Sequence record: MG383452
Length of the DNA stretch: 64,000 nucleotides
Source: Escherichia phage FEC14
Reading direction: 5' to 3' (one strand)
In this document: piece after piece, positions 1 through 64,000 of the stretch
How positions within the stretch are numbered: the stretch's first letter is position 1
Layout: each line of letters begins with the position of its first letter
Program-made: the position numbers and the translations under genes
Notes under the pieces: model-generated
What the model was told of the DNA's origin: nothing
The model's input: the letters and a program-made list of their open reading frames with translations, nothing else
Databases searched by the model: none

Positions 1-300
1 TATTCATCCGTGCGATCAGGCGCGGCGTTAGGATACAGCGACTCATAAAGATCTTGGTATTTGGCGCTGGTCTCGATGGTCTTGGTATAAGTTCCACCAG
101 CGCGATCGGTAACGACTTTGCGCAGATCAACGGCTTTGATGCCTGTTTCTTTTGCCAATTCAGCCAGGGCTTCGGTAACAAAGGTCTGTTCAGACTTGAT
201 ACGGATCTGGGCGGCGCGACAATTTTCTAAAGTCTGCATCATCTTTTGACGCAGTTTTGGATCAGAAGGGAGTTGATAAAAACCAATTTGTTCAACTGAC
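1..300 (-). CDS. hypothetical protein, N-terminal 100 codons only (gene runs off window start)
   Basis: ATG at 300-298 on minus strand opens a frame with no stop before position 1 (MSVEQIGFYQLPSDPKLRQKMMQ...); absent from ORF track because truncated. Confidence 0.35.
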
Positions 301-314
301 ATAATATATCCTCA

Positions 315-647
315 TTAATGACGAGAACCGAGTGGACCGATACTGGTTCCCAAACGGCGCAGGAAGAAATAAACGATACTGTGAAAACCAAACTTAGGAA
401 TAATATCAACGCCTTCAACATTGTAATATTCCTGAGTGTTGGTCTGTACTGGCAACGGAAAAGACGGAAGATCAAGCTGAACCAATTCACCTGGTTCGCA
501 ATGTATCTTGACATTCTTACCCCAATGCCGACGATTCTTATAAAATTCTAGAGTCTGCTCTGTAGTGAGTTTGAGACTGGTTTCTCCAGACTGGCACACC
601 TGTTGTGCCGCCCGAATCAGGTCAGCTATAAATGCAACATCCGACAT
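315..647 (-). CDS. hypothetical protein (110 aa) downstream of helicase gene
   Basis: ORF track; ATG preceded by GGAG 8 nt upstream; tightly packed after gene 41. Confidence 0.45.
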   Translation of the reverse strand: MSDVAFIADLIRAAQQVCQSGETSLKLTTEQTLEFYKNRRHWGKNVKIHCEPGELVQLDLPSFPLPVQTNTQEYYNVEGVDIIPKFGFHSIVYFFLRRLGTSIGPLGSRH

Positions 648-710
648 GATGTGCTCCTGGGTTAATATTCAGATCATAGAGATTATACCCTATGATCACC
701 ATTATTGAAG

Positions 711-2141
711 TTAACCGAAATTCCAATTATTCACGGTCTCGGCTTTCTTGACATCATTTACGTCGCCTGTTTTGTTTAAGTCATGTTTGATATGAACATT
801 CTCAACATAACGGGCTTCCTCTTCTGTCAGGTCTCGCTTGACTTCATTCCAATCCAAGTCAAACAATATCTGTTTATCTTGATCCATACCGAACAAGAAC
901 GATTTGAGTTTCTGTTTATTGGCATAACGGTTTTTCAAGATAGACGCTCGGGCTTTCTTAACAGCCGCCAGTTCATCAGGGGCATAGAACGCCATGATGA
1001 AGTCTGCAACCTTCGGAATACCGATAGCATCTGCCAGGTCGCTAATATTACCATCAGTCGCCGATTGTTTTTCACGGATAAATTGCATACCTGTCCATAC
1101 AGGGCAATCAAATTCAAATCCAAGCGCACGGAATTCACGCGCCACCGACGTATAATACACGTTGGTGTTCTGCATTAAATGGGCAGGAAGGCGAGAAGAC
1201 GCTGATTCACCCAAGTAGTCTATAATAATGACGTCCGGCGTAATTCCCGTGGATGTCGCATAATCAAGGATATCGCGGCGATATAGTCCTGTATGCCCAG
1301 CGCCTGAAGGATATTCCTTGATAACAATATCACCCTTCATGGAACCGTCTTGACGAGTTCGCAACTTTTGTATCGTGGCGACATATTCATGTCGTGAGAG
1401 CTTCTCTAAGGACTCGAAGTCCCTGCGCATCATACGGGCATCAAGGCGGTGACGCCAGACGTTCTCAGCCACTTCTAGGGTGAATACGAATACGTTCAAC
1501 CCTTGCTCGGAGTAACCAGCAGCCAAATCAATCAGAGTTGTTGTCTTACCCGCATTAATTGCACCCGTCACGATGTTCAGCGTTTTCTTACCAACACCAC
1601 CACGAGTCGCTTTGTTGAATATCTCTACAGCGAAAGGAATCTTCGCTTCATTAGAGTTCATGTGGTCGTATTGTTGTTCAGCCATTTCCCAATAGATATG
1701 GCCAAGATAAGAATCAAAACTTATCGCCAACGCCTCTTGTAGGAGAGTTGGAATCGTGTTCATCTCATCTTTACGTTTCTCATCACCATAGATGTTGACG
1801 GCGTGTTTGATCGCATTATGAACAGCTTTCTGCCGCGCCCAACTTTCTGTTTCTTTTACAAGCCATTCCTGATGGAATGTGTTGTCATTGATATTCTCAA
1901 GAGCAGAAATAGCTTGTTCAAATACGTGTTCGTTGAGCGAAGTCTTTTCCAGCATAATAGACAACGCTTCAACCGAAGGACGAGCATTATATTCGCAAGT
2001 GTAATGGTCAATGAGACCGAATATAATTTTCTCGCCTTCGTTATCGAAATAATCGGCTTTCAAATACGGCTGGATCTTTCTTTGATATTCTTCGTTATAG
2101 ATTAATTGGGAAAGCACGACAGATTCGAGTAACATTGGCAA
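711..2141 (-). CDS. 41: replicative DNA helicase, T4 gp41-like (DnaB family)
   Basis: 476 aa; Walker A GAINAGKTT; motifs WLVKETE, ALAISFDSYLGH, IIIDYLGE match T4 gp41; uvsX-40-41 synteny. Confidence 0.9.
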   Translation of the reverse strand: MPMLLESVVLSQLIYNEEYQRKIQPYLKADYFDNEGEKIIFGLIDHYTCEYNARPSVEALSIMLEKTSLNEHVFEQAISALENINDNTFHQEWLVKETESWARQKAVHNAIKHAVNIYGDEKRKDEMNTIPTLLQEALAISFDSYLGHIYWEMAEQQYDHMNSNEAKIPFAVEIFNKATRGGVGKKTLNIVTGAINAGKTTTLIDLAAGYSEQGLNVFVFTLEVAENVWRHRLDARMMRRDFESLEKLSRHEYVATIQKLRTRQDGSMKGDIVIKEYPSGAGHTGLYRRDILDYATSTGITPDVIIIDYLGESASSRLPAHLMQNTNVYYTSVAREFRALGFEFDCPVWTGMQFIREKQSATDGNISDLADAIGIPKVADFIMAFYAPDELAAVKKARASILKNRYANKQKLKSFLFGMDQDKQILFDLDWNEVKRDLTEEEARYVENVHIKHDLNKTGDVNDVKKAETVNNWNFG

Positions 2142-2471
2142 CTACCCCACCAAAATTTTGTTGTAATCCTGAGCATTTTGCTGTATCAGATCAACTAAGA
2201 TATCCCCAGACACCACAGTGAACAAGTCATTTTCTTTCAAATTAACAAATAACAAACGCCATGGTTTCTTCAATATATCTGTTGTAAAGGATAACCGAGG
2301 CTCTCCATTGTCTAAATGGACACCCACTTTCCCTATACGAAATTGAACGCCACGGAATTTGCCTTCCGTTATTTCGATTATTGCTAACTGATCAGAACCA
2401 GGGTCGATGATTTTGTAATTAACGGGGGAGTCTCCTCCCCCTGCAATATTACTCGGTTGTTTTGATGACAT
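2142..2471 (-). CDS. hypothetical protein in the position of T4 gene 40
   Basis: 109-aa ORF between uvsX and 41; assignment by synteny only, no sequence motif recognised. Confidence 0.4.
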   Translation of the reverse strand: MSSKQPSNIAGGGDSPVNYKIIDPGSDQLAIIEITEGKFRGVQFRIGKVGVHLDNGEPRLSFTTDILKKPWRLLFVNLKENDLFTVVSGDILVDLIQQNAQDYNKILVG

Positions 2472-3534
2472 TATCGAGGCGCTCCAGCATATCTGCAGGC
2501 ATAACCGAACTCTGAGAGATACCGAACATGTTGTTCACATCGTCAACAAAGTCTGGGTTTTCCAGCAGCGGATACCAGAAGTCATCCCCCAGCTCTGCCT
2601 TACGATATTTCTTTTCTTTTTCTGGATCAAACCCGCCTTTGGCAGTGCGTTGATACCAAGAACCACTCACCAAATCCACATACCCCAGCATGCGCGCAAT
2701 TTCTAACATACCGGACCAACGGTCAATACCGCCTTCATACAACACAGTGACAGGGAACTTGGCTTTTTCACGGACAAAGCGGCCTTTCATAATGTTGACT
2801 GTAAACTGCCATCCCAAAAGGTCTTTGTCTTCTTTAACTTGAGAACGCGTGATGAACCACAATTGGTTAGAAGACAGGAACCCCTGTTTACCGCCTTTGA
2901 TGTTCGGCTCGGCGTATTGGTTCCCGATTTCATCATAGTACGAGTTGATCCATACCAAAACGAATTTCTTTTCAGTGACCAACGGGGTGATAACACGCCA
3001 AAAACTATTGAGAGCGCGAGCGCGGGTCATATCTTGTGTGTCTTTGCCCGCGATGGCATCATCAACTTCTTTGGTAGACGGCAACTGGCTGATTGAGTCA
3101 ATGAATACGATGATCTTGTCACCTTTCTGTGCATCGTTCAGAAGCTGTGTCAGCTTGATCTTCGTCTTTTCAACGTTTTCAATTGGCAGATACAAGACAC
3201 GGTCCATGTCAATACCCATAGATGTCCAGTAGTTTTCATTCGCACCGCCTTCTGAATCCGCGAAGATACAAATTGCATCAGGAAACTTATCCATGTAAGC
3301 CTTAACATCCACCAGCCCAAACATGGTTTTGAATGTACGAGAATCCCCCACCAACTGTTTGATGCCTGATATCAGACCACCATCAATACGACCGGACCAG
3401 GCCAAATTCAGAATAGGAATACCCGTACTGCAAATAATGTCAGGCTTCAGCGCATCGGTCTTTGACAGCACTTCGGCATTCGGGTCCAGTTTCTTTGCTG
3501 TCTTGAGCATGCGAGCCATCAATGAATCGGCCAT
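2449..3534 (-). CDS. uvsX: UvsX RecA-like recombinase
   Basis: 361 aa; P-loop variant GDSRTFKT (T4 GPSKSFKS), DMTRA and GGxQGF motifs collinear with T4 UvsX. Confidence 0.85.
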   Translation of the reverse strand: MADSLMARMLKTAKKLDPNAEVLSKTDALKPDIICSTGIPILNLAWSGRIDGGLISGIKQLVGDSRTFKTMFGLVDVKAYMDKFPDAICIFADSEGGANENYWTSMGIDMDRVLYLPIENVEKTKIKLTQLLNDAQKGDKIIVFIDSISQLPSTKEVDDAIAGKDTQDMTRARALNSFWRVITPLVTEKKFVLVWINSYYDEIGNQYAEPNIKGGKQGFLSSNQLWFITRSQVKEDKDLLGWQFTVNIMKGRFVREKAKFPVTVLYEGGIDRWSGMLEIARMLGYVDLVSGSWYQRTAKGGFDPEKEKKYRKAELGDDFWYPLLENPDFVDDVNNMFGISQSSVMPADMLERLDNVIKTTE

Positions 3535-4049
3535 TTCGTTTCCTCTTGCTTGTTGATCGTAATTAATAAATCGGTGCCCAAGACTTTCTTGGACAATATA
3601 TTGATTGCTTCGTGAATCGCCATTATTGACGGGAGTTTTTCATCGTTAATTTCGGAACCCCCGCGTTCTGTTAAATACATATTACGCAGACGATTGTGCT
3701 GTGCCCTGTTGACACAAGAAACATTCAATGCGATATTCAGGATATACATCATTTGTTCAGTTGTAACATCCTTTGGAATAGCATGAACATAATATATCGC
3801 ATCTTCAAAATAGATATGCTGTAATGACTCTGGAATTTCTTCCCCGCCAAAAGCAAAATCTTCAATGCGTTTAAATAGTGTTTCCGGCTCTGGTGTTGTA
3901 ATATGTTGTGTTACAGTAGCCGCACCATCTGGCTCTTTCTTGAAATTGGTCGCAATAACGACATGACCGCCTGGTTTAATAAACTCAGCGAAGTTCTCTG
4001 CCATGTACGGGGCATGTTCCGCATAATATGATACGACAACTGTAAACAT
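3519..4049 (-). CDS. hypothetical protein (176 aa)
   Basis: ORF track; operon context between uvsX and nucleotide-metabolism genes. Confidence 0.4.
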   Translation of the reverse strand: MFTVVVSYYAEHAPYMAENFAEFIKPGGHVVIATNFKKEPDGAATVTQHITTPEPETLFKRIEDFAFGGEEIPESLQHIYFEDAIYYVHAIPKDVTTEQMMYILNIALNVSCVNRAQHNRLRNMYLTERGGSEINDEKLPSIMAIHEAINILSKKVLGTDLLITINKQEETKWPIH

Positions 4050-4600
4050 TAGAACTCCAGAGTCAGAGGGGTTTCGGCAGACTTGTCATAGTTCGCACCG
4101 CCAGCAGCACGTAGACGATTGCGATCGTTCTTGCGCTTGTGGGCCAGCATATAGGTTTCGGTGTCCAGATCCAAATAACCACAAGCCTTTGATAAAAACC
4201 GCACAAAACGGATAACATCTGGTTGAACCATAAATGACGTAAAACATTCTGTGACCGATTCCAGATTGGCCGATTTGTCTATCACTCGTCCGTCCTTGAA
4301 GAAAAGGTCAATCTGCATTTCAACTGGGAAAGCAGAACCAAATCCAGATAAAATGGAAGACAACATAAAATGTACCACGTCCACCAATTCGTAGACAGCT
4401 GCTTCTCGGTCATATTGTATCCCACCGCCATAGATTTTCCAGTCCTGGGTTGTTTCGTCAAGAAACTCTGCCCACTCACGATAGATGGAGTTCACCACCG
4501 CCACATGAGTCCAATGTTTACGCCACTCTTCCCCAAAATAGGCCACGTTGGTGGCCTTTTGAAGTTCGAGCAGACTTTTGATATGCTCTGCTGTGATCAT
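4049..4600 (-). CDS. putative MazG-like all-alpha NTP pyrophosphatase (T4 gp56 dCTPase/dUTPase-like)
   Basis: 183 aa; acidic helix pattern REWAEFLDE ... EAAVYELVDVVHF typical of MazG/HisE fold; context with dNMP kinase and hydroxymethylase. Confidence 0.4.
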   Translation of the reverse strand: MITAEHIKSLLELQKATNVAYFGEEWRKHWTHVAVVNSIYREWAEFLDETTQDWKIYGGGIQYDREAAVYELVDVVHFMLSSILSGFGSAFPVEMQIDLFFKDGRVIDKSANLESVTECFTSFMVQPDVIRFVRFLSKACGYLDLDTETYMLAHKRKNDRNRLRAAGGANYDKSAETPLTLEF

Positions 4601-5166
4601 TTCCGTTCCCTATAAAATTTGACGAATGGTTGCCAACCTTCAAATGGGTTAACAAATTCATAATCAACTTTCATCTCATCAATGAAAGCCTCTATGTCGT
4701 CCTCTATGATACCGCCGCGATCTGCCTTTGAAATGCGGGTGATGGGACATTTAGTGCTCAGCGCCCATTCATATTCTTGAGGCGTCCGTAGATCACTCAC
4801 AATATAATGAATGTTAGGATTCTGTTCAACTAATGGGAGTTGGTAACGCTTAAAGAAAGACAAAAACAGATCCGGTTGGACATAACGAAGCCCCGTATCG
4901 CTGCCGAGATGAAGCCAGATCTGCCTTGGGGTTAATCCCTTGGGGTTATCTGGGTGAACATATGGCAAGTCCTTGATATCGTCCTCTACTTCCTCTGGCA
5001 ACCAAGGATAGATGTAATGAGCCACCCGACGCAACTCGTCCGAGAAAGATAAGCGCTGGATGTCCATATCACCCTGTAAATGGTGATAGCTGATGAGGGA
5101 CTCCAAACAGAAGTCCTTGCCGGAGCGCTTGCGCCCCGTAAAGAATTCAAGGTTCGGATACATCAT
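4597..5166 (-). CDS. 1: deoxynucleoside monophosphate kinase (T4 gene 1-like)
   Basis: 189 aa; N-terminal P-loop FFTGRKRSGKDF matches T4 gp1 FLSGVKRSGKDT. Confidence 0.55.
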   Translation of the reverse strand: MMYPNLEFFTGRKRSGKDFCLESLISYHHLQGDMDIQRLSFSDELRRVAHYIYPWLPEEVEDDIKDLPYVHPDNPKGLTPRQIWLHLGSDTGLRYVQPDLFLSFFKRYQLPLVEQNPNIHYIVSDLRTPQEYEWALSTKCPITRISKADRGGIIEDDIEAFIDEMKVDYEFVNPFEGWQPFVKFYRERK

Positions 5167-6212
5167 ACTGCACCTTCCAAGAACTTGGGATCAACGATCT
5201 TGCGGTCAATCGGAGAATGGGCGAGCGCGATGTTCAAACCATGATCCTGAATCAGGTTCATGTTGATGAGCTTGTCGTTCAGTTTGCAGTACAGGCAGTA
5301 CGCCATCTGCACGATCAGGCCGCGATCCGCGCCGTACTCCTTCAGGTGAGCGACAACAGTTTCCCACGGGCTGCCGATATCACAGTGATGAAGCACACCA
5401 GTGAACAGATTGCGGATATGGTTCTGGTTGGTCACGTTCGTGAAGTAGATCATGGAGTTGATGAAACCACCAGTGACTTTTGTGTCTTTGGTGATCTTGC
5501 CAAGCTGCTTCTGGCTGACTTCATTGTTGTAGTAATGAAGATTGTTAGAGAATAGCTTGTACTGACCGACATCAACATCTAACACCTGAGCAATCACTTC
5601 CTGAAGAATAGAGAACTCAATGAAGTTGATTGAACTCATCCCCCACAGAACATCCTGTGAGCGGTTGATGACCGTCAGGTTCAGACGACCTTCAACGATG
5701 GCGAACAACAGAGCCAGGTTACACACCATGTCCTTAGTCTTTGCTTCGCCGCTCTCGCTGAACTTCGCCAGACCAGCATCCGAATCTAGAGCCGGATCAT
5801 AGATGGTGAGGTACGCTTGACGAGTATTTGGGTTCTTGCGTAGGCGGTTGATAACGCTATCCAGCTGGCCATGGGCGTACAGACGCGGACCATAAGCGGC
5901 TCGCCATGTATGGCCATTATCAGAGAAGTTGGCGGCGCGAGGGAGGACACGGGACAAGAAGCGCACATCATCGCGCCCAGACAGAACCCAGAAGGTCTCG
6001 CCGATGGCAGCAATAGCCGATGAGTTGCGTCCTTCAACAGACAGCCAACGGTCGCGGATGTCAGAGACGGTGATCGTCACGCCATCAATAAAACGAGTGC
6101 CGTCTGTGTTGATCTCCGCGTTACCAGGGTCAGATTCAATCCCGTGCTCACGGATAGCCAAGACAGCCTGTTTCAGCATGTCGTTGTTGTTAATTGCTTT
6201 GATTTCCATCAA
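5163..6212 (-). CDS. thymidylate synthase / dCMP hydroxymethylase superfamily enzyme; putative pyrimidine deoxynucleotide hydroxymethylase
   Basis: 349 aa; nucleophile Cys in KDMVCNLALLF followed 20 residues later by RSQDVLWGMSSINF, same spacing as T4 gp42 MCTN...RSND and TS PCH...RSxD...FN; NTRQAYLTIYDP loop; no TS-type His after Cys. Confidence 0.7.
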   Translation of the reverse strand: MMEIKAINNNDMLKQAVLAIREHGIESDPGNAEINTDGTRFIDGVTITVSDIRDRWLSVEGRNSSAIAAIGETFWVLSGRDDVRFLSRVLPRAANFSDNGHTWRAAYGPRLYAHGQLDSVINRLRKNPNTRQAYLTIYDPALDSDAGLAKFSESGEAKTKDMVCNLALLFAIVEGRLNLTVINRSQDVLWGMSSINFIEFSILQEVIAQVLDVDVGQYKLFSNNLHYYNNEVSQKQLGKITKDTKVTGGFINSMIYFTNVTNQNHIRNLFTGVLHHCDIGSPWETVVAHLKEYGADRGLIVQMAYCLYCKLNDKLINMNLIQDHGLNIALAHSPIDRKIVDPKFLEGAV

Positions 6213-6883
6213 TAAATACTCCCAAAATCACGATTGAGAAACGCAAAAACAGCCTGCTCTACAGTCAGGCCATCGGACTTCATCATACCTGCGGGAACGG
6301 TAGGGAACAAGCCTTTATGCCGTTGACGATGATCATGAACTCTCTCCCACTTCTCGACCACCAGACTTTCATTGAAGTCTGCGCCACCGTTACGCGATTT
6401 GACACGGGCAATACAGGTTTCAAGAGGGGTATCCATAAAGAGGACGACCAATTCACGTGGTGGGCGTGTCAGGCGGGGAATCCAAGAACTCAATAATGTA
6501 GACGGAATGATGCCTTCGAAAATCACATCATATTTCAGGTATTCTGGTTGGTCAGCAATAGACAACGCGAACAACATCTGCTCAGTATCCTTCAGAGAAT
6601 CAACCCCTTTGGACTTAGACTTGTCATATTTACCGACACAGACAATATTGTAAGATGGACAAACCGTGAGCATGATCTTACTGTTATGGGTTACGACATA
6701 CGCCTGAGGATCATTCTCCGCCAAATAAGAGGGCACAGTAGACTTACCACTACCATTGGAGCCTTTAATGTAATACAACTCTCCTCGTGCCGAATATTCC
6801 CCTTCTACAGTAGGTGGTTTGACAAACAAATGCACAGGGCGCTTCAACAGCCCTTTGAGCGAATAAGACATGACATGCTCCAA
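6209..6883 (-). CDS. PNK-type P-loop kinase; candidate 5-hydroxymethyl-deoxyuridine DNA kinase or nucleotide kinase
   Basis: 224 aa; Walker A GSNGSGKST (polynucleotide-kinase style, unlike the RSGKD dNMP kinase), Walker B-like VIFEGII; immediately upstream of hydroxymethylase. Confidence 0.45.
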   Translation of the reverse strand: MEHVMSYSLKGLLKRPVHLFVKPPTVEGEYSARGELYYIKGSNGSGKSTVPSYLAENDPQAYVVTHNSKIMLTVCPSYNIVCVGKYDKSKSKGVDSLKDTEQMLFALSIADQPEYLKYDVIFEGIIPSTLLSSWIPRLTRPPRELVVLFMDTPLETCIARVKSRNGGADFNESLVVEKWERVHDHRQRHKGLFPTVPAGMMKSDGLTVEQAVFAFLNRDFGSIY

Positions 6884-6943
6884 TAAACAAAAGGAGCTGC
6901 TATTATAGCAGCCCCTTTATCTATTGAACGCTTCTGAATTAAA

Positions 6944-7903
6944 TTACGCAGCAGCTTTCGCTTCGGCCAACGCCTGAGGCAACCATTCATTGATTGCTTT
7001 CACCAGAGATTCGGCATCAGTTTCTTTGATTTTCTGGCGTTTGGTGAATGATTTACCATTCACATACAGACTGAACCCCCAGCCGCCGGAAACGATCGGC
7101 GCCAGATCAACATAAGTATTGGTGCGGGCGTGTGGATTGGCTTCATCTGCCAGTTCGGTAACAGGGAACTGGAACCAGCGCATATCCGGATTCACATAGC
7201 TCAAATAAACCCCAGGCACAACCCCTGATTCAACCGCAGCCAGGATAGGACCATAATTGGATGCGCGAGCCGCTTCAACCATTTCTTCACGCTTGTTATG
7301 ACGACGCTTGCGTTCTTCGGTAGAAGATGCAGGGCGCATTTCAGAAGATTTCTTGGCCAGAACCGCCTTCGCGTTCGCTAAAGCCTGATCATCCTTCGGA
7401 TTTTCAACGTCGGCGATTGCTTCAGCAACGGTTGTGCCCAGCATACGACGGCGAACTTCTTCAGCACGGGCTTGCGCTTCTTCGTCAAGAACTTCTTCGC
7501 CTTCAACTACCAGGGAAATGGAACCGTCTTTGTTGACTTCAAGAGAACCGTCTTCGACGGTCTGGGAATTTTGATCACCGACAGGTTGCCCAACCGTTTC
7601 TTCGGCGTCAATCACCGGATTTGATTCACCGTCGCCCTGTTTAACCCCCGCATCTTCGGTCGGTTTAACTTTTTCGGCTTCAGCGCGGTCAAGAGCTTCG
7701 AGAGTCTCTTCTTTCTCTTCCTGGCTCAGACCTTCGATGAGTTCAAAGCCATTGGCTGACTGGAGGACGCCTTCCATCATACGGCGTAACGTGACGTTGC
7801 CGATGATAAGGTCTGCACCTTTGATTTCTGCTTGAAGATCAGCAGCGGTTTTACCATCAATTTCAAATTTCAGGCCGGACTCGATATGAAGAATATAGGA
7901 CAT
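6944..7903 (-). CDS. hypothetical acidic protein (319 aa)
   Basis: ORF track; long acidic/coiled central region; preceded by sigma70-like promoter. Confidence 0.5.
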   Translation of the reverse strand: MSYILHIESGLKFEIDGKTAADLQAEIKGADLIIGNVTLRRMMEGVLQSANGFELIEGLSQEEKEETLEALDRAEAEKVKPTEDAGVKQGDGESNPVIDAEETVGQPVGDQNSQTVEDGSLEVNKDGSISLVVEGEEVLDEEAQARAEEVRRRMLGTTVAEAIADVENPKDDQALANAKAVLAKKSSEMRPASSTEERKRRHNKREEMVEAARASNYGPILAAVESGVVPGVYLSYVNPDMRWFQFPVTELADEANPHARTNTYVDLAPIVSGGWGFSLYVNGKSFTKRQKIKETDAESLVKAINEWLPQALAEAKAAA

Positions 7904-7970
7904 AATAAAAACCCTTTTGTGTAGTAACCTTCTTTGGCAGTTTAATGTTCAACTGTGCGTCTGGAACATT

Positions 7971-8000
7971 AATATACTGCCTTTTTAGAAGATGTAAACC
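7971..8000 (-). promoter_or_regulatory. sigma70-like early promoter (-35 GTTTAC, 17-nt spacer, -10 TATATT) reading into gene ending at 7903
   Basis: minus-strand GTTTACA at 7999-7993 and TATATT at 7976-7971; matches T4 early promoter architecture. Confidence 0.35.
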
Positions 8001-8076
8001 ACTTTTTATTGAAAAGTTGGTTAACACTTCTGTGTTAGACAACGGAACGCTGTATCAGCGCGGACTGGCGTGAATA

Positions 8077-8364
8077 TTAACTTTGTATATCAATATTGAA
8101 AACTGTTTCAGGTGGCCACATGGCAGACAACTCGATTTGTGTGAATTTGGGTTGAACATACTGGTCCAAAACTTCGTCCCAGAGAGCATGTTCTATGTTG
8201 GCAATCAACAATTCGTCGTCCACTATTTCGACGGAATGAACCACTATCCGGTGGTCATAAGTCAAAGCATCGCTCACATGATCATTTTCTGCTCTCAGGT
8301 GCTGCATTATGAAATATTCGATTACAGATTCCAGTACCGTGTTCAGGCGAACATATTTCTTCAT
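8077..8364 (-). CDS. hypothetical protein (95 aa)
   Basis: ORF track. Confidence 0.4.
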   Translation of the reverse strand: MKKYVRLNTVLESVIEYFIMQHLRAENDHVSDALTYDHRIVVHSVEIVDDELLIANIEHALWDEVLDQYVQPKFTQIELSAMWPPETVFNIDIQS

Positions 8365-8381
8365 ACAGCCCCCTGCTTGTG

Positions 8382-9128
8382 CTACAGATAGAAATTAGGG
8401 ATTTCGCCGGATTCACAACCAAACCCGTTAAAATTCTGCTCAACGTGTAAGCGAATTTTATTCACCACTACCTGACGATGCTCTTCTTCCATACAACGTT
8501 CAATCAAAGAATACGCTGTATATGACAGACTGTTGAACAATCTGGAAATAACAAGGCAATTCTCTTCATTGTAAACGACTTCAGTATGGATTGCGAAAGC
8601 GTGGTCTTCGTCGGTAAGAATTTTACAGCCTTTGACCACAAATGGTTTTTCAAAGAAATCACGAGCTGAATCAGTGCCAGATTCTGGCATTAAACGGAAA
8701 TCGCCTTCTTCGCCGAAAACCGCTTTCAGATTTTCTTTACTGAATTCCGCTTCCATCTGTATACGTTTGTCGGCAAGATATTTCGCCGCAAAGTAGAATT
8801 TACCCACTGCATCATTAGCAGCGCGGCGGTTCGTAGCGGCTTGGGTATAACCAGAAACGAAGTCTTCAATGAATTCCAATGCTTCTGGTTTGCCAAAACG
8901 AATTTCGTCGCCCAGATCCAAGCTGGCTTCGGAATCAAGTTCAATACCCATAACCTTAAGAAGATCCGTTTCATTCAGCCTGTGCTGATTAAACAATTGT
9001 TCCTTGGAATATCCCAACTGGCTACCGAGTTCATATCCGGTTTTACCACCCGAATCTTTATGGGTGCGATCATATCGAACGCAATTAGAACTGAATTCAA
9101 TACCAAAAATACGATGTAGCTGTGACAT
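8382..9128 (-). CDS. hypothetical protein (248 aa)
   Basis: ORF track; no recognisable motif. Confidence 0.5.
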   Translation of the reverse strand: MSQLHRIFGIEFSSNCVRYDRTHKDSGGKTGYELGSQLGYSKEQLFNQHRLNETDLLKVMGIELDSEASLDLGDEIRFGKPEALEFIEDFVSGYTQAATNRRAANDAVGKFYFAAKYLADKRIQMEAEFSKENLKAVFGEEGDFRLMPESGTDSARDFFEKPFVVKGCKILTDEDHAFAIHTEVVYNEENCLVISRLFNSLSYTAYSLIERCMEEEHRQVVVNKIRLHVEQNFNGFGCESGEIPNFYL

Positions 9129-9189
9129 ATCATAACCTCATGTTTATAGAAAGCCGTTCGCGAATTATCACGTAGAACGGCTTTTAGAA

Positions 9190-9894
9190 CTAACCATTTT
9201 TGTGTTTACGACGTGCGTCCTTCCAAACAGACATCTGACTCTGTTTCTGGAATCGAGCAGTACGCATAAACAAAACGACCTCCCAATATTGCGGTTCAAT
9301 TTCATAAAGTTGTGAACGAAATTGATCTGCGCGGTATAATTTGACACAATGATTGTACAAAGGGTGATTCGCAAACCGCTTTAGCGCATCCCAGGTAAGT
9401 CTCAAACGTGTTTTAGAACGATATGCCCGTTCATTTCTCAATTTAATGAGATCTTCAAATACCAACAATCTGAGTTTAGGCGGTAAATAATGGAGGTTTA
9501 GGCCATAAAGATAGGTCACACCACGTTCACCGAATTTCACCCCATCCCCCTTCACAAAATTGAAGAAGAACACCAGAGGATACATATCCCAATACGGGAG
9601 TTCATCTTTAGTCAGCGCATCATATTTGAAATAATACATGCGACCAACAATATAACGCACACCCTGAACAGGACGTTTATTTTCAGCGAATGCTTTCATC
9701 ATGTGATTCGGAGATAAGTTAGCATCTTTCGACACGCGCTCCATAAACCACACATGAGAACGACGGATATTACGCTTCGCTTCCGGCCCAAAATGTTGAC
9801 GATATTTGCGGATGTAACGCTTGACCAGTTCTGGGGCGTCCATCTCGGCGGGAAGCAACAACGGGTCTTCTTCACCCATAGCGTTCTTAGCCAT
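9190..9894 (-). CDS. hypothetical protein (234 aa)
   Basis: ORF track; AAGGAG RBS upstream of ATG; divergent from late gene at 9949. Confidence 0.5.
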   Translation of the reverse strand: MAKNAMGEEDPLLLPAEMDAPELVKRYIRKYRQHFGPEAKRNIRRSHVWFMERVSKDANLSPNHMMKAFAENKRPVQGVRYIVGRMYYFKYDALTKDELPYWDMYPLVFFFNFVKGDGVKFGERGVTYLYGLNLHYLPPKLRLLVFEDLIKLRNERAYRSKTRLRLTWDALKRFANHPLYNHCVKLYRADQFRSQLYEIEPQYWEVVLFMRTARFQKQSQMSVWKDARRKHKNG

Positions 9895-9906
9895 TTGTCA
9901 ACTCCT

Positions 9907-9914
9907 TATAAATA
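9907..9914 (+). promoter_or_regulatory. T4-type late promoter TATAAATA
   Basis: exact TATAAATA about 35 nt upstream of the plus-strand gene start. Confidence 0.5.
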
Positions 9915-9948
9915 TCAACAGATATATTATTTAAATGGAGTCCTCATC

Positions 9949-10893
9949 GTGGAAGACTATCGCAATTTTCTAACGCAACTGCTTCAACGGGGTATTTCCC
10001 GCAAGAACAGATTTCGTGTTACAATTCCGTTGCCGCCTGGGATATTTGATTCCAATGCAACACTAGCAAATGATGGGAACGCGTATCCTTCATCTTCATC
10101 ATTTGGGGATCTGTTCAAACAAAGCGCCCGTATTGTAAACGCATTCTTTGGAGGGACAAACCAAACATCTCGTTCCCTGCAAATGATGTGTATGGTCGCA
10201 TCTTTACCTGGTACAGGGATTGACACTACTCCCATGACCAACAACGGCAACCACATTAAAATGCCGAACAACAAGACGAACATTGATCTGGAGTTGTCGT
10301 TCCTCCTCGCCAACGATTATTATGAAAAGTCGGTCATGGACAAATGGAAGAATCTGATATTCGACCCATACACAACCAAGATGGGTTATTATGAAGATTT
10401 CGTGACCGATATTTGTATAGAACAAATGGATACAGAAGATCAGGTTGTTCATCGCGTTTATGTGACTGAGGCTCACCCCATCAACTTCAGTTCTATAGAT
10501 CTGGATAAAAGCGCCGCCGATCAATTTAATCAGTACAACATTTCCTTTTCTTATAACAAAGTATTATCGGAGACTGAATATGAAACGCGCAGCCTCGCCA
10601 GCGATTTTCTTCCTTTGGGTATTACTGATGCTCTTGCTTCCGGAGACTGGGAAACCGCTGCGTCAAAAGCCGGACAGCTGTATAAAAAGATCAAAGAAGG
10701 AAACTTCACAGGTGAAGCCCTGCTGGCTTATAAGCAACTCGATCAGCTTGTAAACAATCTGGCTGGTATCAGCCTGGCTGATTTCGAAAGGATCTCTATC
10801 GGCATCCAGAGGGATATCTTAGGCAATGATAACCTGACGGCGTCTGAGAAGAGTAGTCTGTTGGGATTGTTACAGGATGTTGTCAAAAACTAA
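9949..10893 (+). CDS. late-expressed protein, probable virion (baseplate/tail) component; start uncertain
   Basis: long plus-strand frame ending 10893; first in-frame ATG is far downstream, so GTG 9949 preceded by GGAG (9937-9940) is proposed; the 9754-9948 part of the tracked ORF overlaps the minus-strand gene and is rejected. Confidence 0.45.
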   Translation: MEDYRNFLTQLLQRGISRKNRFRVTIPLPPGIFDSNATLANDGNAYPSSSSFGDLFKQSARIVNAFFGGTNQTSRSLQMMCMVASLPGTGIDTTPMTNNGNHIKMPNNKTNIDLELSFLLANDYYEKSVMDKWKNLIFDPYTTKMGYYEDFVTDICIEQMDTEDQVVHRVYVTEAHPINFSSIDLDKSAADQFNQYNISFSYNKVLSETEYETRSLASDFLPLGITDALASGDWETAASKAGQLYKKIKEGNFTGEALLAYKQLDQLVNNLAGISLADFERISIGIQRDILGNDNLTASEKSSLLGLLQDVVKN

Positions 10894-10913
10894 AAAGCCC
10901 CCGAAGGGGCTTT
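10894..10913. terminator. bidirectional rho-independent terminator between convergent genes
   Basis: hairpin AAAGCCCC-CGAA-GGGGCTTT flanked by A/T runs. Confidence 0.5.
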
Positions 10914-10920
10914 AGCGAAA

Positions 10921-11952
10921 TTAGTCTTGCTTCAGGAACTGCTCGAACTCATCAATGGAAGCCGTCTGTTTCGCATCGGCACCACCATTATTGGCTGGAA
11001 CAGATTGCTGTGCATTAGAAGGCTGAGATTGTTGTTGGTTCAGACTTTCCTGCGCTGTTGGGCGCTGTGGTTCCTGAGACTGGGTAGGCGCATGTGCCAT
11101 AGTAGAAGCACCACCTTCAACCAGAGGCTGATTATCAGGGATGGCCAGAACTTTGCGCAAACGTTTTTCCAGATCTTCGTACGATTTGAAGTTGGCCGGA
11201 TTAAAGAACTCAAACAAGCTGTGCTCTTTTTCCCAGATCTCTTCAATGTATTCGTCTGTCCCCAAAGGTGCCGGAGTATCCCACTTCACATTGGTGAAGT
11301 TGGCCACCAGGCCTTTCCAGTTTCCGAACTCTTTCTCTTCGCCGTACAGATTCAGAATCAGATTCGCGCCTTCCCACATATCGAACGGGTCGAATTTCGG
11401 GTCAGTTGAGAACTTAGGATTCTGAGCCGAATCCAGGATTTTCTTGACGGCATTACCGAACTCAAGCAAGAAGACCTTGCCGTTGTTTTCCGGATTGTTG
11501 CCATCTTTGATCACCAGGATGTTGGCGTAGTATTTGGTGTCCGGCAGACGTTTTTTGAGAACTGTTTTCAGCTTTTCATCATTCGTTTCTTTCTGTTGTG
11601 CCCACAGAGGACGGTCATGGTCACGAACAGGATCATCGTTACCGAAAGTCTGAGGAGAGTTTTCGATATACCAACCACCAGCACCCTGGAATGCGTGTTT
11701 CATGATCATGGCACACGGAGTTAACACAGCATCTTCAGGGATGGTGCCTTCTTCTTTAGCCTTCATGTCCACCAAAGGGATCGACAGGAAACGAATGATG
11801 TTTTCAGAAGTACCCTTATCATTCCAGGTCCACTTCCAGATGCGTGGGTCACGACCGCCACCAACACGCTGGCCTTGCTGAGCGAGTCGCTGTTGCATAG
11901 CTTCGGCTTGTTGGCCACGAGATTGTTTAAGACGATCAAATAAATTACCCAT
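10921..11952 (-). CDS. 32: single-stranded DNA-binding protein, T4 gp32-like
   Basis: 343 aa; YYANILVIKDGNNPENNGKVF matches T4 gp32 YWANILVVKD...ENEGKVF; acidic C-terminal tail. Confidence 0.85.
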   Translation of the reverse strand: MGNLFDRLKQSRGQQAEAMQQRLAQQGQRVGGGRDPRIWKWTWNDKGTSENIIRFLSIPLVDMKAKEEGTIPEDAVLTPCAMIMKHAFQGAGGWYIENSPQTFGNDDPVRDHDRPLWAQQKETNDEKLKTVLKKRLPDTKYYANILVIKDGNNPENNGKVFLLEFGNAVKKILDSAQNPKFSTDPKFDPFDMWEGANLILNLYGEEKEFGNWKGLVANFTNVKWDTPAPLGTDEYIEEIWEKEHSLFEFFNPANFKSYEDLEKRLRKVLAIPDNQPLVEGGASTMAHAPTQSQEPQRPTAQESLNQQQSQPSNAQQSVPANNGGADAKQTASIDEFEQFLKQD

Positions 11953-12048
11953 TTTAATATTCCTCTATAATCCGCCCCTTCGGGCTATTCTGTAAATGTA
12001 TTTGTCAATTATTCCGACGGTGTAATTATACTGCGTTTTGCTATTGAG

Positions 12049-12288
12049 TTAACCCGCAATCATTTGTTTTGCTGGGTCTATTTCAATAATGTCGTACACA
12101 TCCGAGAAGGTTTTGTGTCCTTCCAAGAATGTATGGTATTCGATGACATAGGATTTACCTTCCGGCGTCGTGTAACGTACACGATCCATATCATCAGCAT
12201 GTTCATTGAGGCTACCGTGACGCCAGCGGATAGAACCTGGCAGATACTCTTGCGCCTTCAACATTTTATAGATTTGCTCTTTGCTCAT
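12049..12288 (-). CDS. hypothetical protein (79 aa)
   Basis: ORF track. Confidence 0.4.
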   Translation of the reverse strand: MSKEQIYKMLKAQEYLPGSIRWRHGSLNEHADDMDRVRYTTPEGKSYVIEYHTFLEGHKTFSDVYDIIEIDPAKQMIAG

Positions 12289-12297
12289 GTTACAACC

Positions 12298-12540
12298 TTA
12301 AATGAGTTTTTTAGATTTCAATTCACCCTTCAACAACCGAGCATCAGAACATTCAGCTGTTAGCCTTGACAGAAGAGGAGGCGTGATCAATTTTTTGACC
12401 TTTGCTTCTTCGATGTCATACTCTTCACAAACACTGGCCATCGTTTCAAGGATTGATTCCTTGCGTTGGCTTGCTCTCATCAACACCAATTCGGAAAAAG
12501 AATCTGGTGTGAGCACTTGTGCTATTTGTTGATCAGACAT
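12298..12540 (-). CDS. hypothetical protein (80 aa)
   Basis: internal ATG (MSDQQIAQ...) with AAGGGG RBS; ATGTCTGA overlap with upstream stop; longer tracked ORF overlaps neighbour. Confidence 0.4.
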   Translation of the reverse strand: MSDQQIAQVLTPDSFSELVLMRASQRKESILETMASVCEEYDIEEAKVKKLITPPLLSRLTAECSDARLLKGELKSKKLI

Positions 12541-12778
12541 CGATTGTATTCCCCTTCCCTGATTGCTTCTTAATATGACGCAAAACGTCTTTGAAGCCAT
12601 CAGGCGCGGACTGAGGACCACGAACACCAGATACGATCTTTGGTGCTCCGATAATCATTTTTATTTCGCCGCCACATTCAGAACATGGCTCTAATTCAGG
12701 CGTGTGACGTTCAGCACAAGATTTTCGAGCACTAAACGAATTTCCACAACCTGTACAGGCATAATCATAAAACGGCAT
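12533..12778 (-). CDS. FmdB-family zinc-ribbon protein
   Basis: start MPFYDYACTGCG with GGAGG RBS; two CxxC pairs (CTGC ... CSEC). Confidence 0.5.
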   Translation of the reverse strand: MPFYDYACTGCGNSFSARKSCAERHTPELEPCSECGGEIKMIIGAPKIVSGVRGPQSAPDGFKDVLRHIKKQSGKGNTIDV

Positions 12779-13061
12779 GAATCGCCTCCAATACGTGTCG
12801 TAGAAATATAATAACTGCTCCCACCAGCGTAGAAAACAGGACAATCCTGCTTGCTTTATCACGCAGCAAAACATATTCGGCCAACATATCAGATTGATTT
12901 GCAGCTCTTACATTGACGTCACTATGTGGTGAAACCGCATAGAAAGATACCATGGCACTTAATGAATGAAGGAATGTCAAGAATCCCTTAATCCAAACAA
13001 ACGCCGTCATCAACAGCAAGGCGAAAAGCAGTATATCTGCCAGCAGCCAGTAGTTAATCAT
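12765..13061 (-). CDS. small membrane protein
   Basis: 98 aa with two strongly hydrophobic segments. Confidence 0.45.
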   Translation of the reverse strand: MINYWLLADILLFALLLMTAFVWIKGFLTFLHSLSAMVSFYAVSPHSDVNVRAANQSDMLAEYVLLRDKASRIVLFSTLVGAVIIFLRHVLEAIHAVL

Positions 13062-13665
13062 TTCTTACACCTCTATTGAAATCAGGATAATTTTCTATGA
13101 AGTAAGGACCAGAAACCATATTTGCAAACGAATCCACGAGGTCATCGATTGGCTTTGGATCCTTCACATCCAACATGTCCATTATACCGCGCATCTTAAC
13201 GTTGAACAGCTTCTCAAAGTGATCTATCATGACCAATTTGTCGGCATTTCCTTTACCACAAAAATGTTTCTTAACAAAAGACGGGGTAACAATCTGAAAT
13301 TCCATATTGTTACGGCGCATCGCTTGTTTCAATAGAGATGTGTTCTCGGCGGTTTGGCATATGTTGTTGGAGTTTTTTGAATTCCCCATAGCATAGCCTT
13401 CTAGGGTGATGAAATCCGGCTTCTCTGTAAGAAGTACGGCTTCAGCCCATTTGGAAATGTTATAAAACCGTTCTTCGGGGGATTCATATTTGGGTTGACG
13501 TAAAATAAGAATATTGTGTCGCACTTGACGACAGTGCTTCTCAACGGTATGATGTGCATAGAAATGAAGATGATCAAAATCCAGAGGATCTTTGTCGTCC
13601 CAGAAGCACATGGCTGGACAGCCGTAAGAATAGTCGATTCCGCAAAATTTCATAAAAATACCCAT
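13054..13665 (-). CDS. hypothetical protein (203 aa; start uncertain)
   Basis: ORF track; alternative ATG at 13653; weak resemblance of MKFCGIDYS to RuvC-like N-termini only. Confidence 0.4.
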   Translation of the reverse strand: MGIFMKFCGIDYSYGCPAMCFWDDKDPLDFDHLHFYAHHTVEKHCRQVRHNILILRQPKYESPEERFYNISKWAEAVLLTEKPDFITLEGYAMGNSKNSNNICQTAENTSLLKQAMRRNNMEFQIVTPSFVKKHFCGKGNADKLVMIDHFEKLFNVKMRGIMDMLDVKDPKPIDDLVDSFANMVSGPYFIENYPDFNRGVRND

Positions 13666-13702
13666 AACGAAGTTTCATTGTGTTATGGGTATTTAGACCG
13701 GA

Positions 13703-14188
13703 TTATCTGGTGACGATTTTGCTTTCCGGTAAAATCAGGCGAGGTTTGGAGTCCATTTCTTCTTGCATCTGACGTATCTGTTGCAGTAATGCAGAAGTGT
13801 CCACATGACGTTTGATCCCCCGCGCTTCATCACCATATGACACATGGCCGTTGGCGTCCACATAATGCGCGGTGCAAACCATCAAAACATAACCCAACTC
13901 ACCGACGGCAACTGTCAGATCGACCACTTCGGAAGCCAAAGACTCACCATCAACACTGAGATTGGGAGAATAATGGATTTTACCATCAGCCATAAATTCG
14001 CTATTCAGCATAATCATGCCAGCGATCGTTTGTACAACGGGGTTCCCCTGATCATCAGCAACGAAACCGTCGAATGCGCCTTCAAACCCTGGCGCAATTT
14101 CTCCCTTTTCATTTGTGATCACAGCGCGAAGGCGTTGAAGGATGACGTCTTGTACCTGCTGAATATCAGCGCGTTCTACGTTTGGCAT
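13703..14188 (-). CDS. hypothetical protein (about 161 aa)
   Basis: ATG 14188 preceded by GGAG; longer tracked ORF would overlap upstream gene by 92 nt. Confidence 0.4.
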   Translation of the reverse strand: MPNVERADIQQVQDVILQRLRAVITNEKGEIAPGFEGAFDGFVADDQGNPVVQTIAGMIMLNSEFMADGKIHYSPNLSVDGESLASEVVDLTVAVGELGYVLMVCTAHYVDANGHVSYGDEARGIKRHVDTSALLQQIRQMQEEMDSKPRLILPESKIVTR

Positions 14189-14690
14189 TATTGTTCTCCA
14201 GTTCATAATCCCGTTCTTTAACATATTCATAAAGACGAGAAGTAATTCGGTCGGCATTGCCTGTGGTATTCTTCACAACCCAACCGCTCGTAAGGACATC
14301 CATTTTATATCCGTCATCGCTATCTTGAAAATAACTTTTAATTGATTCAAGCCGACGACGTTTATGAAAATATGGTATTAATTCGCCAATGATGACACAC
14401 TCGGGATAATGCTTATCCAGAGTGTTTATGTCTCGTTGTACCCAAACCGGAATAACATCATCCTCTTCAATTGGGCTGTACGTTGGATCAACGATAATCA
14501 CATTGAATCCATAATTCAATAAATCTTTAACTCCCAGCCACCCGAATTTCATATCGGACACGGTCATGGCGACATTCTTTATCCCCAATTTATTTGCAAA
14601 ATCTGTGAGTAATACAAAAAAGTCCGTGTTTGCATCCGGATAATTAATTGCGAGTTGCTCCCCCACTTTACTGAAACAGAACGCGTGCAT
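14166..14690 (-). CDS. hypothetical protein (174 aa)
   Basis: ORF track; GAGGA RBS. Confidence 0.45.
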   Translation of the reverse strand: MHAFCFSKVGEQLAINYPDANTDFFVLLTDFANKLGIKNVAMTVSDMKFGWLGVKDLLNYGFNVIIVDPTYSPIEEDDVIPVWVQRDINTLDKHYPECVIIGELIPYFHKRRRLESIKSYFQDSDDGYKMDVLTSGWVVKNTTGNADRITSRLYEYVKERDYELENNNAKRRTR

Positions 14691-14703
14691 TTTCAGTCCT
14701 CGT

Positions 14704-14711
14704 TATAAATA
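14704..14711 (+). promoter_or_regulatory. T4-type late promoter TATAAATA
   Basis: exact TATAAATA 28 nt upstream of ATG 14740, GGAG RBS between. Confidence 0.5.
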
Positions 14712-14739
14712 CAATTACAATATACCGTGGAGATACATT

Positions 14740-15546
14740 ATGAATTTACCATCATTGCCCAAAACTGAGAGAACACATAAAAGTGATTTCTGGCCGACTG
14801 TGATCAAATACCGCGCCTTTACAGCAGGGCAACAGACCATGTTACTTCAGGTTGCTGATCCGAACACTCCTATGAGTGAGCGCGTGGCAACATTGGAGCA
14901 ACTATTTGACAGTTGTGTTGATGCTGGCGTTCCCTTTAGTAAACTGCCAATCGGTGTTACTGAAGAAGTATTTTTAAAGATGCGCTGTATATCTATCGGC
15001 GAGGTCATGAAGATACGTTACAAATGTAATAACAAAGTTCAAGCCGAAACCAATGAAGGTGGTGAAGAACCAGTTTCTGGCCTTAAAGATTGTGGTCAAG
15101 AGCTTGTGTTACCGATCCCGCTCAATCAAGTAAAATGCGTGTCCCCAGAAGGCTTCAGGGAGACGTTTGATCTACCAGGTGGTTATCATATAAAGATGCG
15201 CCAGCCGTCCTTCTCGGATGCCTCAGTGCTTAATGAAGCATCCTCTGTTGAACAAATGATTGCCACCTTTATCGATTGTCTGTATGACGACGATGGTCAG
15301 GTTTGGAAGGTGGAAAATCCGGCTGAACCTGGTATCGATCCAGAAGTTGCTAAAGAACGCCAACGCATTAAGGATGAATTTGTCAAATGGGTTGGGGACA
15401 ATATTGAATCCGAGATTGTTCAGGACATTTCGAATGATTTCTTTAAAAAGATTCCGCGTATTCGTTACGCGACAAAAATTAAATGCCCTTCGTGTGGGAA
15501 AGAACACGAAGTCAAATTTAACAGTGTCACTGAGATTTTCATTTAA
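14740..15546 (+). CDS. late protein, putative baseplate component (occupies the gene-53-like slot upstream of gene 5)
   Basis: 268 aa; late promoter; C-terminal CPSCG zinc-ribbon-like pair; function by position only. Confidence 0.45.
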   Translation: MNLPSLPKTERTHKSDFWPTVIKYRAFTAGQQTMLLQVADPNTPMSERVATLEQLFDSCVDAGVPFSKLPIGVTEEVFLKMRCISIGEVMKIRYKCNNKVQAETNEGGEEPVSGLKDCGQELVLPIPLNQVKCVSPEGFRETFDLPGGYHIKMRQPSFSDASVLNEASSVEQMIATFIDCLYDDDGQVWKVENPAEPGIDPEVAKERQRIKDEFVKWVGDNIESEIVQDISNDFFKKIPRIRYATKIKCPSCGKEHEVKFNSVTEIFI

Positions 15547-15695
15547 TTTTTGAAATTGATTTACTCTCCTATTTTGTGATGTGTGACGAATTAAAGGCAC
15601 ACGGCTATAGCATATTTGAAATCAGTGAATCGATGCCGTGGCATCTTGATTTGCTTACCGAGACACTGAAAATTAGATTGTCTAAGAAATCTTCC

Positions 15696-15722
15696 AACCC
15701 CACGTAATGTGGGGTTTTCTTT
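15696..15722 (+). terminator. rho-independent terminator
   Basis: AACCCCAC-GTAAT-GTGGGGTT hairpin followed by TTTTCTTT. Confidence 0.5.
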
Positions 15723-16052
15723 GCTTACCTGTATTACCGTTTAAGAAAGGATTGTTTAACCCGAAATTGCTATAACACCATTGTTCCTGATATGAATGTT
15801 GTGTAAATCTGTTTTGAATTTGTTTTGAAACAAAAATAATGCTTTTCTACGCATGTTCTGAGGTGTACAGTATTTTCCTCGCCTTTATGCCTCCATGGCA
15901 TTGGAATGGGACTGCCTGTCAAGGCGGTGTTACGAGCTTCAGCGAGTAGGAACGAAAAGAATAAAGGTTGAACGGAAGCAGAGCTTCCTATAATATATTA
16001 TTCGACAGATTTCAAATCCCCGCCATAAATATCACATGATTCTAATTGACTA

Positions 16053-17678
16053 ATGGGTTTCAATATGTTAGACAACTTGCGTTGGTTTTACGGGCGCGTT
16101 GAAGACGTGAATGATCCCGATCAAAACGGGCGCGTCGCAGTACGCATCTATGGGGTACACACGGAGGATACCACTCTCCTGCCTACCGAATTATTGCCTT
16201 GGGGTAAAATGCTTATGCCAGCATCTAACGCCTCCTCGGCAGGTTTAGGCTGGTCTCCGACGGGTATCACTGTCGGCTCTGACGTTATGGGGTTTGCTTT
16301 GGATGAAGCATATCAGAACATCCGTATTGCATGGGTATGGCCAGCAGCAACACCAACAGATGGGTCAGATACAAACCCATTGGCGCTGGGTCAGGTCGTT
16401 CAATCTATAGAAAGGCAGAAGTATAATGCCGTCGAGAATGTTCCTGTTAAGATTGAGGATGAACCACAACCGGATCCACAACCACCAGTAGACGGATATG
16501 ATCCTGAGAAGTGGATGACCGTGGCTCGTGGGGAATTGGGTGTCAAAGAATATTCTGGTAAGTTCAATAACAACCCAAGGATATTGGAATATCATAAGAC
16601 AACTTCCCTGGGGGCTTCAGAAGATGAAGTTAGTTGGTGCGCGTCGTTTGTCGGATGGGTTCTGATACAGGCCGGATATACATCAACACGTTCTGCTTTG
16701 GCTCGTTCATATTTACAATGGGGATCTCCTCTGTCAGAACCACGTTACGGCGCTGTTGTTGTATTCCGGCGTGGGAACAACCCAACATTTGGTCACGTCG
16801 CATTCGTTCAGAAATTTGACGCCAACTACGTCTGGTGTATCGGGGGAAACCAATCCGATTCTGTGAAGGTGAGTCGCTTCAGCCGCTCATCTGTGTTGGG
16901 TTATCGTTGGCCTGGTCCTGCTACGACAGCATCGGCGGCTCCTGCGCAACAAAATGGTAAATGGTCTGAGCCAATCCCTGATCGTACACCAAAAGTTCAG
17001 GAAACTCCGCCTCCTTCTGGCCGTGTTCAGGATATTGACAACACAGGAGAGGTATCGGTTCCTTCGGCTGGAGGGTCTCGTTATCCATACAACAATGTTA
17101 TGGCTTCTCGAGCTGGGCATATTATGGAGGTCGATGACACTCCAGGCGGGGAACGTTTGCATTGGATGCACTCTTCTGGGTCTTACAAGCAAATGCTTCC
17201 TGACGGTGATGTTGTTAATAAATCAGTCAAAGATCATTATGACCTGACGATGTTCGACAAACGTTATTATGTGGGGGGTGATCATAACCTGACAATTGGT
17301 GGGACTGAAGTACAGCGCAAGAAAGGAGAAGTTTACCACTTACACTCTTCTAACTATTCCAATGTGGTCGCTGGAACAGCGTTGATGAAATTTTCCCAAT
17401 TGGCTGAGATACAGGCACAGAACGTGTTGCGTCTCATCTGTGAAATGTTGGAAGTTTCCAATACTTTGAAAGTGCCTAAAATACTGGCTAGTGAAATAGT
17501 TTGTGATAAGTTGTCGGTGGCGCAGACTATTGAAGGCAACATCAAATATGCTGAAGGCGCTGGTCGCGCCGCCTCACGTGCGGGGGCAACTCCTGTAACA
17601 ACTACAGGCCCAGGTCCAATTGATATAAAACCGGAGTTAGAGGATAACGGTGGCAATTTTGGTGGTAAAGGCGCATGA
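16053..17678 (+). CDS. 5: baseplate hub / central spike protein, gp5-like, with CHAP-like (TIGR02594-type) peptidoglycan hydrolase domain
   Basis: N-terminus LRWFYGRVEDVNDPDQNGRVAVRIYGVH matches T4 gp5 OB-fold start; middle domain EYSGKFNNNPRILEYHKTTSL...WCASFVGWVL...GHVAFV resembles phage tail peptidase; start 16053 or 16065. Confidence 0.75.
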   Translation: MGFNMLDNLRWFYGRVEDVNDPDQNGRVAVRIYGVHTEDTTLLPTELLPWGKMLMPASNASSAGLGWSPTGITVGSDVMGFALDEAYQNIRIAWVWPAATPTDGSDTNPLALGQVVQSIERQKYNAVENVPVKIEDEPQPDPQPPVDGYDPEKWMTVARGELGVKEYSGKFNNNPRILEYHKTTSLGASEDEVSWCASFVGWVLIQAGYTSTRSALARSYLQWGSPLSEPRYGAVVVFRRGNNPTFGHVAFVQKFDANYVWCIGGNQSDSVKVSRFSRSSVLGYRWPGPATTASAAPAQQNGKWSEPIPDRTPKVQETPPPSGRVQDIDNTGEVSVPSAGGSRYPYNNVMASRAGHIMEVDDTPGGERLHWMHSSGSYKQMLPDGDVVNKSVKDHYDLTMFDKRYYVGGDHNLTIGGTEVQRKKGEVYHLHSSNYSNVVAGTALMKFSQLAEIQAQNVLRLICEMLEVSNTLKVPKILASEIVCDKLSVAQTIEGNIKYAEGAGRAASRAGATPVTTTGPGPIDIKPELEDNGGNFGGKGA

Positions 17679-17742
17679 TTACGCTGGTGAGGGCAGATAA
17701 TGCCCTCTCGTGCTGGAGAGGCAATATCCAAAGGGGTTTAAC

Positions 17743-18123
17743 ATGAAAGAGTACAAGGACATTGACCTGAAGTTTGGCATGCATCCGGTCACCAAAGATG
17801 TCACTAAGAAAACAGGCATTTATGCTGTACTACAATCTGTGCGTAATATAGTGATGTCGACGGTAGGTGATTGGCCGACGTATCCGAGTATTGGGGCGGG
17901 GTTGTATACCATGCTGGGAGAAAACACAAATCCCACGATACAGGTCGACGTGAAGAACAAAGTTGAAGATGCCATTGCTCTTTTTGAGCCAAGAGCTGAA
18001 TTGCAATCTGTTGATGTATCATTGTCGGACGATTATCATTCTCTGGGCGTAACCATCACGTTCTATGTGGTCAACAACCCAGAGCCGATAACAGACACCA
18101 TATGGTTGAAACGGACAAATTGA
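17743..18123 (+). CDS. 25: baseplate wedge protein, gp25-like
   Basis: 126 aa from ATG 17743 (AAGGGG RBS); collinear with T4 gp25 (…LFEPRAE…VDVSLSDDYHSLGVTITFYVVNNPEP). Confidence 0.7.
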   Translation: MKEYKDIDLKFGMHPVTKDVTKKTGIYAVLQSVRNIVMSTVGDWPTYPSIGAGLYTMLGENTNPTIQVDVKNKVEDAIALFEPRAELQSVDVSLSDDYHSLGVTITFYVVNNPEPITDTIWLKRTN

Positions 18124-18462
18124 TTAAAGAACGTCCGTGGCAGAGCATTTTGTCACCAACTCAAAATGAGTTAATAAACGATATAATATTTTCCCACCCG
18201 TTCTGTGGACTATGGTGGTTGGTTTCAGATTAACCACCATACCGTCCAGATTACCTGTCAACACAAATGTCAGACGGATGCGTAAGACGTTGGTGCCTTC
18301 AGAACGCATTATTTGGCAGTCATGGCTATATCCTATTTGCTTTCCCTTTAGAACCAGAGGGATACGGACATTTTCCTTTAACAGAATATCCAAATTTTCA
18401 AATAATGGACCTTCCTTTTTGTGAACAGAGTACACTGTTTCTAATATCGGGAATTTGTACAT
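18124..18462 (-). CDS. hypothetical protein (112 aa)
   Basis: ORF track. Confidence 0.4.
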   Translation of the reverse strand: MYKFPILETVYSVHKKEGPLFENLDILLKENVRIPLVLKGKQIGYSHDCQIMRSEGTNVLRIRLTFVLTGNLDGMVVNLKPTTIVHRTGGKILYRLLTHFELVTKCSATDVL

Positions 18463-18463
18463 A

Positions 18464-18925
18464 TCACGGCACCAAAGTAATGACGATCATATTGAGTACT
18501 GTATCAACCGCGACACCAGAATCTTCTTCATGGATAGTTGATGCACGTAAATGAATGTCAGAAATATAATTGTCTATATGCATCGACGTCAAATAAGGAC
18601 GGTGTTGATACACAGGACGGTTGACCTGAACATATTCACGCAGAATGCTGAATGAAAAGTCTTCACATTGAGTGGTGTCAATGCGCAAAAATCTTTGAGC
18701 ATGGCAGGTCTTTAACTCGGTCACTTTCCCCAAATAATGGAGGTCTCCGGATGAACCGATGCGGAACATCACGTCTACTTCAGATTTGAAAATTTCGCGT
18801 TCAATAAGGGTCGCTGGTGCCCAACAAACTTCTTCCTTGTCTTCAGCAAACAACGTGTCTATCACTTCTGGTAATTGGATATAACCAAAGTTGTGGCGGG
18901 GGTTGGTGAGTAATTTGTTGGACAT
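18464..18925 (-). CDS. hypothetical protein (153 aa)
   Basis: ORF track. Confidence 0.45.
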   Translation of the reverse strand: MSNKLLTNPRHNFGYIQLPEVIDTLFAEDKEEVCWAPATLIEREIFKSEVDVMFRIGSSGDLHYLGKVTELKTCHAQRFLRIDTTQCEDFSFSILREYVQVNRPVYQHRPYLTSMHIDNYISDIHLRASTIHEEDSGVAVDTVLNMIVITLVP

Positions 18926-18926
18926 G

Positions 18927-19160
18927 TTATGCTCCTATTACGTGCTGTTTGGCTTGTTCATAGGCTGTGCGGAGTTCAAGATAAGAATCTGCCAACAACG
19001 GTGATTTGTCGTTTTTCCGATTCATGATTATTTGGTGGTTAACGACAGCACGGCGTAATCTGAGTTCTGCCACCCAGAATGCTTTTTGTTTTGCGTGTCC
19101 TGGACGGGCGCGTAGGTCGTGATAATGCATAGAAGCATGATATATTTCAGAGTTGGTCAT
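18927..19160 (-). CDS. hypothetical protein (77 aa)
   Basis: ATG 19160 with AGCAGGAACTATATC upstream context; tracked ORF begins at an upstream TTG. Confidence 0.4.
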   Translation of the reverse strand: MTNSEIYHASMHYHDLRARPGHAKQKAFWVAELRLRRAVVNHQIIMNRKNDKSPLLADSYLELRTAYEQAKQHVIGA

Positions 19161-19237
19161 GATATAGTTCCTGCTATTCAATTTGTGGCGTTTGCCAATA
19201 AATTACTGGGAAGTATAGGCGGAAAGGTTTCAAAAGT

Positions 19238-19260
19238 AAAGCCCCTCATTGAGGGGCTTT
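19238..19260 (-). terminator. rho-independent terminator downstream of nrdH
   Basis: AAAGCCCCTC-ATT-GAGGGGCTTT hairpin, T-run on minus strand. Confidence 0.5.
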
Positions 19261-19266
19261 GAAAGA

Positions 19267-19491
19267 TCAGCGTTTCAAACTTGCGGCGAGTCCAGTAACG
19301 TCGGTCACGGTTTGATCAGCCAGGACAATCACGGGCATAGACATGCGCTGTTTACCAGTGATTTTCTGTAATTCTTCCAGCTTGTAATCTTTGTCTAGCT
19401 TCAGAATTTGGTGTTCAATACCGCGAATGCGACAGATGTTTTCAGCTTGTAAACATTGCGCACAACCTTGTTTGGAATAAATCGTAATCAT
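19267..19491 (-). CDS. nrdH: NrdH-like glutaredoxin
   Basis: 74 aa; MITIYSKQGCAQCLQAE with CxxC redox motif typical of NrdH redoxins; adjacent to nrdB/nrdA. Confidence 0.6.
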   Translation of the reverse strand: MITIYSKQGCAQCLQAENICRIRGIEHQILKLDKDYKLEELQKITGKQRMSMPVIVLADQTVTDVTGLAASLKR

Positions 19492-19500
19492 TTCTCACCT

Positions 19501-20604
19501 TTAGGCAAATTTCAGACCGTCGGAGACTGATCCAGTAAGGACACCAGTCAGATAATCAGGGGCTTCCGCTTCCTGTAATGCATATTGCATTGTTTTATTA
19601 TCTAGCCACTCATTTATCCATGGCACCGGATTGTCTTTACGGGCTTGTCCTGGATATGGGTGGCCAATGGCTCCCATACGGTGTGTTGCCAACCAGTCCA
19701 CCATTTGATGAAGGATATTTGCATTCAGTCCCAGCATTGAGCCGTCTTTGAACAGATAATTCGCCCATTCTTTTTCTTGGTTGACAACGTCGACATACAT
19801 CTGGGTCATTTCGCCGCGCAGTTCTTCTCTAATAATGGCAAAATCAGGGTCCATCAGTGGCAGACGGTTCAGGAAAGTCTGGGTCAGGATGAGGTGATCT
19901 TGCTCATCACGAGCAATCTGACGGATGATTTTAGCGTTGCCTTCCATTTTGTTGAGGAATTGCATGAAAGCCCAAGAACACGCGAATGAAACATAGAAAC
20001 GAACGCCTTCGAGGGAGTTAGCAGCAAACAGAGCACGCCAGAATGCACGCTTGGCGTTCATGATGTCTTCACGGGTGAACGCGCGTCCAGCCATACGCAT
20101 CCCGCTGTAACGCACCATGTCGTCGTAGTATACGCTGATCTGTCCGGCGCAATCGACGATCTCCTGAACGTCCAGAACATGGTCAAAAACGATACCAGGA
20201 TCATTCACTGTGTTACGAAGGATATGCGTGTAAGATAGTGAGTGGATGGCTTCTTGGCGCGTCCACTCCAGAATAGCAAATTGCGCTTCTGGTGTTGATG
20301 CCCATGGGCCAAACGCTTCGAACGGAGCAGCACCCTGGATAGAATCCAGCATGGTCTGTCGTTTCAGGTTGCTGAAGTAGATGTGTTGTTCCGCAGCGGA
20401 TAGAGTGGCAAAGTCTGCTTTGTCTTTGGTGACATCCACTTCTTCCGGACGCCAGAATTGGCTGAGGCCTTTTTCATACCATTTTTGAACAAAAGGCCAA
20501 GCCACTTTGTCATAACGCTGGATACTTACAGGGTCGCCAAAGAATGGCAGTCCTGTATTATTTGAAGATGGATCGAATACTGAGAATTGCTTTTGTTCGT
20601 TCAT
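19501..20604 (-). CDS. nrdB: ribonucleotide reductase class Ia small (beta) subunit
   Basis: 367 aa; di-iron ligand motifs EAIHS and ARDEQDH in the conserved order. Confidence 0.85.
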   Translation of the reverse strand: MNEQKQFSVFDPSSNNTGLPFFGDPVSIQRYDKVAWPFVQKWYEKGLSQFWRPEEVDVTKDKADFATLSAAEQHIYFSNLKRQTMLDSIQGAAPFEAFGPWASTPEAQFAILEWTRQEAIHSLSYTHILRNTVNDPGIVFDHVLDVQEIVDCAGQISVYYDDMVRYSGMRMAGRAFTREDIMNAKRAFWRALFAANSLEGVRFYVSFACSWAFMQFLNKMEGNAKIIRQIARDEQDHLILTQTFLNRLPLMDPDFAIIREELRGEMTQMYVDVVNQEKEWANYLFKDGSMLGLNANILHQMVDWLATHRMGAIGHPYPGQARKDNPVPWINEWLDNKTMQYALQEAEAPDYLTGVLTGSVSDGLKFA

Positions 20605-20674
20605 GTTTCTTTCCTGATGAATAAGGGGTGACGAATCACCCCTGATATTAAACGTTTGTGTTGTATAGACCTAA

Positions 20675-22951
20675 TCAAACAACACAGGTATCACAAATTT
20701 CTTCAACTTGTTTCAACTCTTCATCTTCCTTGGAGTCTTTGTTGGTGTTGTAATACAGAGTTTTACCACCCCACATGTAGAAAGACAGAATATCCTGCAT
20801 CATAAGAGAGCGCGGGATCTTGCCTTCTGGATATTTCTCTGGGTCATACCATGTGTTGGTGCTGATAGATTGATCTACCCAACGTTGTATGACCGCAGCC
20901 GTCTTCAGGTATTCAATACAATCCAGATTCCATTTCAGGTCATATAGAGGACCAAGGGTTTCTACATCCGGAACGATCTGTTTATAGACGCCGTCCTTGC
21001 TGCCTTTGATGCTGATGAGACCTTTTGGTGGCTCTATACCGTTCGTTGCGTTCAGCACCTGAGAGGAGCTTTCAGTTGGTGCTACGGCTAACAACGTGGC
21101 GTTACGGATCCCATACTCGGATAGGTTCTGCTTAAGACCTTCCCAGTCAAGACCATAGGCTTGCCCAACAGGCTTTTTGCCATTGGGTAGGATGTCCAGC
21201 GGGAGAGGCTGAAGGTCGGCTGTTACAAATCCGGAATCATGGATAGTTGATTTCTTACAAGATCCGAAACGCATGGCCAGACGGTTGGACGCTTTGACCA
21301 AGTAGAAATGAAGATGCGCCATCCACTTGTCTAGAAGTTCTAATCCGATAGGCGATCCATAACCCGTGAAATTCTTGGCCAGGAAATGTGCGACGTTGAC
21401 GATACCGATACCCAGAGGACGATATTCTTCTACGGCCAAACGGGCTTGGCGAGCTGGGTAGTCCTGATATTCCAACAACATATCCAAAGCTGAAACCAGA
21501 ACGAAAGCAACATCTTCCATTTCTGTTGGATCTTCAAATGCCGTCAGGTTAAATGATGCGAGTGTACACAGGGCAATGCGACCATCTTCATCATCATACT
21601 GTTGGAACTCACGAGTCGGGAGCGCGATTTCTAAACACAGATTAGAGCTATAAATCGTGTCCAAATTGAACGGACTATACTCGTTCATGTGATCAACGAA
21701 TGCGATGTAGATCCGTCCAGTGTCAGAACGCTGGTCTAGTAGCATTTGGAACACTTCTTCAGCTTGCAGCTTTTTGGAACGACATAACCCGGCGTCGGCG
21801 GCCTTGATCATATTGTCGTACATTTCGCGGAATTTATTGACGTCTGCGAAAAATGCTTCATACATTTCGCGGTTGTCTTTTGGATCAAACAGGTATAGAG
21901 GCTGTTTGTTCACCAGGCGCTCGAACATGACGCGGTTAATCTGAATCCCATAGTCGATACGGCGTTCACGGTTCTCTTCCAATCCACGGTTGTTTTTGAG
22001 AACAACGACATCATCAAATTGATAATGCCAGATGGGAACATAGCATGTTGCCGATCCACCACGGATACCGCCTTGAGAGCAAGACTTCAGGGCACCAGTC
22101 AAATACTTGATGAATGGAACCAGACCTGTATGGACCATTTCCCCTTTACGGATAGGGCTACCGATGCCACGAATTGCTCCAACATCGAATCCGATGCCAG
22201 CACGTTTGGAAACATAATCCACGATGCTTTTCGCAGTGGCATTAATTGAGTCCAATGTATCACCAGTTTTGATCAATACACAAGAGCTGAACTGTCGGGT
22301 CGGGGTGCGGACGCCGGACATAATAGGTGTTGGAAGACTGAATTTGCCTGTACTGGCGTATTCATAGAACTTCTTCACCATTGTCAGTCTGCTTTCTTTA
22401 TCCCACGCTGAGAATAATGCCATAGCGATTGCCATGTACATGACTTGAGGGGTTTCATAATACACTTTGCTGTCAGAAGAACGATCACGCAAAAGATATT
22501 TTTGAGTCAGCTGGCCCATTGCTGCCCAAGTGAAATTCTTGTCGCGTTTGTGGTTGATGACTGTGTTAAGTTCTTCGAATTCTTCTTTAGAGTAAAGTTC
22601 GAGGAATTCGCGGTCATAAACACCCAGCTTGGTGTTCTTTGCAAAGATATCCAGCAAATGAGGTGGCTTGTACTGACCATAGACAACCTTGCGCAGGTCA
22701 TACGACTTCAGGCGGGCAGCAACATATTGATAATTGGGTTTATCAACAGAAATTAAGGTGGCCGCAGCTTGGATAATGATATCCTGAATGCGTTCGGTTT
22801 TCATGTTATCGGTGAATTGAATCTTCGATGCAGCTTCCACCTCAGACACTGATACTCCTTCAAGGCCGTCACATGCTCGTTCAATAACGGTATGGAGTTT
22901 TTCAATGTCAAAGGGGACAGAAGATCCGTCCCGCTTTATGATGTTAATCAT
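20675..22951 (-). CDS. nrdA: ribonucleotide reductase class Ia large (alpha) subunit
   Basis: 758 aa from MINIIKRDGS (ATP-cone) with GAGGA RBS; C-terminal CDTCVV-type tail; tracked ORF extends 17 codons upstream. Confidence 0.9.
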   Translation of the reverse strand: MINIIKRDGSSVPFDIEKLHTVIERACDGLEGVSVSEVEAASKIQFTDNMKTERIQDIIIQAAATLISVDKPNYQYVAARLKSYDLRKVVYGQYKPPHLLDIFAKNTKLGVYDREFLELYSKEEFEELNTVINHKRDKNFTWAAMGQLTQKYLLRDRSSDSKVYYETPQVMYMAIAMALFSAWDKESRLTMVKKFYEYASTGKFSLPTPIMSGVRTPTRQFSSCVLIKTGDTLDSINATAKSIVDYVSKRAGIGFDVGAIRGIGSPIRKGEMVHTGLVPFIKYLTGALKSCSQGGIRGGSATCYVPIWHYQFDDVVVLKNNRGLEENRERRIDYGIQINRVMFERLVNKQPLYLFDPKDNREMYEAFFADVNKFREMYDNMIKAADAGLCRSKKLQAEEVFQMLLDQRSDTGRIYIAFVDHMNEYSPFNLDTIYSSNLCLEIALPTREFQQYDDEDGRIALCTLASFNLTAFEDPTEMEDVAFVLVSALDMLLEYQDYPARQARLAVEEYRPLGIGIVNVAHFLAKNFTGYGSPIGLELLDKWMAHLHFYLVKASNRLAMRFGSCKKSTIHDSGFVTADLQPLPLDILPNGKKPVGQAYGLDWEGLKQNLSEYGIRNATLLAVAPTESSSQVLNATNGIEPPKGLISIKGSKDGVYKQIVPDVETLGPLYDLKWNLDCIEYLKTAAVIQRWVDQSISTNTWYDPEKYPEGKIPRSLMMQDILSFYMWGGKTLYYNTNKDSKEDEELKQVEEICDTCVV

Positions 22952-23035
22952 AGCGATCCTCGGTTTGTGTTTATGCAGGCTGTTATTATACACCGCCTCC
23001 ATGGATTGAAGGCGGTGGGGAAGTTCGTGTGGTAT

Positions 23036-23875
23036 TTAAATGTTGTACAGGTCGTTAATTTCTAACATTAGGCGGGTGAAGTTGCCGCGACCATTACGAT
23101 CAGACTTATCGAATTCGATGATGCTGAATGGTTGAACCCACTCTGGATATTCATCTCCGATTTCTACGCCGTCAATTTGCAAGGAACCTGTTTCCAGCTT
23201 GTTGTTGAAGTCTTTAAAGGAATCCACATACGTCTGTAACGCACTATCACGCAGTCTCTTGTTAGACTGTTTGATATCTCCATTCACGAAGATGTACGAA
23301 GAATCTGAAGCACGGGTCAGTAAGTTCTTCAGCTGCTCCATATCGCATTCCTGCGCCTCTTCGATAATCAGGAAACAATCATCGAAAGTCATCCCTTTTA
23401 CAGTTTCAAGGTCTTGAATTTCTATGATGCGTTTCTCCCACAGATAGTTGAAGAAACCGTCGGAACCCGTATCTGTTTTGAGAACCTTTTTAAATGTCTG
23501 TATGAGCGGCATCAAATAAGGCATCAGCTTTTCATATGTGTCACCAGGCCGGAACCCTGCTGTGGTGCCAGTTGGAAGGGGAGAACGTGTGATGATGATC
23601 TTGTTGATTGTTTTGTCTATCAGATGTTTTGCTGCAGCAGATGCACCACAATAGGATTTGCCTGTACCTGCCGGACCGATAGCGATAGTGAGGTGTTCGT
23701 TTAATGCGGATTGATATGCGAGGTTCTGATTTTCTGAGAGGCCATTGAACGGAGCAATTTTGAAATCACCTTTAGAAAATTTCATCCAGTCTTCTTCCTT
23801 CTGGATGGTGTCTTTCTTACGAGCAGATTTTGTCTTCGCTGGCTTCATGGATACAACTTTAGACGCAGATTGCAT
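23036..23875 (-). CDS. phoH: PhoH-like ATPase
   Basis: Walker A GPAGTGKS, Walker B-like CFLIIEEAQ; ATG 23875 with AGGAAGG RBS (tracked ORF starts at upstream GTG). Confidence 0.75.
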   Translation of the reverse strand: MQSASKVVSMKPAKTKSARKKDTIQKEEDWMKFSKGDFKIAPFNGLSENQNLAYQSALNEHLTIAIGPAGTGKSYCGASAAAKHLIDKTINKIIITRSPLPTGTTAGFRPGDTYEKLMPYLMPLIQTFKKVLKTDTGSDGFFNYLWEKRIIEIQDLETVKGMTFDDCFLIIEEAQECDMEQLKNLLTRASDSSYIFVNGDIKQSNKRLRDSALQTYVDSFKDFNNKLETGSLQIDGVEIGDEYPEWVQPFSIIEFDKSDRNGRGNFTRLMLEINDLYNI

Positions 23876-23954
23876 GTTGAACCTTCCTATATCTACAGGG
23901 GTTGTCGACACCTTTAATTAAGCGACACGCCCAGCATACCTGTATATCAGATAA

Positions 23955-23977
23955 AGAAAAAGGCCGTTTCCGGCCTT
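23955..23977 (-). terminator. rho-independent terminator downstream of endolysin gene
   Basis: AGGCCG-TTTC-CGGCCT hairpin followed by T-run on minus strand. Confidence 0.45.
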
Positions 23978-23982
23978 GAGGA

Positions 23983-24777
23983 TTAGCAGAAACTCTTGTA
24001 TGCTGCCGCCAGTTTAGTATCATACTGGTTTTTCGCATATGCCGGACCATTGTACCGACGAGCAAACTCGGCCCAATTCTTGTTCTTCAGGGCTTTCCAC
24101 ATATTGGCATCAGCCTTGATGAACTTGACAAATGCCAGAAGATGAGCGCGTTCACCAGTCAGGAAATCAGTGAACATCTCTTTGGCATTTGAATAGCCAC
24201 AGATTTGGCAGTTGAACCCCATGATCTGGAATAGGCCGTAGGAAGCACTCTCGTAAGCGCAGTCCTCGTCAAGGGCGATTGCACCCTGAAGGCGTTCCAA
24301 CTCCGCGTCTCCGCCGATATACCCGCCAGAATTGGGGTTAACCAATGTTGGGTAGAGTTGGTACAGAGCATTGGCTCTTGCTTGCCCGAATTTGGCCGTC
24401 ACCTTTTTGTACATGATGTGGCGCTCAAACAGAGTTTTGATCTTGCCAGTTTTGGTAAAACCCGTGCCACGGGATTCTACCTGGTTCACCGCTTTCATAC
24501 TGGCCAGCTCAACACCAAGTTCACGTGCTGCGTCAACCAAGTCCGCTTCGGTCAGATGTTCCTGGTGAGCGTCTCCAGCGTTGCGGATAGCATAGAAGGT
24601 CTTTGGCCCAGCAATACCATCAATAACCAATCCAGCACCTGCCTGAACGGATTTGACGGCATTCTCTGTTGCCTTACCAAATATGCCATCGGCTGTAAGA
24701 GAGAAACCGATTTTGTTGAGGCTTTGTTGAAGTGCTTTGACTTCAGAACCTCGGTTGCCAAGTTTTAGAATGGCCAT
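23983..24777 (-). CDS. endolysin: N-terminal peptidoglycan-binding domain plus C-terminal N-acetylmuramidase-like domain
   Basis: GSEVKALQQSLNKIGFSLTADGIFGKATENAVKSVQ (PG_binding_1-like) and YGLFQIMGFN catalytic region; ATG 24777 with GGAGG RBS. Confidence 0.7.
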   Translation of the reverse strand: MAILKLGNRGSEVKALQQSLNKIGFSLTADGIFGKATENAVKSVQAGAGLVIDGIAGPKTFYAIRNAGDAHQEHLTEADLVDAARELGVELASMKAVNQVESRGTGFTKTGKIKTLFERHIMYKKVTAKFGQARANALYQLYPTLVNPNSGGYIGGDAELERLQGAIALDEDCAYESASYGLFQIMGFNCQICGYSNAKEMFTDFLTGERAHLLAFVKFIKADANMWKALKNKNWAEFARRYNGPAYAKNQYDTKLAAAYKSFC

Positions 24778-24846
24778 AAGAAAATACCTCCGCAATGTAT
24801 GCGAAGGTATTTAAAGTGAAAGTCGAACTTGAGGATTTAGTGTCGA

Positions 24847-25035
24847 TTATCTGACTACGACGATAGGCATGATTTCTTTGAAGGAAGTCCTAACTTCGGA
24901 ATCATACCCATATTTTTCAAATATTTTCAACATCGCTTGTTCCAGTTCCTCTTGGAACTGAGGAAAGTGCGCGTTGGGAATTCGGTCGGCAACCCATAGA
25001 GCGCCAGGAGAGGCTTGGATAATTGCTCTACTCAT
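24847..25035 (-). CDS. hypothetical protein (62 aa)
   Basis: strong AGGAGA RBS upstream of ATG. Confidence 0.45.
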   Translation of the reverse strand: MSRAIIQASPGALWVADRIPNAHFPQFQEELEQAMLKIFEKYGYDSEVRTSFKEIMPIVVVR

Positions 25036-25060
25036 GTCTCATTCTCCTACCAAAACTTTG

Positions 25061-25082
25061 AAAGGGGGAGGTTTCCCCCTTG
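25061..25082 (-). terminator. rho-independent terminator
   Basis: GGGGGA-GGTT-TCCCCC hairpin with flanking T-run on minus strand. Confidence 0.5.
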
Positions 25083-25085
25083 CGG

Positions 25086-25574
25086 TTAAGCCAGTTTGTT
25101 CACCAGAGTTTCTACTGCGTCGGCGCTCAGTTTACCCATTTTGACATACTGGGATTTCGCTTCACCGCCAGCGGCTTTCACGATATCGCTGTTGTCATAA
25201 CCCTTTTTCGGGAATACCATCACGGAGAAGGTTCCGTTGTTCAGCGGGTTCAGCTGAATGCGACCTTTACCGACTACGATGGTGCCGTAAGTTTCGGTGT
25301 TCGCTTCGACAACGTGGATGTCATGGCCCAGGTCTTTCAGCATGCCAACCTTGTCAGCAGTCTTGGCAACCACGGCTTTGTCTACGACAACCTGCTCTAC
25401 CAGGGTGAAGCCGTTGGTCGCTTTCACTTTGCCGTTCAGCAGATTCATGAAGGAAGTTTTGCCACCAGTGAAGCCAGCTGCCTGAGCGATGCGGAACATT
25501 TCAACTTTTGCAACTTCGGTGTTCAGTTCAAAAGAGATGGTGCCGTTGGTGATCAGAGTTTTGGTAGTAGCCAT
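25086..25574 (-). CDS. hypothetical protein (163 aa), probably abundantly expressed
   Basis: ATG 25574 with GAGGA RBS; high-expression-like codon usage; own terminator; tracked ORF begins at upstream GTG. Confidence 0.5.
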   Translation of the reverse strand: MATTKTLITNGTISFELNTEVAKVEMFRIAQAAGFTGGKTSFMNLLNGKVKATNGFTLVEQVVVDKAVVAKTADKVGMLKDLGHDIHVVEANTETYGTIVVGKGRIQLNPLNNGTFSVMVFPKKGYDNSDIVKAAGGEAKSQYVKMGKLSADAVETLVNKLA

Positions 25575-25711
25575 GATGTAATTCCTCATAATGTAGTTGG
25601 GTCGTTTCACTTTTCATTCGGCGGGGTGTTGTGTACCGCCCTATGTGAACTATAATAGTGCATGATTATTGAAGAGTAAAGTCTTTTTCAATAAATTTTT
25701 AAATTATTTTT

Positions 25712-25745
25712 GAAGTATTTTAAAAGGCCTCGTAGAATGAGGCCT
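25712..25745 (-). terminator. rho-independent terminator
   Basis: AGGCCTC-GTAGAAT-GAGGCCT hairpin followed by TTTTAAAAT on minus strand. Confidence 0.45.
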
Positions 25746-25773
25746 AGAGAGAAGGTTTTTGAGTTAAAAAGTT

Positions 25774-25983
25774 TTAGGTCGGCTTCTTTTTCAAATACTG
25801 GCGAGCCAAATTCATTTGTTCTTCAGTGATAGGACAACCGCCGAAGTCCACCATTCCGTTCCTCCAACCATGGATGAAACTCTTAGATTCTAAACCAGAT
25901 AGGACATATCCTTCACGGGCTTGCATATACCCGCGAAGAATCTCTTCATCGTCCATACTATTCAGTTCTTTCAAATCCATCAT
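25774..25983 (-). CDS. hypothetical protein (69 aa)
   Basis: ATGATG start overlapping primase stop (ATGA coupling); GAGGA RBS. Confidence 0.45.
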   Translation of the reverse strand: MMDLKELNSMDDEEILRGYMQAREGYVLSGLESKSFIHGWRNGMVDFGGCPITEEQMNLARQYLKKKPT

Positions 25984-27044
25984 ATCTTCCTCAAGTCAGA
26001 AAATCGTAAGGACGCCGACAGTCCCTGATATACGTTCTTGGCTATGATCTGAAGCAGATCCCGTATCGGGATATTTCCCTTGTCGGGGCGAACCATATCA
26101 TTGATATCCTTCCACGGTATTTCCGGTGGAAACAGAACGACTTTGACTCCGCTGTCTATCATCTTCTGTATACCGTCACAAACTTGTTTGTTCCTGTATT
26201 GGTTATCGGGGATATAGATGTCTCCCTTAGCACTTAATAAGTCGGCATCGGCAGTCGCAAGACAATTAGGTAGAAACAAGCTATCAATTGGACCTTCTAC
26301 TACCAACTTTGTTTTGTTCCAAATGATGCGCTCTTCCCCGTAGATTTTAGTGTCTTCGTTCTTAGGCTTGACAGTGGCATACCGTAATACCCCATCAGGA
26401 AGGTTATCGCCGAATGCGCGCCCCTGAACTATCTTCATGCGCCCGTCTTGGGTCCAGAATGGGATTACCAGCCGCTCATCTTCGGGTATCTTCTTTTGCT
26501 TCTCAACATCCGTTTCGAAACTCAGAAGATCTTGACGAAAATTCCTGCTGTAATACAACAAAGATAACGTGCTCTCCGGCATTCCCCTGCCTTCAACGTA
26601 ACGACGGGCGATATGATCACGGTCAAGAAGATCAAGGCGTATCATATTCCCAAGGTGCTCTTCATCTCGTTTGGCGACCTGAGAACCGATACGCGCTGTC
26701 TGGGTCAGGCGCTGTAGTGGTTTGAGTTTTTGTAACGGGCGGGAACTGGTATCCCCCATGATCCTGAATTTTTCAAGGTTGTATTCATTATACAGACGCT
26801 CGTCAAACTTCTTCAACCAGAATTCAAACGCCCAACCGCTCATTTCATTACAGTTGTGGCACTTGAAACGAAACACATCGTCATCACGATCATAAAAGAA
26901 GTGACCACGACGCTTGTTGGCACTCTTCTTAGAATCCCCGCATAATGGGCAACGAAATTTGGCGACAGCGCCAACACGTTCCCAGCTGAATTTATCAAGT
27001 CGGGGGGCGAGAAAATTGATGTATTGTTCGTCCAAGAATTTCAT
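25980..27044 (-). CDS. 61: DNA primase, T4 gp61-like
   Basis: 354 aa; zinc ribbon FRCPLCGDSKKS...FKCHNC; RLVIPF, VVEGPIDSLF, WKDINDM motifs collinear with T4 gp61. Confidence 0.8.
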   Translation of the reverse strand: MKFLDEQYINFLAPRLDKFSWERVGAVAKFRCPLCGDSKKSANKRRGHFFYDRDDDVFRFKCHNCNEMSGWAFEFWLKKFDERLYNEYNLEKFRIMGDTSSRPLQKLKPLQRLTQTARIGSQVAKRDEEHLGNMIRLDLLDRDHIARRYVEGRGMPESTLSLLYYSRNFRQDLLSFETDVEKQKKIPEDERLVIPFWTQDGRMKIVQGRAFGDNLPDGVLRYATVKPKNEDTKIYGEERIIWNKTKLVVEGPIDSLFLPNCLATADADLLSAKGDIYIPDNQYRNKQVCDGIQKMIDSGVKVVLFPPEIPWKDINDMVRPDKGNIPIRDLLQIIAKNVYQGLSASLRFSDLRKI

Positions 27045-27661
27045 TAGATATTTGGCCTCTGGAACACTTCTGTCACATTATAATCCACCCCGCGACTTTG
27101 AGCTATGCAAAGCTGTCGCCAAGCCCCATACAGAATATTTTGTTCCGCAACCTGATTGCGTTCAAAGTGGGCGAATTCTTCCAGCATCTGTTTGTACCCT
27201 AATAGATAATGAGGGATATCTGTAGGACTTCTTTTGCCCAAAGATTTAGACAAATATGATGCATAATGTTCCGGTGAAGACAAAGAGGAATATTGCATAT
27301 TTGGAACGTGAACGGGCTTCAAAGATTTTCTAGGGGTGAAGTACAACAAACCCCATTTGGGAGGGAGGTCTTCAATTTTAATAACATCTGCTGGGCAAAC
27401 ATAGAAACGATATGCTCCCATGCCTATGGAAGGATTCATGCGATGAGGTTTCTTTTTGTCTGTCAGGAAGTCGGCGCGGGAGACTTTAACTTCCATTAAT
27501 ATAGAACAACCCCCAGGTCTGAACCCGATGGCGTCAGGGGATTCACGATTATCGAATGAATTTGGTTCTACGAACACAGCACCACAATTCATTTGTTTGT
27601 GTAGAAATTTTGCAGCGATTTGACAACCTTCTGAGTGAGAAGGTATAAAGATTTTGCCCAT
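27044..27661 (-). CDS. putative PD-(D/E)XK-type nuclease-like protein
   Basis: 205 aa; PDAIGF ... ILMEVKV arrangement resembles the D...ExK core; weak. Confidence 0.35.
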   Translation of the reverse strand: MGKIFIPSHSEGCQIAAKFLHKQMNCGAVFVEPNSFDNRESPDAIGFRPGGCSILMEVKVSRADFLTDKKKPHRMNPSIGMGAYRFYVCPADVIKIEDLPPKWGLLYFTPRKSLKPVHVPNMQYSSLSSPEHYASYLSKSLGKRSPTDIPHYLLGYKQMLEEFAHFERNQVAEQNILYGAWRQLCIAQSRGVDYNVTEVFQRPNI

Positions 27662-27724
27662 TGTTATCTGTATCCTATTGATGACGAATGGGCAAAATTA
27701 TAACCTGACGATGATCCTATTGAG

Positions 27725-28078
27725 TTAGGACAATTGCTTCAGTTTGTAAATCGTTTGATAGCACAAAGTTTTGATTTCGTCAAGCGTGTTTTGTAAATGG
27801 CTATCACACTGATTGTAGATCCCATTAACGTCGATGACCACGCTGTTGATATACGATATCGGTTCAGGATTGTATAATTTGATGTTCTCGAATCCTGGAA
27901 TGTATATACCACCCGCACCAATATACGCTTCCGTAAAGGTGTCTAGCAAGTCCTCCAGTTCCCCGTAGAACTCCCCGAGTGCCTTGTGCTTGGCGTAGGA
28001 CGTTGTAACGAAGTGCAGGGCATGAGAGTGGGCTATAGCAAGCAGTCCACGGTTGATGAAAATACTCGCGTTAACCAT
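27725..28078 (-). CDS. hypothetical protein (117 aa)
   Basis: ORF track. Confidence 0.4.
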   Translation of the reverse strand: MVNASIFINRGLLAIAHSHALHFVTTSYAKHKALGEFYGELEDLLDTFTEAYIGAGGIYIPGFENIKLYNPEPISYINSVVIDVNGIYNQCDSHLQNTLDEIKTLCYQTIYKLKQLS

Positions 28079-28167
28079 GATTTGTTTCCTGTATTGTGAA
28101 CCATCTAGTATTTAGTGTTAATGGGTTCATGAGGTACTATATAGAATAATATAACTGGAGAAAGAAA

Positions 28168-28773
28168 ATGAAAACTTTTCAAGACTTTTTGACCGAAGCC
28201 GCGCCGCCGATGTCTGTTCATATCAAGGCAGACAAGATCGGCAAATCCACCGAAGACAATATCGGTACTTTCTTGCGAGTTAGTGTTAGTGGCGACAAAG
28301 CCACCTTTGAAACCCCTGATGGTCGTAAGATAATCCTGACGGGTGCCAGAGACATCATTTCCGCATCTGGTCTGAAAGATGGACAGTTTGCCAGTGCCCA
28401 GATGATTGACAAGGTTGATACTGACACCGCTGTCAAGTACAACAAATCAGGCAAATATATTGACTTGTTGGATGTCAAATCAGGTATGGGCAATTCCTTT
28501 ATCTCCATTGACGGCAACAAGCAATGGAAAGAAATGACTGAAGGTGGTTGGTATGCGTATAAAGGCGGTCGCCCCGGCTTGGCTCGTTATAAGATCGCCA
28601 TGGTTATGGGACCTCATGCGGGTATGCCATCTCCTGGGGAAGATATTGAATACGAGTTACCGAATGGCGGCAAAGAACGCGGAACCGTCATGAAACTGAA
28701 TGGTGCATCCAAGCTGATGGACGTCAAAAACGAAAAAGGTAAGAAAGTACAAGTCAGTATGTATGTGAAATAA
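28168..28773 (+). CDS. putative capsid internal protein with T4-type capsid-targeting sequence
   Basis: N-terminus MKTFQDFLTE-A closely matches T4 IP leader MKTYQEFIAE-A; own terminator. Confidence 0.45.
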   Translation: MKTFQDFLTEAAPPMSVHIKADKIGKSTEDNIGTFLRVSVSGDKATFETPDGRKIILTGARDIISASGLKDGQFASAQMIDKVDTDTAVKYNKSGKYIDLLDVKSGMGNSFISIDGNKQWKEMTEGGWYAYKGGRPGLARYKIAMVMGPHAGMPSPGEDIEYELPNGGKERGTVMKLNGASKLMDVKNEKGKKVQVSMYVK

Positions 28774-28775
28774 CA

Positions 28776-28802
28776 AAACCCCGCGAAAGCGGGGTTTCTT
28801 TT
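28776..28802. terminator. bidirectional rho-independent terminator
   Basis: CCCCGC-GAAA-GCGGGG hairpin followed by TTTCTTTT. Confidence 0.55.
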
Positions 28803-29040
28803 ATGGCTTGACCAGAGTCATCTTGACGGTTTCACCCGTGTCGGTGTCTGTCAGGGTCATGACGTCTTGTGCGTTCACAGACTTCACTTTCCCCTGCCGC
28901 TTGTCGCCGTTGCGGTTGTAGTAGTCGATCAGTTCGCCTTTGGTTGGGCGGCCAACATCGGTGATGTCATACTGACCGCGCTTCCCCAGCGCCCGATGGT
29001 CTGTTGCTTCCTTCAGCAGGAAGTCCTGGAACCCTTTCAT
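28801..29040 (-). CDS. small protein with capsid-targeting-like N-terminus (79 aa)
   Basis: MKGFQDFLLKE-A leader; GGGGGA RBS. Confidence 0.4.
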   Translation of the reverse strand: MKGFQDFLLKEATDHRALGKRGQYDITDVGRPTKGELIDYYNRNGDKRQGKVKSVNAQDVMTLTDTDTGETVKMTLVKP

Positions 29041-29048
29041 ACATCCCC

Positions 29049-29618
29049 CTAGACAGGCTTAACGCCGAGGAACTTGGCGATATCAGCAGCCAGGTTTTTA
29101 CCCTTGCTGATGTCCTGCTCTTTGCCGTTGCAGGTGACGATCACATATGGGTCGTCTTCGCCGCCGAAGTTCACGGTGATCGCCTTGCCGATGCCTGGGA
29201 TACCAGAGTATTCGAACTCAGTGCGACCACTTTTGCGGGACTTGCCAACACCCAGTGCTTTACCGATCATCTTGTCCATGTTCGCCAGTTCCTGAGCATA
29301 GGCTTCGGTCACCTGGCCTTTGTCAGCAGACTTGCCAAAGAAGAATTCGAAACCGTCATGGACAGCAACGACTTCCTGACCTTGGGAGATACCGTGAGTC
29401 TGGTCTGGGGTTAGTTTGACTTTTGCTGTGTTACCGTCAGTGAGTTCCAGGTTGTAGACATCCGCCTGATTGTCAGGGGTGATCTGGGTGATGACAGCTC
29501 CAGAGCACCACAATGTTCCATCAGCTTGGCTTTTGATGGATATACTCTTGCCCTGGATGCCAGCATGGGTCTGAGGCTGAGCGGCTTGTTCTTTGAAATA
29601 TTGAAGGAACGGTTTCAT
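29049..29618 (-). CDS. putative capsid internal protein (189 aa), late gene
   Basis: MKPFLQYFKE-Q leader; GAGGAG RBS; exact late promoter 24 nt upstream. Confidence 0.5.
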   Translation of the reverse strand: MKPFLQYFKEQAAQPQTHAGIQGKSISIKSQADGTLWCSGAVITQITPDNQADVYNLELTDGNTAKVKLTPDQTHGISQGQEVVAVHDGFEFFFGKSADKGQVTEAYAQELANMDKMIGKALGVGKSRKSGRTEFEYSGIPGIGKAITVNFGGEDDPYVIVTCNGKEQDISKGKNLAADIAKFLGVKPV

Positions 29619-29642
29619 CTTAATCTCCTCGGGGATTTCAGT

Positions 29643-29650
29643 TATTTATA
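29643..29650 (-). promoter_or_regulatory. T4-type late promoter TATAAATA (minus strand)
   Basis: plus-strand TATTTATA = minus TATAAATA, 24 nt upstream of ATG 29618. Confidence 0.5.
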
Positions 29651-29651
29651 A

Positions 29652-29665
29652 GCCCCCGAAGGGGC
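29652..29665 (-). terminator. stem-loop downstream of the 638-aa gene (possible terminator/RNA stability element)
   Basis: GCCCC-CGAA-GGGGC hairpin immediately after stop codon; weak T-run. Confidence 0.35.
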
Positions 29666-29674
29666 TTTCGATGA

Positions 29675-31591
29675 TCAGATCTTAATCTGCATATTGCCGC
29701 CCAGGGACTGCTCGTACTCGCTGTACGCGCTTTCCCCGTTGCTTGCAGCCCATTCGTCAGACTGCTGAGCGCGAGACAGAGTCATCAGGTTTGGTTCAGT
29801 CGGGTTGTATCCCTTGGACTTAGCATCCTGGTACAGAGTCTGCAGGTACTGGTTAGCGCGATCGATTTGAGCCTTGAACTCGCGATATGCACCTTCGGTT
29901 GTGTTACGACGGAAGGTGATATCCCAGTCCACGTTCAGAGTCTGACCATCACGGCTTGCATAGATCTGCCAATCCAGGTCGCGACCTTTTGGAGCGTTGT
30001 CGCGGATGGAGCCTGCATATGTTGCCAGGTCTACACCAGTCTTTTTAGCGGTCGCTAAAACCAAGGGTGCCAAGCGATCAATAGCGGTTTGCACTATTGC
30101 GGTCAGTTTGGACGGTTTGGTGATGTCGATGTCTCGGATGACGATAGGCTGGCCGATGGTCTTCCCATTCGGTCCATATTCGGTAATTGCTTTGACAGTC
30201 AGCACAATAGGATCACTTCCTTTGGTGATACCACGGTTGATCGTCGCTGTTACAGCCCCTTTCGCGCCAAAAGAGACACTACCGGAGGCCATCGTAGAAG
30301 AAGACACACCACGAAGTTCATTTACTTTGTAGAATGCGTTCACCAGAGCACGCCAGCGGTCTGTTGTGAGTTCGGCTGCCGTGGTTTGAGCAGGAGCCAC
30401 AGCCCCAACGCCAAATTCAACATAAGCCACAATCTTGCCACCCGACTTCAGTTCCCAACCCATACCCTGACGGTCAGAAGCCGCCATGAGTTTACGATCC
30501 ACTTCCCCACGACCAACATATTCTTTGTTGAATACGGTCACCTGAGCGATAGATTGGGAGCGGGCAATCTTCGCCATTGCGCCATCTTTGACCATGATGG
30601 CCAGATCATTGGAACTCAGAGTCACGTCGTTGGCACCGACTACCTTCACAACAGAACTGAAGATGCCGTTGGATTTCGCCATGACGGAAATGTTCCAGTC
30701 AGGGTTGGCATCACTGGTCGGGAAGTTAATTTCACGCCAGTCTTTGACGCGTTGGTTGAAATTATTGAGCAGATCCGAAGGAGGAACAGGAACACCAAAT
30801 TCACGACAAATATCTTCTACGGTCGGTTCTACCACCTGCTTTCTACCGTTCTGACCAACGAGGACATCGGCCTCACTCAGGCTTGGGGTAATGTCCAAGT
30901 CAAATGTGCCACGCTGATAATAGTTGATGCGAGGAGGCTGACCGATCTTACCACGCCATGACCAGGTTGCGGGATTGTTGGTAGTAGCGCCAACATTAGT
31001 GTCTTGAGTATCGTTCTGAACCGGAACGTCGCCGACCTTGTCTGGATCATCCCATGTGACACCTTTCATTTTCGGACCATCGAATACCTGAGCAGGATCC
31101 TTACCTTTACGCACAACCCATACGAATGCACGATCAGGGATAGGGGTATACGTCAGGTCCATGACATTGAGCTTCTGCTTCAGGCCGGACTGACGGATGA
31201 TCTTCGGCAGGAGGGTAACACCACGTTCCAATGCTTTCTTGGAGAAGTTAATTGCAAAGCCGTCAATGGTTTTCCCCAAAGGCGTCGCCATGAATTGCTT
31301 TGTTGCTTCGATCATGGATGCGATGACACGCATTGGGTTTTTGAAACGACCGATTGCGTCTGGATAGGTCGAACCACGTTTCTGGCCTATGAAGACCTGA
31401 CGAACGTTCTTGCCCAGCCCCTGCGGGGTATAAAATTGGATGCGGAATTCTTTTTCGTCTTCATCAACAAATGTGAAGAAAATGTCACCAGCGTTCTTCT
31501 TACCGAATGTCAATTCATACGGGGATGAGTTAAACGCTTCGTCTAATTGTTTAGACTCTTCAAGAAAGTTCAAGAAAGATGGGATGGCCAT
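29675..31591 (-). CDS. large protein (638 aa) with capsid-targeting-like N-terminus; candidate packaged/injected protein
   Basis: MAIPSFLNFLEE-S leader resembling L-x-E cleavage context; AGGAGA RBS. Confidence 0.5.
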   Translation of the reverse strand: MAIPSFLNFLEESKQLDEAFNSSPYELTFGKKNAGDIFFTFVDEDEKEFRIQFYTPQGLGKNVRQVFIGQKRGSTYPDAIGRFKNPMRVIASMIEATKQFMATPLGKTIDGFAINFSKKALERGVTLLPKIIRQSGLKQKLNVMDLTYTPIPDRAFVWVVRKGKDPAQVFDGPKMKGVTWDDPDKVGDVPVQNDTQDTNVGATTNNPATWSWRGKIGQPPRINYYQRGTFDLDITPSLSEADVLVGQNGRKQVVEPTVEDICREFGVPVPPSDLLNNFNQRVKDWREINFPTSDANPDWNISVMAKSNGIFSSVVKVVGANDVTLSSNDLAIMVKDGAMAKIARSQSIAQVTVFNKEYVGRGEVDRKLMAASDRQGMGWELKSGGKIVAYVEFGVGAVAPAQTTAAELTTDRWRALVNAFYKVNELRGVSSSTMASGSVSFGAKGAVTATINRGITKGSDPIVLTVKAITEYGPNGKTIGQPIVIRDIDITKPSKLTAIVQTAIDRLAPLVLATAKKTGVDLATYAGSIRDNAPKGRDLDWQIYASRDGQTLNVDWDITFRRNTTEGAYREFKAQIDRANQYLQTLYQDAKSKGYNPTEPNLMTLSRAQQSDEWAASNGESAYSEYEQSLGGNMQIKI

Positions 31592-31669
31592 TGTAATTCT
31601 CCTGATTATAAAATCGGTGCGGTTTCCCTTAATTAGCGAAAAGAAAGGGATGCTAACACCCCTTTATTC

Positions 31670-31945
31670 TTAACGACGGAACGGGCGAGACGCGTTTTGG
31701 CGATTGTTGTAATTCTTATCAAATTGTGCCAACGCCGCCGGACTCCATTCGCGTTCCCATTCTTTGTCAACTTCGGTTTGGTTGGCAGGTTCAATCATTT
31801 CAGCAGTAGGAAAATCGCGTTTCATAATTTCACGCAATTGTTCAGAAGGGGCGGTTTGGGCGTGGACTAATTCTTCACCGTCGTAAACTTTGGCCATCAA
31901 CCATTTGCTGCCGTAACGGATATATGCGTCGAGGATGATTTTCAT
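31670..31945 (-). CDS. hypothetical protein (91 aa)
   Basis: ATG 31945 with GCAGGAACTACATT context; tracked ORF begins 7 codons upstream. Confidence 0.4.
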   Translation of the reverse strand: MKIILDAYIRYGSKWLMAKVYDGEELVHAQTAPSEQLREIMKRDFPTAEMIEPANQTEVDKEWEREWSPAALAQFDKNYNNRQNASRPFRR

Positions 31946-32017
31946 AATGTAGTTCCTGCTTTTCAAGTTGGTGTCGTACTGCTTATGTTTAGAATTATAC
32001 GTGGGTTATTGAAGAAG

Positions 32018-32040
32018 TAAAGGGGCTTTTGCCCCTTTTA
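32018..32040. terminator. bidirectional rho-independent terminator
   Basis: AAAGGGGC-TTTT-GCCCCTTTT. Confidence 0.5.
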
Positions 32041-32049
32041 TTGAATATT

Positions 32050-32688
32050 TTAAGGTGTTGGATTGACAACGGGAATATGGAACCTGATTCCAGAGACAAT
32101 GTCCTTCAGCTGAGGCTTCCAGCCGTCCACCAGGCGGGACAACGCGTTAGAACCAGGATAGACAATAATGATGTCGCTTCCGGTTACATTATGTTGAGGG
32201 AATTGTGACATGTATTGCTCCATCGTCACCCCTGGGTCTATCAACACAGGACCGACATCCGAAGATGCATATGTTGCCCCCAAACCGTCGACGCCCCATG
32301 CTAGTATTCCATAATCAGGAATATTGGCTTCAGAAGTTATGGTGAATCCGAAGATACGATTCAGCGCAGAAAAATCATACACGCCGTGAGCACTGTCATA
32401 TGTCAGATAACCCTTTGACAGCATATCAGCGAATATCGCGTCTGTGTCACCAGTTGCCGGAGTCGGTATGGTAAACAATAACTCACCAGCAGGAGGGGAT
32501 GGATACGTGCCGAGCGCATAAAGGCACCAAGCGTCAATGCATTTCTTGATGAATGCTTCAGGCGCGACATAATCCGCAAGGCGCATTGTACCGGAATATT
32601 CTGAAGTAATGATCCCTTCCTTCGCGCCCTGAATGGCCAGAAATACCATTATGTGTTCATATCCGGTCTGAGATGGAGTGATATTCAT
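32050..32688 (-). CDS. hypothetical protein (212 aa)
   Basis: ORF track. Confidence 0.45.
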   Translation of the reverse strand: MNITPSQTGYEHIMVFLAIQGAKEGIITSEYSGTMRLADYVAPEAFIKKCIDAWCLYALGTYPSPPAGELLFTIPTPATGDTDAIFADMLSKGYLTYDSAHGVYDFSALNRIFGFTITSEANIPDYGILAWGVDGLGATYASSDVGPVLIDPGVTMEQYMSQFPQHNVTGSDIIIVYPGSNALSRLVDGWKPQLKDIVSGIRFHIPVVNPTP

Positions 32689-33305
32689 TATCTGGTCCTC
32701 TTGAGTTTCTCAATCGTGCGCTTATTCATGGCGATCACTCCTGGGTCGACCTTTGGGTTTATTGCCATGCCTTTGAAAGACACACATCGTTGAAGATATT
32801 TAGCCTTCTTCACGACGTCGGCTGCATAAGAATTGGATTTCTGGTTACGATTGAACCCAGCATTGTAAGAGGAAAGGGATTTGCGGATGTTTTGGTTATG
32901 ATATTCTAGCCAGAAATTCATTTCATCAAGGGCAGCATTGGCAGCATATTCTTGATTGACCAGTAATTTGATCGCCACGTTGGCGTAACACTTCTGTGTT
33001 TTGCATCCCTCCCGTTTCCCGACGGTTTGGACGCGATTTTGAAATGCCCCCATATTAGCCGATTTGAGGTTATTCCGCATGGATACAACATCTTCTCCAG
33101 CGCGGCTTTCCCTCCATGATATTGCGGCGAGAGTGAAACCAAGGTCTTGTTGTTTTCCCACGTGATAGGCTGTGGCCATGGTTGAAAGTTGTTGATCAGA
33201 AAACTCATAATCACATTGGGTGGTACTTTGGGAAGCGTGCACACTCCCGCTGGCAATGGTAAAGGTCACGGACAAGGCCATGGCCTTCAACGTTGTCATC
33301 GTCAT
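32688..33305 (-). CDS. secreted protein with lytic-transglycosylase (SLT)-like domain
   Basis: signal-peptide-like N-terminus (…ASGSVHA); ESRAG, GAFQN and SYNAG motifs in SLT order. Confidence 0.45.
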   Translation of the reverse strand: MTMTTLKAMALSVTFTIASGSVHASQSTTQCDYEFSDQQLSTMATAYHVGKQQDLGFTLAAISWRESRAGEDVVSMRNNLKSANMGAFQNRVQTVGKREGCKTQKCYANVAIKLLVNQEYAANAALDEMNFWLEYHNQNIRKSLSSYNAGFNRNQKSNSYAADVVKKAKYLQRCVSFKGMAINPKVDPGVIAMNKRTIEKLKRTR

Positions 33306-33401
33306 GATGGCGTTCCTTATGTGTTTGTCGACTTGCAGCTCGCTGGAGCCTCCTGACAGGGTTAAAAGATAAAGGGCACTTGATATTTAGTGCCCTTCAC
33401 C

Positions 33402-33686
33402 TTATTCGTAGATCAGATGGTATGATTCCTCGATGCATTCCAACCAACCGTAGACAAATTCCATAGGATCATCCCAAGCTGTATTGGAAGCAATAGTGAA
33501 ATCCCCGTCCAAGATTTGCATGTCAGTATATTTGTTGAAACCTAACACGGCATCAACGACTATTAAGCCACCTTGCTCTAGATAACGCTTTGGGGTCAAC
33601 GTCACCTGATAATGTTTGTTTCGCTGATTCCATAACTCGACAGCGATATCACAAGCAATCTGAATTTCATCTTTCTCTTCTGACAT
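33402..33686 (-). CDS. hypothetical protein (94 aa)
   Basis: ORF track. Confidence 0.4.
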   Translation of the reverse strand: MSEEKDEIQIACDIAVELWNQRNKHYQVTLTPKRYLEQGGLIVVDAVLGFNKYTDMQILDGDFTIASNTAWDDPMEFVYGWLECIEESYHLIYE

Positions 33687-33996
33687 ATGTTTGTCTCAAA
33701 TATTCAGTAAAAGATTTACCCAACTTACGGAATAGTTTAATACGACCGATCACTTTGACATAAACATCTCCATGACATGGGCGCGGCTTACACCAGCATC
33801 CCAAGGTCTTTCCATCTAATTCAAGGAGTTCATCTTCGGTGATATCCCCTTCAATCAGGCGCACATACAAGTCGTCTTCAAACAACTCAATACAGTTTCC
33901 CCGCCCGTGGTCTTTGACCTCGAACGGGTTTCCCCATTTGCCAGGACGGCCAATGTAGACGTCGTGTGGTTCCTTCTTGAAGTGGACGACTTTCAT
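33667..33996 (-). CDS. conserved hypothetical protein (DUF4326-like pattern)
   Basis: 109 aa; HDVYIGRPGKWGNPF ... LGCWCKPRPCHGDV pattern. Confidence 0.4.
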   Translation of the reverse strand: MKVVHFKKEPHDVYIGRPGKWGNPFEVKDHGRGNCIELFEDDLYVRLIEGDITEDELLELDGKTLGCWCKPRPCHGDVYVKVIGRIKLFRKLGKSFTEYLRQTYVRRER

Positions 33997-34148
33997 ATGA
34001 TTGTATCAGCTAACCAGTATGCTGCCCAAACGCTTACACCACCGTACATAAAACCATAGATAATTTCTCCAGAGTTTATGTGGCGTAAACACATATTCAC
34101 AGAACAAATTGTGATTAAAATCAAAAATACCAAACAAATAGTAGCCAT
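33993..34148 (-). CDS. small hydrophobic protein (about 51 aa), translationally coupled
   Basis: unlisted ORF MATICLVFLILITICSV...; ATGA overlaps at both ends with flanking genes. Confidence 0.3.
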   Translation of the reverse strand: MATICLVFLILITICSVNMCLRHINSGEIIYGFMYGGVSVWAAYWLADTII

Positions 34149-34462
34149 CATGACATATCCTCATAATTAGATAGATTGATCAAGAAGGGCAGGTTCCGGT
34201 CATATATGAGGTCAATGGCCTTGCGGCTACCCACAGCCTCACATGTCCAATAACTGTAATTCCCTGCGATCTTCAATGCTAGTCGGACGACATGACGCCT
34301 CATATTGTACTGAGCCAACTGATATCGGGCGCGTGTCTTCTTGCGCCAGCATTGATTCTCCGCTTTGTACTTGTAGAGGATCATCAGGCGAACGGCTTTG
34401 TACAGGCGCTTTTCAGCGCCCTTGGATTTCTTTGATACACGAATCAGGCTACCCATGATCAA
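34148..34462 (-). CDS. hypothetical basic protein (104 aa)
   Basis: ORF track; Lys/Arg-rich. Confidence 0.4.
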   Translation of the reverse strand: MIMGSLIRVSKKSKGAEKRLYKAVRLMILYKYKAENQCWRKKTRARYQLAQYNMRRHVVRLALKIAGNYSYWTCEAVGSRKAIDLIYDRNLPFLINLSNYEDMS

Positions 34463-36792
34463 TCCTTCTTAATCACTTCGGTCATGCCATTACGCAGACC
34501 ATAACGAATGTTATGTTGGAAATATTCTTGGAACTCCTGTTCACGCTGACTGATGACAAACAGATTGTTCCCACCAAATTTATGTTTCAGCATCTCAACC
34601 GATTCTTGTACGCCACGCTCGCTCATGTTCTCAAGGATTTCATCTAACACAAACAGGTTACATTGCACCGACGCCTTGAGGTTGGCCACGTCCCGTAGGG
34701 CTAATGTCACAGCCAGATTGAGTCGGCTGCGTTGTCCTGTAGACAGGGAGAATATGCTTTGCCCTTTACGACCTGCAGCGCTCATGGTGATTTCAAATGT
34801 ATCATCAACAGCAATATCCAAGAACATATTGAGTGCTTCAAGATACTCGTTTATTTTACTATTGAGGAAAGGCAAATACAGGCTGATAATTCGAGCCTTG
34901 GTCTGATCATCTTTTAGGAAGAACAGAAGATGGTTCAGGTCTTGCAATTTCTCATCCAACTCTACGCGCCGCGCATTCAGATCTTCCATTAATGCCGTGA
35001 TGCGAGCGATCTCTCCTTCCAGGGCTTCAGTTGGTGTCGGCTTAACCGCCAATTTACGCTCTAAATCGGCAATGGATGCCTCTAGAGGGGCACGGCGTGA
35101 TTTCAGGCTGGTGAGTTTATCAGCCGTGTCGTTGATACTCTTAGAGAGCTGCTCACGCGCTTGACGGATTGACGTCGTGATATCTTCGTAACGGGTGTCT
35201 ACGGCCTTGAGGACGTCGTTAATTTTGGACTGTTGTTCCCGCTGTAAAGATGTTTTCTCAACAGCAGCGACATCATAGAATCCTTGGATGTCGCGTTTTA
35301 ATGTAGCGATCGCCGATTCCGCTTCTCGGATTTCATTGCGCAAAGCATCCAGTTCTTTGTCAATAACCGAAATCTGAGAAGATAATTCTGAATCTCTGAC
35401 ATTGTAATTCTCAATCAGGGAATTCACTTCTTCTAGGGCTGTATCAACCTGAAGAATCTTGTCAGTCAGTTCACTGATTTGTGGATAATATTGACTTTCA
35501 ATGCGTGATTTGGTATCGTCCGACACTAATTGCGTACACGTAGGGCAAGTGCCCATATCGTGGAAACGTTTGATGGCAGATTCATGTCCTTCCATTTCTG
35601 TTACGAATTTGATACGGAAGTTCTCACCCTGCTGACGCCGCGCTAATGCTTTGTTCAGTTCATCCAGGTTAGCATTCCGTTGGCTGACCAGATCATTTTT
35701 ACGTTCCGCGACTACCGCCATTCTCTCCCGAATTTCTTGTAATGAACGTTCGCCATCAGACACCTCGATACGTTCATAGTCTTCAGCCTTGGTATCAGCA
35801 TCATCCTGAACTGCTTGGATTTTGGCCGCATACTCTTCATTGATGGAATCGATATCCACCTTCATTTCAGCGTTCAGGCGATTACGGACTTCTGATAATT
35901 CAGTTTCTAATTTAGAATCTTGGGCACGGAATTCCGTCAGTTCGTCTTGAGAAGCACCAATATCTGAATTCAAACTATTCAGACGTTCCTTCTCTTGGAC
36001 AAGGATATCAGCAGATTGTTGCTGGATCATCGCATTGGAATTATTGATCTGTTCCAACTGCGCTTGCTGGCCTTTTAAATTTACATCATGAAAGGCGTAA
36101 TCATTGGTGACCGTCGTGAGTTCATTCGTTACTGTCTTGATAGATGCTTTTACATCTTCATTCATCAGACTGAAGAACCCCAAATCCCAGATTGTCTCTA
36201 CCATAGCGCGACGGTCGGCAGTGTACATTTCCGTGAATGGGATGAACTTCTCTTTGCCCAGAACCAGGGAGTTCTCAAACATCTTCTGGTCCACGCCAAT
36301 CAGGTTCACAATATATTTGTTCATGTCGGCTTTGGCCGCATCATTCACGACCTTCTTCCACTCACCGTCTACCATCTGATAGACTTCTACGAAATCAGGT
36401 TTGATACCACGACGGACTTTCCATTCACTTCCTCGAGTGGAGAACTCAACTTCACCCACGCATTCCTTTTTGTTTTGGGAATTGACTAATCCGGCTTTCT
36501 TTTCTTTCTTGCTGTATGTGTCATTATACAGAACGAAGAACAGCAGCCAGACAAGCATGGTGGATTTACCAGCGCCATTGTCATCGGATGTAACCAAGGT
36601 TGCCGAATTGCGTTGGTAATCAATTTCCATGAATTCATTACCGATAGAACGGAAGTTTTTAGCGCGACCGCGATGGAAAGTCAGTTTGTGGGTAATTTCC
36701 CCACGAATTTCAAATGGTACTTCAACAGAAACAGGAGTGTCCGCTTCTTTCAACAGCGAACCAAATTTTGATAATAGGTCTACATTGTTCAT
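34459..36792 (-). CDS. 46: Rad50/SbcC-like recombination ATPase, T4 gp46-like
   Basis: 777 aa; N-terminal Walker A NGAGKSTM, long coiled coil with CPTC zinc hook, C-terminal signature/Walker B (LFVLDEILENM). Confidence 0.85.
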   Translation of the reverse strand: MNNVDLLSKFGSLLKEADTPVSVEVPFEIRGEITHKLTFHRGRAKNFRSIGNEFMEIDYQRNSATLVTSDDNGAGKSTMLVWLLFFVLYNDTYSKKEKKAGLVNSQNKKECVGEVEFSTRGSEWKVRRGIKPDFVEVYQMVDGEWKKVVNDAAKADMNKYIVNLIGVDQKMFENSLVLGKEKFIPFTEMYTADRRAMVETIWDLGFFSLMNEDVKASIKTVTNELTTVTNDYAFHDVNLKGQQAQLEQINNSNAMIQQQSADILVQEKERLNSLNSDIGASQDELTEFRAQDSKLETELSEVRNRLNAEMKVDIDSINEEYAAKIQAVQDDADTKAEDYERIEVSDGERSLQEIRERMAVVAERKNDLVSQRNANLDELNKALARRQQGENFRIKFVTEMEGHESAIKRFHDMGTCPTCTQLVSDDTKSRIESQYYPQISELTDKILQVDTALEEVNSLIENYNVRDSELSSQISVIDKELDALRNEIREAESAIATLKRDIQGFYDVAAVEKTSLQREQQSKINDVLKAVDTRYEDITTSIRQAREQLSKSINDTADKLTSLKSRRAPLEASIADLERKLAVKPTPTEALEGEIARITALMEDLNARRVELDEKLQDLNHLLFFLKDDQTKARIISLYLPFLNSKINEYLEALNMFLDIAVDDTFEITMSAAGRKGQSIFSLSTGQRSRLNLAVTLALRDVANLKASVQCNLFVLDEILENMSERGVQESVEMLKHKFGGNNLFVISQREQEFQEYFQHNIRYGLRNGMTEVIKKD

Positions 36793-36794
36793 TA

Positions 36795-37910
36795 TTATGC
36801 ATCCAATGTGTTCAAACGTTGTTGGGCAGCATTATAAAATTGTTCTGCAAGTTTGCAAACATTTTCAGGGCGCTGGATATTGTTGGCTGCGCGGATATCA
36901 TTTTTCAAGACTTCTACAGCATCAGTAGCCACCATCTCTTCAGTGACTTCTACCTTCTCGGAAGCAACAGTAATCGTCCGATCGATGAAGTTGTAATCGA
37001 TGCATTTACAGCGCTTCAATGCGTCACAGAACTTTTCATAATGCTTGGCATTGTCACGGTTCTGTACAATCACCTTAACGATTTGCCCTTCAATACCCAA
37101 AACATTGTTTAACCAATCGGGGTCGATCCAATTACCTTCAGTATCAGAAGACATTTGTGTGTAGTCGTATTCCACGAACCGGAACAACGTTTGTTGTTCG
37201 TTGTTGGGGATAAACAATTCCCCGCCATTCATGTCGTCTACATAGAATCCTCGGTTCGTCCCGTCTTTGTGGTCTTCCCAGGTAAGATGATAAGGAGTCC
37301 CAATATACTGAATGTTACCTTCCATCGAACGGGTATGGAAATGTCCGGTATCCACGCGCTCGAATTTCGAAAGGAGCGCCAAGTCGATCTGACCTTTATC
37401 ACATACAGAGGACTGGTACATTTTGAACCCTGCCAACTCCAGATGCGCAAAACAGTACTTGGCGTCTGTATCTTGTATCGCTTTAATGGACGCATCATAG
37501 TTCTCTTTGTTAATCCACGGCAGTAGGAGGGTCTTGACACCTTCAATCATTACTTCAGTTGGTTCGCTGTAATAATGATAAACATCCGGTGCCAATTCAT
37601 TAAGATAAGAAGGCCAGTTAATGCGATTGGACTCTTCTAACGTGATATCATGGTTTCCAACGATGCCATTCCATTTGATACCCGCCTTTCTCAGGGCTGG
37701 CGTTAATTCATCTTTCAACCAATCTTTATCGCGACCATACATGAATTTGCGAACATCAAACGTATCACCAAATTGCCACACTTCTTTAATATCGGCGTCA
37801 ACCAATTCTGGAATAAAATAATTGATGAGATAATTCTTTATGAATTCTCGAACGTAACGGGAACCATTACGGCTCCCGATATGTAAATCGCCAATTTTAG
37901 CAATCGCCAT
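36795..37910 (-). CDS. 47: Mre11/SbcD-like nuclease, T4 gp47-like
   Basis: 371 aa; calcineurin-like phosphoesterase motifs GDLHIG, GDTFD, GNHD; directly upstream of 46 as in T4. Confidence 0.85.
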   Translation of the reverse strand: MAIAKIGDLHIGSRNGSRYVREFIKNYLINYFIPELVDADIKEVWQFGDTFDVRKFMYGRDKDWLKDELTPALRKAGIKWNGIVGNHDITLEESNRINWPSYLNELAPDVYHYYSEPTEVMIEGVKTLLLPWINKENYDASIKAIQDTDAKYCFAHLELAGFKMYQSSVCDKGQIDLALLSKFERVDTGHFHTRSMEGNIQYIGTPYHLTWEDHKDGTNRGFYVDDMNGGELFIPNNEQQTLFRFVEYDYTQMSSDTEGNWIDPDWLNNVLGIEGQIVKVIVQNRDNAKHYEKFCDALKRCKCIDYNFIDRTITVASEKVEVTEEMVATDAVEVLKNDIRAANNIQRPENVCKLAEQFYNAAQQRLNTLDA

Positions 37911-38703
37911 TATTTTGTTGCTCCCGTTCTAATGCTCGTTTCTTTGCTTCTTCCCAATCTGGTTCCATAGAACATATTTCGTCTTCCAGATTGAATTGAG
38001 TAGAGCCGAAGTCATAGTCTGAATTATCTTCGGCGTCGGCGGTAATGGTATTTTCACTCTTTGTGAGACATTGAAGTATACCGCGAGGAATTTTCTTATT
38101 CTTTTCCTCTTCTTTGATGGCGATTTGCTTTTGGCGTTCCTTTTCGCGCTGTGCTTCTTTCTTAGTTTCAAAATTTCCGATACGCTCACGGAAGTCCATT
38201 GTTATACCAGTGCTGTCTACGAATGTCTGTTGCTGGAAGTCTGGGTCATCTGATAATGCAGCGAAACCACCTGCTTCTTCAAATGAACGCAACTTGATAT
38301 AATTGTGTTCTTCTTCACTGGTGAGTTTCTTGGCGAATGAACGATCGGCGCACATCGTTACCCAAGAGAAGAAATTGATTTTTCCTTTCTTGCCGATATG
38401 ACTGACGTCAAATGTATGGAGGTAACGAAGAATGTTAACAACGGCCTCACTGACCATGTCTTCGCGGTATGGATAATCACGATAGTTGTAGCGCATACTC
38501 ATGTTCTTAATAATCATCTGAACATTCATGGCCACATAATTGGGGATTCTTGGTAGGGGTGTTCCTTCGGCCAAAGCCTTTTTGCGAGCCGGAATCCAAT
38601 CTCTCAATATTCCAACAACACGGTCATTATCTTCGTCTGTGAAATATTTGGTGACGTTATCACCCCTGTCTACAAAATTCATACCCATCGTGATAATCCT
38701 CAA
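37897..38703 (-). CDS. 55: putative late-transcription sigma factor, gp55-like
   Basis: 268 aa; region ...NVQMIIKNMSMRYNYRDYPYREDMVSEAVVNILRYLHTFD... resembles T4 gp55 core; 55-47-46 synteny; long acidic C-terminal extension. Confidence 0.45.
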   Translation of the reverse strand: MRIITMGMNFVDRGDNVTKYFTDEDNDRVVGILRDWIPARKKALAEGTPLPRIPNYVAMNVQMIIKNMSMRYNYRDYPYREDMVSEAVVNILRYLHTFDVSHIGKKGKINFFSWVTMCADRSFAKKLTSEEEHNYIKLRSFEEAGGFAALSDDPDFQQQTFVDSTGITMDFRERIGNFETKKEAQREKERQKQIAIKEEEKNKKIPRGILQCLTKSENTITADAEDNSDYDFGSTQFNLEDEICSMEPDWEEAKKRALEREQQNNGDC

Positions 38704-39242
38704 ATACCAATGAATTCATTGAAAGAACCAACGACTTTCTTGACCGAGAAACGGTTATTTTCAAGAACCATTGAACTATCTTCTTTGGCTCTAACGCTCC
38801 ACTGATCCGCAATTTCGTTGCCCATCGTTCCTGCATGACCTTTCACCCATTTTAATTCAAGTTCACAAATTGAACAAACTTTGTCATAATAATCGAACAA
38901 CTCGAGCAGAAGTTCTGTGTTCTTAGGCGGCATTCCTTCATATTCCCATTTACGACGCCACTCCAAAACGCTATTGATAACATATTGGCTGTCGGATATG
39001 ATGCGGGCTGGGGGAATGCAGCGTTCACCGCAATTAGAGAATTTCCATAGGATCTTCATTGCGTTTATAACCCCGAGTAACTCAGCTATATTGTTCGTTG
39101 ACGGCGGGGGTAAATACCCATAAAACACTTTCCATTGCTCTCCAGTGATTGGACTGATGGCAAATGCCCAACCAGCGGCTCGTGTCTTCTGAGGGGATGA
39201 TGCCCCGTCAGTGTATATTTCAATCATGTATAAGTATCCCAA
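38700..39242 (-). CDS. rnhA: ribonuclease HI (cellular type)
   Basis: 180 aa; IYTDGAS, NNIAEL, DSQYV, KGHAG...GNEIAD catalytic motifs in order. Confidence 0.7.
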   Translation of the reverse strand: MGYLYMIEIYTDGASSPQKTRAAGWAFAISPITGEQWKVFYGYLPPPSTNNIAELLGVINAMKILWKFSNCGERCIPPARIISDSQYVINSVLEWRRKWEYEGMPPKNTELLLELFDYYDKVCSICELELKWVKGHAGTMGNEIADQWSVRAKEDSSMVLENNRFSVKKVVGSFNEFIGI

Positions 39243-39269
39243 ACTGGTTTTATCGATGAGGAACGAATC

Positions 39270-40037
39270 ATGTCAGAACGCGCATATCGTTTCAGTCTGA
39301 CCGCCCCAGAAATTGAGCGTTTGCTCTTGTCTATAAATGATTCCATACAAAAGCTGGACATCATTTATGACTACACGGCGGGTGGGACTGAAGGTCAAGT
39401 CGCAGCTGCGTCAGCTGTCAAAAACATGTGGCTAAAACTTAATGAGATGGTCACAGGTGAAGGTCTTAAAGACGCAATCAATGCAGCTAACGACAGCAAC
39501 GTATTCACCGATTATTATAAGTCTATTTTAGATCGCGAAACTTGGAAATTTATTGGTTCTCCGGCAGATTTATTAGCAAGGGACGATATAGACACTTCCA
39601 ATTTTGAAGGCGGTGAAGTAATCCTCCTACAAAAGAACGCTTCGGGCAACCCAGAATTCCAATACTGGAAAAGAACTCCTGTGGCAGGAGGTGATCCAAT
39701 ATTTGGTTGGGAATCTGTTTATGAAGGAAACTCCAACGACTCTTCTATTGATATTCCGGTTGTTGGGACCAGCATACTGAAGACAATCCCAAAAGCATTG
39801 TTTCATATGGTCGAATTCAGAGTACACGCTCGAGAGTCTACCCTCGGTCATTGGCAGGACACTGATGGCAAAATCGGTTATCGTGGTGAAGATCTGATTT
39901 ATAGCCTGTATAATCATGTTCAAACCAAACCGATCGCAAATATATCTTTCAGCCAAGATGTGGACAATATGATTATCACGATAACGACACTTGAACCAAA
40001 TATCAAGTGCCATTTATCGTTTATTGCGGGTTATTAA
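39270..40037 (+). CDS. hypothetical protein (255 aa), lone plus-strand gene
   Basis: ORF track; GAGGAA RBS; convergent 4-nt overlap with helicase gene. Confidence 0.45.
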   Translation: MSERAYRFSLTAPEIERLLLSINDSIQKLDIIYDYTAGGTEGQVAAASAVKNMWLKLNEMVTGEGLKDAINAANDSNVFTDYYKSILDRETWKFIGSPADLLARDDIDTSNFEGGEVILLQKNASGNPEFQYWKRTPVAGGDPIFGWESVYEGNSNDSSIDIPVVGTSILKTIPKALFHMVEFRVHARESTLGHWQDTDGKIGYRGEDLIYSLYNHVQTKPIANISFSQDVDNMIITITTLEPNIKCHLSFIAGY

Positions 40038-41755
40038 ACCTCAAACACTGCATCGGTGAACCAGGTTGGGAAGAATTCTGGGTTGCGCATCATAAGAGAT
40101 TCAAAGGATGAATCAATGATGTATGTCGCAGCCCAGTCATCAACACCCCTGACCGAACGCCCACACATTTGAACAATGCGCAGTACTGCATTGCGGAAAT
40201 ATGCCGACGGATCCACTGAATTGATATGTGCTATCAGTGGATCGCCCAGATAATCATAAGGGACTTTGATCAGTATTTGGAAACGGCTGTAATCCCCTTT
40301 GAAATCATAACCTTCTTCCATAGCCGGACTGGCAATGACGCATGGGGACTTTGTTCTAAAAGCATTTTCCATAATATCCATCAACGCCTTTCGGGTGCGC
40401 GGAACATGGATAAAATTCTGATATTTACTGAATTTTTGTATTGCCAAGGCGCGATCATAACTCACTGTATGGATAATGCCGGACTGACCTGGGTGGAACG
40501 CGATTATTTCATCAATATATTCCGTCAACCTTTTCATTTCATAGTCGCCCATATTGTTAGTCATCTTCACTATGGGCATATAGTTGACTTTTCTGTTTTC
40601 AATTGGGATAGGGTTGCCGATCTGAATGGAATGATAATCCCCCTGTCGAATACCCAATGAACGAGCATAAGAATCTATGCCGCAGATCGTTGCTGACATA
40701 TGAACGTGATAATCGGCTTTTCGGAATAACCCGAATTCGCTTACATCAGAAGGCATAACAGGTTTAAACCGGATAAAATCTTCCCCCTTTTCTTGCACAA
40801 TAAATGTACTTGCTTGGGTTTGTGACATAATACCGCAATAATCACTCAAGTTATGCAAGACATCTATAATGTCTGCGAGTTTCATCACTTGGCTTTCACT
40901 CAAGCGATCATCTTCGACCAATTCTTCAAGAACTTCCAACAAATTTTCTACTTTGAGATGGAGGTCTTCAAACATTGAATGTAGTTCACCAGACAAAGAA
41001 TATAACTTGCCCAGGACATAGTCCTTGGTGCGTTCTACGATATCACCAATGGTAGAGACGATCTCCTTGCCCTCAGGGATAGAACGCAGCCCCTCCACGG
41101 CCTTTGTATTGTATTCCATGATCGTGTGCTCTAGGAGCGTAGAGGGCATTTTATGGCACTCGTCAAGGATCAGCATATCGGAACGGTTTTCGGGCTTCAT
41201 GCAGATGGTTGTACACATTTCGATCATCATGGCAGCATTAGTACAACGCAATGATGAAATATCCGTCCACAAATTACGCGCCTGTACATAAGGACAGCGG
41301 CGTTTGCTACAATGCCCGTCACGGCATGCTATACGGCATTGGACAGCATTGTAATACACATCTGGATGTACGTGGCAACGATAGTTCTTCTTGCCTTTTA
41401 GGATGTCTATCGCCACCGCCTTTTCAGCAGCATACTGATCTTGCAGACCTTTGGTCGGGGTGCTGATAGAAGTGCGAAATTGCCCATAAGGATCAGCCTG
41501 TAAAACTAGATGGCGAATCACTTTATGAATGGTAGTGCCAATCAAAGATTTACCGACACCTGTCGGAGCTTCAATGATGACATGTTTAACCTTTTTGTTG
41601 ATAAGCGCATCTATGGCTTCGACGATGCATTCCATCTGGCCTGGGTTCGCTTTGTCATATGGGAATTCATCTTTGGTAAGGCGTTGTATTTCTTCCACAG
41701 GAACCTTACGGCCTATGGCGTCAATCGCCTTTCGGTGTTGATTAAATGCTGTCAC
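40034..41755 (-). CDS. DinG/XPD-family (Rad3-like) Fe-S DNA helicase
   Basis: 573 aa; Walker A EAPTGVGKS, DECH box, four-Cys cluster (C..C..C..C) between motifs I and II. Confidence 0.7.
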   Translation of the reverse strand: MTAFNQHRKAIDAIGRKVPVEEIQRLTKDEFPYDKANPGQMECIVEAIDALINKKVKHVIIEAPTGVGKSLIGTTIHKVIRHLVLQADPYGQFRTSISTPTKGLQDQYAAEKAVAIDILKGKKNYRCHVHPDVYYNAVQCRIACRDGHCSKRRCPYVQARNLWTDISSLRCTNAAMMIEMCTTICMKPENRSDMLILDECHKMPSTLLEHTIMEYNTKAVEGLRSIPEGKEIVSTIGDIVERTKDYVLGKLYSLSGELHSMFEDLHLKVENLLEVLEELVEDDRLSESQVMKLADIIDVLHNLSDYCGIMSQTQASTFIVQEKGEDFIRFKPVMPSDVSEFGLFRKADYHVHMSATICGIDSYARSLGIRQGDYHSIQIGNPIPIENRKVNYMPIVKMTNNMGDYEMKRLTEYIDEIIAFHPGQSGIIHTVSYDRALAIQKFSKYQNFIHVPRTRKALMDIMENAFRTKSPCVIASPAMEEGYDFKGDYSRFQILIKVPYDYLGDPLIAHINSVDPSAYFRNAVLRIVQMCGRSVRGVDDWAATYIIDSSFESLMMRNPEFFPTWFTDAVFEV

Positions 41756-41803
41756 GTTGTTCCTCCTTTGGATTCTGTTATAGTTTACCCGAATCCCAAC
41801 AAC

Positions 41804-41830
41804 GAAAAAGCCGAGGCATTAACCTCGGCT
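41804..41830 (-). terminator. rho-independent terminator downstream of HU-like gene
   Basis: AGCCGAGG-CATTAA-CCTCGGCT hairpin, T-run on minus strand. Confidence 0.5.
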
Positions 41831-41890
41831 TCTCCTTTTAGCCTTGCGCCGCTGCACTGCAGACATGCGCTGGGCCGACGCCTGGTGTGA

Positions 41891-42169
41891 TTACTGGCCG
41901 TTGGCAGCAGCTTTCAGACCTTCACCGACTTTGAATTTAACTACATTTTTCGCTTCGATCTGGATCTGTTGTCCGTTCAGCGGGTTGCGGCCAGTGCGCG
42001 CTTCCTGATGTTTAACTTCGAACGCGCCGAAGCCTACGAATTGGACAGATTGGCCAGCCGCGACTGCAGTTTTCACGCCATTGATAAAAGATGCAACGAT
42101 TTTCTCAGCTTCGCCTTTGGTCATACCCTGGGTTTGAGCGATGTGAGCGATAAAATCAGTACGGTTCAT
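41891..42169 (-). CDS. HU/IHF-family DNA-binding protein
   Basis: 92 aa from MNRTDFIAHIA; GFGAFEVKHQEARTGRNPLNGQQIQIEAKNVVKFKVG is a canonical HU arm. Confidence 0.7.
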   Translation of the reverse strand: MNRTDFIAHIAQTQGMTKGEAEKIVASFINGVKTAVAAGQSVQFVGFGAFEVKHQEARTGRNPLNGQQIQIEAKNVVKFKVGEGLKAAANGQ

Positions 42170-42252
42170 TCGGATTACTCCAGTTAGTTGTTTACGATGT
42201 TTCACTACAAGAGGACTACAGCTTACCTAACAAATACTATTGAATAAAGCGT

Positions 42253-43047
42253 TTATTTGCCGACGTTTAGCATTTTACTTGAGCCTGAACCATCAACAAT
42301 CAGAGTACATTTCCCGCTGTTGGCGCAAGATTGCAACACCATGTTATATTCGTGTTGTAAATATTCAGGTGTCAGAGATGTCGTCAGTTTCTGATTCGCC
42401 CTGGCTTCTTGGTCTCGAATTTCAACGTTCTTTCTTGCTGTATCCAAACGTTTGTCGGCCATGACATTATCACGGATAGATTGCTCAATCGAAGGATCTG
42501 TCAGCGCCTTTTTGACCAACACGCGTGTGATTGTGAACATGCCAGGTGCAGCTGTTTCTAATTGCTGCTGGGTGCGTTCCTTGATCATCTTTTCTAACTC
42601 AGCCCGTTGGGTGTGAATTGTCATAGAATCCAAAGAGGAAACGGCGTCCATCGTTGAGGATGCTGCGGCGGTTTTAACCAGGTTGAATCCCACCGCTATC
42701 GTGCCGTCACCGAGTTCAGCGCTCTGACCTGCAAATTTGGTATGGAACCAAGGAACCTTCGCGACGTTCGGTGTGTAATAAACGTCCACATCCAGATCTT
42801 CCAAGGTCAGGTTGTCTTTGGCCTTTGGCGTCATTTTCGTCAGACTCACAACGGCTTCTTTGGTCGTGTAAACATCCACGCTTGAAACAAAGCTGGTGTA
42901 GATCCCCGCTGTTACAGGGTTCATGTCTACTTCACCCCATTGGGTGCGAACGCCGACATTACCTTCATCGATAACGCCACCACAACCAGAAAGTAGACTT
43001 GCAGCCAGAACCATAATTGCACCAAACACCAATTTCTTGAACATCAA
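42253..43047 (-). CDS. lipoprotein with SPFH (band-7/HflC)-like domain
   Basis: signal peptide plus lipobox LLSGC; VIDEGNVGVRTQWGEV...AGIY resembles SPFH N-terminus. Confidence 0.45.
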   Translation of the reverse strand: MMFKKLVFGAIMVLAASLLSGCGGVIDEGNVGVRTQWGEVDMNPVTAGIYTSFVSSVDVYTTKEAVVSLTKMTPKAKDNLTLEDLDVDVYYTPNVAKVPWFHTKFAGQSAELGDGTIAVGFNLVKTAAASSTMDAVSSLDSMTIHTQRAELEKMIKERTQQQLETAAPGMFTITRVLVKKALTDPSIEQSIRDNVMADKRLDTARKNVEIRDQEARANQKLTTSLTPEYLQHEYNMVLQSCANSGKCTLIVDGSGSSKMLNVGK

Positions 43048-43262
43048 TGTACCCCTTCAAAAATGTAGATATATGCACCCAATGTGAGTGCAGTTATTGT
43101 AACCGAAGAAATCAGCAGTAGGAAAGTTACTCTCACCCGTTTGCGCCAACGTTTACTTCGGTAGATTTTAGTCTCTTTCAAGTATTTGAAAAAGAAAAAT
43201 AAAATGAATGTTGAAATTACGAATATGAACAGATAACGGATTAACCCGATCATATTTCCCAC
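43044..43262 (-). CDS. small membrane protein (72 aa, two predicted TM segments)
   Basis: hydrophobic segments separated by KYLKETKIYRSKRWRKR. Confidence 0.45.
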   Translation of the reverse strand: MGNMIGLIRYLFIFVISTFILFFFFKYLKETKIYRSKRWRKRVRVTFLLLISSVTITALTLGAYIYIFEGVH

Positions 43263-43570
43263 CCTGTGCTACGCAGATGATCAAAATAATCGTTGAGTTC
43301 GTCAATATCTTCGATATCAACCCAACGATCATCCAGACCCATATCATTTAGATCTTCTTCAGTCAGATCATGTTGGTATATTTGAACGCCGGAAGCATTA
43401 CAATAATCCGGCTTGATGTTATTGTTATACTGAAACAGGTCGTAATCAGCCAGAGTATTCTTCAGGCGCTGCGCTTCTTCAAATGTTGGAACCTCAACAT
43501 GAAAAGCGATCCCAGGAACCTGGGGAATATGCCAAACGCGAAATTTAAGTTCAAACGGTTTATTCGACAT
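43250..43570 (-). CDS. hypothetical acidic protein (106 aa)
   Basis: ORF track. Confidence 0.4.
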   Translation of the reverse strand: MSNKPFELKFRVWHIPQVPGIAFHVEVPTFEEAQRLKNTLADYDLFQYNNNIKPDYCNASGVQIYQHDLTEEDLNDMGLDDRWVDIEDIDELNDYFDHLRSTGWEI

Positions 43571-43889
43571 GGGGTTCTCCCTGAGACAGTATGGTTTTCA
43601 TCTGTTCACGCGTGATAATTGTTTCAACAAGATTCTCGTCAATCATCATTTCGTTTAACAGTTCACAACCCAGCACGTGTGGTCGCGCCATATACGGCAT
43701 CGTGTTGAGTTTTTCTTCTATGTCAAGAACGCGCTTGACAGTCAGACCCATAGAAGAAAAGGGAACAGGATAAAAGAATGAAATGATCTGATTATCCATC
43801 CCGTTTGAAAATCTTACCAACAATACATCACACCATACGCCGGACATATTACACCTCCAGACGGTTACAATGAGAAAGCGCGTTATCAA
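43560..43889 (-). CDS. hypothetical protein (109 aa)
   Basis: ORF track. Confidence 0.4.
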   Translation of the reverse strand: MITRFLIVTVWRCNMSGVWCDVLLVRFSNGMDNQIISFFYPVPFSSMGLTVKRVLDIEEKLNTMPYMARPHVLGCELLNEMMIDENLVETIITREQMKTILSQGEPHVE

Positions 43890-44538
43890 TCTGTTCCCGA
43901 GACAGATATTCCAACGGGTTGCGAGAATACGCGTCTAACAGCAGCAGTTGGAGCACAGCGCGATTACGAGTTTCACTCTCCATCATGATACCGTTCATAT
44001 GTGGTGAACGGGCTGTCCATACAACATACTGACCTAAATCGTCGTTGGCAGTCAGGCTAATGCGAAACTGATTACACAATTTGTCGATTAACGCATAATC
44101 ATATGTGAACGTCCCTTCAGTTTTCCAGCTTGATTTCTTCACCTGAAGAGCTTCACCACGAGTTCTGAATTCTAACGTCACTCCATGAGTTTCATTGTCG
44201 AAATGAACAACTCTCTGAGTTTCATTTTTCAGAGTCCGGTTCATATTATGTACGAAGAAACGGGCGTCGATCTCCCTATTGCTCATGGAATTAAAATCGA
44301 TCGGCCAAAAACGAGCGCGCATAATCGCGCCTTCTGGCAATACAATTAGTCCATTTTCACGGGAGACATAGCAAAGACGTTTAACTGCAGGGTCAGGATG
44401 TTCCACACAATAAACGGAAATTCCAGTGGGAAGGATAGCGTGGGCGACAACACCAGATCTTTCAAAATATAAATTACCCTGGTCAGCCCCGATGATAATA
44501 CGGCTCTTGTTGTTCATAATACGGCTCTTGTTGTTCAT
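43849..44538 (-). CDS. hypothetical protein (229 aa) with duplicated start region
   Basis: ORF track; N-terminus MNNKSRI-MNNKSRI encoded by a perfect tandem 21-bp duplication. Confidence 0.45.
   Translation of the reverse strand: MNNKSRIMNNKSRIIIGADQGNLYFERSGVVAHAILPTGISVYCVEHPDPAVKRLCYVSRENGLIVLPEGAIMRARFWPIDFNSMSNREIDARFFVHNMNRTLKNETQRVVHFDNETHGVTLEFRTRGEALQVKKSSWKTEGTFTYDYALIDKLCNQFRISLTANDDLGQYVVWTARSPHMNGIMMESETRNRAVLQLLLLDAYSRNPLEYLSREQIDNALSHCNRLEV
44497..44538 (-). repeat. perfect tandem duplication, 21 bp x 2 (AATACGGCTCTTGTTGTTCAT), spanning a start codon
   Basis: seen directly at 44497-44517 and 44518-44538. Confidence 0.8.
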
Positions 44539-44595
44539 AATATAGATCTCTCAAATAAAAGGCGGTTTAATAATAACCGCCCTAATGTTATTGAA

Positions 44596-45390
44596 TTATT
44601 TTATATCACCGACATACATGTTCAAACTTTCATCCCATTCTAAACGAACACGAATAGTGCCAGAATCGTTTGGGAAAGACAATTTGTCGCACATATGACG
44701 ATTTGCATATGTTCCGCTCTTATTAACAGGATAATCTTTACCTTCACCGATTGCGAATCGTTTGAAGTTCCGACTCACCATCATATTGATGTTAGGCCAC
44801 TGCAATTGTTCCCGTAGGGTTTTGCACAATATAATCTTCCCATTAGACCGGAAAGACACGAATAAATCATTTGGTGAAGAAAATCGCCTTTCTTGCGGGC
44901 ATAATTGCCTGATTGAAATAAATTCAGATTCTTCTTTATTCTCAACTGGAGACTTCACGGGTTCTTCTTTTCGTTTTTCTGCATATTGCTCAACAGCCTT
45001 TTGGCTGACAGGCGGCAGATCAATAGAAGGGGAGATGACTGCGGGCTTAACGACTGGTGAAGTACGAGCAGCAACAAGTTTTTCCTGAGCTTCCAGAATT
45101 CTCTCTTGGCGAGATTTTGGTCGAGTATCAACCTTGGAGCTGAAATCACAAACCGTAACCCAATCACCCTGATCATTGCGCTTGGCAACCAGAGTCAGTT
45201 TATAGATGATGCCCTGCAGCTTGCTTTCGCGCATAGTGTCTGCGAACCAGAAAGCACAACCCTGCTCGAACTTTTCAGCGAAGATGACGCGTCCGTCTTC
45301 GTGAATCAGAATGACCTTTGCTTTGTTGGGCGCGAACATCTTATTCTTTTCAATGATCGATTCGGCGATCTTTTTGGTAATAATCATCAC
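44596..45390 (-). CDS. hypothetical protein (264 aa)
   Basis: ORF track. Confidence 0.45.
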   Translation of the reverse strand: MMIITKKIAESIIEKNKMFAPNKAKVILIHEDGRVIFAEKFEQGCAFWFADTMRESKLQGIIYKLTLVAKRNDQGDWVTVCDFSSKVDTRPKSRQERILEAQEKLVAARTSPVVKPAVISPSIDLPPVSQKAVEQYAEKRKEEPVKSPVENKEESEFISIRQLCPQERRFSSPNDLFVSFRSNGKIILCKTLREQLQWPNINMMVSRNFKRFAIGEGKDYPVNKSGTYANRHMCDKLSFPNDSGTIRVRLEWDESLNMYVGDIK

Positions 45391-45437
45391 GAAGTATTTC
45401 CTTTCAGTTCAATGGAAGTTAAATTTTAACCTGAAAA

Positions 45438-45758
45438 TTATCTTTGATTTCCAACGAAATTAGTCGCTATTTCCCGACACATAGTCAGATCTTTGATCGT
45501 CTGTTTGCTATTGTCGGCAGCGGACTCCATCATTGGCAAATCCAAAGCATTCTCTATTTGATCCACGCTGTAGAGATCAAGGCGTTTCAACTCACCTTCA
45601 TAATCTGATAAAAGGATGGATGTATCTTTATCATCAGGGTGAAATTGTTGATAAGTAGACAACCAGGCCGCACACATATTCAATTTGCTAGCCGGAGTTG
45701 CCACAACTTGGAATGATGCCAACATAGAAAAGAATAACAAGAATATTATGTTTCTCAT
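45438..45758 (-). CDS. small secreted protein (signal peptide)
   Basis: N-terminus MRNIIFLLFFSMLASFQVVA typical cleavable signal. Confidence 0.45.
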   Translation of the reverse strand: MRNIIFLLFFSMLASFQVVATPASKLNMCAAWLSTYQQFHPDDKDTSILLSDYEGELKRLDLYSVDQIENALDLPMMESAADNSKQTIKDLTMCREIATNFVGNQR

Positions 45759-46444
45759 CTTTCGTTCTCCTTCATCATATTATCACAGTCAATTCTTGTT
45801 TGCTTGAGTTCACGGGCAAGCCTGGGATCATCAAGATTGACAGACAAATTAGTGGAAAGATCTTTCAAACCATTCTGAACACGGTCTTCATAATAATGAT
45901 CATTTTCCACCAGCCATGCTCTCAGGCCAAGGGCGCGAGTCCGCCATTCCTTTTTCAAACGTCGATCTGATTCTTGATCAGCACTGTATTCAAATACTCG
46001 GATACATTGGTTGCCATCATTGATGAGATCCAGCTGACGTCGGCCAACCTGCACACCTTTTTGTAATGCTGGAGAAGGAAGAGAACGGCACTGTCTTACG
46101 GTCATTCGTCCTTGTGTGCCCATACGACCAGTCATGATGAGATCGCCAGCCTCCATGCCTCCTCGATTAAATTCTTTGTCGTTCATATATCCTTTCAGGT
46201 TGAACGCGCCTTGCTTATATCGATTAAACTCAATACCAGCATTTACAACGGCATCTGTGACATTACCTGTGGCCCAGAGTTCAGCAAAGTTCTCTATGGA
46301 ACCAGTTTTGTCTATAGCGACGGCTTGGGAGAACCCAGCACAGTAGGAAAGATCAGACCACAGTTTTTCACCTGTGGAGTTCAGCTTGGCGGTGGCAGGA
46401 AGTGCCAGACCAGCCAGCACAACCCCGATGATTAAACGTTTCAT
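45755..46444 (-). CDS. secreted protein (229 aa) with signal peptide
   Basis: ATG 46444 with AAGGAG RBS; MKRLIIGVVLAGLALPATA signal; tracked ORF extends upstream. Confidence 0.45.
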   Translation of the reverse strand: MKRLIIGVVLAGLALPATAKLNSTGEKLWSDLSYCAGFSQAVAIDKTGSIENFAELWATGNVTDAVVNAGIEFNRYKQGAFNLKGYMNDKEFNRGGMEAGDLIMTGRMGTQGRMTVRQCRSLPSPALQKGVQVGRRQLDLINDGNQCIRVFEYSADQESDRRLKKEWRTRALGLRAWLVENDHYYEDRVQNGLKDLSTNLSVNLDDPRLARELKQTRIDCDNMMKENER

Positions 46445-46523
46445 GGTGATTCTCCTTATTTCATTGGATAAAATGATAGGGCTGTCACCATGTTGAGTAA
46501 AGGGTTTCAATAAACTATCGTAT

Positions 46524-46973
46524 TCAGAAACGGGTATCGCTGACCGTTCTGTATCGCACACCCTGAAACTGTTTAGCGAGTTTAACAAATTCCATCGCTG
46601 GCAAATCAACTTTGTAGACCTTCATGCGCTGTTTGCCGTCCATGTTCAACGCAGCGACAAATCGGTGAGACCCGTCAACAACGTAATTGTCAGAAGACAC
46701 CCAAACTCGACCCATGGGCTTCTTATTTCTGATCTGCTTCATAATCTTCCAGACCTTCATTTTATTGATTTCGTTCTGGGTAAGACGAAGCATTTTGATG
46801 GGCACTTGCGCAGCATCTATGGACACGCCGTTGTCTTCAAGATATTTGTGAAAATCTTCTTGTTTGTCGGCATCGATTTGCGGCATAGAAGAACGAGAAA
46901 GCCCGAGGTTCCCAACAGGAATCCTCAGGCCATTTATGATATTCATCCAGTCAATAAAGGATGTAAGGAACAT
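46524..46973 (-). CDS. ParB/Srx-fold nuclease-like domain protein
   Basis: 149 aa; YVVDGSHRFVAA resembles the DGxxR core of ParB-like/DUF262 nucleases. Confidence 0.4.
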   Translation of the reverse strand: MFLTSFIDWMNIINGLRIPVGNLGLSRSSMPQIDADKQEDFHKYLEDNGVSIDAAQVPIKMLRLTQNEINKMKVWKIMKQIRNKKPMGRVWVSSDNYVVDGSHRFVAALNMDGKQRMKVYKVDLPAMEFVKLAKQFQGVRYRTVSDTRF

Positions 46974-47010
46974 GACACACCTCGGGATATAGGGTTATCC
47001 CTTAGTTAGT

Positions 47011-47289
47011 TCATTCGGACTTAAACAGCAATTCGCGAACAGAAGTCCCAACGATATTTTGGGCGTTCAACAAACGAGTTAAATCATCCATGTCGTATGC
47101 TGAATTGGTGACATGGCCCAAGATAATCGCCAACATTCCCTCCAGCGCTCTCCGATTGTTATTCTCTTCAATGTCAAACTTAATTTCAACAAATCGAGAT
47201 AGCATTCTGGATTGAGCATGAGTTTCGTTGGTTTTGCTCTGTATAATATCTTTGATTTCCGAACGAGCAATACTTCTTTGATCTGTCAT
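47011..47289 (-). CDS. hypothetical protein (92 aa)
   Basis: ORF track; conserved upstream cassette. Confidence 0.45.
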   Translation of the reverse strand: MTDQRSIARSEIKDIIQSKTNETHAQSRMLSRFVEIKFDIEENNNRRALEGMLAIILGHVTNSAYDMDDLTRLLNAQNIVGTSVRELLFKSE

Positions 47290-47335
47290 GATATAGTTCC
47301 TTCATTTCAAATGGGCGGGGCAAAGATACCCCGCC
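47284..47335 (-). repeat. 5-prime cassette copy A: GGCGGGG stem-loop plus CATTTGAAATGAAGGAA RBS context
   Basis: near-identical to 47843-47894; hairpin GGCGGGG-CAAAGATA-CCCCGCC. Confidence 0.5.
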
Positions 47336-47341
47336 GTGGGT

Positions 47342-47848
47342 TTATAGGGTAACAAGTGATACGGTAAAAACCATCGTCCCATCTGTTGCCATTTTTCTTG
47401 AAACTGGGAAGACGCGAGGCTGACAGAATATCCATTCTTTCTCCATGGACGCCAAGTCCAGCATATCCATTTCTGATTCATCGCCTTTGTTCACAAATTT
47501 TTCTAGAGAACCAAAGACATTAAGCCCCTCTGGGAGTCCGTTTCGATGTTTATAACAAATGCGGGCAACAGCTTTGGTTCCATACGATTTAGAAAATTGT
47601 TTGGCCACATGCTTCAGTTCGCTGAAACTAAGACAAGAATCCCATGTCTGAAACATGTCTCCTCGTTCAAACATCATCTCCAAACGCGCAACGTCCTCTT
47701 TAGGCAACCCGCGATAAAGTGTGGTCATCTGCGGTTCGCGTAATTCTTGCACCAGACCACGGATGGCAGGGGAAACAGTGCCAGGGCGCATGATGTGGGA
47801 CTTATCATGGACGAGGTAAAATAAATCTTGAATTTGTTGATCGGTCAT
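47342..47848 (-). CDS. hypothetical protein (168 aa)
   Basis: ORF track; starts MTDQ like the downstream 92-aa gene. Confidence 0.45.
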   Translation of the reverse strand: MTDQQIQDLFYLVHDKSHIMRPGTVSPAIRGLVQELREPQMTTLYRGLPKEDVARLEMMFERGDMFQTWDSCLSFSELKHVAKQFSKSYGTKAVARICYKHRNGLPEGLNVFGSLEKFVNKGDESEMDMLDLASMEKEWIFCQPRVFPVSRKMATDGTMVFTVSLVTL

Positions 47849-47894
47849 GATGTATTTCCTTCATTTCAAATAGGCGGGGTAATCATACCCCACC
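47843..47894 (-). repeat. 5-prime cassette copy B: stem-loop plus TATTTGAAATGAAGGAA RBS context
   Basis: about 36-nt near-identity with copy A including first codons ATGAC(A/C)GATCAA. Confidence 0.5.
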
Positions 47895-47907
47895 CTAAGT
47901 TATAGAA

Positions 47908-48147
47908 TTAACTGATGTGCTTCAGAAGAGCGAAGAGGATCGCGGCCTTGGCTTTCACCTTTCCGACGACGCCTGTTTCGACGTCGACTTCTTCGGCAAC
48001 CCAATCTTTTCCCTTCTTGCTGATGATAACATCGCGGCGCTGGGCATATACTTCTTTGGTCGCATACACACGACGGAACCCTTTAGCGCGGAGCAAGCCC
48101 CAATTACGATCAATCTCCACTGAAGTTTCTACCATTTTGTTCTTCAT
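47908..48147 (-). CDS. hypothetical protein (79 aa)
   Basis: ORF track. Confidence 0.4.
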   Translation of the reverse strand: MKNKMVETSVEIDRNWGLLRAKGFRRVYATKEVYAQRRDVIISKKGKDWVAEEVDVETGVVGKVKAKAAILFALLKHIS

Positions 48148-48231
48148 GATATAATCTTACCTTTCAACCTGGTGAACCCATCGTTCGCCAGTTATTGAAT
48201 AATACGCATTTGCCTTATAGAAGTAAACCCC

Positions 48232-48264
48232 TAAAAGTAAAAATCCCCAACGTTTGTTGGGGAT
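48232..48264 (-). terminator. rho-independent terminator downstream of ACP-like gene
   Basis: ATCCCCAAC-GTTT-GTTGGGGAT hairpin followed by TTTTACTTTT on minus strand. Confidence 0.5.
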
Positions 48265-48270
48265 CTTCAG

Positions 48271-48603
48271 TTACTTGCGCAGGGCAACCACGTATTCGGC
48301 AAGTTCACCCATGGTCGGGTCGTCGCCTTTACCGCCCAGCCAGCCATCAGAGATCTCGACATTGAACTCTTCTTCTAGTTCCATGACGATTTCGATGGCA
48401 TCAAGATCGTCGCCGCCGAGGTCTTTCTTGGTGCGGAGGCCAGCCAGTTTATCCAGGGCGTCATTCATAATCACTTCCGCGTCGACGATGCCTTTGATGC
48501 TGCTCTTGTCTTCGTCACTGACTTCCAGGTTCAGATTGTCAGTGGCGTACTGAGCCAGGTGACGCATTACTTCAACATAAGTTGGTTTGTTTGACATAAG
48601 CAT
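48271..48603 (-). CDS. acyl carrier protein-like protein lacking the phosphopantetheine serine
   Basis: 110 aa; DLGGDDLDAIEIVMELEEEF aligns with E. coli ACP [20 protein letters not shown], Ser replaced by Asp; C-terminal extension. Confidence 0.55.
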   Translation of the reverse strand: MLMSNKPTYVEVMRHLAQYATDNLNLEVSDEDKSSIKGIVDAEVIMNDALDKLAGLRTKKDLGGDDLDAIEIVMELEEEFNVEISDGWLGGKGDDPTMGELAEYVVALRK

Positions 48604-48632
48604 ATCTCAAAATGAAGGCGGGTTTCCCCGCC
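48604..48632 (-). terminator. stem-loop/terminator (GGCGGG-TTTC-CCCGCC) of cassette family
   Basis: hairpin followed by TTCATTTTGAGAT and ATG of ACP-like gene. Confidence 0.45.
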
Positions 48633-48640
48633 AGTTGAAT

Positions 48641-50857
48641 TTAGATTTTGACTTCTTTTTCAGCCAGTTCGGCAGTGACAGTGTATTTCACCCCATCAAC
48701 TTCCACATCCATAGTGGATTCTTCCAAATCCAGGTCGGTAAACCAACCATGGCCTGCAACAATCCCATAAACTACCTTGGACAGCGTTTTGTTCAGAGAT
48801 CGAACTTCGTTGATAGCTGCTTTTGCTGCATCACCAATCCAACTTTCGATCAGCTTTTTCTGAGTCTCTTCCGGTACGCTGGTGATCATCGGCGATTTAA
48901 CAAACGCATTGTATTCGGCCAGGGCATTAGCGATCAGCTGATCAGCGACATTCAGTTTTTTACCGTCCGTCTGTTTTTTGATAACAGACGCGATGCTCGG
49001 CAGTGAAGATGCGCCTTTGATTTTCACATTCAATTCACGACTCATATAGACATCGGTTGATTCTACAGAAGAAGTCTTCGGTGAAAATCCATAGTCGCGA
49101 ATGCCGTTTGCTGACAGGAAATCAGCCGCTTCTTTGCCATATTTTGAAGCCAGACCAGTAGCGTTGCCTTTGCCAACCAGTTCATCACGGTAGAATTTCA
49201 GAACTTTTTGCTTTGCCTTCAATGCTTCACGGCGCACATTGTCTGCAAAGAATTCAGCAGCACTGATATTCTTTGTCATGGCGCGGTTAACCATTGGGAC
49301 ACTTTCCAGATTTACAATGAAGACTTCCGGCCCACCAAACACATGAACACCCATGGCAGTCAAATCCTGTGCCACCTTAGCCCGAATAATCGGAGAATCT
49401 GCAGTGATAGGCATTGTTTTCAGGTTGATGATACCATCCTTGACAATGGTGTAATTGCGATAACGCCAGGTTCCCAGCTCTTCAGGAAGTTCATATTTCT
49501 TCTGTACAAACTCAGGCACAACAACCGTTCCGTGTTGAACTGTCTGCACACTGATGTTAGGACGTTCTGAATTGTAGACCAAATTGCTGATCGGGACAAT
49601 CCCTTTATCATCTGCTGGATTGAATTCGGGGGTCCAATCTTCGTGCTCGGCCAGTTTGAGCGCCAGGGCTTTACGCTCTTCTTTAGAAGTCGCATTCGCA
49701 ATCTCTTCGGCCAACTTGTCTTCGGTGTCATCAACTTTCTGTACAGTACCGCGCCCAATGCTCTTGTAAGAGAATAGCGGATGCTTAGTGACAATAGAGA
49801 CATCTGCTTCAGCCAGATACGTCAGAACATCAACAATGGTGGTGGCGTCTTCAGCCGGAACCATATTATAATCGATGCCATCAACTCCTCGCAGAGATTC
49901 GTCTACGATAGCCTGGGTCAGATCGACTTTGATGTTGGAATAGTCCTGCTTGGTGAAACAGTTGCTGTATTGTTTGATGAAGCGGACGTCACCCGTTTTC
50001 TTCAGCGCAGCCCAAACCAAATCTGCGTCCATGGTATACACGCCGTAAAATGCCAGCACGTATGCCGCTTGGATGTCTGCCAGATTATCCAGCTGGTCGA
50101 TCATGTTGGGGTTTACAACCCACAGCTGAGAAACGCTTTCAGGGATGCTGACGTGGCCAATAGGGTGCTCTTCATCAGGATGCACAGCTAAAACAGTCGC
50201 CACGCCATTTTCAACATAAATGGCATGGGTGTAAACCAGGGGAACATCGACCACCACTTTCGGTGAAGAAGTTTTTAGCACGTTTTCCAATTCGGTCTGA
50301 TATTCATTCTGGCCTTCGGCGAATACGTGGGTCGCACCAGAACGTTCTGCCATTAGCGCCAGCAGTTCGCGATTACAATACCAACCGTATTCGATGAAGG
50401 TAATGTTATCAAACGCTTTGGGCAGTACTTCAGCGGCATCCAGGATTTCATTAGAACGCCAGCAGTTGTCATATCCGTCAGTCATGAATGCCAGGTTATT
50501 AACATAACCAGGTTTATTCAGGCTAATGGCAGTTTCCGCAGCCAATTTCAGCGGCTCAACAAAACCAGTACAACCAGAAGGCTTCAGGAAACGGTCAATT
50601 AGATTATTGATCTCAGTGAGATCAGTTGCACTGTTAATCTGACGTCCGGCAAATACCGTTCCGAAATCACCGCGAGATGAAAAGTAAAGGATGCTCACAG
50701 TATCTTCCGGTTTCACCAGGGAAGGCAGGTTCTCCTTCAGATGCTTACGGACTTCTGGAAGTGAACGATACATGGAACCGGAGATATCCACAACGATTAC
50801 ATGGTTAGACGGCGCGACGGTCGCAACCGCATTCTTAAATGTTAATGATTCAATCAT
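48641..50857 (-). CDS. von Willebrand factor A (VWA) domain protein (738 aa)
   Basis: N-terminal MIDAS-like VIVVDISGSMYRS; ATG 50857 with GAAGG RBS (tracked ORF starts at upstream GTG). Confidence 0.55.
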   Translation of the reverse strand: MIESLTFKNAVATVAPSNHVIVVDISGSMYRSLPEVRKHLKENLPSLVKPEDTVSILYFSSRGDFGTVFAGRQINSATDLTEINNLIDRFLKPSGCTGFVEPLKLAAETAISLNKPGYVNNLAFMTDGYDNCWRSNEILDAAEVLPKAFDNITFIEYGWYCNRELLALMAERSGATHVFAEGQNEYQTELENVLKTSSPKVVVDVPLVYTHAIYVENGVATVLAVHPDEEHPIGHVSIPESVSQLWVVNPNMIDQLDNLADIQAAYVLAFYGVYTMDADLVWAALKKTGDVRFIKQYSNCFTKQDYSNIKVDLTQAIVDESLRGVDGIDYNMVPAEDATTIVDVLTYLAEADVSIVTKHPLFSYKSIGRGTVQKVDDTEDKLAEEIANATSKEERKALALKLAEHEDWTPEFNPADDKGIVPISNLVYNSERPNISVQTVQHGTVVVPEFVQKKYELPEELGTWRYRNYTIVKDGIINLKTMPITADSPIIRAKVAQDLTAMGVHVFGGPEVFIVNLESVPMVNRAMTKNISAAEFFADNVRREALKAKQKVLKFYRDELVGKGNATGLASKYGKEAADFLSANGIRDYGFSPKTSSVESTDVYMSRELNVKIKGASSLPSIASVIKKQTDGKKLNVADQLIANALAEYNAFVKSPMITSVPEETQKKLIESWIGDAAKAAINEVRSLNKTLSKVVYGIVAGHGWFTDLDLEESTMDVEVDGVKYTVTAELAEKEVKI

Positions 50858-51020
50858 CGTTATTACCTTCTTTAGTGGTATGGACGGCTTCACCTTCCGG
50901 CTTCGCCAGCATGTGTTCTATGAATTCGCGATTAGTTTCAATCTGTTGGATTAAAACTTCGCTGGGTTTAAACTGTGAGTCAAGAGAGTCAACTCCTGAA
51001 CGCAAAAATGGTTTGGTCAT
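50850..51020 (-). CDS. small ORF (56 aa), translationally coupled
   Basis: unlisted frame MTKPFLRSGVDSLDSQFKPSEVLIQQ...; start 1 nt after upstream stop, stop overlaps VWA start (ATGA). Confidence 0.3.
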   Translation of the reverse strand: MTKPFLRSGVDSLDSQFKPSEVLIQQIETNREFIEHMLAKPEGEAVHTTKEGNNDD

Positions 51021-51021
51021 A

Positions 51022-51381
51022 TCAATTCCCTTTCACTTCCATGACACCAGAAATATTCTTCAGGGCTTCACGGACTTCCGACGCCTTATCTTTCTTTACA
51101 ATCACAACAATGAAAGAAAAGTTCTTTTTCTTACGCCAATTCTTGAAATGAGTGACCAACTGGATATCTTTCTCTTCAGCACCACTTTCTCCAGCTACAG
51201 GGATATAAACTGTGCCTGACTCAATTACGACATCAGCATCGTCTGGAATATTTTCATCGAGTTCTTCACGGTATTCTCCATTAACTTTGACGCAATGATC
51301 ATCGTGCCAAGCACCCTTTTCCCAATATTCGTCATCGTTATAGTAGGCGTTGAATTCAACACCTTTCATTTTTACGGACAT
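51022..51381 (-). CDS. hypothetical protein (119 aa)
   Basis: ORF track. Confidence 0.45.
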   Translation of the reverse strand: MSVKMKGVEFNAYYNDDEYWEKGAWHDDHCVKVNGEYREELDENIPDDADVVIESGTVYIPVAGESGAEEKDIQLVTHFKNWRKKKNFSFIVVIVKKDKASEVREALKNISGVMEVKGN

Positions 51382-51481
51382 GATTTCCTCGCTTTACAAT
51401 TGGACCATTATACCTTGGCTTGTTAATTGAAACGCCCAGCAATTTGCCGGACGTTATTGATTTTGAAAGACTTTTGAAGAA

Positions 51482-52207
51482 TTACAAGTAGGACACCACG
51501 ATGGCTCTATACAGCGCCCCCACGGAATCATCAGGTTCGGCTTTCGGATCTAACAAGAATTTCTTAACACGATCACAAGCTGCTTGGCGTTTGTCTTCTG
51601 ATAGGTCACACCACGGATAATCCCCTGAAGCAGCATTACACGTTTTCGCCAAACGCAAGACAAGTTCAGAATTTAGTTCTTCAGAAGTCATGAACGAGCG
51701 AAGATACGCTTCCACCAAAGATCTTGCTTCACCATTACGTCGTTCGTTATAACGTTCATTATCGGTGCGAACAAATTCAACTCGAAATCCCCGACTTGGA
51801 TCCTTGGGATGACGAAACACGACGGATTGTCCTTTACCCTTAAGGAATTCAGAACCACCCATCTCATGTATCGCTTCCCTTTCTGACACATATTCATCAA
51901 TGTTGATCTTAGCATCTTTGACGGACACATCGATGATCTGCTTTTCTACCATCGCGCGATATGCTTCTAGTTCCCACAGCTGGGAGAAGGTCTTTTCATA
52001 GGCCAGTTTCTTACCCAACTCTTCATCAAAGTTGGCTGGGTCGATAGAAGTTGAACTATTCTTACCCCACACAACGAACCCATTGTCCATCTTGAAATGG
52101 CATGTAATGACGCGGTGACCACCAACTTCACGGTCTTCATAAATCACTTCAGCAATATGTGACTTCAGAAGTTCTGGTGTGAGTTTAATCCCTTCACGAT
52201 TACCCAT
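51482..52207 (-). CDS. hypothetical protein (241 aa)
   Basis: ORF track. Confidence 0.45.
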   Translation of the reverse strand: MGNREGIKLTPELLKSHIAEVIYEDREVGGHRVITCHFKMDNGFVVWGKNSSTSIDPANFDEELGKKLAYEKTFSQLWELEAYRAMVEKQIIDVSVKDAKINIDEYVSEREAIHEMGGSEFLKGKGQSVVFRHPKDPSRGFRVEFVRTDNERYNERRNGEARSLVEAYLRSFMTSEELNSELVLRLAKTCNAASGDYPWCDLSEDKRQAACDRVKKFLLDPKAEPDDSVGALYRAIVVSYL

Positions 52208-52451
52208 TATTCACCCCCACTTTCACCAAACGATCCAGTAATTGGTAAATCTTGCGGGGACAACGCCTTAAATCTTCATCCGACAGATATAGCACTTCGG
52301 TCTGAATATCTTTAAAAGTTGAAAGGTTATTCAACTCAGATTCGACGACGGTTTTCAATTGCGTATACGCTTCATCGCAATAATTTCGGCGGTTGCAATC
52401 GGTCATTACCTGAGATAACTTTTCAAAAGATTCTTGTATTTCCTTTGACAT
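52200..52451 (-). CDS. hypothetical protein (83 aa)
   Basis: ORF track. Confidence 0.4.
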   Translation of the reverse strand: MSKEIQESFEKLSQVMTDCNRRNYCDEAYTQLKTVVESELNNLSTFKDIQTEVLYLSDEDLRRCPRKIYQLLDRLVKVGVNNG

Positions 52452-52833
52452 CGTTTGACACCTCTAGTTGGTCACACACAGATATTACTTTACGGCACGT
52501 GTCGATATCGAATAAACCGATATGGCAGTCGCGTTTCTTGATCCCCAGATTATGAGCCAGCCAGCTGTAAGCATCACTCCTGCTCCTCTGCCCACTTTTC
52601 CAGATAGGGTCAAACGACCTATGAGCTTCCTGCTTAGCAGCACGGAGAGCGGCATTCGCCATCCTTCCCAGAGGTTGTCTACCATCCCCATGGGTATGGC
52701 AACCCACACGAGCGTCGCATGGCGAGCATACCCAAAACTTCAGTTTGTGTAGATCTGGGCGATGAGGGTAGAGTACATCACCCCCGACGTATTTGGCAGG
52801 AAGGCCGCAGTAATCACAGATGACAGGTTTCAT
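52423..52833 (-). CDS. zinc-finger (CxxC...CxxC) protein
   Basis: start MKPVICDYCG; second pair CSPCD; upstream GTG start would lie inside terminator hairpin. Confidence 0.4.
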   Translation of the reverse strand: MKPVICDYCGLPAKYVGGDVLYPHRPDLHKLKFWVCSPCDARVGCHTHGDGRQPLGRMANAALRAAKQEAHRSFDPIWKSGQRSRSDAYSWLAHNLGIKKRDCHIGLFDIDTCRKVISVCDQLEVSNDVKGNTRIF

Positions 52834-52841
52834 ATTCTTTG

Positions 52842-52870
52842 TCCAAAAGAAACCCCGCACACGGCGGGGT
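52842..52870 (-). terminator. rho-independent terminator
   Basis: CCCCGC-ACACG-GCGGGG hairpin followed by TTTCTTTTGG on minus strand. Confidence 0.45.
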
Positions 52871-52892
52871 TGCTCAGGCCGGAGCCGACAGA

Positions 52893-53264
52893 TTATTTCA
52901 ACAGAGCTTCCAGTTCTTCAAGAGATTTACCTTCAAGCTCCTGCTGTTTCTTACGCTGGATCAGTTCCAGAATAACCTGGTTGTTCGCTTTACGTTCGGC
53001 GGCGGTTGCGCTTTCGTCACGTTCTTTCAGTTTAACACCGATGATCGCTTTCACGATATCGAAACGCAGTTGTAACTGAGAGTCGACTGCGCTTTTCACG
53101 CCGATGAAATCTTCTTCATCGCTGGCGGCTTCCTTCACCTGACGGCTGAGGTCTTTCGCCAGTTCGTTTAGGGCATTCAGGTTCAGATCCCAAACCTGCT
53201 CAACAGATAGCAGACCTTTGTTAGAGTTGAAACGCAGTTTTAAACGGGTTGCTTGATCAAACAT
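52893..53264 (-). CDS. hypothetical protein (123 aa)
   Basis: ORF track. Confidence 0.4.
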   Translation of the reverse strand: MFDQATRLKLRFNSNKGLLSVEQVWDLNLNALNELAKDLSRQVKEAASDEEDFIGVKSAVDSQLQLRFDIVKAIIGVKLKERDESATAAERKANNQVILELIQRKKQQELEGKSLEELEALLK

Positions 53265-53301
53265 TTCATTGTTCCTTATTACGAATTTGTGGTCAAATCA
53301 A

Positions 53302-55320
53302 TTAGAAGATGACTTTTACAGTACGGTTAAACGCGCCGGACACTTTGACGAACACGTGGTTGCGTTGCGTCGTTGAGAATCCCAGACCGGACAGTTGGTT
53401 TTCATTCGGCTGGACTTTCATTTTACTACCCAACATTTCAAAAACCTTACGATGTTTATCCAGTTCCGGCTTCAGATATTCGTTGTAGAAACCACGAGTA
53501 CCTTCAGGATTAGCACAGCCTTCAAGAATGAAGAACACATGCTTGTTACCAGTTTGCTCCCCATCCCAATGGTTTGGTGAATTCAGAACCAGCTGTACTT
53601 TCTGGAAGGTCGCAGTCTTGATACCCCAAACTTCTTTAGACTTATCAACATTAGCCAGTTCGGACTTAATGCTAACGACTTGTTTGTCTTTAACAGTCAG
53701 GATGACTGCAGTGATACGCCCCTGATCTTTCAGGCCAGGATGGCTGAAACGATGCGTTGCGCCTTTGTATTCTACTTCGACTTCAAACCCTTCGTCGATC
53801 TTTTCACGTTGATTGTAGTTGTGGATTTCGAAACGGTATTCACCATCGCGCAGCTTGCTTTCATCTGTAAAGATGATATTTTCCACCGGAGCGCGGTTTG
53901 GATCAATACCATCCATACCGTTCATATCGATATCCAGATGGGCACCTGTCATAGAGCGACGATCACGGAAGTACACGTGCTCCATATTGTTAAAGAACAT
54001 ATGAAGATCGAGGTCGTCGTTATTGTGCCACGCCAAGGAAACGCGCAGATACCCGTCAACTTTACCACCAGCAGCCTTTACACGTTCTTTAATGGAATCG
54101 GTCACTTCACCGTTGTAAGACCAGGAGAACCCGTTGTTCCACTTGAACAGGTTAGGCGCATCTGGGTTCGCCGGAGCAACCAGGGACATCAGGTTGCTAG
54201 TATGAGAATTCTCTACAAGCACTTCCATTGAATGCGCTTTTGGCAGAACATTGCTCAGGAAATCATCAACGCTGATCTCTTCAACTTTTTCCAGGGACTT
54301 GGTCGGAGTTTTCACTTCGGCGGCCAGCTGTGCAAACGGATCCATCGCTTTCTGAGCAGCCAGATCTGCGAACAGAACGTTGTTGATTGTCAGATCATCG
54401 TAAACCGCATAACGACGCGCCAGTGAGTCTTCCAAACCCAGAGCAATAACTTCTTTCTGAGCGTTTTCGATCATGGATTTTGAAACCAGCGCTGTCGGAC
54501 GTTTGTAGTTCGCCGGAGCAACTTTGGATTCAAACGATTTAACAGCCTTTTCCAGTTCCACGCCTTCGCTGATATCTGTCAGCAGAGTGCCGATAACTGT
54601 GTTACGGATGCCGTGTGGAACATGATTGTTTGAACGGTATCCAGTATGCCATGCCCACAGAGAACGGGCTGATTCGGGGATTTGTTCATACGCTTTTTTG
54701 GTTTCAACAAATCCCTTCACTGCTGCTTTGTGTTCTGCGCCGCGATACAGAGAATTCTGGTCAATCAGTTCCAGAACGATTTCAGCTGATTCCAGAGTAA
54801 TTTCACGCAGACCGCGTTCAAACAATTCAATAGCCTGGCGGATTTCACCTTTTTTCGAAGCGATTGCGTCCGGACGCAGAACATAGCTACCCAGCAGGTC
54901 GGTGTGGAAGTGGTTGTAGGTGCGGACATTGCCGTCTTTCATTTCGTGATTCGACTCAACACCGACTTTCTTGGTATCGTTGAAGTACACGTCGACGATT
55001 ACGTGTTGCTTGACATACGCAGACAGCGCCGCAGCCACCACGTCATATTCATTACCCAGATCAATGTTGTCCCAGATAGAAATTACGTTCAGGTCGGAGT
55101 CGATGGTGATCACACCGCCGATGTTACGGATGAATTGTTTACAGCAGGTGCAGTCGTGCTCAGTACGCTCACGGTAGAGCGGGTTGGTACCAGCAGGGAA
55201 AGATGCCAGATACAGATCCCAAAGAGCATCTTTATCGATATTGGTCATGAACAGACCAGTTGCGGACATCGCCAGCACGTTGTTATTAACTGCCGTTGCG
55301 AAGGGTTTGAATTCTGCCAT
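53302..55320 (-). CDS. large hypothetical protein (672 aa)
   Basis: ORF track; no motif recognised by eye; lies in the operon downstream of regA. Confidence 0.55.
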   Translation of the reverse strand: MAEFKPFATAVNNNVLAMSATGLFMTNIDKDALWDLYLASFPAGTNPLYRERTEHDCTCCKQFIRNIGGVITIDSDLNVISIWDNIDLGNEYDVVAAALSAYVKQHVIVDVYFNDTKKVGVESNHEMKDGNVRTYNHFHTDLLGSYVLRPDAIASKKGEIRQAIELFERGLREITLESAEIVLELIDQNSLYRGAEHKAAVKGFVETKKAYEQIPESARSLWAWHTGYRSNNHVPHGIRNTVIGTLLTDISEGVELEKAVKSFESKVAPANYKRPTALVSKSMIENAQKEVIALGLEDSLARRYAVYDDLTINNVLFADLAAQKAMDPFAQLAAEVKTPTKSLEKVEEISVDDFLSNVLPKAHSMEVLVENSHTSNLMSLVAPANPDAPNLFKWNNGFSWSYNGEVTDSIKERVKAAGGKVDGYLRVSLAWHNNDDLDLHMFFNNMEHVYFRDRRSMTGAHLDIDMNGMDGIDPNRAPVENIIFTDESKLRDGEYRFEIHNYNQREKIDEGFEVEVEYKGATHRFSHPGLKDQGRITAVILTVKDKQVVSIKSELANVDKSKEVWGIKTATFQKVQLVLNSPNHWDGEQTGNKHVFFILEGCANPEGTRGFYNEYLKPELDKHRKVFEMLGSKMKVQPNENQLSGLGFSTTQRNHVFVKVSGAFNRTVKVIF

Positions 55321-55433
55321 GGTATAGTCTTCCTGTTTCAGTTCAAAGTGAGCGCCCTTATCGGGGCGCGTCGTTAAAGTGAGGTCAATATATACGTTGA
55401 AAAAGTTATTGAAGAACGAAGTAACGCGATTCT

Positions 55434-56690
55434 TTATTCAGGTTTCTTCAAACGATCTAATAAATTGACCGATCCGCGATTGAGGACAATTTCATCGCAT
55501 CGATTTTTGTATCTCCCGCCTCCATCATAACCGACCTTGCCGCGTGGCTTTTCCCCTCTCTCGATAGCCTCAACACAGCGGGTGTACTTGCTCAATTCAC
55601 AGAACATGTTCTCCAGCTGCATGACGTTCATGCACTGATCTTCCGGCGCTTCGGCTGACCAGAACTGCTCTTGGACATAACCATACTGAGCAAACAATTG
55701 ATACTGATGATCACGAACCCAGAATATGCATTCTTCATGAGTCATGCCGTCCTTATCCAGGAACATCAGGTCAATACCCGCACGGCAACCTGGACCAGCA
55801 ATAGTGAAATGATTCTCACTGAATGGATATTCATCGATGTATGTAAAATCAACCCAAATCTGGTATGCCAAGAATGGTCCAAGCCCCTCAATGTCGTCAT
55901 ACATCGCCTGGTAAACAGAGTCGGGACGGCTAAATTCCCTGAGGCGATCAAAGTAATGAGGGTGTTTGTTGACGAATGCCTTCAAAGAGCGAATGACTCG
56001 CATCGGCATGTATGGTTCCCAGCCTTCTATTTTGTATTCACCAGGATTATCTTCGGCCAGCTTCTTGGCAACCTTGTAATCCATTTCATCTATAACACCA
56101 CCCACCCGATGGACTTTTACCTTCATGCCGCCAAAGCGTTGCTCCTTATGGTTGACAACCAGTTCAGGGAAAGCTAGGCATTGTTTCAGACCGCCTGTAT
56201 TAAACGCATTGGTGAAAACTTTGCCACCTTTAGATTCGAATTCCTGAAGAACATCTCGACACCATTCAAGATTTATGTTTCCGAATTCTTCGATCGTCCA
56301 TGGACCACCCAAAGCCTGTATAGGTTCCCACATGTTGTACATGCGGAACAATACACAGTTAAACATTTTGTCAGATAGCGTGAGATCCTGATCGAGGATG
56401 ATATTATTGATCAAATTTCGAGACTGCCTATCGTGCTCTCTCCGGACGTTACAGAACTTGACCTGCCGTAGTATGGGATTATCCGTCCAAGGAGCAGGAA
56501 GACGCTGGACGTCCTTTCTCACGTGGATCTTATAACGCTCGCTCATCCATTCGTATGCGAGTTGTTTATGGAATGGGCTTAACATGGGATGTGCAGATTT
56601 AATTTTAACTTCCCGAACACCGCAATAAGGAATGTCACACGGTTTATCTTTCATGGTATCCTCTCTAGAATACAAAAAAACAGAGGCCAT
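55434..56690 (-). CDS. hypothetical protein (406-418 aa); candidate DNA-modification enzyme by context
   Basis: ORF track; alternative ATG at 56654 with GAGG RBS; first ATG sits in terminator loop. Confidence 0.5.
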   Translation of the reverse strand: MASVFLYSREDTMKDKPCDIPYCGVREVKIKSAHPMLSPFHKQLAYEWMSERYKIHVRKDVQRLPAPWTDNPILRQVKFCNVRREHDRQSRNLINNIILDQDLTLSDKMFNCVLFRMYNMWEPIQALGGPWTIEEFGNINLEWCRDVLQEFESKGGKVFTNAFNTGGLKQCLAFPELVVNHKEQRFGGMKVKVHRVGGVIDEMDYKVAKKLAEDNPGEYKIEGWEPYMPMRVIRSLKAFVNKHPHYFDRLREFSRPDSVYQAMYDDIEGLGPFLAYQIWVDFTYIDEYPFSENHFTIAGPGCRAGIDLMFLDKDGMTHEECIFWVRDHQYQLFAQYGYVQEQFWSAEAPEDQCMNVMQLENMFCELSKYTRCVEAIERGEKPRGKVGYDGGGRYKNRCDEIVLNRGSVNLLDRLKKPE

Positions 56691-56703
56691 TATAGCCTCT
56701 GTT
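56673..56703 (-). terminator. rho-independent terminator
   Basis: CAGAGGC-CATTATA-GCCTCTG hairpin followed by TTTTTTTG on minus strand. Confidence 0.5.
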
Positions 56704-56725
56704 GTTTAGTGAATAACGGATTATA

Positions 56726-57595
56726 TTAATCGAAGCGAGAGAGGTGTGTCACAGTGTTTTGAACAGGTGCGCACGCGTATACACGAACATTAGCACCCCA
56801 CACCCCACACAGCTTAGGCATATTGGTATCGTTAATGATATACGCTGGCACATAACTTTCAATTTGGCCGTTAACATCTACGGGTCGAGAAGATTTTTCA
56901 ACTGCCATAGAAAGAATTATTTCCAACGTTTTTGGAGATACCAACGCCACGCCGTTCAAATCATCAACAAATACCTGACCTTCTTCAATTGCCATGCTGG
57001 CAACGATGTCATTGATCTGACGGGAAGGGGTATTCGTCAGCATATCAGAGAAATCAGGCTCTTTGAACACAGCCATGTTTTTCAGGAATTTTCCTTTCGG
57101 ATATTCTTTGCCATTCCACATCACAGTCTCATTCACTTTGATGCATGCCTGAGGGAATTCACCTTCAACACGTAACTGGCCATCTGGGAAACCGCGTGAA
57201 TAATAATATTCCAGTGCCGGACCGACTTCATCTTCTGAGCGAATAAATTTGCTCATGTTGGAGGCATAAACACGCTGCAAGCACTCATCGCCGTTGAAAC
57301 CAGCAATGTGTGCCACGCCGTCATTGACTGTTGTGATGTCGCCCTGAGCGTCCAAAATCTGGCGCATAATGTCTTTGATGTCGACAACAGCAGGTTCTTT
57401 CAGGACTCGCGGAGATGCAGTGAACTCAATTTTCACCTCGTGGTCGAAATAAGCCGCTTCCAGTAATTCGCGGGTCTCTTCCAGAACCAGTTTGGCCTGA
57501 TTGCGAATTTTACCGAAGTCAGGGGCTGTAATATCTCCAGCCGCATTACCAAAAGCCAAATTCAATCTCACGTTTTTATTAAATGTAGTTGTCAT
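56726..57595 (-). CDS. hypothetical protein (289 aa)
   Basis: ATG 57595 (MTTTFNKN...) with GGAG upstream; longer tracked ORF would overlap regA by 71 nt. Confidence 0.45.
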   Translation of the reverse strand: MTTTFNKNVRLNLAFGNAAGDITAPDFGKIRNQAKLVLEETRELLEAAYFDHEVKIEFTASPRVLKEPAVVDIKDIMRQILDAQGDITTVNDGVAHIAGFNGDECLQRVYASNMSKFIRSEDEVGPALEYYYSRGFPDGQLRVEGEFPQACIKVNETVMWNGKEYPKGKFLKNMAVFKEPDFSDMLTNTPSRQINDIVASMAIEEGQVFVDDLNGVALVSPKTLEIILSMAVEKSSRPVDVNGQIESYVPAYIINDTNMPKLCGVWGANVRVYACAPVQNTVTHLSRFD

Positions 57596-57611
57596 AATAT
57601 AGCGACTCCAG

Positions 57612-58007
57612 TTATTCGCTTTTTGCCCGACTTGGGCGAATAGTGTATTTTGGAACCAATTTCCACTCAGAAACTTGGTCATGTTTTACAACTTTGATCC
57701 GAGACATGTCAGCCACTTCGGTTATTTGTTCCGGATGCAAGATCTTAACCATATTCCATTGCTCCAGAAGCCGTATAATCCGATTCATACGCAGGACATC
57801 TTCACGCGTAAAGCCGTTGTAGTGCCCATCTAGCATGAACAAATGCTTGAAATGCACGATGTGATATCTGCCAAATTTATGCAGGATATGGCACGTTTGA
57901 TACAAGGTGTTAGGCTCTTGACGAGTGTTAACCCCTATCCGACTCAGCGTTTCCTTGATACCCAGGAAAATCCCTGGTTTGTCTTGGTTCAATTGAACTT
58001 CAACCAT
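57612..58007 (-). CDS. regA: RegA translational repressor
   Basis: LYQTCHILHKFGRYHIVHFKHLFMLDG and EWKLVPKYTI match T4 RegA; start at MVEVQLNQ aligns with T4 MIEITLKK (tracked ORF has 23 extra codons). Confidence 0.7.
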   Translation of the reverse strand: MVEVQLNQDKPGIFLGIKETLSRIGVNTRQEPNTLYQTCHILHKFGRYHIVHFKHLFMLDGHYNGFTREDVLRMNRIIRLLEQWNMVKILHPEQITEVADMSRIKVVKHDQVSEWKLVPKYTIRPSRAKSE

Positions 58008-58105
58008 ACAGTCAACAATGCTGGCCTCATCGTTGACAGCTGAAAGTTTTAAGATGTCCAGCGTATTACGCGCCATGACTCATACCCCTTTAACAATTAT
58101 TTGAA

Positions 58106-58528
58106 TTACTTAGCCTTGCGCGGTTTGGCTTTTTCGTTGCTGTTGGAACGTTCGACCTTCGCCTTGATTTCAGCCAGGACTTCTTTCGGCAGGAATCGAA
58201 CATATTCTGAAGCCTTTTCAGGACTGATGTAATAATACTCAGAAATCAATTTCACATCAGGATCCATAGCTCCCTTCTTAGACCACTTGTCATAGCGACG
58301 TTTTGCCGGAATGCTATGAAACGCCAGGTTCCATTGCATCCAAGGAGTAATGGCATGGAAGCGGTTCATTTGTTCGGCAACCACAAGCGTGTCTTTACTC
58401 TGAGCAAGGCCGCGCCGAGTCATGAAAGGATCAAATGCCTTTCTGATTTCGGGGTCTTCGGTCATCAACAGATTCTCTTTGGTGCTATTCAACGCACCGA
58501 GGTAATCGAACAGTGACGGAGCGGCCAT
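58106..58528 (-). CDS. 62: clamp-loader small subunit, gp62-like
   Basis: 140 aa; position between 44 and regA; PAKRRYDKWSKK resembles T4 gp62 PRGKRYGKWAK. Confidence 0.6.
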   Translation of the reverse strand: MAAPSLFDYLGALNSTKENLLMTEDPEIRKAFDPFMTRRGLAQSKDTLVVAEQMNRFHAITPWMQWNLAFHSIPAKRRYDKWSKKGAMDPDVKLISEYYYISPEKASEYVRFLPKEVLAEIKAKVERSNSNEKAKPRKAK

Positions 58529-58532
58529 AATA

Positions 58533-59522
58533 TTACTTCCATTTGATGTTGAGCATGACGTTAGTCAAGAAGTAAACGCCGTGTAACCAGACGTCGCCGA
58601 CGGAACGATGTTCAATCTGAGACTGACCACAGACGCATACCAGATCAGGGATTGACTCGTTTTGAATCAAAGGAGTCTTTTCCTTGTTCTGGGGAACGCA
58701 GAAATGGAAGAAACGGGAATAAAAATCTTCAGTGATGTAGTTTTGGTTGTCGGTCACCCACTGCTTCATCCCAGCCCAATCATTGGTTTTCAGGAAATCA
58801 ACCAACGCTTGGAATTCCCCTGCTTTAACCTGTGCCAGAGCGCGTTCATCGATTTTACCAAACGTGGTGGCATTATCCTGAAGAGTTCCCATAATTTTGC
58901 GATTATCTGGGAAATATGATTTCACAATGGAAGCAATTACACCAGCTTCATACGGAATGCCTTCCTCTGTCAGGATAGTTGCGCAACGACGCATGAATTG
59001 GAGTTTAACTTCATCTGCTTCCTTTTCAGACCAGATAAAATCAATTTCACGACAGCGGGAACGCAGAGGTTCATTAACGCGCTGTTTCGCATTAGTCGTC
59101 AGGATGAAGGAGCAGTTTTTGGAGACTTTCTCTACGATGCCTTTCAGGGATTCCTGTGCCGCCATGGAAAGTCGCTCAACTTCATCAAGGATAACGACTT
59201 TGCGGCCACCGAAAACACTGACGCCAGTTGCGTATTGAATAACGCGGTCACGAATGACATCAATGCTGTTATCCAGTGACGCATTGATCATCAACGGTTT
59301 GATACAACCGATTTCGTTACACACAGCCAGAGCAGAAGTAGTCTTGCCCGTACCAGGCTGAGGGGAATAGAACAGCATTGAGGGGATGTTTCCATTGCCT
59401 GATGTAACATAGCCATGGATTTTTGCACGGACGTCTGAAGGGAGGACGATCTCATCCAGATTGTCAGGGCGATATTTGTTTTCCCACGCATATTGATCTG
59501 TGACGATAGTGATGTTAGACAT
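58533..59522 (-). CDS. 44: clamp-loader AAA+ ATPase, gp44-like
   Basis: 329 aa; WENKYRPDNLDEIV, P-loop PQPGTGKTT, DEVERL, SRCREI match T4 gp44/RFC. Confidence 0.85.
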   Translation of the reverse strand: MSNITIVTDQYAWENKYRPDNLDEIVLPSDVRAKIHGYVTSGNGNIPSMLFYSPQPGTGKTTSALAVCNEIGCIKPLMINASLDNSIDVIRDRVIQYATGVSVFGGRKVVILDEVERLSMAAQESLKGIVEKVSKNCSFILTTNAKQRVNEPLRSRCREIDFIWSEKEADEVKLQFMRRCATILTEEGIPYEAGVIASIVKSYFPDNRKIMGTLQDNATTFGKIDERALAQVKAGEFQALVDFLKTNDWAGMKQWVTDNQNYITEDFYSRFFHFCVPQNKEKTPLIQNESIPDLVCVCGQSQIEHRSVGDVWLHGVYFLTNVMLNIKWK

Positions 59523-59540
59523 TGCAGCCTCTTTAGATAA

Positions 59541-59569
59541 AACGTTTCAAAGGGCGGGGAAACCCCGCC
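59541..59569 (-). terminator. stem-loop/terminator GGCGGGG-AAA-CCCCGCC downstream of gene 45
   Basis: perfect 7-bp GC-rich stem then CTTTGAAACGTTTT on minus strand. Confidence 0.5.
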
Positions 59570-59599
59570 ACCGATAATAAAGCACCGAATCGTTATTGA

Positions 59600-60268
59600 T
59601 TAATCCAGCTGCATGCCGACGTAATAGTTGATGGTGCCGTCTGCGGATTGGAAGTTAACCAGTTGCATTTCGGCACAGGCGCGGATCACATAGTTGCCTT
59701 CGATCATTTTCAGGTTGACCACATCAACAGGCATAGCAAAATCACCCAGAGTTGTTTCACCCAACTCAACAGTGTAATCGTTGGAATTGTCGATAGTAGT
59801 AGTCGTGCCCACCAGACGAGTTTTACCGCCGCTGGCAACCAGACGTACAGTTTTGTGGCCCAGAGTAGAACAGGCGCGGGTCAGCTCTTTCATTTTTTCA
59901 GGAGTGACTGTTGCTTCAAATTCTACAGACGGGAGATCGATGCTGTCTGCCGGAACGACAGTCAGTTCTTTAGCGGAACGCCAGAATTGCAGTTGGGAGT
60001 TTTCACCTTTCAGCAAAATGTGGTCTTCCGACATTTCAATTTTACCGCCTTTAAAACTCGGCAGACGCTGGATTGCCAGCAATTTGGTCAGATCCAGAAT
60101 CGGGAATTCGAACGGGAAGTCTTCGTCAATGTCGGCAATAGCGATAACTGTACTGGAATCGTTAACAGTGCGCAACTTTTTACCAGGTGCCAGAACGATA
60201 GAGGGGCAGATGGTTTCAAAGTTAGCCAGCAGTTGTAAAGTGCGTTCGGAGAGAGTGATCTCTTGCAT
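59600..60268 (-). CDS. 45: sliding clamp, gp45-like
   Basis: 222 aa from MQEITLSERTLQLLANF (T4 MKLSKDTTALLKNF) with GAGGA RBS; tracked ORF begins at upstream TTG. Confidence 0.85.
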   Translation of the reverse strand: MQEITLSERTLQLLANFETICPSIVLAPGKKLRTVNDSSTVIAIADIDEDFPFEFPILDLTKLLAIQRLPSFKGGKIEMSEDHILLKGENSQLQFWRSAKELTVVPADSIDLPSVEFEATVTPEKMKELTRACSTLGHKTVRLVASGGKTRLVGTTTTIDNSNDYTVELGETTLGDFAMPVDVVNLKMIEGNYVIRACAEMQLVNFQSADGTINYYVGMQLD

Positions 60269-60283
60269 TAGTTGTATCCTCAA

Positions 60284-60607
60284 AATATAGTGGGGTTCAA
60301 GTCATATTTGACGCAAATTAGTATCGCGTGTTTGTAGTTATAGAACAAGTGATAAATTGCCCTACGCGCGATAAATAAATGCCTGACGGCATTTATAATA
60401 TTCTGTTTTAATAAAACCTTTCTTTATCAGTCTACTCGCTTCGCTCGTGATAATACTCGTTGCTCGCAAAGCTCACAACTCGTATATTACGCACGGATTG
60501 TTCAACAAGAAAGCGATTTTTATTCAACAAGTAAAATATTTTATTTGGTCTAAACAGAGCATGACATTATTATGTAGCCAAGTTTGCTAACACGTGAGAA
60601 ATAATAT
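60284..60607. promoter_or_regulatory. AT-rich divergent control region upstream of gene 45 with palindrome over a TATAAT and CTCG-repeat array
   Basis: TAAATGCC-TGAC-GGCATTTA palindrome at 60376-60395 overlapping TATAAT 60394-60399; repeated (T/A)ACTCG(C/T)T motifs 60430-60490. Confidence 0.3.
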
Positions 60608-60973
60608 ATGAAGCAATTTGTTGGTTTATACGCAGTAGGGGAAGACCAAGAAGCAATTCTTTCCATATCAGAACAACGTTCGTCATTAAAAGGCGTTTAT
60701 TTACAAAGCCTTTTCTGTACATCGGGGTTTATTGTGTCACCGATGTTGGTGATACCATTACTCCCAAATAACAAAGGTCTGTATGTTGGCATTATTCAAC
60801 AAGGCCAGGCGCGGGAAGTGAAAGTTGTTCCACTGCTGGCATCTAATGAAGAATTGTTTTCTCAGATTCTTGAGCCGAAAGTGCTACAACAATGTATTGG
60901 CACGATCGACTGTTTATTTGGTTCCAACAAAGAAGGCGAGGCAACCCCCGCCTATGTGAATCAAGATATTTGA
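60608..60973 (+). CDS. hypothetical protein (121 aa)
   Basis: ORF track; weak RBS; only plus-strand ORF in this neighbourhood. Confidence 0.3.
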   Translation: MKQFVGLYAVGEDQEAILSISEQRSSLKGVYLQSLFCTSGFIVSPMLVIPLLPNNKGLYVGIIQQGQAREVKVVPLLASNEELFSQILEPKVLQQCIGTIDCLFGSNKEGEATPAYVNQDI

Positions 60974-60978
60974 AATGG

Positions 60979-62481
60979 TTAGAGCGCCACTTTTTTCATT
61001 TTAACAGGGTGGCGCTCCATAAGATAAAATTTATATCTCTCATGAGAATGCCTGAGAGCATGGTTGTAGGAACCGTTGTAACGCAGGTTGTCTACCAGGT
61101 CCCAGATTCGCGCAACATCCTTAGAGGAATGCTGACGCATCAAACGCCCCAATGTCTGTATAACACGGATATAAGATTTGCTGGGATGGGCCAATATCAG
61201 ATGATGGAGTTTTTTGATAGATACGCCCTGTTGCATAGTACCATATGATGCTAACAGTGTTATATCTTCCCCTTCTTCCATAGCAGCCTGAATCTGTTTA
61301 CGAACTTCTGTCTTGACTTCCCCGTTGATGACGAATACGTTTTTCTTGACTGCCGATAGCATTTCATAAACCAACATCATGTGTGCATCGATACGTTCGA
61401 ACATGACTGCGACGTTCCCTTTCAAAGATAGAGCCATTCGGGCTATCAATTCATTGCGGCGTTCGTTAGCAATGAGGAATTCTATTTCCTTTTGATACTC
61501 AGCACCGTGCATTTCAATACAGTCTGCCATAGGATGTATGACTTCAATCATATTAACATTGATGTCTGCCGCATATCCTAGATCGATTAAATCGCGCGCT
61601 GTAATAATTTTATGATATGCGCCAAAGTGAGCAACGACTTGTAACCCTGCGACCTTTGTATTCGCCAGGGTTCCGGTTACTCCCAAACGTTGATCAGCGT
61701 TAATACAGTTGTTCAAGATGTAAGACAATTTATCTGATTTTGATGTATGTACTTCGTCAACGACGATATCTCCAAATTGATGGAACCACTCTTTGGGTTG
61801 GTTCTGGATACCTTGCCAAGTTGAAATAACTATGGGTTTGAAAATCTCTTTCGTTGCCCCTTCGTATATTGTCTGGACGTTCATCAATGGCTTCCATTCT
61901 GTCCCGTGGCTATATTCTTCGAAGTTGTCATACAACTGAGTCACCAAATGAATGGATGGTACAACAATTAACGTCCTCAGATTACTTTCGAGGGCATCTC
62001 TGCGTTGCCTGTAGTAACGCGCCATGATGTACAAAATAAAGGATTTGCCAGCACTCGTGGCAGCTTCGAGGACACATCTGCTTTGGCGTATTGCTGTGGC
62101 AACAGAATCAAATTGATAATCGCGGACAATCGCTTTTTGATATTGTTTGTTTTCGTCTCGGTACACCGCATTCAATGTATCGATGAACGCATGAATTTCT
62201 TCATCCGGAATGTCTTGAATATATTTTAAGGCCGGATCTAATTTGATGGTGTAACCGTTCATCTTACAGAATTTGAACACCTCAAATAACAGGCCGATGT
62301 CGATAAGCCCAGAACTCTTTGTGAACAACCGCACTACGCCGTCCCATTTACTGAACGGATTCGGTTGGAAATTAGGATCTTCAAATTTGAAGTAATCGTT
62401 GAGTTCTTCACGGATATAATCCTCGGCAAGGATCCGCATTCTAACTTCGTTCACTTTGACTATTTGGATCTCAGACATCAC
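60979..62481 (-). CDS. uvsW: UvsW SF2 DNA/RNA-DNA helicase
   Basis: 500 aa; PTSAGKS-like motif I (EAATSAGKS), DEVH box, WQGIQNQPKEWFHQFG matches T4 UvsW WQTVVKQPKEWFSQFG. Confidence 0.8.
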   Translation of the reverse strand: MMSEIQIVKVNEVRMRILAEDYIREELNDYFKFEDPNFQPNPFSKWDGVVRLFTKSSGLIDIGLLFEVFKFCKMNGYTIKLDPALKYIQDIPDEEIHAFIDTLNAVYRDENKQYQKAIVRDYQFDSVATAIRQSRCVLEAATSAGKSFILYIMARYYRQRRDALESNLRTLIVVPSIHLVTQLYDNFEEYSHGTEWKPLMNVQTIYEGATKEIFKPIVISTWQGIQNQPKEWFHQFGDIVVDEVHTSKSDKLSYILNNCINADQRLGVTGTLANTKVAGLQVVAHFGAYHKIITARDLIDLGYAADINVNMIEVIHPMADCIEMHGAEYQKEIEFLIANERRNELIARMALSLKGNVAVMFERIDAHMMLVYEMLSAVKKNVFVINGEVKTEVRKQIQAAMEEGEDITLLASYGTMQQGVSIKKLHHLILAHPSKSYIRVIQTLGRLMRQHSSKDVARIWDLVDNLRYNGSYNHALRHSHERYKFYLMERHPVKMKKVAL

Positions 62482-62507
62482 TAATTTCCCCCAATATTAT
62501 GGAGTAT

Positions 62508-63254
62508 TTAGCGATCCGCCCAGATTCCTTTCTGTTCTTTACCCATTTTGTGATACAGACGGACACGATCAAACATTTTAGAAATAACGTCTTTGCGATC
62601 GAATTCGATTATGGTGGGAACAAGGGCATTTTCGTTGGATATAATATTGATTAAACGCTCTATCTTGACATTAAACATTTGTTGAAACATGACTGAGTAT
62701 AGACACAATTGAATACTATAATCTTCTATCATGCTTCGAGTTTTTAGGGTGTTGGATGTTTTGAAATCGATTATGCTTGGAATTCCTTCGTAAACCCCGA
62801 TGAGGTCAACACGACCAGCAAGACCCAGGACTTCGCTATATAATGGAATCTCTTGTGCATATATCTTGCTCATTTTGTTAAGGTAGGGGAAAACCTGTTT
62901 GAACATAAACACGTATTCCCCTGCAGCTTCCAGAACTTCCTTCATTGGTCTGTTTTTGAGATACAACTCACAAGCCAAATGAAGTTTTTCCCCACGGTCT
63001 GCGCAACGATGTGTTTCTATATCAGCAGCTTCATGTCCCAACTTGTCCCGCCAGGCTTCTAACCATGTGTGGTCACCAGTACGCCCTAACATGGTCGTCA
63101 CTGAAGTTAGTTTGACTCCAGTGGGGGAAACATAGTGACGACCATTTTCGGTAGTTACGCAAGTCAGTTCCTTAAACGGCAAGGAATATTGCTGAAATGT
63201 GTGATGACGATTTTCAAAGTCATTAAGTTTGCGCAAAGCCTGTAGAGAAACCAT
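62508..63254 (-). CDS. putative PD-(D/E)XK nuclease-like protein
   Basis: ATG 63254 overlapping upstream stop (TAATG); GRVDLIGV ... IIDFKTS D...D-x-K arrangement; tracked ORF begins at upstream TTG. Confidence 0.35.
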   Translation of the reverse strand: MVSLQALRKLNDFENRHHTFQQYSLPFKELTCVTTENGRHYVSPTGVKLTSVTTMLGRTGDHTWLEAWRDKLGHEAADIETHRCADRGEKLHLACELYLKNRPMKEVLEAAGEYVFMFKQVFPYLNKMSKIYAQEIPLYSEVLGLAGRVDLIGVYEGIPSIIDFKTSNTLKTRSMIEDYSIQLCLYSVMFQQMFNVKIERLINIISNENALVPTIIEFDRKDVISKMFDRVRLYHKMGKEQKGIWADR

Positions 63255-63709
63255 TACATCCCATCCAAATATTTTCGCCAATCAATAGCATTCTTCACTT
63301 CATATCCGAGTTTGTTCAAACGATCTAAGCAACTTTCGATGAACTTGACTTTGGCTTTCTGCTCTTGAAGCATGCTAGACAATTCGATATAATCATCATC
63401 TGCTTTTACCCATACGTCTATATCAGATTTCAGGGGGCGAACTTTTAATGGACGTTCAACATAAACGTTGGGTGGCAATTCCCCTGCATAAAATCGGCGT
63501 AAATAGAGATCTATTTGGCGGAATTTGCCAGTTAGATACTCCAGATATCTTCCTTCACGAATATAATGGCGTTGCACAGTCATCCACGAACGACCAATTT
63601 TCAATGACATTTGGTCTAAGTTCATGTCTTCAGGATTTACCGAAATAAGAGGCTCCAATTCTGCCATTATATCTTCGGTTTTCATCGTTTCAAGTTTTGT
63701 TTCGCTCAT
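63254..63709 (-). CDS. hypothetical protein (151 aa)
   Basis: ORF track; preceded by tandem TATAAT-containing repeat. Confidence 0.45.
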   Translation of the reverse strand: MSETKLETMKTEDIMAELEPLISVNPEDMNLDQMSLKIGRSWMTVQRHYIREGRYLEYLTGKFRQIDLYLRRFYAGELPPNVYVERPLKVRPLKSDIDVWVKADDDYIELSSMLQEQKAKVKFIESCLDRLNKLGYEVKNAIDWRKYLDGM

Positions 63710-63731
63710 GATTTATTCCCTGCTGTTTCAA

Positions 63732-63761
63732 CTCTCTGTATTATAACTCTCTGTATTATAA
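63732..63761 (-). repeat. perfect tandem repeat 15 bp x 2 (minus strand TATAATACAGAGAGT), each unit carrying TATAAT
   Basis: plus-strand ACTCTCTGTATTATA at 63732-63746 and 63747-63761, between two minus-strand genes. Confidence 0.7.
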
Positions 63762-63763
63762 CT

Positions 63764-64000
63764 TATTGTTTATCAATTTCGCGGGTGACGCGAGTCGGAG
63801 TCAGTTTCAAATATTTGAACGTGACAGTCGTGACCAGTTGGGGAACCGCAGCATCCACATCCACCAATACGTTGTCCAAAGCTGTGGGACGGGCTTCTTC
63901 CAACAACAATTGTAGACCAACAGGGCGATTCATGTTATTAAGAAGGTCGATGGTGATGTCACGGCTAACAGCTAAATCAGATCCAGCATTGGACGCAATC
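63764..64000 (-). CDS. hypothetical protein, C-terminal fragment (gene start lies beyond window end)
   Basis: open minus-strand frame from window end to TAA at 63766-63764 (...VTFKYLKLTPTRVTREIDKQ). Confidence 0.3.

Follow-up and report, generated by a model that had tools for sequence, protein, structure and literature searches.

The three large genes that follow the replication genes 45, 44, 62 and regA in Escherichia phage FEC14 probably constitute a mosaic of three independent units, each with its own proposed role, rather than a replacement for a lost DNA polymerase. The window (the whole 64,000-nucleotide stretch analyzed here) represents a Kuttervirus (Ackermannviridae, ViI/CBA120-like). 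The region shares about 96% nucleotide identity with Kuttervirus genomes, and a nucleotide search found 169 records that match 80% or more of its length. The three-gene locus itself is already known, being catalogued in more than 150 genomes; it consists of known phage DNA-modification genes (genes 1 and 2) and a separate DUF8224 module (gene 3). An earlier note on this DNA had described all three proteins as unassigned, which is out of date: RefSeq relatives of gene 1 are annotated as 'MazG-like pyrophosphatase', and UniRef names gene 2 '5-hmdU DNA kinase helical domain-containing protein'.

Replication genes and the whereabouts of the DNA polymerase

The conserved order of replication genes is intact, as the earlier note had stated. 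All four genes lie on the minus strand and are confirmed by Pfam: the gp45 sliding clamp (59600-60283; gp45-slide_C), gp44 (58533-59522; AAA/Gp44_lid), gp62 (58106-58528; Phage_clamp_A) and the translational repressor regA (57612-58076; Translat_reg). The genes for the 289-, 407- (418-codon ORF) and 672-residue proteins come next on the same strand, just where they had been placed. The same synteny is found upstream of T4 gene 43, but the window has no polymerase at the corresponding position or elsewhere. None of the three genes matches any polymerase family in domain and family profile searches, in agreement with the original observation, and the ViI DNA polymerase used as a tblastn query finds no match across the whole 64 kb. 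Homologs of ViI gp243, gp247 and gp226 are likewise absent from the window. In ViI, the polymerase gene Vi01_190 (145128-148124) is located about 57 kb away from the locus and adjoins gp243 and gp247, two other modification genes. Nothing is missing after regA, since in this phage family the DNA polymerase is encoded elsewhere in the genome. The idea that a polymerase slot has been taken over reflects only a synteny comparison with T4 and is functionally meaningless. The genome organization of Ackermannviridae has indeed been reported to be more scattered than that of T4-type phages (PMC11721090).

Gene 1 is a MazG-like pyrophosphohydrolase of the regA transcription unit

The mechanically called ORF of gene 1 (318 codons) runs into the preceding regA. 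Translation in fact begins 16 nt past the regA stop, at an ATG (57595) with the RBS GGAG in front of it, so that the gene spans 56726-57595 on the minus strand and encodes 289 residues. No hairpin is present between regA and gene 1. An intrinsic terminator follows gene 1 at 56679-56703 (minus strand), with an 11-bp stem, a run of seven T and a folding energy of -15.8 kcal/mol (z -4.8). Because there is no terminator before gene 1 and a strong one behind it, gene 1 belongs to the 45-44-62-regA unit as its last cistron, co-transcribed with regA, and the terminator is the end of this unit.

PHROG profiles and remote relatives identify the product as an all-alpha NTP pyrophosphohydrolase of the MazG/HisE superfamily. 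It matches phrog_2144 'MazG-like pyrophosphatase' (1.7e-135) and phrog_671 (2.9e-19), and has no direct match in Pfam or NCBIfam. A profile search collected 340 remote relatives aligned over positions 1-190; among the 56 scanned, 27 carry PRA-PH, 11 MazG-like and 10 MazG domains, and one relative features a thymidylate kinase fusion. Residues E39/E40/E43 and D82/D86 are invariant in the alignment, giving the acidic ExxE...DxxxD motifs typical of all-alpha NTP-PPases (MazG, HisE/PRA-PH and dimeric dUTPase/dCTPase such as T4 gp56). The N-terminal ~190 residues make up the pyrophosphohydrolase; a C-terminal extension of ~100 residues, found only in Ackermannviridae, sets the protein apart from that superfamily. 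Gene 1 is 100% identical to CBA120 orf157. The AF2 model (pLDDT 48) is unusable.

Gene 1 probably encodes a pyrimidine dNTPase that shapes the nucleotide pool for 5-hmdUTP incorporation, although the substrate is one that we purely infer. By hydrolyzing dTTP and/or dUTP, as competing pyrimidine dNTPs, to their monophosphates it would favor incorporation of 5-hmdUTP, made via the dUMP hydroxymethylase encoded at 5163-6212. An NTP pyrophosphohydrolase of a 5-hmdU-hypermodifying Acinetobacter phage (15599 gp18) was found to be a dTTPase/dUTPase that spares 5hmdUTP (PMC13458397). It resembles gene 1 in belonging to a 5-hmdU-incorporating phage; however, by its description it is dUTPase/dCTPase-like and fits another protein of the window better, the dUTPase_2-type NTP-PPase (4049-4600). 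This protein, encoded beside the hydroxymethylase, is by family a closer candidate for the dTTPase/dUTPase role than gene 1.

Both proteins lie on the minus strand, the second within a cluster that is the distant part of the hypermodification pathway to which gene 2 and probably gene 1 belong. According to Pfam, the cluster encodes ACT_phage (3519-4049), the NTP-PPase, a kinase-like protein (4597-5166), the thymidylate-synthase-like dUMP hydroxymethylase and an HMUDK_HMUD1 5-hmdU DNA kinase (6209-6883), and the SFP10 annotation has the identical gene order. In the published pathway, newly synthesized DNA contains 5-hmdU, which the 5-hmdU DNA kinases gp67 and gp243 phosphorylate; gp247 then adds serine, and gp226 decarboxylates the product to 5-NeOmdU.

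Gene 2 corresponds to ViI gp160 and may have chemistry of its own

Gene 2 (55434-56654, minus strand) encodes a stand-alone HMUDK_hel protein of about 407 residues. Its mechanical ORF (418 aa, 55434-56690) is 11-12 codons too long. The first 12 codons are spurious and overlap the terminator of the preceding gene, and because they lie inside that hairpin we place the start at M13 (56654); relatives are annotated with 407 residues. The match to Pfam PF18723 (HMUDK_hel) is nearly full-length (2.7e-84; score 283 bits, cut-off 25).

The protein is 86.5% identical to ViI Vi01_130c (YP_004327501), which bears the note orf00160. The mapping of gpN to orf000N was checked on gp226, gp243 and gp247 against Table 1 of PMC8989533, and by sequence gene 2 is the ortholog of ViI gp160, the 'aG/PT-PPlase 1' (aGPT-Pplase 1) of the 5-NeOmdU gene set. 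The two share the position behind regA and the MazG-like gene, and kinase and hydroxymethylase are encoded in the same genome type; nothing substantial distinguishes gene 2 from the gp160 described by Lee et al. (2018) beyond the over-long mechanical ORF. The distribution of the family also follows that of the 5-hmdU DNA kinase: in the phage collection, family and kinase counts match in Ackermannviridae host groups, at 45/45 for Klebsiella, 10/10 for Serratia, 6/6 for Shigella, 6/6 for Bacillus and 164/161 for Salmonella. On the modification pathway proposed in the earlier note, then, genes 1 (by its NTP-PPase class) and 2 (as the gp160 ortholog) bear the proposal out.

What gp160 does in this pathway is less straightforward. 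It was among five proteins whose mixed lysates reconstituted 5-NeOmdU (PMC5889632). However, gp247 turned out to be necessary and, after kinase action, sufficient for serine transfer, with gp160 not required, and in M6 a two-enzyme mix without gp55 sufficed (PMC8989533). One possible, if rather doubtful, explanation is that gp160 catalyzes nothing itself and assists the 5-hmdU DNA kinase as an accessory subunit, serving in DNA binding or base flipping. The Pfam name 'kinase helical domain' suggests as much, and in gp186 of Bacillus phage SP10 the HMUDK_hel domain (residues 313-598, Pfam) is fused C-terminally to the kinase. The SP10 kinase domain is active alone and serine transfer proceeds without gp160 (PMC8989533), and residues ~256-266 of the gene 2 consensus form an HhH-like motif (G-h-G...A). 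On the other hand, purified kinases phosphorylate 5-hmdU DNA without gp160 (PMC8989533), and such conservation as is seen would be unexpected in a DNA-binding module with a purely structural role: the alignment reveals invariant GPGC290, E308, E348-N349-x-x-C352-E353 and K356, with Cys290, Glu348, Cys352 and Glu353 unchanged in 29 sequences down to 40% identity.

The E...CE motif (E348, C352, E353) is retained in SP10 too. The C-terminal half of gp186 aligns to gene 2 with 24% identity (E 2e-18), sharing the motifs PWTD-P, F-NV-R--DR, GPGC and LE---CE-SKY. It differs in lacking the ~80-residue insertion (residues ~160-250) of the Kuttervirus protein and in the fusion itself, whereas the kinase of the window is separate and ~49 kb away.

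We favor a catalytic role, in which gp160, through its helix-hairpin-helix-type HMUDK_hel domain, would bind flipped-out, kinase-activated 5-hmdU, and its Glu...Cys-Glu motif would perform Cys-at-C6 chemistry like that of Pplase2 transferases. As judged by inspection only, the invariant E-x-x-x-C appears to resemble the metal-binding Glu/Thr pair (E-T) and nucleophilic Cys of Pplase2 (PMC11472151, PMC13458397). The clade-2 aGPT-Pplases/ADDT (PF18724), namely ViI gp247, M6 gp51, PaMx11 gp46 (PUGT) and YuA Pplase2, also have in common with gp160 the pathway and a reported HhH-like architecture (PMC5889632). They differ in that gp160 is dispensable for amino-acid transfer in the reconstitutions (PMC8989533). 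Profile comparison of gene 2 with gp247 detected no similarity, gene 2 has no Pfam ADDT match, and PDB structures of Pplase2 were not reached from it by sequence.

Gene 3 and its partner form a separate DUF8224 module

Gene 3 (53302-55320, minus strand) encodes a 672-residue multidomain DUF8224 protein (PF26675). It is followed by a co-transcribed gene for a 123-residue helical partner (52893-53264, minus strand; phrog_2018), which has no match in Pfam or PDB. In a set of 52 representative DUF8224 loci below 70% identity, a ~130-residue partner homolog stands behind DUF8224 on the same strand in every one, separated from it by a median of 13.5 nt. There is no hairpin between the two genes, and an intrinsic terminator at 52851-52871 (minus strand; 8-bp stem with six GC pairs, a T-run, -16.1 kcal/mol by folding) closes the unit. 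Between genes 2 and 3, sequence inspection revealed GCGCCC-CGAUAA-GGGCGC, a GC-rich hairpin (55352-55369, minus strand; -13.6 kcal/mol, z -3.2 by folding), which has no T-run and is absent from the terminator-scan output. Of the individual terminators suggested for each gene, only the one after gene 1 is therefore canonical; neither the regA/gene 1 interval nor the end of gene 3 has a hairpin.

Is DUF8224 a further transferase or tailoring enzyme, making all three proteins part of thymidine hypermodification? DUF8224 adjoins gp160 and the MazG-like gene in all 19 Ackermannviridae loci examined and is also present in the dU-substituting roseophage DSS3_VP1 (PMC8323127). Yet we regard this explanation as highly improbable. 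DUF8224 is commoner (558 phage records, at least 7679 database clusters) than the gp160 family (966 clusters) or the kinase (402 phage records). Its carriers include phiCbK and Naomviridae, phages of Caulobacter, Bacillus, Xanthomonas and roseobacters, and numerous phages known from metagenomes; Caulobacter (28 records) and Xanthomonas (24) are among its ten commonest organism names and not among the kinase or gp160 names listed. The folds suggested in the earlier note (glycosyltransferase, PLP-dependent, radical SAM) were looked for, as was ATP-grasp, and none was detected. Co-occurrence, which the note had named as the check, distinguishes the genes: the gene 2 family tracks the kinase, but only the three Ackermannviridae representatives among the 52 have MazG and gp160 neighbors, and in the other 49 the 8 kb around DUF8224 contain neither a MazG-like nor a gp160-like gene. 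We therefore rejected DUF8224 as a modification enzyme, and with it the part of the modification-pathway proposal that concerned gene 3.

Neighbors of DUF8224 elsewhere include an ATP-dependent ligase (9/52), UvsW helicase (7/52), DnaB-type primase-helicase (5/52) and metallophosphoesterase (5/52). The enrichment is weak, the commonest neighbor reaching only 9/52. That DUF8224 might be a virion or structural protein instead of a nucleic-acid-metabolism factor seems improbable: its neighbors in the window are replication, recombination and nucleotide-metabolism genes, ligase, primase-helicase and phosphoesterase stand directly beside it elsewhere, and ~50% identity from Bacillus to Caulobacter hosts is atypical for host-facing structural proteins. 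We give similarly little credence to the idea that the three genes are replication accessory factors specific to this lineage, cooperating with the clamp and its loader. Co-transcription of gene 1 with 45-44-62-regA and the replication/repair neighborhoods of DUF8224 in several unrelated phages would fit, but gene 1 is an NTP pyrophosphohydrolase and the gene 2 family is tied to 5-hmdU kinases, leaving DUF8224 as the sole possible candidate.

The C-terminal half of gene 3 features a TerD-like beta-sandwich, comparable to the Ca2+-binding TerD-family proteins Klebsiella TerD (2kxt) and SCO6318 (2qz7). The match spans only about one-sixth of the 672 residues, however; gene 3 has neither a Pfam TerD match nor a Ter operon context, and its other domains are without TerD-family counterparts. 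Fold and sequence yield no catalytic or binding function. Very tentatively, the TerD/C2-like sandwich might be a Ca2+-dependent binding module, and DUF8224 and its partner might form a complex that takes part in DNA/RNA transactions belonging to the early/middle replication-repair gene region. That DUF8224 may be dispensable is hinted at by the deposited ViI sequence, where the gene is split, and by some Dickeya phages, where it is fragmented.

Overall, DUF8224 and its 123-residue partner would represent an autonomous phage module, very widely distributed and without a part in base modification, that lies next to two genes of a known modification pathway. The remaining interest of the locus lies in the candidate chemistry of gp160 and in the DUF8224/partner pair.

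Organization of the locus downstream of regA

On the minus strand of the window, gp45 (59600-60283), gp44 (58533-59522), gp62 (58106-58528) and regA (57612-58076), all assigned by Pfam, are followed by three genes: gene 1 (56726-57595, 289 aa; mechanical ORF 56726-57682), gene 2 (55434-56654, about 407 aa; mechanical ORF 55434-56690, 418 aa) and gene 3 (53302-55320, 672 aa). Their coordinates and sizes agree with those given in an earlier note on this DNA, and all three ORFs map to the minus strand, 3' of the Pfam-confirmed regA. A 123-aa gene (52893-53264, minus strand; phrog_2018), homologous to proteins of about 130 aa elsewhere, comes next. In a nucleotide search, Salmonella phages SenALZ1 and SFP10 were about 96% identical to the 4.4-kb region 53302-57682, of which at least 80% was covered in 169 phage records. 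The window is that of a Kuttervirus (Ackermannviridae, ViI/CBA120-like), and its locus in essence reproduces the arrangement published for ViI/CBA120.

Gene 1 begins with GGAG and ATG 16 nt past the regA stop, with no hairpin in the gap. It is followed by an intrinsic terminator (56703-56679, minus strand; 11-bp stem, T7 run, -15.8 kcal/mol, z -4.8) that covers codons 1-12 of the mechanical 418-aa ORF. Gene 2 therefore truly starts at M13, which has GAGAGGA 5' of it and matches the 407-aa annotation of SFP10 and ViI. A GC hairpin without a T-run (55369-55352, minus strand; -13.6 kcal/mol) lies 3' of gene 2, the hairpin and folding scan found no structure between the 672-aa and 123-aa genes, and a canonical terminator (52871-52851, minus strand), identified by terminator scan and folding, closes the 123-aa gene. 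These positions define three units: 45-44-62-regA-gene 1, gene 2 alone, and gene 3 together with the 123-aa gene. The proposal that each of the three genes has a terminator hairpin of its own thus stands for gene 1, stands for gene 2 only as a hairpin lacking the T-run, and falls for gene 3. On the plus strand, a terminator-like hairpin at 57622-57640, inside the 3' end of regA, ends no plus-strand gene and is probably a chance match.

Relatives display some variation at this locus. Phage PhaxI (database matches H22/H23, 83087-87838) has about 370 extra bp within the region homologous to 53302-57682, and in phage Maynard (database match H48) an annotated homing endonuclease adjoins the gp160 ortholog; mobile insertions seem to target this locus. 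Gene 1 shares 100% identity with CBA120 orf157, whereas the best full-length DNA matches of the 4.4-kb region reach about 96%, and the gp160 ortholog matches a phage FEC14 protein at 100% identity across 80% of its length. This contrast between proteins and DNA suggests local mosaicism among Kutterviruses.

The DNA polymerase lies elsewhere

The three proteins occupy the position in which T4 has DNA polymerase 43, and the earlier note saw no polymerase motifs in them. Domain searches bear this out: none of the three matched a polymerase family in Pfam, PHROG or NCBIfam, and the ViI polymerase Vi01_190, used as a tblastn query, had no match in the whole window. The same two results speak against a split or cryptic DNA polymerase of the kind known as 43A/43B from some T4-like phages. 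In ViI, Vi01_190 occupies 145128-148124, directly upstream of the hypermodification genes gp243 and gp247; the regA region is about 57 kb away. The genome organization of Ackermannviridae has been described as more scattered than that of T4-type phages (PMC11721090). The "polymerase slot" is a product of the T4 comparison only, and the lesson for annotation is that a polymerase seems "missing" only when T4 serves as the reference.

Gene 1 belongs to the MazG-like NTP pyrophosphohydrolases

Gene 1 has no direct match in Pfam or NCBIfam. In the PHROG search it matched phrog_2144, "MazG-like pyrophosphatase" (1.7e-135), and, more distantly, phrog_671, "nucleotide pyrophosphohydrolase" (2.9e-19). 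Full-length homologs (204 clusters) were found only in Ackermannviridae. The family profile, run against 1.84 billion representative proteins, recovered 340 relatives that aligned just to profile positions of about 1-190. Among 56 remote relatives scanned for Pfam families, 27 had PRA-PH, 11 MazG-like and 10 MazG domains. Five acidic residues, E39, E40, E43, D82 and D86, which make up ExxE ... DxxxD motifs, are invariant in the gene 1 alignment (A2), and two Glu and two Asp are invariant in the remote relatives. Taken together, the PHROG and remote-relative matches and the invariant acidic residues indicate, at the sequence level, that the N-terminal two thirds of gene 1 is an all-alpha NTP pyrophosphohydrolase of the MazG/HisE/dUTPase_2 superfamily; the C-terminal portion of about 100 aa is, judged in the same way, a lineage-specific addition. 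The AF2 model of gene 1 contains helices at 27-49, 73-85, 102-114 and 121-133, but its pLDDT of 48 makes it too unreliable for a fold search. One remote relative, the 400-aa metagenomic protein P0454, has a thymidylate kinase at residues 5-195 and, starting at residue 265, a PRA-PH/MazG-like domain; this fusion links the NTP-PPase clade of gene 1 to thymidine-nucleotide metabolism.

A possible substrate is suggested by analogy. A dTTPase/dUTPase that leaves 5-hmdUTP intact has been demonstrated in another 5-hmdU-hypermodifying phage, one of Acinetobacter (PMC13458397), and the substrate of gene 1 may be inferred by likeness to this enzyme. By family, however, the Acinetobacter enzyme is closer to the dUTPase_2-type NTP-PPase encoded in the window at 4049-4600 (minus strand) than to gene 1.

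Gene 2 is the ortholog of ViI gp160

Gene 2 scores 283.3 bits (E 2.7e-84) with Pfam PF18723 (HMUDK_hel), whose gathering cut-off is 25; the match spans positions 5-280 of the 281 in the profile, and the domain is present in all 120 listed homologs. Its counterpart in ViI is Vi01_130c (YP_004327501), which is 86.5% identical and carries the note "orf00160"; the window and ViI have the gene order regA-MazG-gp160-DUF8224 in common. Comparison with Table 1 of PMC8989533 showed that the gp numbers used in the literature equal ViI orf numbers: YP_004327553 is orf00226/gp226, YP_004327565 orf00243/gp243 and YP_004327568 orf00247/gp247. With the numbering validated, the orf00160 note identifies gene 2 as the ortholog of ViI gp160.

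The pre-replicative half of the hypermodification pathway is encoded at 3519-6883 on the minus strand. According to Pfam, it comprises ACT_phage (3519-4049), the dUTPase_2-type NTP-PPase adjoining the hydroxymethylase region, a small P-loop kinase-like protein (4597-5166), a thymidylate-synthase-like dUMP hydroxymethylase (5163-6212; Thymidylat_synt) and a 5-hmdU DNA kinase (6209-6883; HMUDK_HMUD1, E 3.7e-113). In RefSeq/GenBank entries of relatives this kinase is mislabelled "terminase small subunit" or "baseplate hub"; the first of these wrong labels is also attached to SP10 gp186.

In ViI, gp160 was named "aG/PT-PPlase 1" and was among the five proteins whose mixed lysates turned 5-hmdU DNA into 5-NeOmdU (PMC5889632). 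Later step-by-step dissection assigned phosphorylation of 5-hmdU in DNA to gp67 and gp243, serine transfer to gp247 and decarboxylation of the serine-transfer product to gp226, and demonstrated none for gp160; for phage M6, a mix of gp51 and the kinase gp54, without gp55, was enough (PMC8989533). Across host groups in the phage collection, the distribution of the gp160 family parallels that of the 5-hmdU DNA kinase: record counts of the two are 45/45 in Klebsiella, 10/10 in Serratia, 6/6 in Shigella, 6/6 in Bacillus and 164/161 in Salmonella phages. In SP10 gp186 a kinase domain is fused to HMUDK_hel, and this C-terminal half aligns with gene 2 (E 2e-18). GPGC290, E308, E348-N349-x-x-C352-E353 and K356 are invariant in 29 members of the gene 2 family, down to 40% identity, and the E...C-E element is kept in SP10 as well. 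The family alignment also contains a helix-hairpin-helix (HhH)-like motif, I-x-G-L-G/S-x-F-L-A-Y-Q-I, and a Phyre2 report described an HhH DNA-glycosylase-like fold (PMC5889632). We read gene 2 as a putative catalytic HhH-type enzyme acting on kinase-activated 5-hmdU. HMUDK_hel is conserved along with the kinase in the host groups of Ackermannviridae as well as in SP10-type phages, and this conservation and the invariant Cys/Glu motif make it a concrete candidate for the conversion of 5-hmdU to T or for a second transfer reaction on DNA bases.

Is gene 2 related to the clade-2 enzymes (Pplase2, or ADDT), represented by ViI gp247 and PaMx11 gp46? The Pfam ADDT family (PF18724) matches gp247, whereas gene 2 matches just PF18723. 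The gene 2 element E348-N349-x-x-C352 resembles the clade-2 E-T-x-x-C in sequence. In PaMx11 gp46 the metal-binding Glu-Thr and nucleophilic Cys are E243/T244/C247 (PMC11472151), and the Glu-Thr pair is E222/T223 in the Pplase2 of PMC13458397. The hhalign comparison of the gp160 family alignment (A4) with gp247 returned a probability of 0.2 and no signal for the reported paralogy; gp247, as a phmmer query, did not reach the PDB Pplase2 structures. Neither hhalign against gp247 nor PDB sequence searches found homology between gene 2 and clade 2.

Gene 3 and its partner form a separate two-gene module

Gene 3 matches phrog_1735 over residues 1-672 (E 0 in the PHROG search), and its full-length homologs (48-96% identity) all carry a precomputed PF26675 assignment, which places it in DUF8224, a family of at least 7679 clusters. 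Identity of about 50% is retained across phages as unlike as phiCbK-type Caulobacter siphoviruses, Naomviridae roseophages and phages of Bacillus, Xanthomonas, Pseudomonas, Vibrio and Microcystis. The AF2 model of gene 3 is multidomain and confident (pLDDT 83, pTM 0.46) and includes a TerD beta-sandwich fold. Pfam TerD matched neither gene 3, even at E<=10, nor any of the 32 family members scanned; gene 3 carries a TerD-like domain and is not a TerD protein. Foldseek searches with the DUF8224 model returned only antibody/Ig noise from the PDB and only uncharacterised phage proteins from BFVD. At permissive E-values, Pfam gave nothing consistent for 32 DUF8224 members and 43 partner proteins, apart from a faint DUF2135 hint in 2 of the 32. 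The partner had no Pfam or PDB match, and sequence searches of the PDB with the three proteins and their family profiles gave chance-level matches only; NCBIfam matched none of the three. In the literature searched, nothing was found on DUF8224, on the ViI locus tags or on CBA120 orf155-157.

Genomic context proved more informative. From 80 viral loci, which were fetched, ORF-called and clustered, we obtained 52 representatives with DUF8224 less than 70% mutually identical. Every one of the 52 has a homolog (about 130 aa) of the 123-aa partner on the same strand, 3' of DUF8224, at a median gap of 13.5 nt; the window, with its gene at 52893-53264, is one of these loci. Within 8 kb of DUF8224, MazG-like and gp160-like neighbours occur in just 3 representatives, all from Ackermannviridae; the co-occurrence proposed in the earlier note as a check on a modification role is not seen for gene 3, and we conclude that DUF8224 is not a hypermodification enzyme. 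Its other neighbours include an ATP-dependent ligase with a LigD-type phosphoesterase domain (9/52), a UvsW-type helicase (7/52), a DnaB-type primase-helicase (5/52) and a metallophosphoesterase (5/52). With its partner, DUF8224 makes up an autonomous two-gene module, which tends to lie among genes for replication and repair. As a low-confidence guess, the two proteins might act together as a heteromer in nucleic-acid transactions, and the TerD/C2-like module might bind Ca2+.

Two more specific associations were considered. Nearby, at 48641-50893 on the minus strand, the window encodes a 750-aa protein whose N-terminal part is a VWA domain (phrog_2426), recalling the combination of TerD with TerY/vWA; such a link was rejected, as the VWA protein is found with DUF8224 in only 4 of the 52 representative loci. 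A link to RNA repair was suggested by an RNA ligase or phosphoesterase near DUF8224 in a few loci, and the systematic count is low, as the phosphoesterase and ligase frequencies above indicate. In the dU-substituting Naomviridae roseophage DSS3_VP1 (fetched locus L007, 60835-75087), the pair lies between an RNA ligase 2/phosphoesterase pair and a nicotinamide phosphoribosyltransferase, and RNA-ligase-type genes are also near DUF8224 in fetched locus L006 and in a Klebsiella phage. Downstream of the pair in the window, the minus-strand stretch 48271-52860 also contains small genes of phrog_1934, phrog_9847 and phrog_4254, an N4 gp49/Sf6 gp66-like protein (51482-52207) recognized, like the VWA protein, by domain/PHROG match, and a 110-aa ORF (48271-48603) at the position where relatives annotate an acyl carrier protein.

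DUF8224 is not intact everywhere. In the deposited ViI genome (fetched locus L003, 8364-10383) the gene is in two ORFs of 491 aa and 183 aa (Vi01_129c and Vi01_128c), and among Dickeya phages some (e.g. RC-2014, H107) have fragments only, whereas phiDP23.1 has an intact gene. Sequencing error, frameshift or real decay could each account for this, and the answer bears on dispensability.

Implications

Of the two roles considered in the earlier note, replication accessory proteins or enzymes of DNA modification, the latter suits gene 1, a MazG-like NTP-PPase, and gene 2, the gp160 ortholog, but not gene 3. A much bolder idea, which we regard as a long shot, is that the HMUDK_hel proteins (gene 2, ViI gp160 and the C-terminal half of SP10 gp186) are the enzyme that turns kinase-activated 5-hmdU in replicated DNA into thymidine or, independently, that the DUF8224 pair is a new near-universal large-phage module for nucleic-acid transactions or counter-defence. 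In the former case, a Cys-C6 adduct would give rise to an exocyclic methylene that would be reduced rather than aminated. The dispensability of the family for hypermodification, the kinase fusion in SP10 and the invariant Glu...Cys-Glu are in keeping with such a conversion. Treatment of the Pplase2 intermediate with borohydride yields T, and a 2018 paper stated that the route from 5-hmdU to thymidine was unknown. If the idea is true, genomic "T" would be a post-replicative product, and the neighbouring MazG-like dNTPase would exclude dTTP from replication.

Both the gp160/HMUDK_hel chemistry and the strictly paired DUF8224 module deserve follow-up. The hosts of phages with the DUF8224 pair include Gram-negative and Gram-positive bacteria, cyanobacteria and alphaproteobacteria, which places it among the more widespread uncharacterised phage gene pairs. 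The other two genes called "unassigned" are part of the thymidine-hypermodification system published for ViI/CBA120, by which these therapeutic-candidate phages are shielded against restriction enzymes.

Follow-up and report, generated by a model that had tools for sequence, protein, structure and literature searches.

A conserved strand-specific hairpin module, one of three paralogous copies, in the spacer upstream of the sliding clamp operon of Vi01-like phages

We suggest that the spacer upstream of the sliding clamp gene in Vi01-like phages holds a conserved, strand-specific hairpin unit, one of three paralogues, and on sequence evidence this replaces an original prediction for the same region, which read it as an operator lying over a TATAAT next to a repeat array. 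In our best explanation, to which we assign a probability of roughly 50%, the array and the adjacent palindrome make up a small early-type transcription unit producing a structured RNA or a leader. Comparison between genomes establishes the conservation of the module, its compensatory pairing, its paralogy and the presence of a promoter-like element common to the copies.

Vi01-like phages (Kuttervirus, Agtrevirus, Limestonevirus and Taipeivirus) are widely isolated and are used in biocontrol and therapy, and their transcription and replication signals have been known so far only via pattern matching to T4. The clamp operon now has conservation-based promoter calls, and in the alignments described below it is a strand-specific hairpin module, and no repeat array, that makes up the most conserved non-coding part of the locus. 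This module represents a non-coding family that is new and well conserved, in a group of phages of practical importance, and, be its active form RNA or DNA, it offers a concrete way to test early regulation or the initiation of replication in these phages.

Genomic setting and selection on the spacer

The DNA analysed (hereafter the window) is a stretch of 64,000 nt from Escherichia phage FEC14 (MG383452). By sequence it belongs to a Vi01-like Kuttervirus (Ackermannviridae) ~99.6% identical to Salmonella phage Det7, and positions 59600-61000 share 99.6-99.7% identity with Kuttervirus phages such as Det7, GG32 and PhiSH19. The whole 339-bp spacer between gp45 and a divergent 121-aa ORF (ORF121), at 60269-60607, was taken as the object of analysis (Table 1). 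Translation places the gp45 start codon at the ATG at 60268-60266, and the gene of a RegA homolog follows in the same operon, four genes downstream of the spacer. ORF121 is divergent from gp45 and convergent with uvsW. Its AlphaFold model is confident (pLDDT 83), and comparison of this model with solved structures gave no match (best E = 0.7) and no DNA-binding fold, while among viral models it recovered the protein's own orthologues only; with no Pfam domain either, ORF121 was rejected as a candidate regulator.

Table 1. Features of the spacer, its flanking genes and the paralogous unit upstream of the gp5-like gene (positions in the window)
Feature	Position	Strand	Remarks
Unit C	15831-15996	+	Paralogous unit upstream of gp5-like gene
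RegA-type translational repressor gene	57612-58076	-	Pfam PF01818, E = 4e-35
gp62	58106-58528	-	
gp44	58533-59522	-	
gp45 sliding clamp CDS	59600-60268	-	Translation, tblastn, annotation of relatives; first gene of 45-44-62-regA cluster
gp45 5' leader	60269-60313	-	Near-invariant, ~45 nt; SD GAGGA 60277-60281
P45, sigma70-type promoter	60320-60348	-	-35 TTGTTC 60343-60348, 17-bp spacer, -10 GATACT 60320-60325; inferred TSS ~60313
CGCGCG block	60365-60370		Conserved; closes AT-rich stretch; similar block after AT-rich stretch at locus B
Palindrome	60375-60396	-	Reads AUAAAUGCC-GUCA-GGCAUUUAU, then UUAUCGCG; proposed 3' hairpin or weak terminator
TATAAT of original prediction	60394-60399	+	Not conserved, no -35
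AT-rich linker	60397-60433	-	Variable sequence and length; duplicated in phage PH4
HP2	60434-60448	-	5'-AC GA GC GAA GC GA GU-3'; tandem G·A loop and GCGAAGC apex
HP1	60453-60485	-	5'-AUAC GA GUUGU GA GC UUU GC GA GCAAC GA GUAU-3'
P1, alternative promoter	60460-60488	+	TTGCTC, 17 bp, TATATT (TATAAT in relatives)
P_up, early-type promoter-like element	60484-60522	-	A-tract 60517-60521, -35 TTTCTT 60507-60512, 17 bp, -10 TAATAT 60484-60489
P2, candidate ORF121 promoter	60545-60573	+	TTGGTC, 17 bp, TATTAT (TAATAT in relatives), variable spacer
Divergent ORF121, phrog_4255	60608-60973	+	
uvsW	60979-62481		Convergent with ORF121

The spacer aligns end to end with those of Kuttervirus, Agtrevirus, Limestonevirus and Taipeivirus phages at 74-100% identity. 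At four-fold degenerate sites, by comparison, gp45 reaches 44-59% identity between clades and 66% within Kuttervirus, so that its synonymous sites are nearly saturated at distances where the spacer keeps long invariant blocks; the ORF121 protein is ~39% identical between Kuttervirus and Aglimvirinae. On these alignments the hairpin element is more strongly constrained than the neighbouring proteins. Conservation in the four clades is block-wise, the blocks being the gp45 leader, TAGTATCGC and TTATAGAACAAGTG with a variable 10 nt between them, the palindrome (in two subfamilies only), the whole "array", TTGTTCAACARGAAAG, TTGGTCTAAACA and TAWTAT. Small ORFs were rejected as an explanation, since 1-, 2- and 5-nt indels between genera disrupt every frame of the spacer.

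The original prediction had proposed a divergent control region upstream of gp45 and had named conservation in relatives as a check on it; in that comparison the spacer is kept in blocks across four clades, with footprinted promoters on both sides, and this part of the prediction was borne out. The alignment supports a genuine, strongly constrained divergent control region with promoters for both flanking genes, and its best explanation is that the spacer holds at least three separate elements: P45 with its leader, an ORF121 promoter and a middle unit. No site for a host factor (CRP, DnaA, IHF, LexA, sigma32/54, a lacO half-site) could be fitted in a comparison made by eye only, and the literature searched holds no TSS, RNA-seq or origin mapping for any Ackermannviridae.

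Hairpins of the CTCG array

Within the middle unit, ACTCGCT begins at 60434, ACTCGTT at 60455 and ACTCGTA at 60478, and CTCG occurs five times within 60435-60482. The array of ACTCG(C/T)T repeats described originally at 60430-60490 is real, as not one of 2000 spacer shuffles reaches even four CTCG in 48 nt, and the cluster of five is the only one in the window on either strand. Its interpretation as iterated protein sites or clustered promoters did not hold up, given that the minus strand presents CGAG hairpins with compensatory changes. Every CTCG of the plus strand is a CGAG on the minus strand, and CGAG/CGAG tandem G·A loops explain the array. Run on the gp45-sense (minus) strand, RNAalifold predicts two hairpins, HP1 and HP2, the former built of three stems with two tandem G·A loops between them. 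Where the array departs from a palindrome, GA always faces GA, flanked by C and G, the setting in which tandem sheared G·A pairs occur. We take the minus strand as the structured one because in its plus-strand equivalent all three G·A loops turn into U·C/C·U and, in most genomes, an A·C mismatch arises (where the minus strand has its majority U-G pair). A kink-turn was considered and rejected, as the G·A loops are symmetric (2x2) and have no 3-nt bulge.

In 11 distinct variants of this copy of the module (locus A), all 165 cells for the 15 pairs are standard; three pairs vary with pairing kept (C-G/U-A twice, U-G/U-A once), and two have changes on both sides. The outer pair of HP2 turns from C-G into U-A in Aglimvirinae. 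When HP1 of locus A is merged with that of a second copy (locus B, described below), 88 of 88 cells for 11 pairs are paired and four pairs have changed on both sides, compared with 23-62% paired in slid-register controls (15-62% over both counts). A divergent contig in IMG/VR adds a third pair type in the inner stem. The apical loops of the two hairpins vary freely (UUU, GUUA or GAA in HP1; GAA, or GUA in IME250, in HP2). We conclude with moderate confidence that the pairing of HP1 and HP2 is kept via compensatory substitutions, most pairs never varying. The fold energy of HP1-HP2 is not better than that of shuffles with RNA parameters (z = -0.4, -1.6, 0.0) or with DNA parameters (z = +0.8, -0.25).

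Paralogous copies and distribution

A mismatch-tolerant search of ~158 kb (the window plus the rest of Det7) returned each conserved block as unique, and the blocks were rejected as a promoter class or multi-site regulon; this search overlooked the paralogues, which a structure-aware pattern recovered. HP1 occurs again in Det7 at ~136.0 kb (locus B), in a divergent spacer upstream of a gp6-like baseplate wedge gene, where an HP2-type clamp is present too. At locus C an HP2-type clamp lies at 15932-15947, upstream of a gp5-like hub/lysozyme gene. The copies sit at ~21, 66 and 136 kb in Det7 coordinates; on this genome of 157 kb, distances of ~44, 70 and 43 kb separate them. By sequence, then, the module forms a family of three, whose members precede the gene clusters of the clamp, the gp6-like and the gp5-like protein.

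Between genera, locus B shows 85-94% identity. Its HP1 outer stem is wholly different from that of locus A yet paired, with CUUC/GAAG or CUUU/AAAG in place of AUAC/GUAU. Loci B and C have 49 nt in common at 96% identity; both carry the modules with other apical parts and compensatory changes, and each adds further hairpins in which changes are likewise compensated. Across copies, the HP2-type clamps close diverse apices (GAA, UUCA, AAC, an extra 5-bp stem). Unit C runs from a promoter-like element through a GCC-UCCAU-GGC hairpin, a CUGCCU-GUCA-AGGCGG hairpin and the HP2-type clamp ACGAGC-UUCA-GCGAGU to a terminal hairpin GGAAGC-AGA-GCUUCC (15974-15988) followed by UAUAAUAU. This terminal GC hairpin covaries (GGAAGC/GCUUCC vs GGAUGC/GCAUCC, then UAUAAUAU). 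At locus B a clear terminator is not found in all genera.

The HP1 pattern GAGTTGTGAG-N5-6-CGANCAACGA occurs exactly twice per Ackermannviridae genome and nowhere else in IMG/VR. In 185,579 prokaryote genomes it gave three hits, all in MAGs (two with common flanks), which is close to the chance expectation of ~9. No match to the Rfam 15 covariance models with E < 1 overlaps the element at loci A, B or C or at the MAG hits, and a tRNA/tmRNA scan found none at the three loci. In Vibrio phage Kuja, whose gp45 is 33% identical, the gp45-upstream spacer reads ...UAUAG GA GC GGA GC GA CUAUA... and GGA GC GAA GC GGA, antisense to gp45.

Predicted promoters in the spacer

Footprinting supports P45 as the gp45 promoter, away from the TATAAT at the palindrome. 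Its hexamer blocks are invariant in 10 genomes from four clades and its spacer varies in sequence and keeps its length; compared with consensus the hexamers are weak (3/6 and 4/6). The leader that would follow is plausibly a RegA translational operator, a reasonable proposal because a RegA gene is part of the operon and the leader is invariant. In T4, RegA acts at translational operators on the gene 45 and gene 44 mRNAs; here there is likewise a RegA homolog together with an invariant leader and start, AU-rich around the AUG. An RNA fold of the gp45 leader received no covariation support in the alignment.

Upstream of HP1, on the hairpin strand, lies P_up, whose blocks are invariant across clades and whose architecture and orientation are repeated at loci B and C. 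The layout common to the three loci is an A-tract, N3-4, CTTT(T)CT, 17 bp and TAnnnT, represented by TAAAAATCGCTTTCTTG...TAATAT at locus A, TAAAAACTACTTTTCTAC...TATCTT at B and CAAAAATAATGCTTTTCTAC...TACAGT at C, with an A-tract to -10 spacing of 27 nt at both A and B. Across genera the spacer varies, whereas the -35 block is kept and the -10 changes at inner positions only, retaining its initial TA and its final T (TAATAT, TATTAT or TACTAT at A; TATCTT, TATCGT or TATGCT at B; TACAGT or TATGGT at C). The -35 of P_up agrees poorly with TTGACA. It resembles the TTTACT seen at the phage's other intergenic promoters, from which TTTTCT/TTTCTT differs by one or two changes. A direct repeat TTRTTCAACAAG (60498, 60520, 60792) was dismissed as an operator, only its first copy being conserved, and is better read as the P_up -35 region.

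On the plus strand, P2 is the best candidate for the ORF121 promoter, with conserved hexamers and a variable spacer. A second possibility is that the array itself is the core or upstream part of an ORF121 promoter, be it P1 or the 'middle promoter' of LIMEstone1, its conservation reflecting contacts with RNA polymerase or an activator. ORF121 does need a promoter, and TTGYTC, 17-18 bp and TATAnT are present in all clades, the -10 varying at position 5 only. However, invariance extends to the spacer and to ~25 bp upstream of the -35, more than a promoter needs, the HP1 arms and the minus-strand -10 already explain both hexamers, and locus B has the same hairpin without an antisense -10 (no P1 equivalent was found in its sequence). 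P2, moreover, lies nearer to ORF121 and has the classic pattern of conserved hexamers and variable spacer. We consider this reading of the array quite unlikely, and P1 may be a by-product of hexamers falling inside HP1 and the P_up -10. A fold of the plus-strand ORF121 leader showed no covariation.

In T4 middle promoters, a MotA box (a/t)(a/t)(a/t)TGCTTtA centred at -30 stands 11-13 bp from a TAnnnT -10. The array makes a poor counterpart, as CTT + TAATAC lacks the final T and TTGCTCGCA, reading TGCTC or TGTTC, is separated from the -10 by 14 bp, and a MotA-type promoter was rejected; MotA and AsiA are not known outside T4-like phages. The in-silico annotation of Dickeya phage LIMEstone1 (HE600015; PMC3296691) covers the orthologous spacer and assigns a 'putative middle promoter' to CTT / TAATAC within the array, which favours a plus-strand promoter there, and also gives a minus-strand -10 near ORF121. 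These calls are T4-consensus matches made without conservation or structure, and the -10 of the middle promoter call lacks its final T; they leave the hairpins and the palindrome unmarked and differ from P45, P_up and P2.

The palindrome and its TATAAT

The palindrome has the arms ATAAATGCC (60375-60383) and GGCATTTAT (60388-60396) around the loop TGAC; the 8-bp inverted repeat with 4-nt spacer first placed at 60376-60395 is present, except that its arms are each one base longer (9 nt). When the 339-bp spacer was shuffled 2000 times with dinucleotides preserved, 1.6% of the shuffles contained a perfect inverted repeat with arms of at least 9 nt and a loop of 3-8 nt. Eight such repeats occur in the whole 64 kb, and a second copy of this one is absent from the ~158 kb of genome searched. 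It folds with -10.8 to -12 kcal/mol (z = -2.5 to -2.9). On the minus strand (-10.8 kcal/mol, z = -2.9) the 9-bp stem has only three G-C pairs and is followed by UUAUCGCG, or by UUAUUUAU if the stem is taken shorter, a broken U-tract; the terminator scan flags the plus-strand version only, and the hairpin is weaker than other terminator-like hairpins of the phage. A possible plus-strand antisense RNA ending at the palindrome showed no covariation. The arms are invariant in Cvivirinae and Aglimvirinae, with a 4-nt loop TGAC in Kuttervirus and a 3-nt loop TTC in Aglimvirinae (GUCA and GAA on the minus strand). Taipeivirus has no palindrome but an unrelated AT-rich sequence in its place, with no significant fold (z ~0).

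The model put forward originally takes the palindrome as a dimer operator over a -10, and the ACTCG units as duplex protein sites or clustered promoters. Several features are compatible with it: the arms are invariant in sequence between Cvivirinae and Aglimvirinae with no compensatory change, the distance of ~71.5 bp from the palindrome centre down to the inferred P45 start would suit a class-I activator, and the region has no second copy in the genome, in the manner of an autoregulatory site. A dimer operator should keep a fixed half-site spacing in orthologues and overlap a conserved promoter element; here, however, the spacing shifts from 4 to 3 bp, and Taipeivirus has lost the site though it keeps P45 and the array. 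The TATAAT does lie where predicted, overlapped by the 3' arm, but it lacks a -35 and is replaced by TATAGT in some Kuttervirus and by TATGGA in Aglimvirinae, with no counterpart in Taipeivirus, so that it is probably not a promoter element. As to the array, GA opposite GA and compensatory stem changes are not expected of a duplex protein site, its first ACTCG unit is ATTCG in Aglimvirinae and the spacing of the units varies by 0-5 bp, and ORF121 brings no DNA-binding fold. The operator model looks quite improbable in this light, and the comparison with relatives supports neither the operator nor its promoter element. Since half-site spacing shifts by one base, which is harmless for a hairpin, the evidence supports a palindrome that behaves as a hairpin and not as a dimer operator.

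A T4-type late promoter for gp45 has also been considered at the palindrome, in the form of TATAAATG on the minus strand (60397 to 60390), which matches TATAAATA at seven of eight positions. The phage clearly employs T4-type late promoters elsewhere, as perfect copies of TATAAATA stand 25-40 nt upstream of the genes at 9907, 14704 and 29650, and gp55- and gp33-like genes are reported for the phage group. Compared with those clear late promoters, TATAAATG is too far from its gene (~122 nt from the gp45 ATG), and it is limited to Kuttervirus, being CATAAATG in Aglimvirinae and absent in Taipeivirus, which makes a late promoter very improbable here.

A proposed small structured transcription unit

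We read locus A as a small transcription unit because the promoter-like element is common to loci A, B and C and because unit C ends in a terminator-like manner. P_up would start leftward transcription on the gp45-sense strand (60522 to 60484), and the transcript would pass through HP1 (60485 to 60453), HP2 (60448 to 60434) and the AU-rich stretch to the palindrome (60396 to 60375), which could act as a 3' hairpin or leaky terminator just before P45; its end lies ~20 nt before the P45 -35. Such a unit would yield a structured RNA of ~110 nt or, in the case of read-through or of a missing hairpin (Taipeivirus), a structured upstream leader of the clamp operon. P45 would serve as a separate promoter next to gp45, with RegA acting on its 45-nt leader, and ORF121 would be driven by its own promoter P2, possibly also by P1. 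Transcription of the element, the start and end of the RNA and its role are what we infer from this arrangement.

Several observations weigh against such a unit. At locus A the P_up -10 overlaps the base of HP1, and an RNA starting 7 nt past the -10 would miss not only the outer stem of HP1 but some of its middle stem too. As a terminator the palindrome would be weak, Taipeivirus has none, and the lack of a clear terminator in all genera extends to locus B. The loops GAA, GUA, GUUA and GUCA fit the DNA GNA/GNNA rule better than RNA GNRA/UNCG, and in Kuja the HP2-type motif is on the strand antisense to gp45.

The arrangement resembles generic sRNAs and structured leaders, which likewise have their own promoter, 5' stem-loops, an AU-rich stretch and a 3' hairpin with a U-rich tail; it is also intergenic and more conserved than the adjacent coding DNA. 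Unlike known structured RNAs, it has no Rfam match, it stacks 5'-CGAG/CGAG tandem G·A stems in series, and its terminator is weak, or absent in one genus.

Possible DNA-level hairpins and replication origins

In the main rival reading, the hairpins could instead act as DNA, on the displaced non-template strand of an R-loop-type origin or as a single-strand initiation signal, the three copies being three origins. An early-type promoter would fire, HP1 and HP2 would fold on the displaced strand as very stable mini-hairpins and stabilise an RNA-DNA hybrid over the AT-rich stretch, and the hybrid would prime replication in the manner of T4 oriF and oriG. All three loci combine a promoter-like element with an AT-rich stretch; the non-template strand of that element invariably carries the hairpins, which precede the AT-rich stretch and the CGCGCG block. 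The ~44-, 70- and 43-kb spacing on a 157-kb genome, the reversed orientation relative to gp45 in Kuja, the T4-type replisome with UvsW and the overlap of the locus A HP1 with the -10 and TSS, awkward for an RNA fold, would all suit an origin.

T4 oriF and oriG are R-loop origins with MotA-dependent middle promoters. At oriF(uvsY) and oriG(34) a promoter precedes an easily unwound AT-rich segment, as here, where a T4-type replisome and UvsW are likewise found; we know of no report of non-template-strand hairpins at the T4 origins. Against a DNA-level role, 8 of the 11 locus A variants have a middle-stem G·T, neutral in RNA and destabilising in DNA, and the fold computed with DNA parameters does no better than shuffles. 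Unit C, furthermore, ends like an RNA gene in a covarying terminator-like hairpin, and gene orientation does not switch at loci A or C. We regard hairpins acting as DNA as unlikely. It is more unlikely still that all three modules are Ackermannviridae replication origins in which the G·A hairpins lock an R-loop that primes the T4-type replisome; if true, the origin design would be new, combining the T4 R-loop mechanism with hairpin signals of single-stranded phages and plasmids.

The loops of the module obey a rule for DNA mini-hairpins, GNA/GNNA (PMC13037366), and this speaks for action at the DNA level. GCGNAGC/GCGNNAGC and CCGAAGG mini-hairpins are found at the complementary-strand origins of G4, St-1 and alpha3, at RSF1010 ssiA and in N4 virion-RNAP promoters (PMC13037366). 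The apices GCGAAGC (HP2, and HP1 of PH4), GCGTAGC (IME250) and GCGTTAGC (fGh-Ecl02) are motifs of the G4, St-1 and alpha3 origins, and CCGAAGG, the palindrome apex in Aglimvirinae, is the RSF1010 ssiA motif. The systems reviewed there rely on single-stranded DNA of phages or plasmids, or on an RNA polymerase of the N4 type, whereas the same apex motifs are known here from sequence, next to an AT-rich stretch and a promoter-like element and on one strand only. With GCTTTGC (UUU), the HP1 apex of Kuttervirus falls outside the GNA mini-hairpin motif.

Paralogous and related hairpin modules

The hairpins of locus A, the spacer between the gp45 sliding clamp gene and the divergent 121-aa ORF (ORF121), recur in two paralogous modules upstream of baseplate genes. 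Unit B runs from a promoter-like element through HP1 (the first locus A hairpin), a GCAGCC-UCCAU-GGCUGU hairpin, a CUGCCU-GUCA-AGGCGG hairpin, a clamp of the type of HP2 (the second) and an AT-rich stretch to a CGCGCG block. Its HP1 is the same sequence as the Agtrevirus locus A HP1, and the unit is 85-94% identical between genera. Units B and C have 49 nt in common (96% identical), and the 3' end of unit C is a covarying hairpin followed by UAUAAUAU. Beyond unit C lies a late-promoter-like box, CATAAATA (window 16025).

In Vibrio phage Kuja, a distant member of the phage family, the two hairpin apices upstream of gp45 read GA-GC-GGA-GC-GA and GGA-GC-GAA-GC-GGA on the gp45-antisense strand, which is the HP2 design. 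The same spacer also carries TTTCTTGTTTGAA, similar to the -35 block of P_up, the promoter-like element before HP1. Matches to the HP1 pattern in metagenome-assembled genome (MAG) contigs were as numerous as expected by chance; nonetheless, the two Alphaproteobacteria matches have common flanks, and in both CCGGGTGAGGGG comes after the hairpin. An Rfam search with these two hairpins matched no family.

Features located in FEC14 (window coordinates) and in related or matching sequences
Feature	Position	Strand	Setting
Unit B	Det7 KP797973 ~135,950-136,140 (= L049 5054-5240)	+	5' of gp6-like baseplate wedge gene
Unit C	window 15831-15996	+	within 506-bp spacer 5' of gp5-like hub/lysozyme gene
Two long hairpins	Vibrio phage Kuja L046 2165-2300	apex motifs antisense to gp45	spacer 5' of gp45
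HP1-like hairpins, GAGTTGTGAGCGAAGCGAACAACGA and variant	L074 2381-2405; L076 2007-2032		Alphaproteobacteria MAG contigs
TTRTTCAACAAG, three copies	window 60498-60509, 60520-60531, 60792-60803	+	all inside 300 bp
GC-rich hairpin GGCGGGG-UUU-CCCCGCC, then CUUUGAAACGUUUUAUC	window 59553-59569	-	between gp45 and gp44
Terminator-like hairpins	window 60934-60953 (-), 60983-61018 (+)		convergent uvsW/ORF121
Perfect T4-type late promoters, TATAAATA	window 9907 (+), 14704 (+), 29650 (-)		

Locus A and its neighbourhood

No further copies of TTRTTCAACAAG were found at up to one mismatch in the 64-kb window. Only the first copy, which includes the 11-bp palindrome TTGTTCAACAA, is conserved in all clades. 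In Escherichia phage PH4 (L008 1590-1730), CTTTATTAAAGATAATAA is tandemly duplicated in the AT-rich linker and the HP1 apex is changed to GCGAAGC, as a result of which GAGCGAAGCGA is present twice.

Within the clamp operon, the GC-rich hairpin may attenuate transcription internally or stabilise the RNA; homing-endonuclease genes have inserted between gp45 and gp44 in phages CAU_YEP3 (L002 93-749) and PH4 (L008 89-769). In Limestonevirus, uvsW is interrupted by an intron-like endonuclease gene. The stop codons of the convergent uvsW and ORF121 are 5 bp apart, each terminator-like hairpin falling within the coding sequence of the opposite gene.

In public records of relatives, ORF121 is erroneously named 'clamp loader subunit' in many cases and RegA is annotated merely as hypothetical. 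Names of genes 30-32 are displaced in the Det7 record, gp45 appearing as 'gp44-like' and gp44 as 'gp61-like'.

The T4-type late promoters stand 25-40 nt from downstream start codons, the minus-strand one immediately adjoining a terminator hairpin. The true start of ORF 9754-10893 is probably later, near 9950.

Follow-up and report, generated by a model that had tools for sequence, protein, structure and literature searches.

The duplicated element upstream of uvsY raises the question of whether two perfect TATAAT hexamers standing in tandem before one phage gene represent a designed arrangement, such as tandem promoters or iterons, or an accident of copying that befell a single element. The stretch of DNA analysed, referred to here as the window, comprises 64,000 nucleotides of Escherichia phage FEC14 (sequence record MG383452), and the repeat was followed from its letters and neighbours to its counterparts in related phages and its probable function.

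The repeat and its gene neighbourhood

The window was identified as Kuttervirus (a ViI-like Salmonella/E. coli myovirus, Ackermannviridae), with 96–98% identity to many sequenced isolates and 96.8–97.7% identity over 25 kb to the closest relative. The repeat lies in the spacer that runs from the stop codon of a gp3-like tail gene to the uvsY ATG (63709), and the features of the locus are as follows.

60979–62478, minus strand: gene for a UvsW-like DNA helicase, the next gene in the same direction, with its own late-type TAAATA box 26 nt upstream
62508–63254, minus strand: gene for a PD-(D/E)XK exonuclease (Pfam PF12705; annotation of relatives)
63254–63709, minus strand: gene for a UvsY-like recombination mediator, 151 aa (Pfam PF11056 UvsY, E=5e-12)
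63717–63721, minus strand: Shine-Dalgarno-like AGGGA, read from the sequence, 7 nt before the uvsY ATG
63730–63732, minus strand: partial third copy of the repeat, GTT (2.3 copies according to TRF), which together with the preceding A forms the AGTT microhomology
63733–63747, minus strand: proximal unit, GTTATAATACAGAGA, at the native distance from the Shine-Dalgarno sequence and ATG
63740–63745, minus strand: proximal TATAAT, a -10-like hexamer 30 nt from the ATG
63748–63762, minus strand: distal unit, GTTATAATACAGAGA, with the native upstream context kept
63755–63760, minus strand: distal TATAAT, a -10-like hexamer
63763–64000, minus strand: 3' part of a gp3-like tail completion/sheath stabilizer gene, cut by the end of the window (ORF listing; annotation of the homologous loci of SeKF_19, CBA120, Vi01 and others)

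Read along the minus strand, GATAAACAA is followed by the gp3-like stop codon TAA (63765–63763), two head-to-tail copies of GTTATAATACAGAGA (63762–63748 and 63747–63733), GTT (63732–63730), GAAACAGCAGGGAATAAATC, the uvsY ATG (63709–63707) and then AGC, with the last A of the stop codon serving as the first base of the repeat array. The bases of the 15-mer outside TATAAT are ACAGAGAG. Tandem Repeats Finder (TRF) delimited the array at 63730–63763, with a period of 15, 2.3 copies, 100% matches and a score of 68. The initial annotation had described a tandem 15-bp repeat on the minus strand, two TATAAT hexamers within it (63760–63755 and 63745–63740) and a position between the stop of the upstream reading frame and ATG 63709, and all three points were confirmed by reading of the sequence, by TRF and by the ORF listing; the coordinates that it gave, 63732–63761, lie inside the same array, but their phase differs by one base from that of the unit used here.

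The period-15 repeat is far beyond chance. An array of 34 nt requires 19 consecutive matches at an offset of 15, for which the estimate is 64000 x 0.25^19, or about 1e-7 per period. A mean of 4.45 perfect two-copy tandems with periods of 7–40 per window was obtained in 100 first-order Markov simulations; the observed list suggests that these are mostly 14-nt cases of period 7, and the two long arrays of the window (34 nt and 48 nt) are distinct from such short period-7 tandems.

A UvsY protein of at least 99% identity occurs in 126 phage records, and every such match listed is 100% identical. The start of the exonuclease gene overlaps the stop of uvsY, and co-transcription of the two genes is therefore probable. 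A terminator-like hairpin was sought in the gp3–uvsY interval and none was found, and a search of positions 63000–64000 against Rfam at E<=1 returned zero matches, so that no known RNA element was detected there. A near-consensus sigma-70 match (TTGAAA-16-TATAAT, 11/12) was also observed at 63693–63666 on the minus strand, inside the opening 15 codons of uvsY; its conservation extends over Kuttervirus but not to Taipeivirus or Agtrevirus and is explained by coding constraint, and the match was set aside as probably a coding by-product.

The conserved box and its probable promoter class

The spacer between gp3 and uvsY was compared across 26 Kuttervirus loci, and its first 28 nt, GTTATAATACAGAGAGTTGAAACAGCAG, are invariant in all of them, including lineages whose flanking genes share only about 82% identity; on this pattern the 15-bp unit appears to be under constraint and functional. 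A TATAAT(A/T)C box located 29–30 nt before the uvsY ATG was observed in five Ackermannviridae lineages, among which the intervening sequence differs, and the boxes with their distances from TATAAT to the start codon are listed below together with that of a further Vibrio phage.

Kuttervirus: GTTATAATAC, 30 nt to the ATG
Taipeivirus: GTTATAATAG, 30 nt to the ATG
Agtrevirus: GGTATAATTC, 29 nt to the ATG
Limestonevirus: AGTATAATTC, 29 nt to the ATG
Vibrio phage 207E48.1 (UvsY 43% identical): CCTATAATACCC, 29 nt to the ATG
Vibrio phage D506: GCTATAATACACCC, about 24 nt, counted to the likelier second ATG

The hexamer keeps a constant distance while the nearby bases drift, and in this it behaves as a -10 promoter element would. 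The TATAAT box is absent from the gp3–uvsY junction in Miltonvirus (Serratia phage Kevin) and Campanilevirus (Vibrio phage YC), in which the two genes either overlap or adjoin with a 9-nt spacer; with no box at such a junction, uvsY would have to be transcribed from further upstream in both genera.

The promoter class of the box was assessed within the window using gene calls transferred from the relative KE28, with the sense-strand zone 8–60 nt upstream of starts making up 3.8% of positions. TATAAT was the most enriched among all 20 hexamers of three A and three T, with 11 of its 50 occurrences in this zone against about 1.9 expected (p=2e-6), and the enrichment of TAAATA was higher still (9/24 in the zone, p=1e-7; TAAATAC 6/9). 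The two sets differ in the genes that they precede, as follows.

TATAAT class, 25–38 nt from starts: primase, SbcC/gp46-like protein, UvsY and several small genes
TAAATA class, often (T/C)(A/T)TAAATAC, 21–33 nt from starts: baseplate hub, gp5-like hub/lysozyme, endolysin, gp2-like end protector, RuvC/gp49-like protein and UvsW-like helicase
TAAATA boxes upstream of starts: 9894(-), 13665(-), 14740(+), 16053(+), 23002(-), 24777(-), 28078(-), 29618(-) and 62478(-)

The genes behind the TAAATA boxes are late genes in T4, and three of these boxes are perfect T4-type TATAAATA; as a set, the TAAATA boxes are candidates for the gp55-dependent late promoters of Kuttervirus. Two consensus sequences, TTCAATAA-N14-TATAAT and CTAAATAcCcc, were reportedly suggested in the Vi01 genome paper and the Viunalikevirus proposal, and they agree with the motifs derived here. 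The phages CBA120, ViI and AG3 possess homologues of gp55, gp33 and gp45, but are devoid of MotA and AsiA, only eight sigma-70-like promoters were found, and the family's promoter signals, early, middle and late alike, were left unidentified (Kutter et al. 2011, PMC3184105). Annotation transferred from KE28 places a gene for a gp55-like late sigma factor at about 37897–38688 and one for a gp33-like late co-activator (late promoter transcriptional regulator) at about 12298–12600, both on the minus strand, and a homologue of RNA polymerase ADP-ribosylase was observed at about 47342–47848.

Both hexamers of the repeat match the sigma-70 -10 sequence TATAAT at six of six positions. On the TATAAT-class matrix the distal copy scores 9.3 bits and the proximal copy 7.6 bits, within the range of the members (4.4–13.3 leave-one-out), while the best score of the late TAAATA matrix upstream of uvsY is 3.7 bits, at a position away from the box, compared with 6.4–13.4 for its nine member sites. 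From these scores the uvsY box is therefore grouped with sigma-70-type -10 elements, in a comparison with small matrices and some circularity, since class membership was defined by the core hexamer itself.

A -35 element was also sought, and a sigma-70 scan requiring both hexamers called neither copy. The hexamers found by hand at a spacing of 17 nt are CGCGAA (distal) and CAATAA (proximal), and the best -35 candidate, TTGATA, lies 10 nt from the distal or 25 nt from the proximal TATAAT and is not usable. The sequence AGT-TATAAT does not form an extended -10 either, as half of the TG is present, with G at -14 only; this G is retained in Agtrevirus (CGG-TATAAT). Agtrevirus and Limestonevirus carry TTGATT or TTGTTC 18 nt upstream of the box and Kuttervirus carries no such sequence, and a -35 is therefore not a conserved requirement. 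The Kuttervirus uvsY element is best described, from its letters, as a putative -10-only promoter with a fully matching TATAAT, a G at -14 and upstream DNA rich in A+T. Kuttervirus DNA contains hypermodified thymidines, which could alter recognition by sigma-70. The MotA box of T4, (a/t)(a/t)TGCTT(t/c)a centred at -30, was looked for as well, and no TGCTT occurs in the upstream sequence CGCGAAATTGATAAACAATAAGT.

Other upstream architectures were observed in the window. At some TATAAT-class sites a T(T/C)CAAT box lies 16–18 nt upstream of TATAAT as a -35 equivalent, and T(T/C)CAAT(A/T)(A/G)-N-TATAAT is found 25–35 nt before starts on the minus strand at 682–709, 6902–6928, 22985–23009, 27697–27723 and 51407–51431; these are phage-specific sigma-70-like -35/-10 pairs, probably of early promoters. 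This architecture, present before about five genes, was tried as a fit for the uvsY box and rejected, as no such -35 equivalent exists at uvsY. The site at 22985–23009 suggests that the true start of the nrdA-like gene lies about 55 nt downstream from its annotated ATG. A terminator-like hairpin at about 6895–6920 (minus strand; GGGGCTGC TATAATA GCAGCTCC TTTT) directly precedes the gene that starts at 6871 and has TATAATA as its loop, which places a -10-like box inside a terminator. A repeated intergenic cassette was observed upstream of the starts at 45387, 47289, 47848, 55320 and 59522 (minus strand), in which a G+C-rich terminator-like hairpin precedes TTTGAA(A/C)(T)GAA(A)GGAA..TA.ATC and the ATG. 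The motif TTGAA[AC] also abuts the uvsY repeat, with weak enrichment (p ~0.008).

The principal competing assignment is that the uvsY box represents a variant late promoter, read by the gp55-like sigma factor with gp33 and the sliding clamp and needing no -35, like the T4 TATAAATA, in which case the duplication would have created two late starts. The gp55-like and gp33-like proteins are indeed encoded by the phage, the architecture is "-10 only", TATAATAC has AATAC in common with the TAAATAC late-type boxes, the Vibrio versions TATAATACCC or TATAATACACCC resemble the C-rich 3' flank of the TAAATA boxes, and the distance from box to ATG is compatible with both classes. However, the box reads TATAATA and not the core TAAATA of TATAAATA, from which it differs at two core positions; the best late-matrix score upstream of uvsY is below that of every member and does not fall at the box; Agtrevirus and Limestonevirus combine TATAATTC with their sigma-70-like TTGATT or TTGTTC; and UvsY is pre-replicative in T4 (PMC2988021). 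The late assignment is accordingly regarded as unlikely, and the box is treated below as a sigma-70-type -10 element.

A duplication private to one genome

Differential spacer lengths were observed between the window and its relatives. The gp3–uvsY spacer is 53 nt long in the window compared with 38 nt in all 26 Kuttervirus loci, and 38 nt were also found in the type phage Vi01 and at all of 10 further places in NCBI and Logan that encode an identical UvsY. BLAST of a 1601-nt query against the phage collection spanned 1586 nt in all matches listed, from 174 near relatives, and a 401-nt query spanned 386 nt in every Kuttervirus match among those listed, of 250 records. With a 71-nt query centred on the repeat, a full-length match in a single piece was found in none of 223 records, the four rows with "full coverage" consisting of two pieces over 56 nt, that is, of one copy. 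No exact match to the duplicated form was found in IMG/VR viral contigs, in JGI metagenome contigs or in GTDB genome contigs, and the single-copy junction is present in 10 IMG/VR contigs. The single-copy sequence of the relatives is TAAGTTATAATACAGAGAGTTGAAAC, relative to which the distal or, equivalently, the proximal unit represents a 15-bp insertion. The comparison of copy number with relatives that had been proposed as a check on the repeat thus gave a uniform answer, with one copy in all those examined and two in this genome only.

The ancestral allele also exposes the probable mechanism. It reads TA-AGTT-ATAATACAGAG-AGTT-GAAAC, in which a 4-bp direct repeat brackets the 15-bp unit; such an AGTT...AGTT bracket, a classical substrate of replication slippage, is what would be expected of an origin by that route. 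Pairwise alignment to KE28 places a 15-nt insertion, AGTTATAATACAGAG, at the locus. Just two indels exceed 3 nt in the 25 kb aligned with KE28, the closest collinear relative (96.8% identity): the 15-bp duplication at uvsY and another perfect tandem duplication, of 21 bp (2.3 copies), at 44495–44542 in the minus-strand ORF 43849..44538. The latter repeats the start codon and first seven codons of a hypothetical protein (MNNKSRI MNNKSRI), is likewise private, with relatives spanning 480 nt versus 501, and is bracketed by ATAATA microhomology. As both duplications occupy tolerable places, one intergenic and one in-frame, they are read as ordinary slippage mutations. Because the relatives examined are all single-copy and no exact match exists in the public collections searched, the uvsY duplication is judged from these comparisons to be a private, recent, strain-specific slippage mutation and not a designed repeat. 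It is the private allele that is new; the type of event, slippage duplication of a promoter element, is already known.

That the duplication is instead an artefact of assembly or sequencing, or a minority variant fixed in the consensus, would agree with the absence of the duplicated form from every collection searched and with the occurrence of a second private perfect duplication in the same genome. It is nevertheless improbable, and more so than a late promoter at uvsY: both duplications carry ancestral microhomology (AGTT and ATAATA), the hallmark of real slippage, and both fall at tolerable sites, one intergenic and one an in-frame 7-codon N-terminal repeat; moreover, perfect tandem copies of 15–21 bp are rarely created by assemblers, and, with about 3% divergence between the window and its nearest relative, private indels are expected.

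Proposed function of the duplicated element and known systems

The reading that we favour, as the probable though by no means certain one, is that an accidental duplication turned a "-10-only" pre-replicative uvsY promoter into two candidate promoters that overlap, 15 bp from each other. The 15-bp unit would represent a -10 element that gives the uvsY–exonuclease(–helicase) genes transcription independent of the late gp3, allowing the uvsY–exonuclease module to be transcribed ahead of late read-through from gp3. Such a -10-only promoter may work alone or with an unnamed phage factor, and its role would be analogous to that of the T4 middle promoter PuvsY. Slippage during replication, between two AGTT sequences 15 bp apart, would then have duplicated the element in this phage only. 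At the usual distance of 7 nt, transcription from the distal box would start at about 63748 (A), with a leader of about 39 nt, and from the proximal box at about 63733 (A), with the native leader of about 24 nt. The two boxes would overlap and compete, not add, because RNA polymerase on one covers the other. The predicted fold of the leader is -3.1 kcal/mol with or without the extra 15 nt, the Shine-Dalgarno sequence is unpaired either way, and no added pairing is predicted from the extra 15 nt. Since these are predicted to be unstructured, with the ribosome-binding site free, uvsY expression is probably preserved or modestly changed, and the effect of the duplication, by this modelling, is probably near neutral. 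The Vi01 GenBank record carries no promoter features and, because a literature search found no transcriptome or transcription start map for any Ackermannviridae phage, promoter activity at the box is something that we infer, along with the sigma factor, the start sites and near-neutrality.

With respect to the initial annotation, which had proposed a duplicated -10 element in the form of tandem promoters, the anatomy holds, as a perfect TATAAT stands at a conserved distance from the ATG and belongs to an enriched class, but the tandem arrangement is not a conserved design and no relative examined has it.

The duplication might also be adaptive, the two -10 boxes raising or retiming expression of UvsY and the exonuclease, for instance under DNA damage or host defence. 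The exact copying of a conserved promoter box and the intact native leader are consistent with this, but the allele is a singleton among hundreds of genomes, overlapping footprints make additive output unlikely, and the second duplication, without obvious benefit in the same genome, means that a neutral background of slippage is sufficient; an adaptive role is thus very unlikely. At a slightly lower probability again stands the speculation that the conserved uvsY promoter is the Ackermannviridae counterpart of T4 ori(uvsY)/oriF, with its transcript priming replication. If this were true, the duplication would have doubled the promoter of an origin and could affect origin firing as well as uvsY expression, and the iteron idea would have a partial basis. 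An unwinding element downstream of the box was considered and rejected, the AT content of 0.60–0.65 being unremarkable for a window whose mean is 0.55 and whose 95th percentile is 0.67. Least probable of all is the other suggestion of the initial annotation, that the repeats are iterons or operator sites for a phage or host protein in a replication origin or repressor control: direct repeats do occur in an AT-rich spacer (73% AT) and the T4 uvsY promoter region doubles as a replication origin (PMC2988021), but there are only two copies, in this genome only, with one copy in every relative examined and as the ancestral state, and no other close intergenic copy in the window; a search of the window with the 15-mer at <=3 mismatches gave 7 extra degenerate matches (2–3 mismatches) versus 1.5 expected, none upstream of a gene and the six within mapped genes all in coding sequence; T4 origins are not known to use iterons; across genera, conservation is limited to the TATAAT hexamer and its set distance from the ATG; and no cognate initiator gene lies nearby, the neighbours being gp3, UvsY and the exonuclease.

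Returning to the duplicated -10-only promoter, the duplication taken alone matters little, as a strain-specific slippage mutation in an intergenic spacer. The natural pair of one-copy and two-copy alleles could nonetheless show whether a bare TATAAT without a -35 initiates on Kuttervirus DNA, and the distal copy, with its native upstream DNA, and the proximal copy, with its native downstream DNA, offer a contrast for the effects of context. Also of modest use are the clean split within the phage, with TATAAT before DNA-metabolism genes and TAAATA before late-type genes, and the conservation of the uvsY box from Salmonella to Vibrio Ackermannviruses. The TATAAT and TAAATA sets represent testable candidate signals, because the promoter signals of the family were left unidentified by Kutter et al. 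2011.

Among known systems, the T4 middle promoters consist of a sigma-70 -10 element and a MotA box, and PuvsY is one such promoter, which also drives a replication origin, while PuvsX is functional with RNA polymerase alone, its perfect -10 and UP elements offsetting a weak -35 (Hinton 2010, PMC2988021). The phage uvsY element resembles PuvsY as a candidate sigma-70 -10-based promoter directly upstream of uvsY, serving a pre-replicative DNA-metabolism gene amid late structural genes, and resembles PuvsX in that a perfect -10 with AT-rich upstream DNA can make up for a poor -35 (PMC2988021). It differs from PuvsY in having no MotA box (TGCTT) at -30, in the lack of MotA and AsiA reported for ViI-like phages (PMC3184105), and in its tandem duplication, which has no T4 counterpart. 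Overlapping or tandem bacterial promoters such as E. coli gal P1/P2 share with the duplicated element the close placement of two -10 sequences (15 bp in the phage), by which polymerases would be mutually exclusive, and alternative starts and leaders for one gene. Classical overlapping promoters are conserved and differentially regulated, whereas the phage boxes are identical copies from a private mutation, with no sign of differential control.

The T4-type late promoter (TATAAATA, served by gp55/gp33/gp45) is comparable in being -10-only and about 30 nt before the start codon, and homologues of gp55 and gp33 are present, but the uvsY box is TATAATA and not (T/C)(A/T)TAAATA, and scores below all members of the late class. 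The iterons of plasmid and phage origins are likewise short direct repeats in AT-rich intergenic spacers; the two copies here are private, their arrangement is not conserved, no initiator is nearby and no further copies occur. The closest parallel is slipped-strand (microhomology-mediated) tandem duplication, with its perfect head-to-tail copies and the single-copy ancestral allele in relatives, together with the AGTT bracket and the second event of the same type elsewhere in the genome; no difference from it was found, and it is the mutational mechanism assigned to the uvsY repeat.
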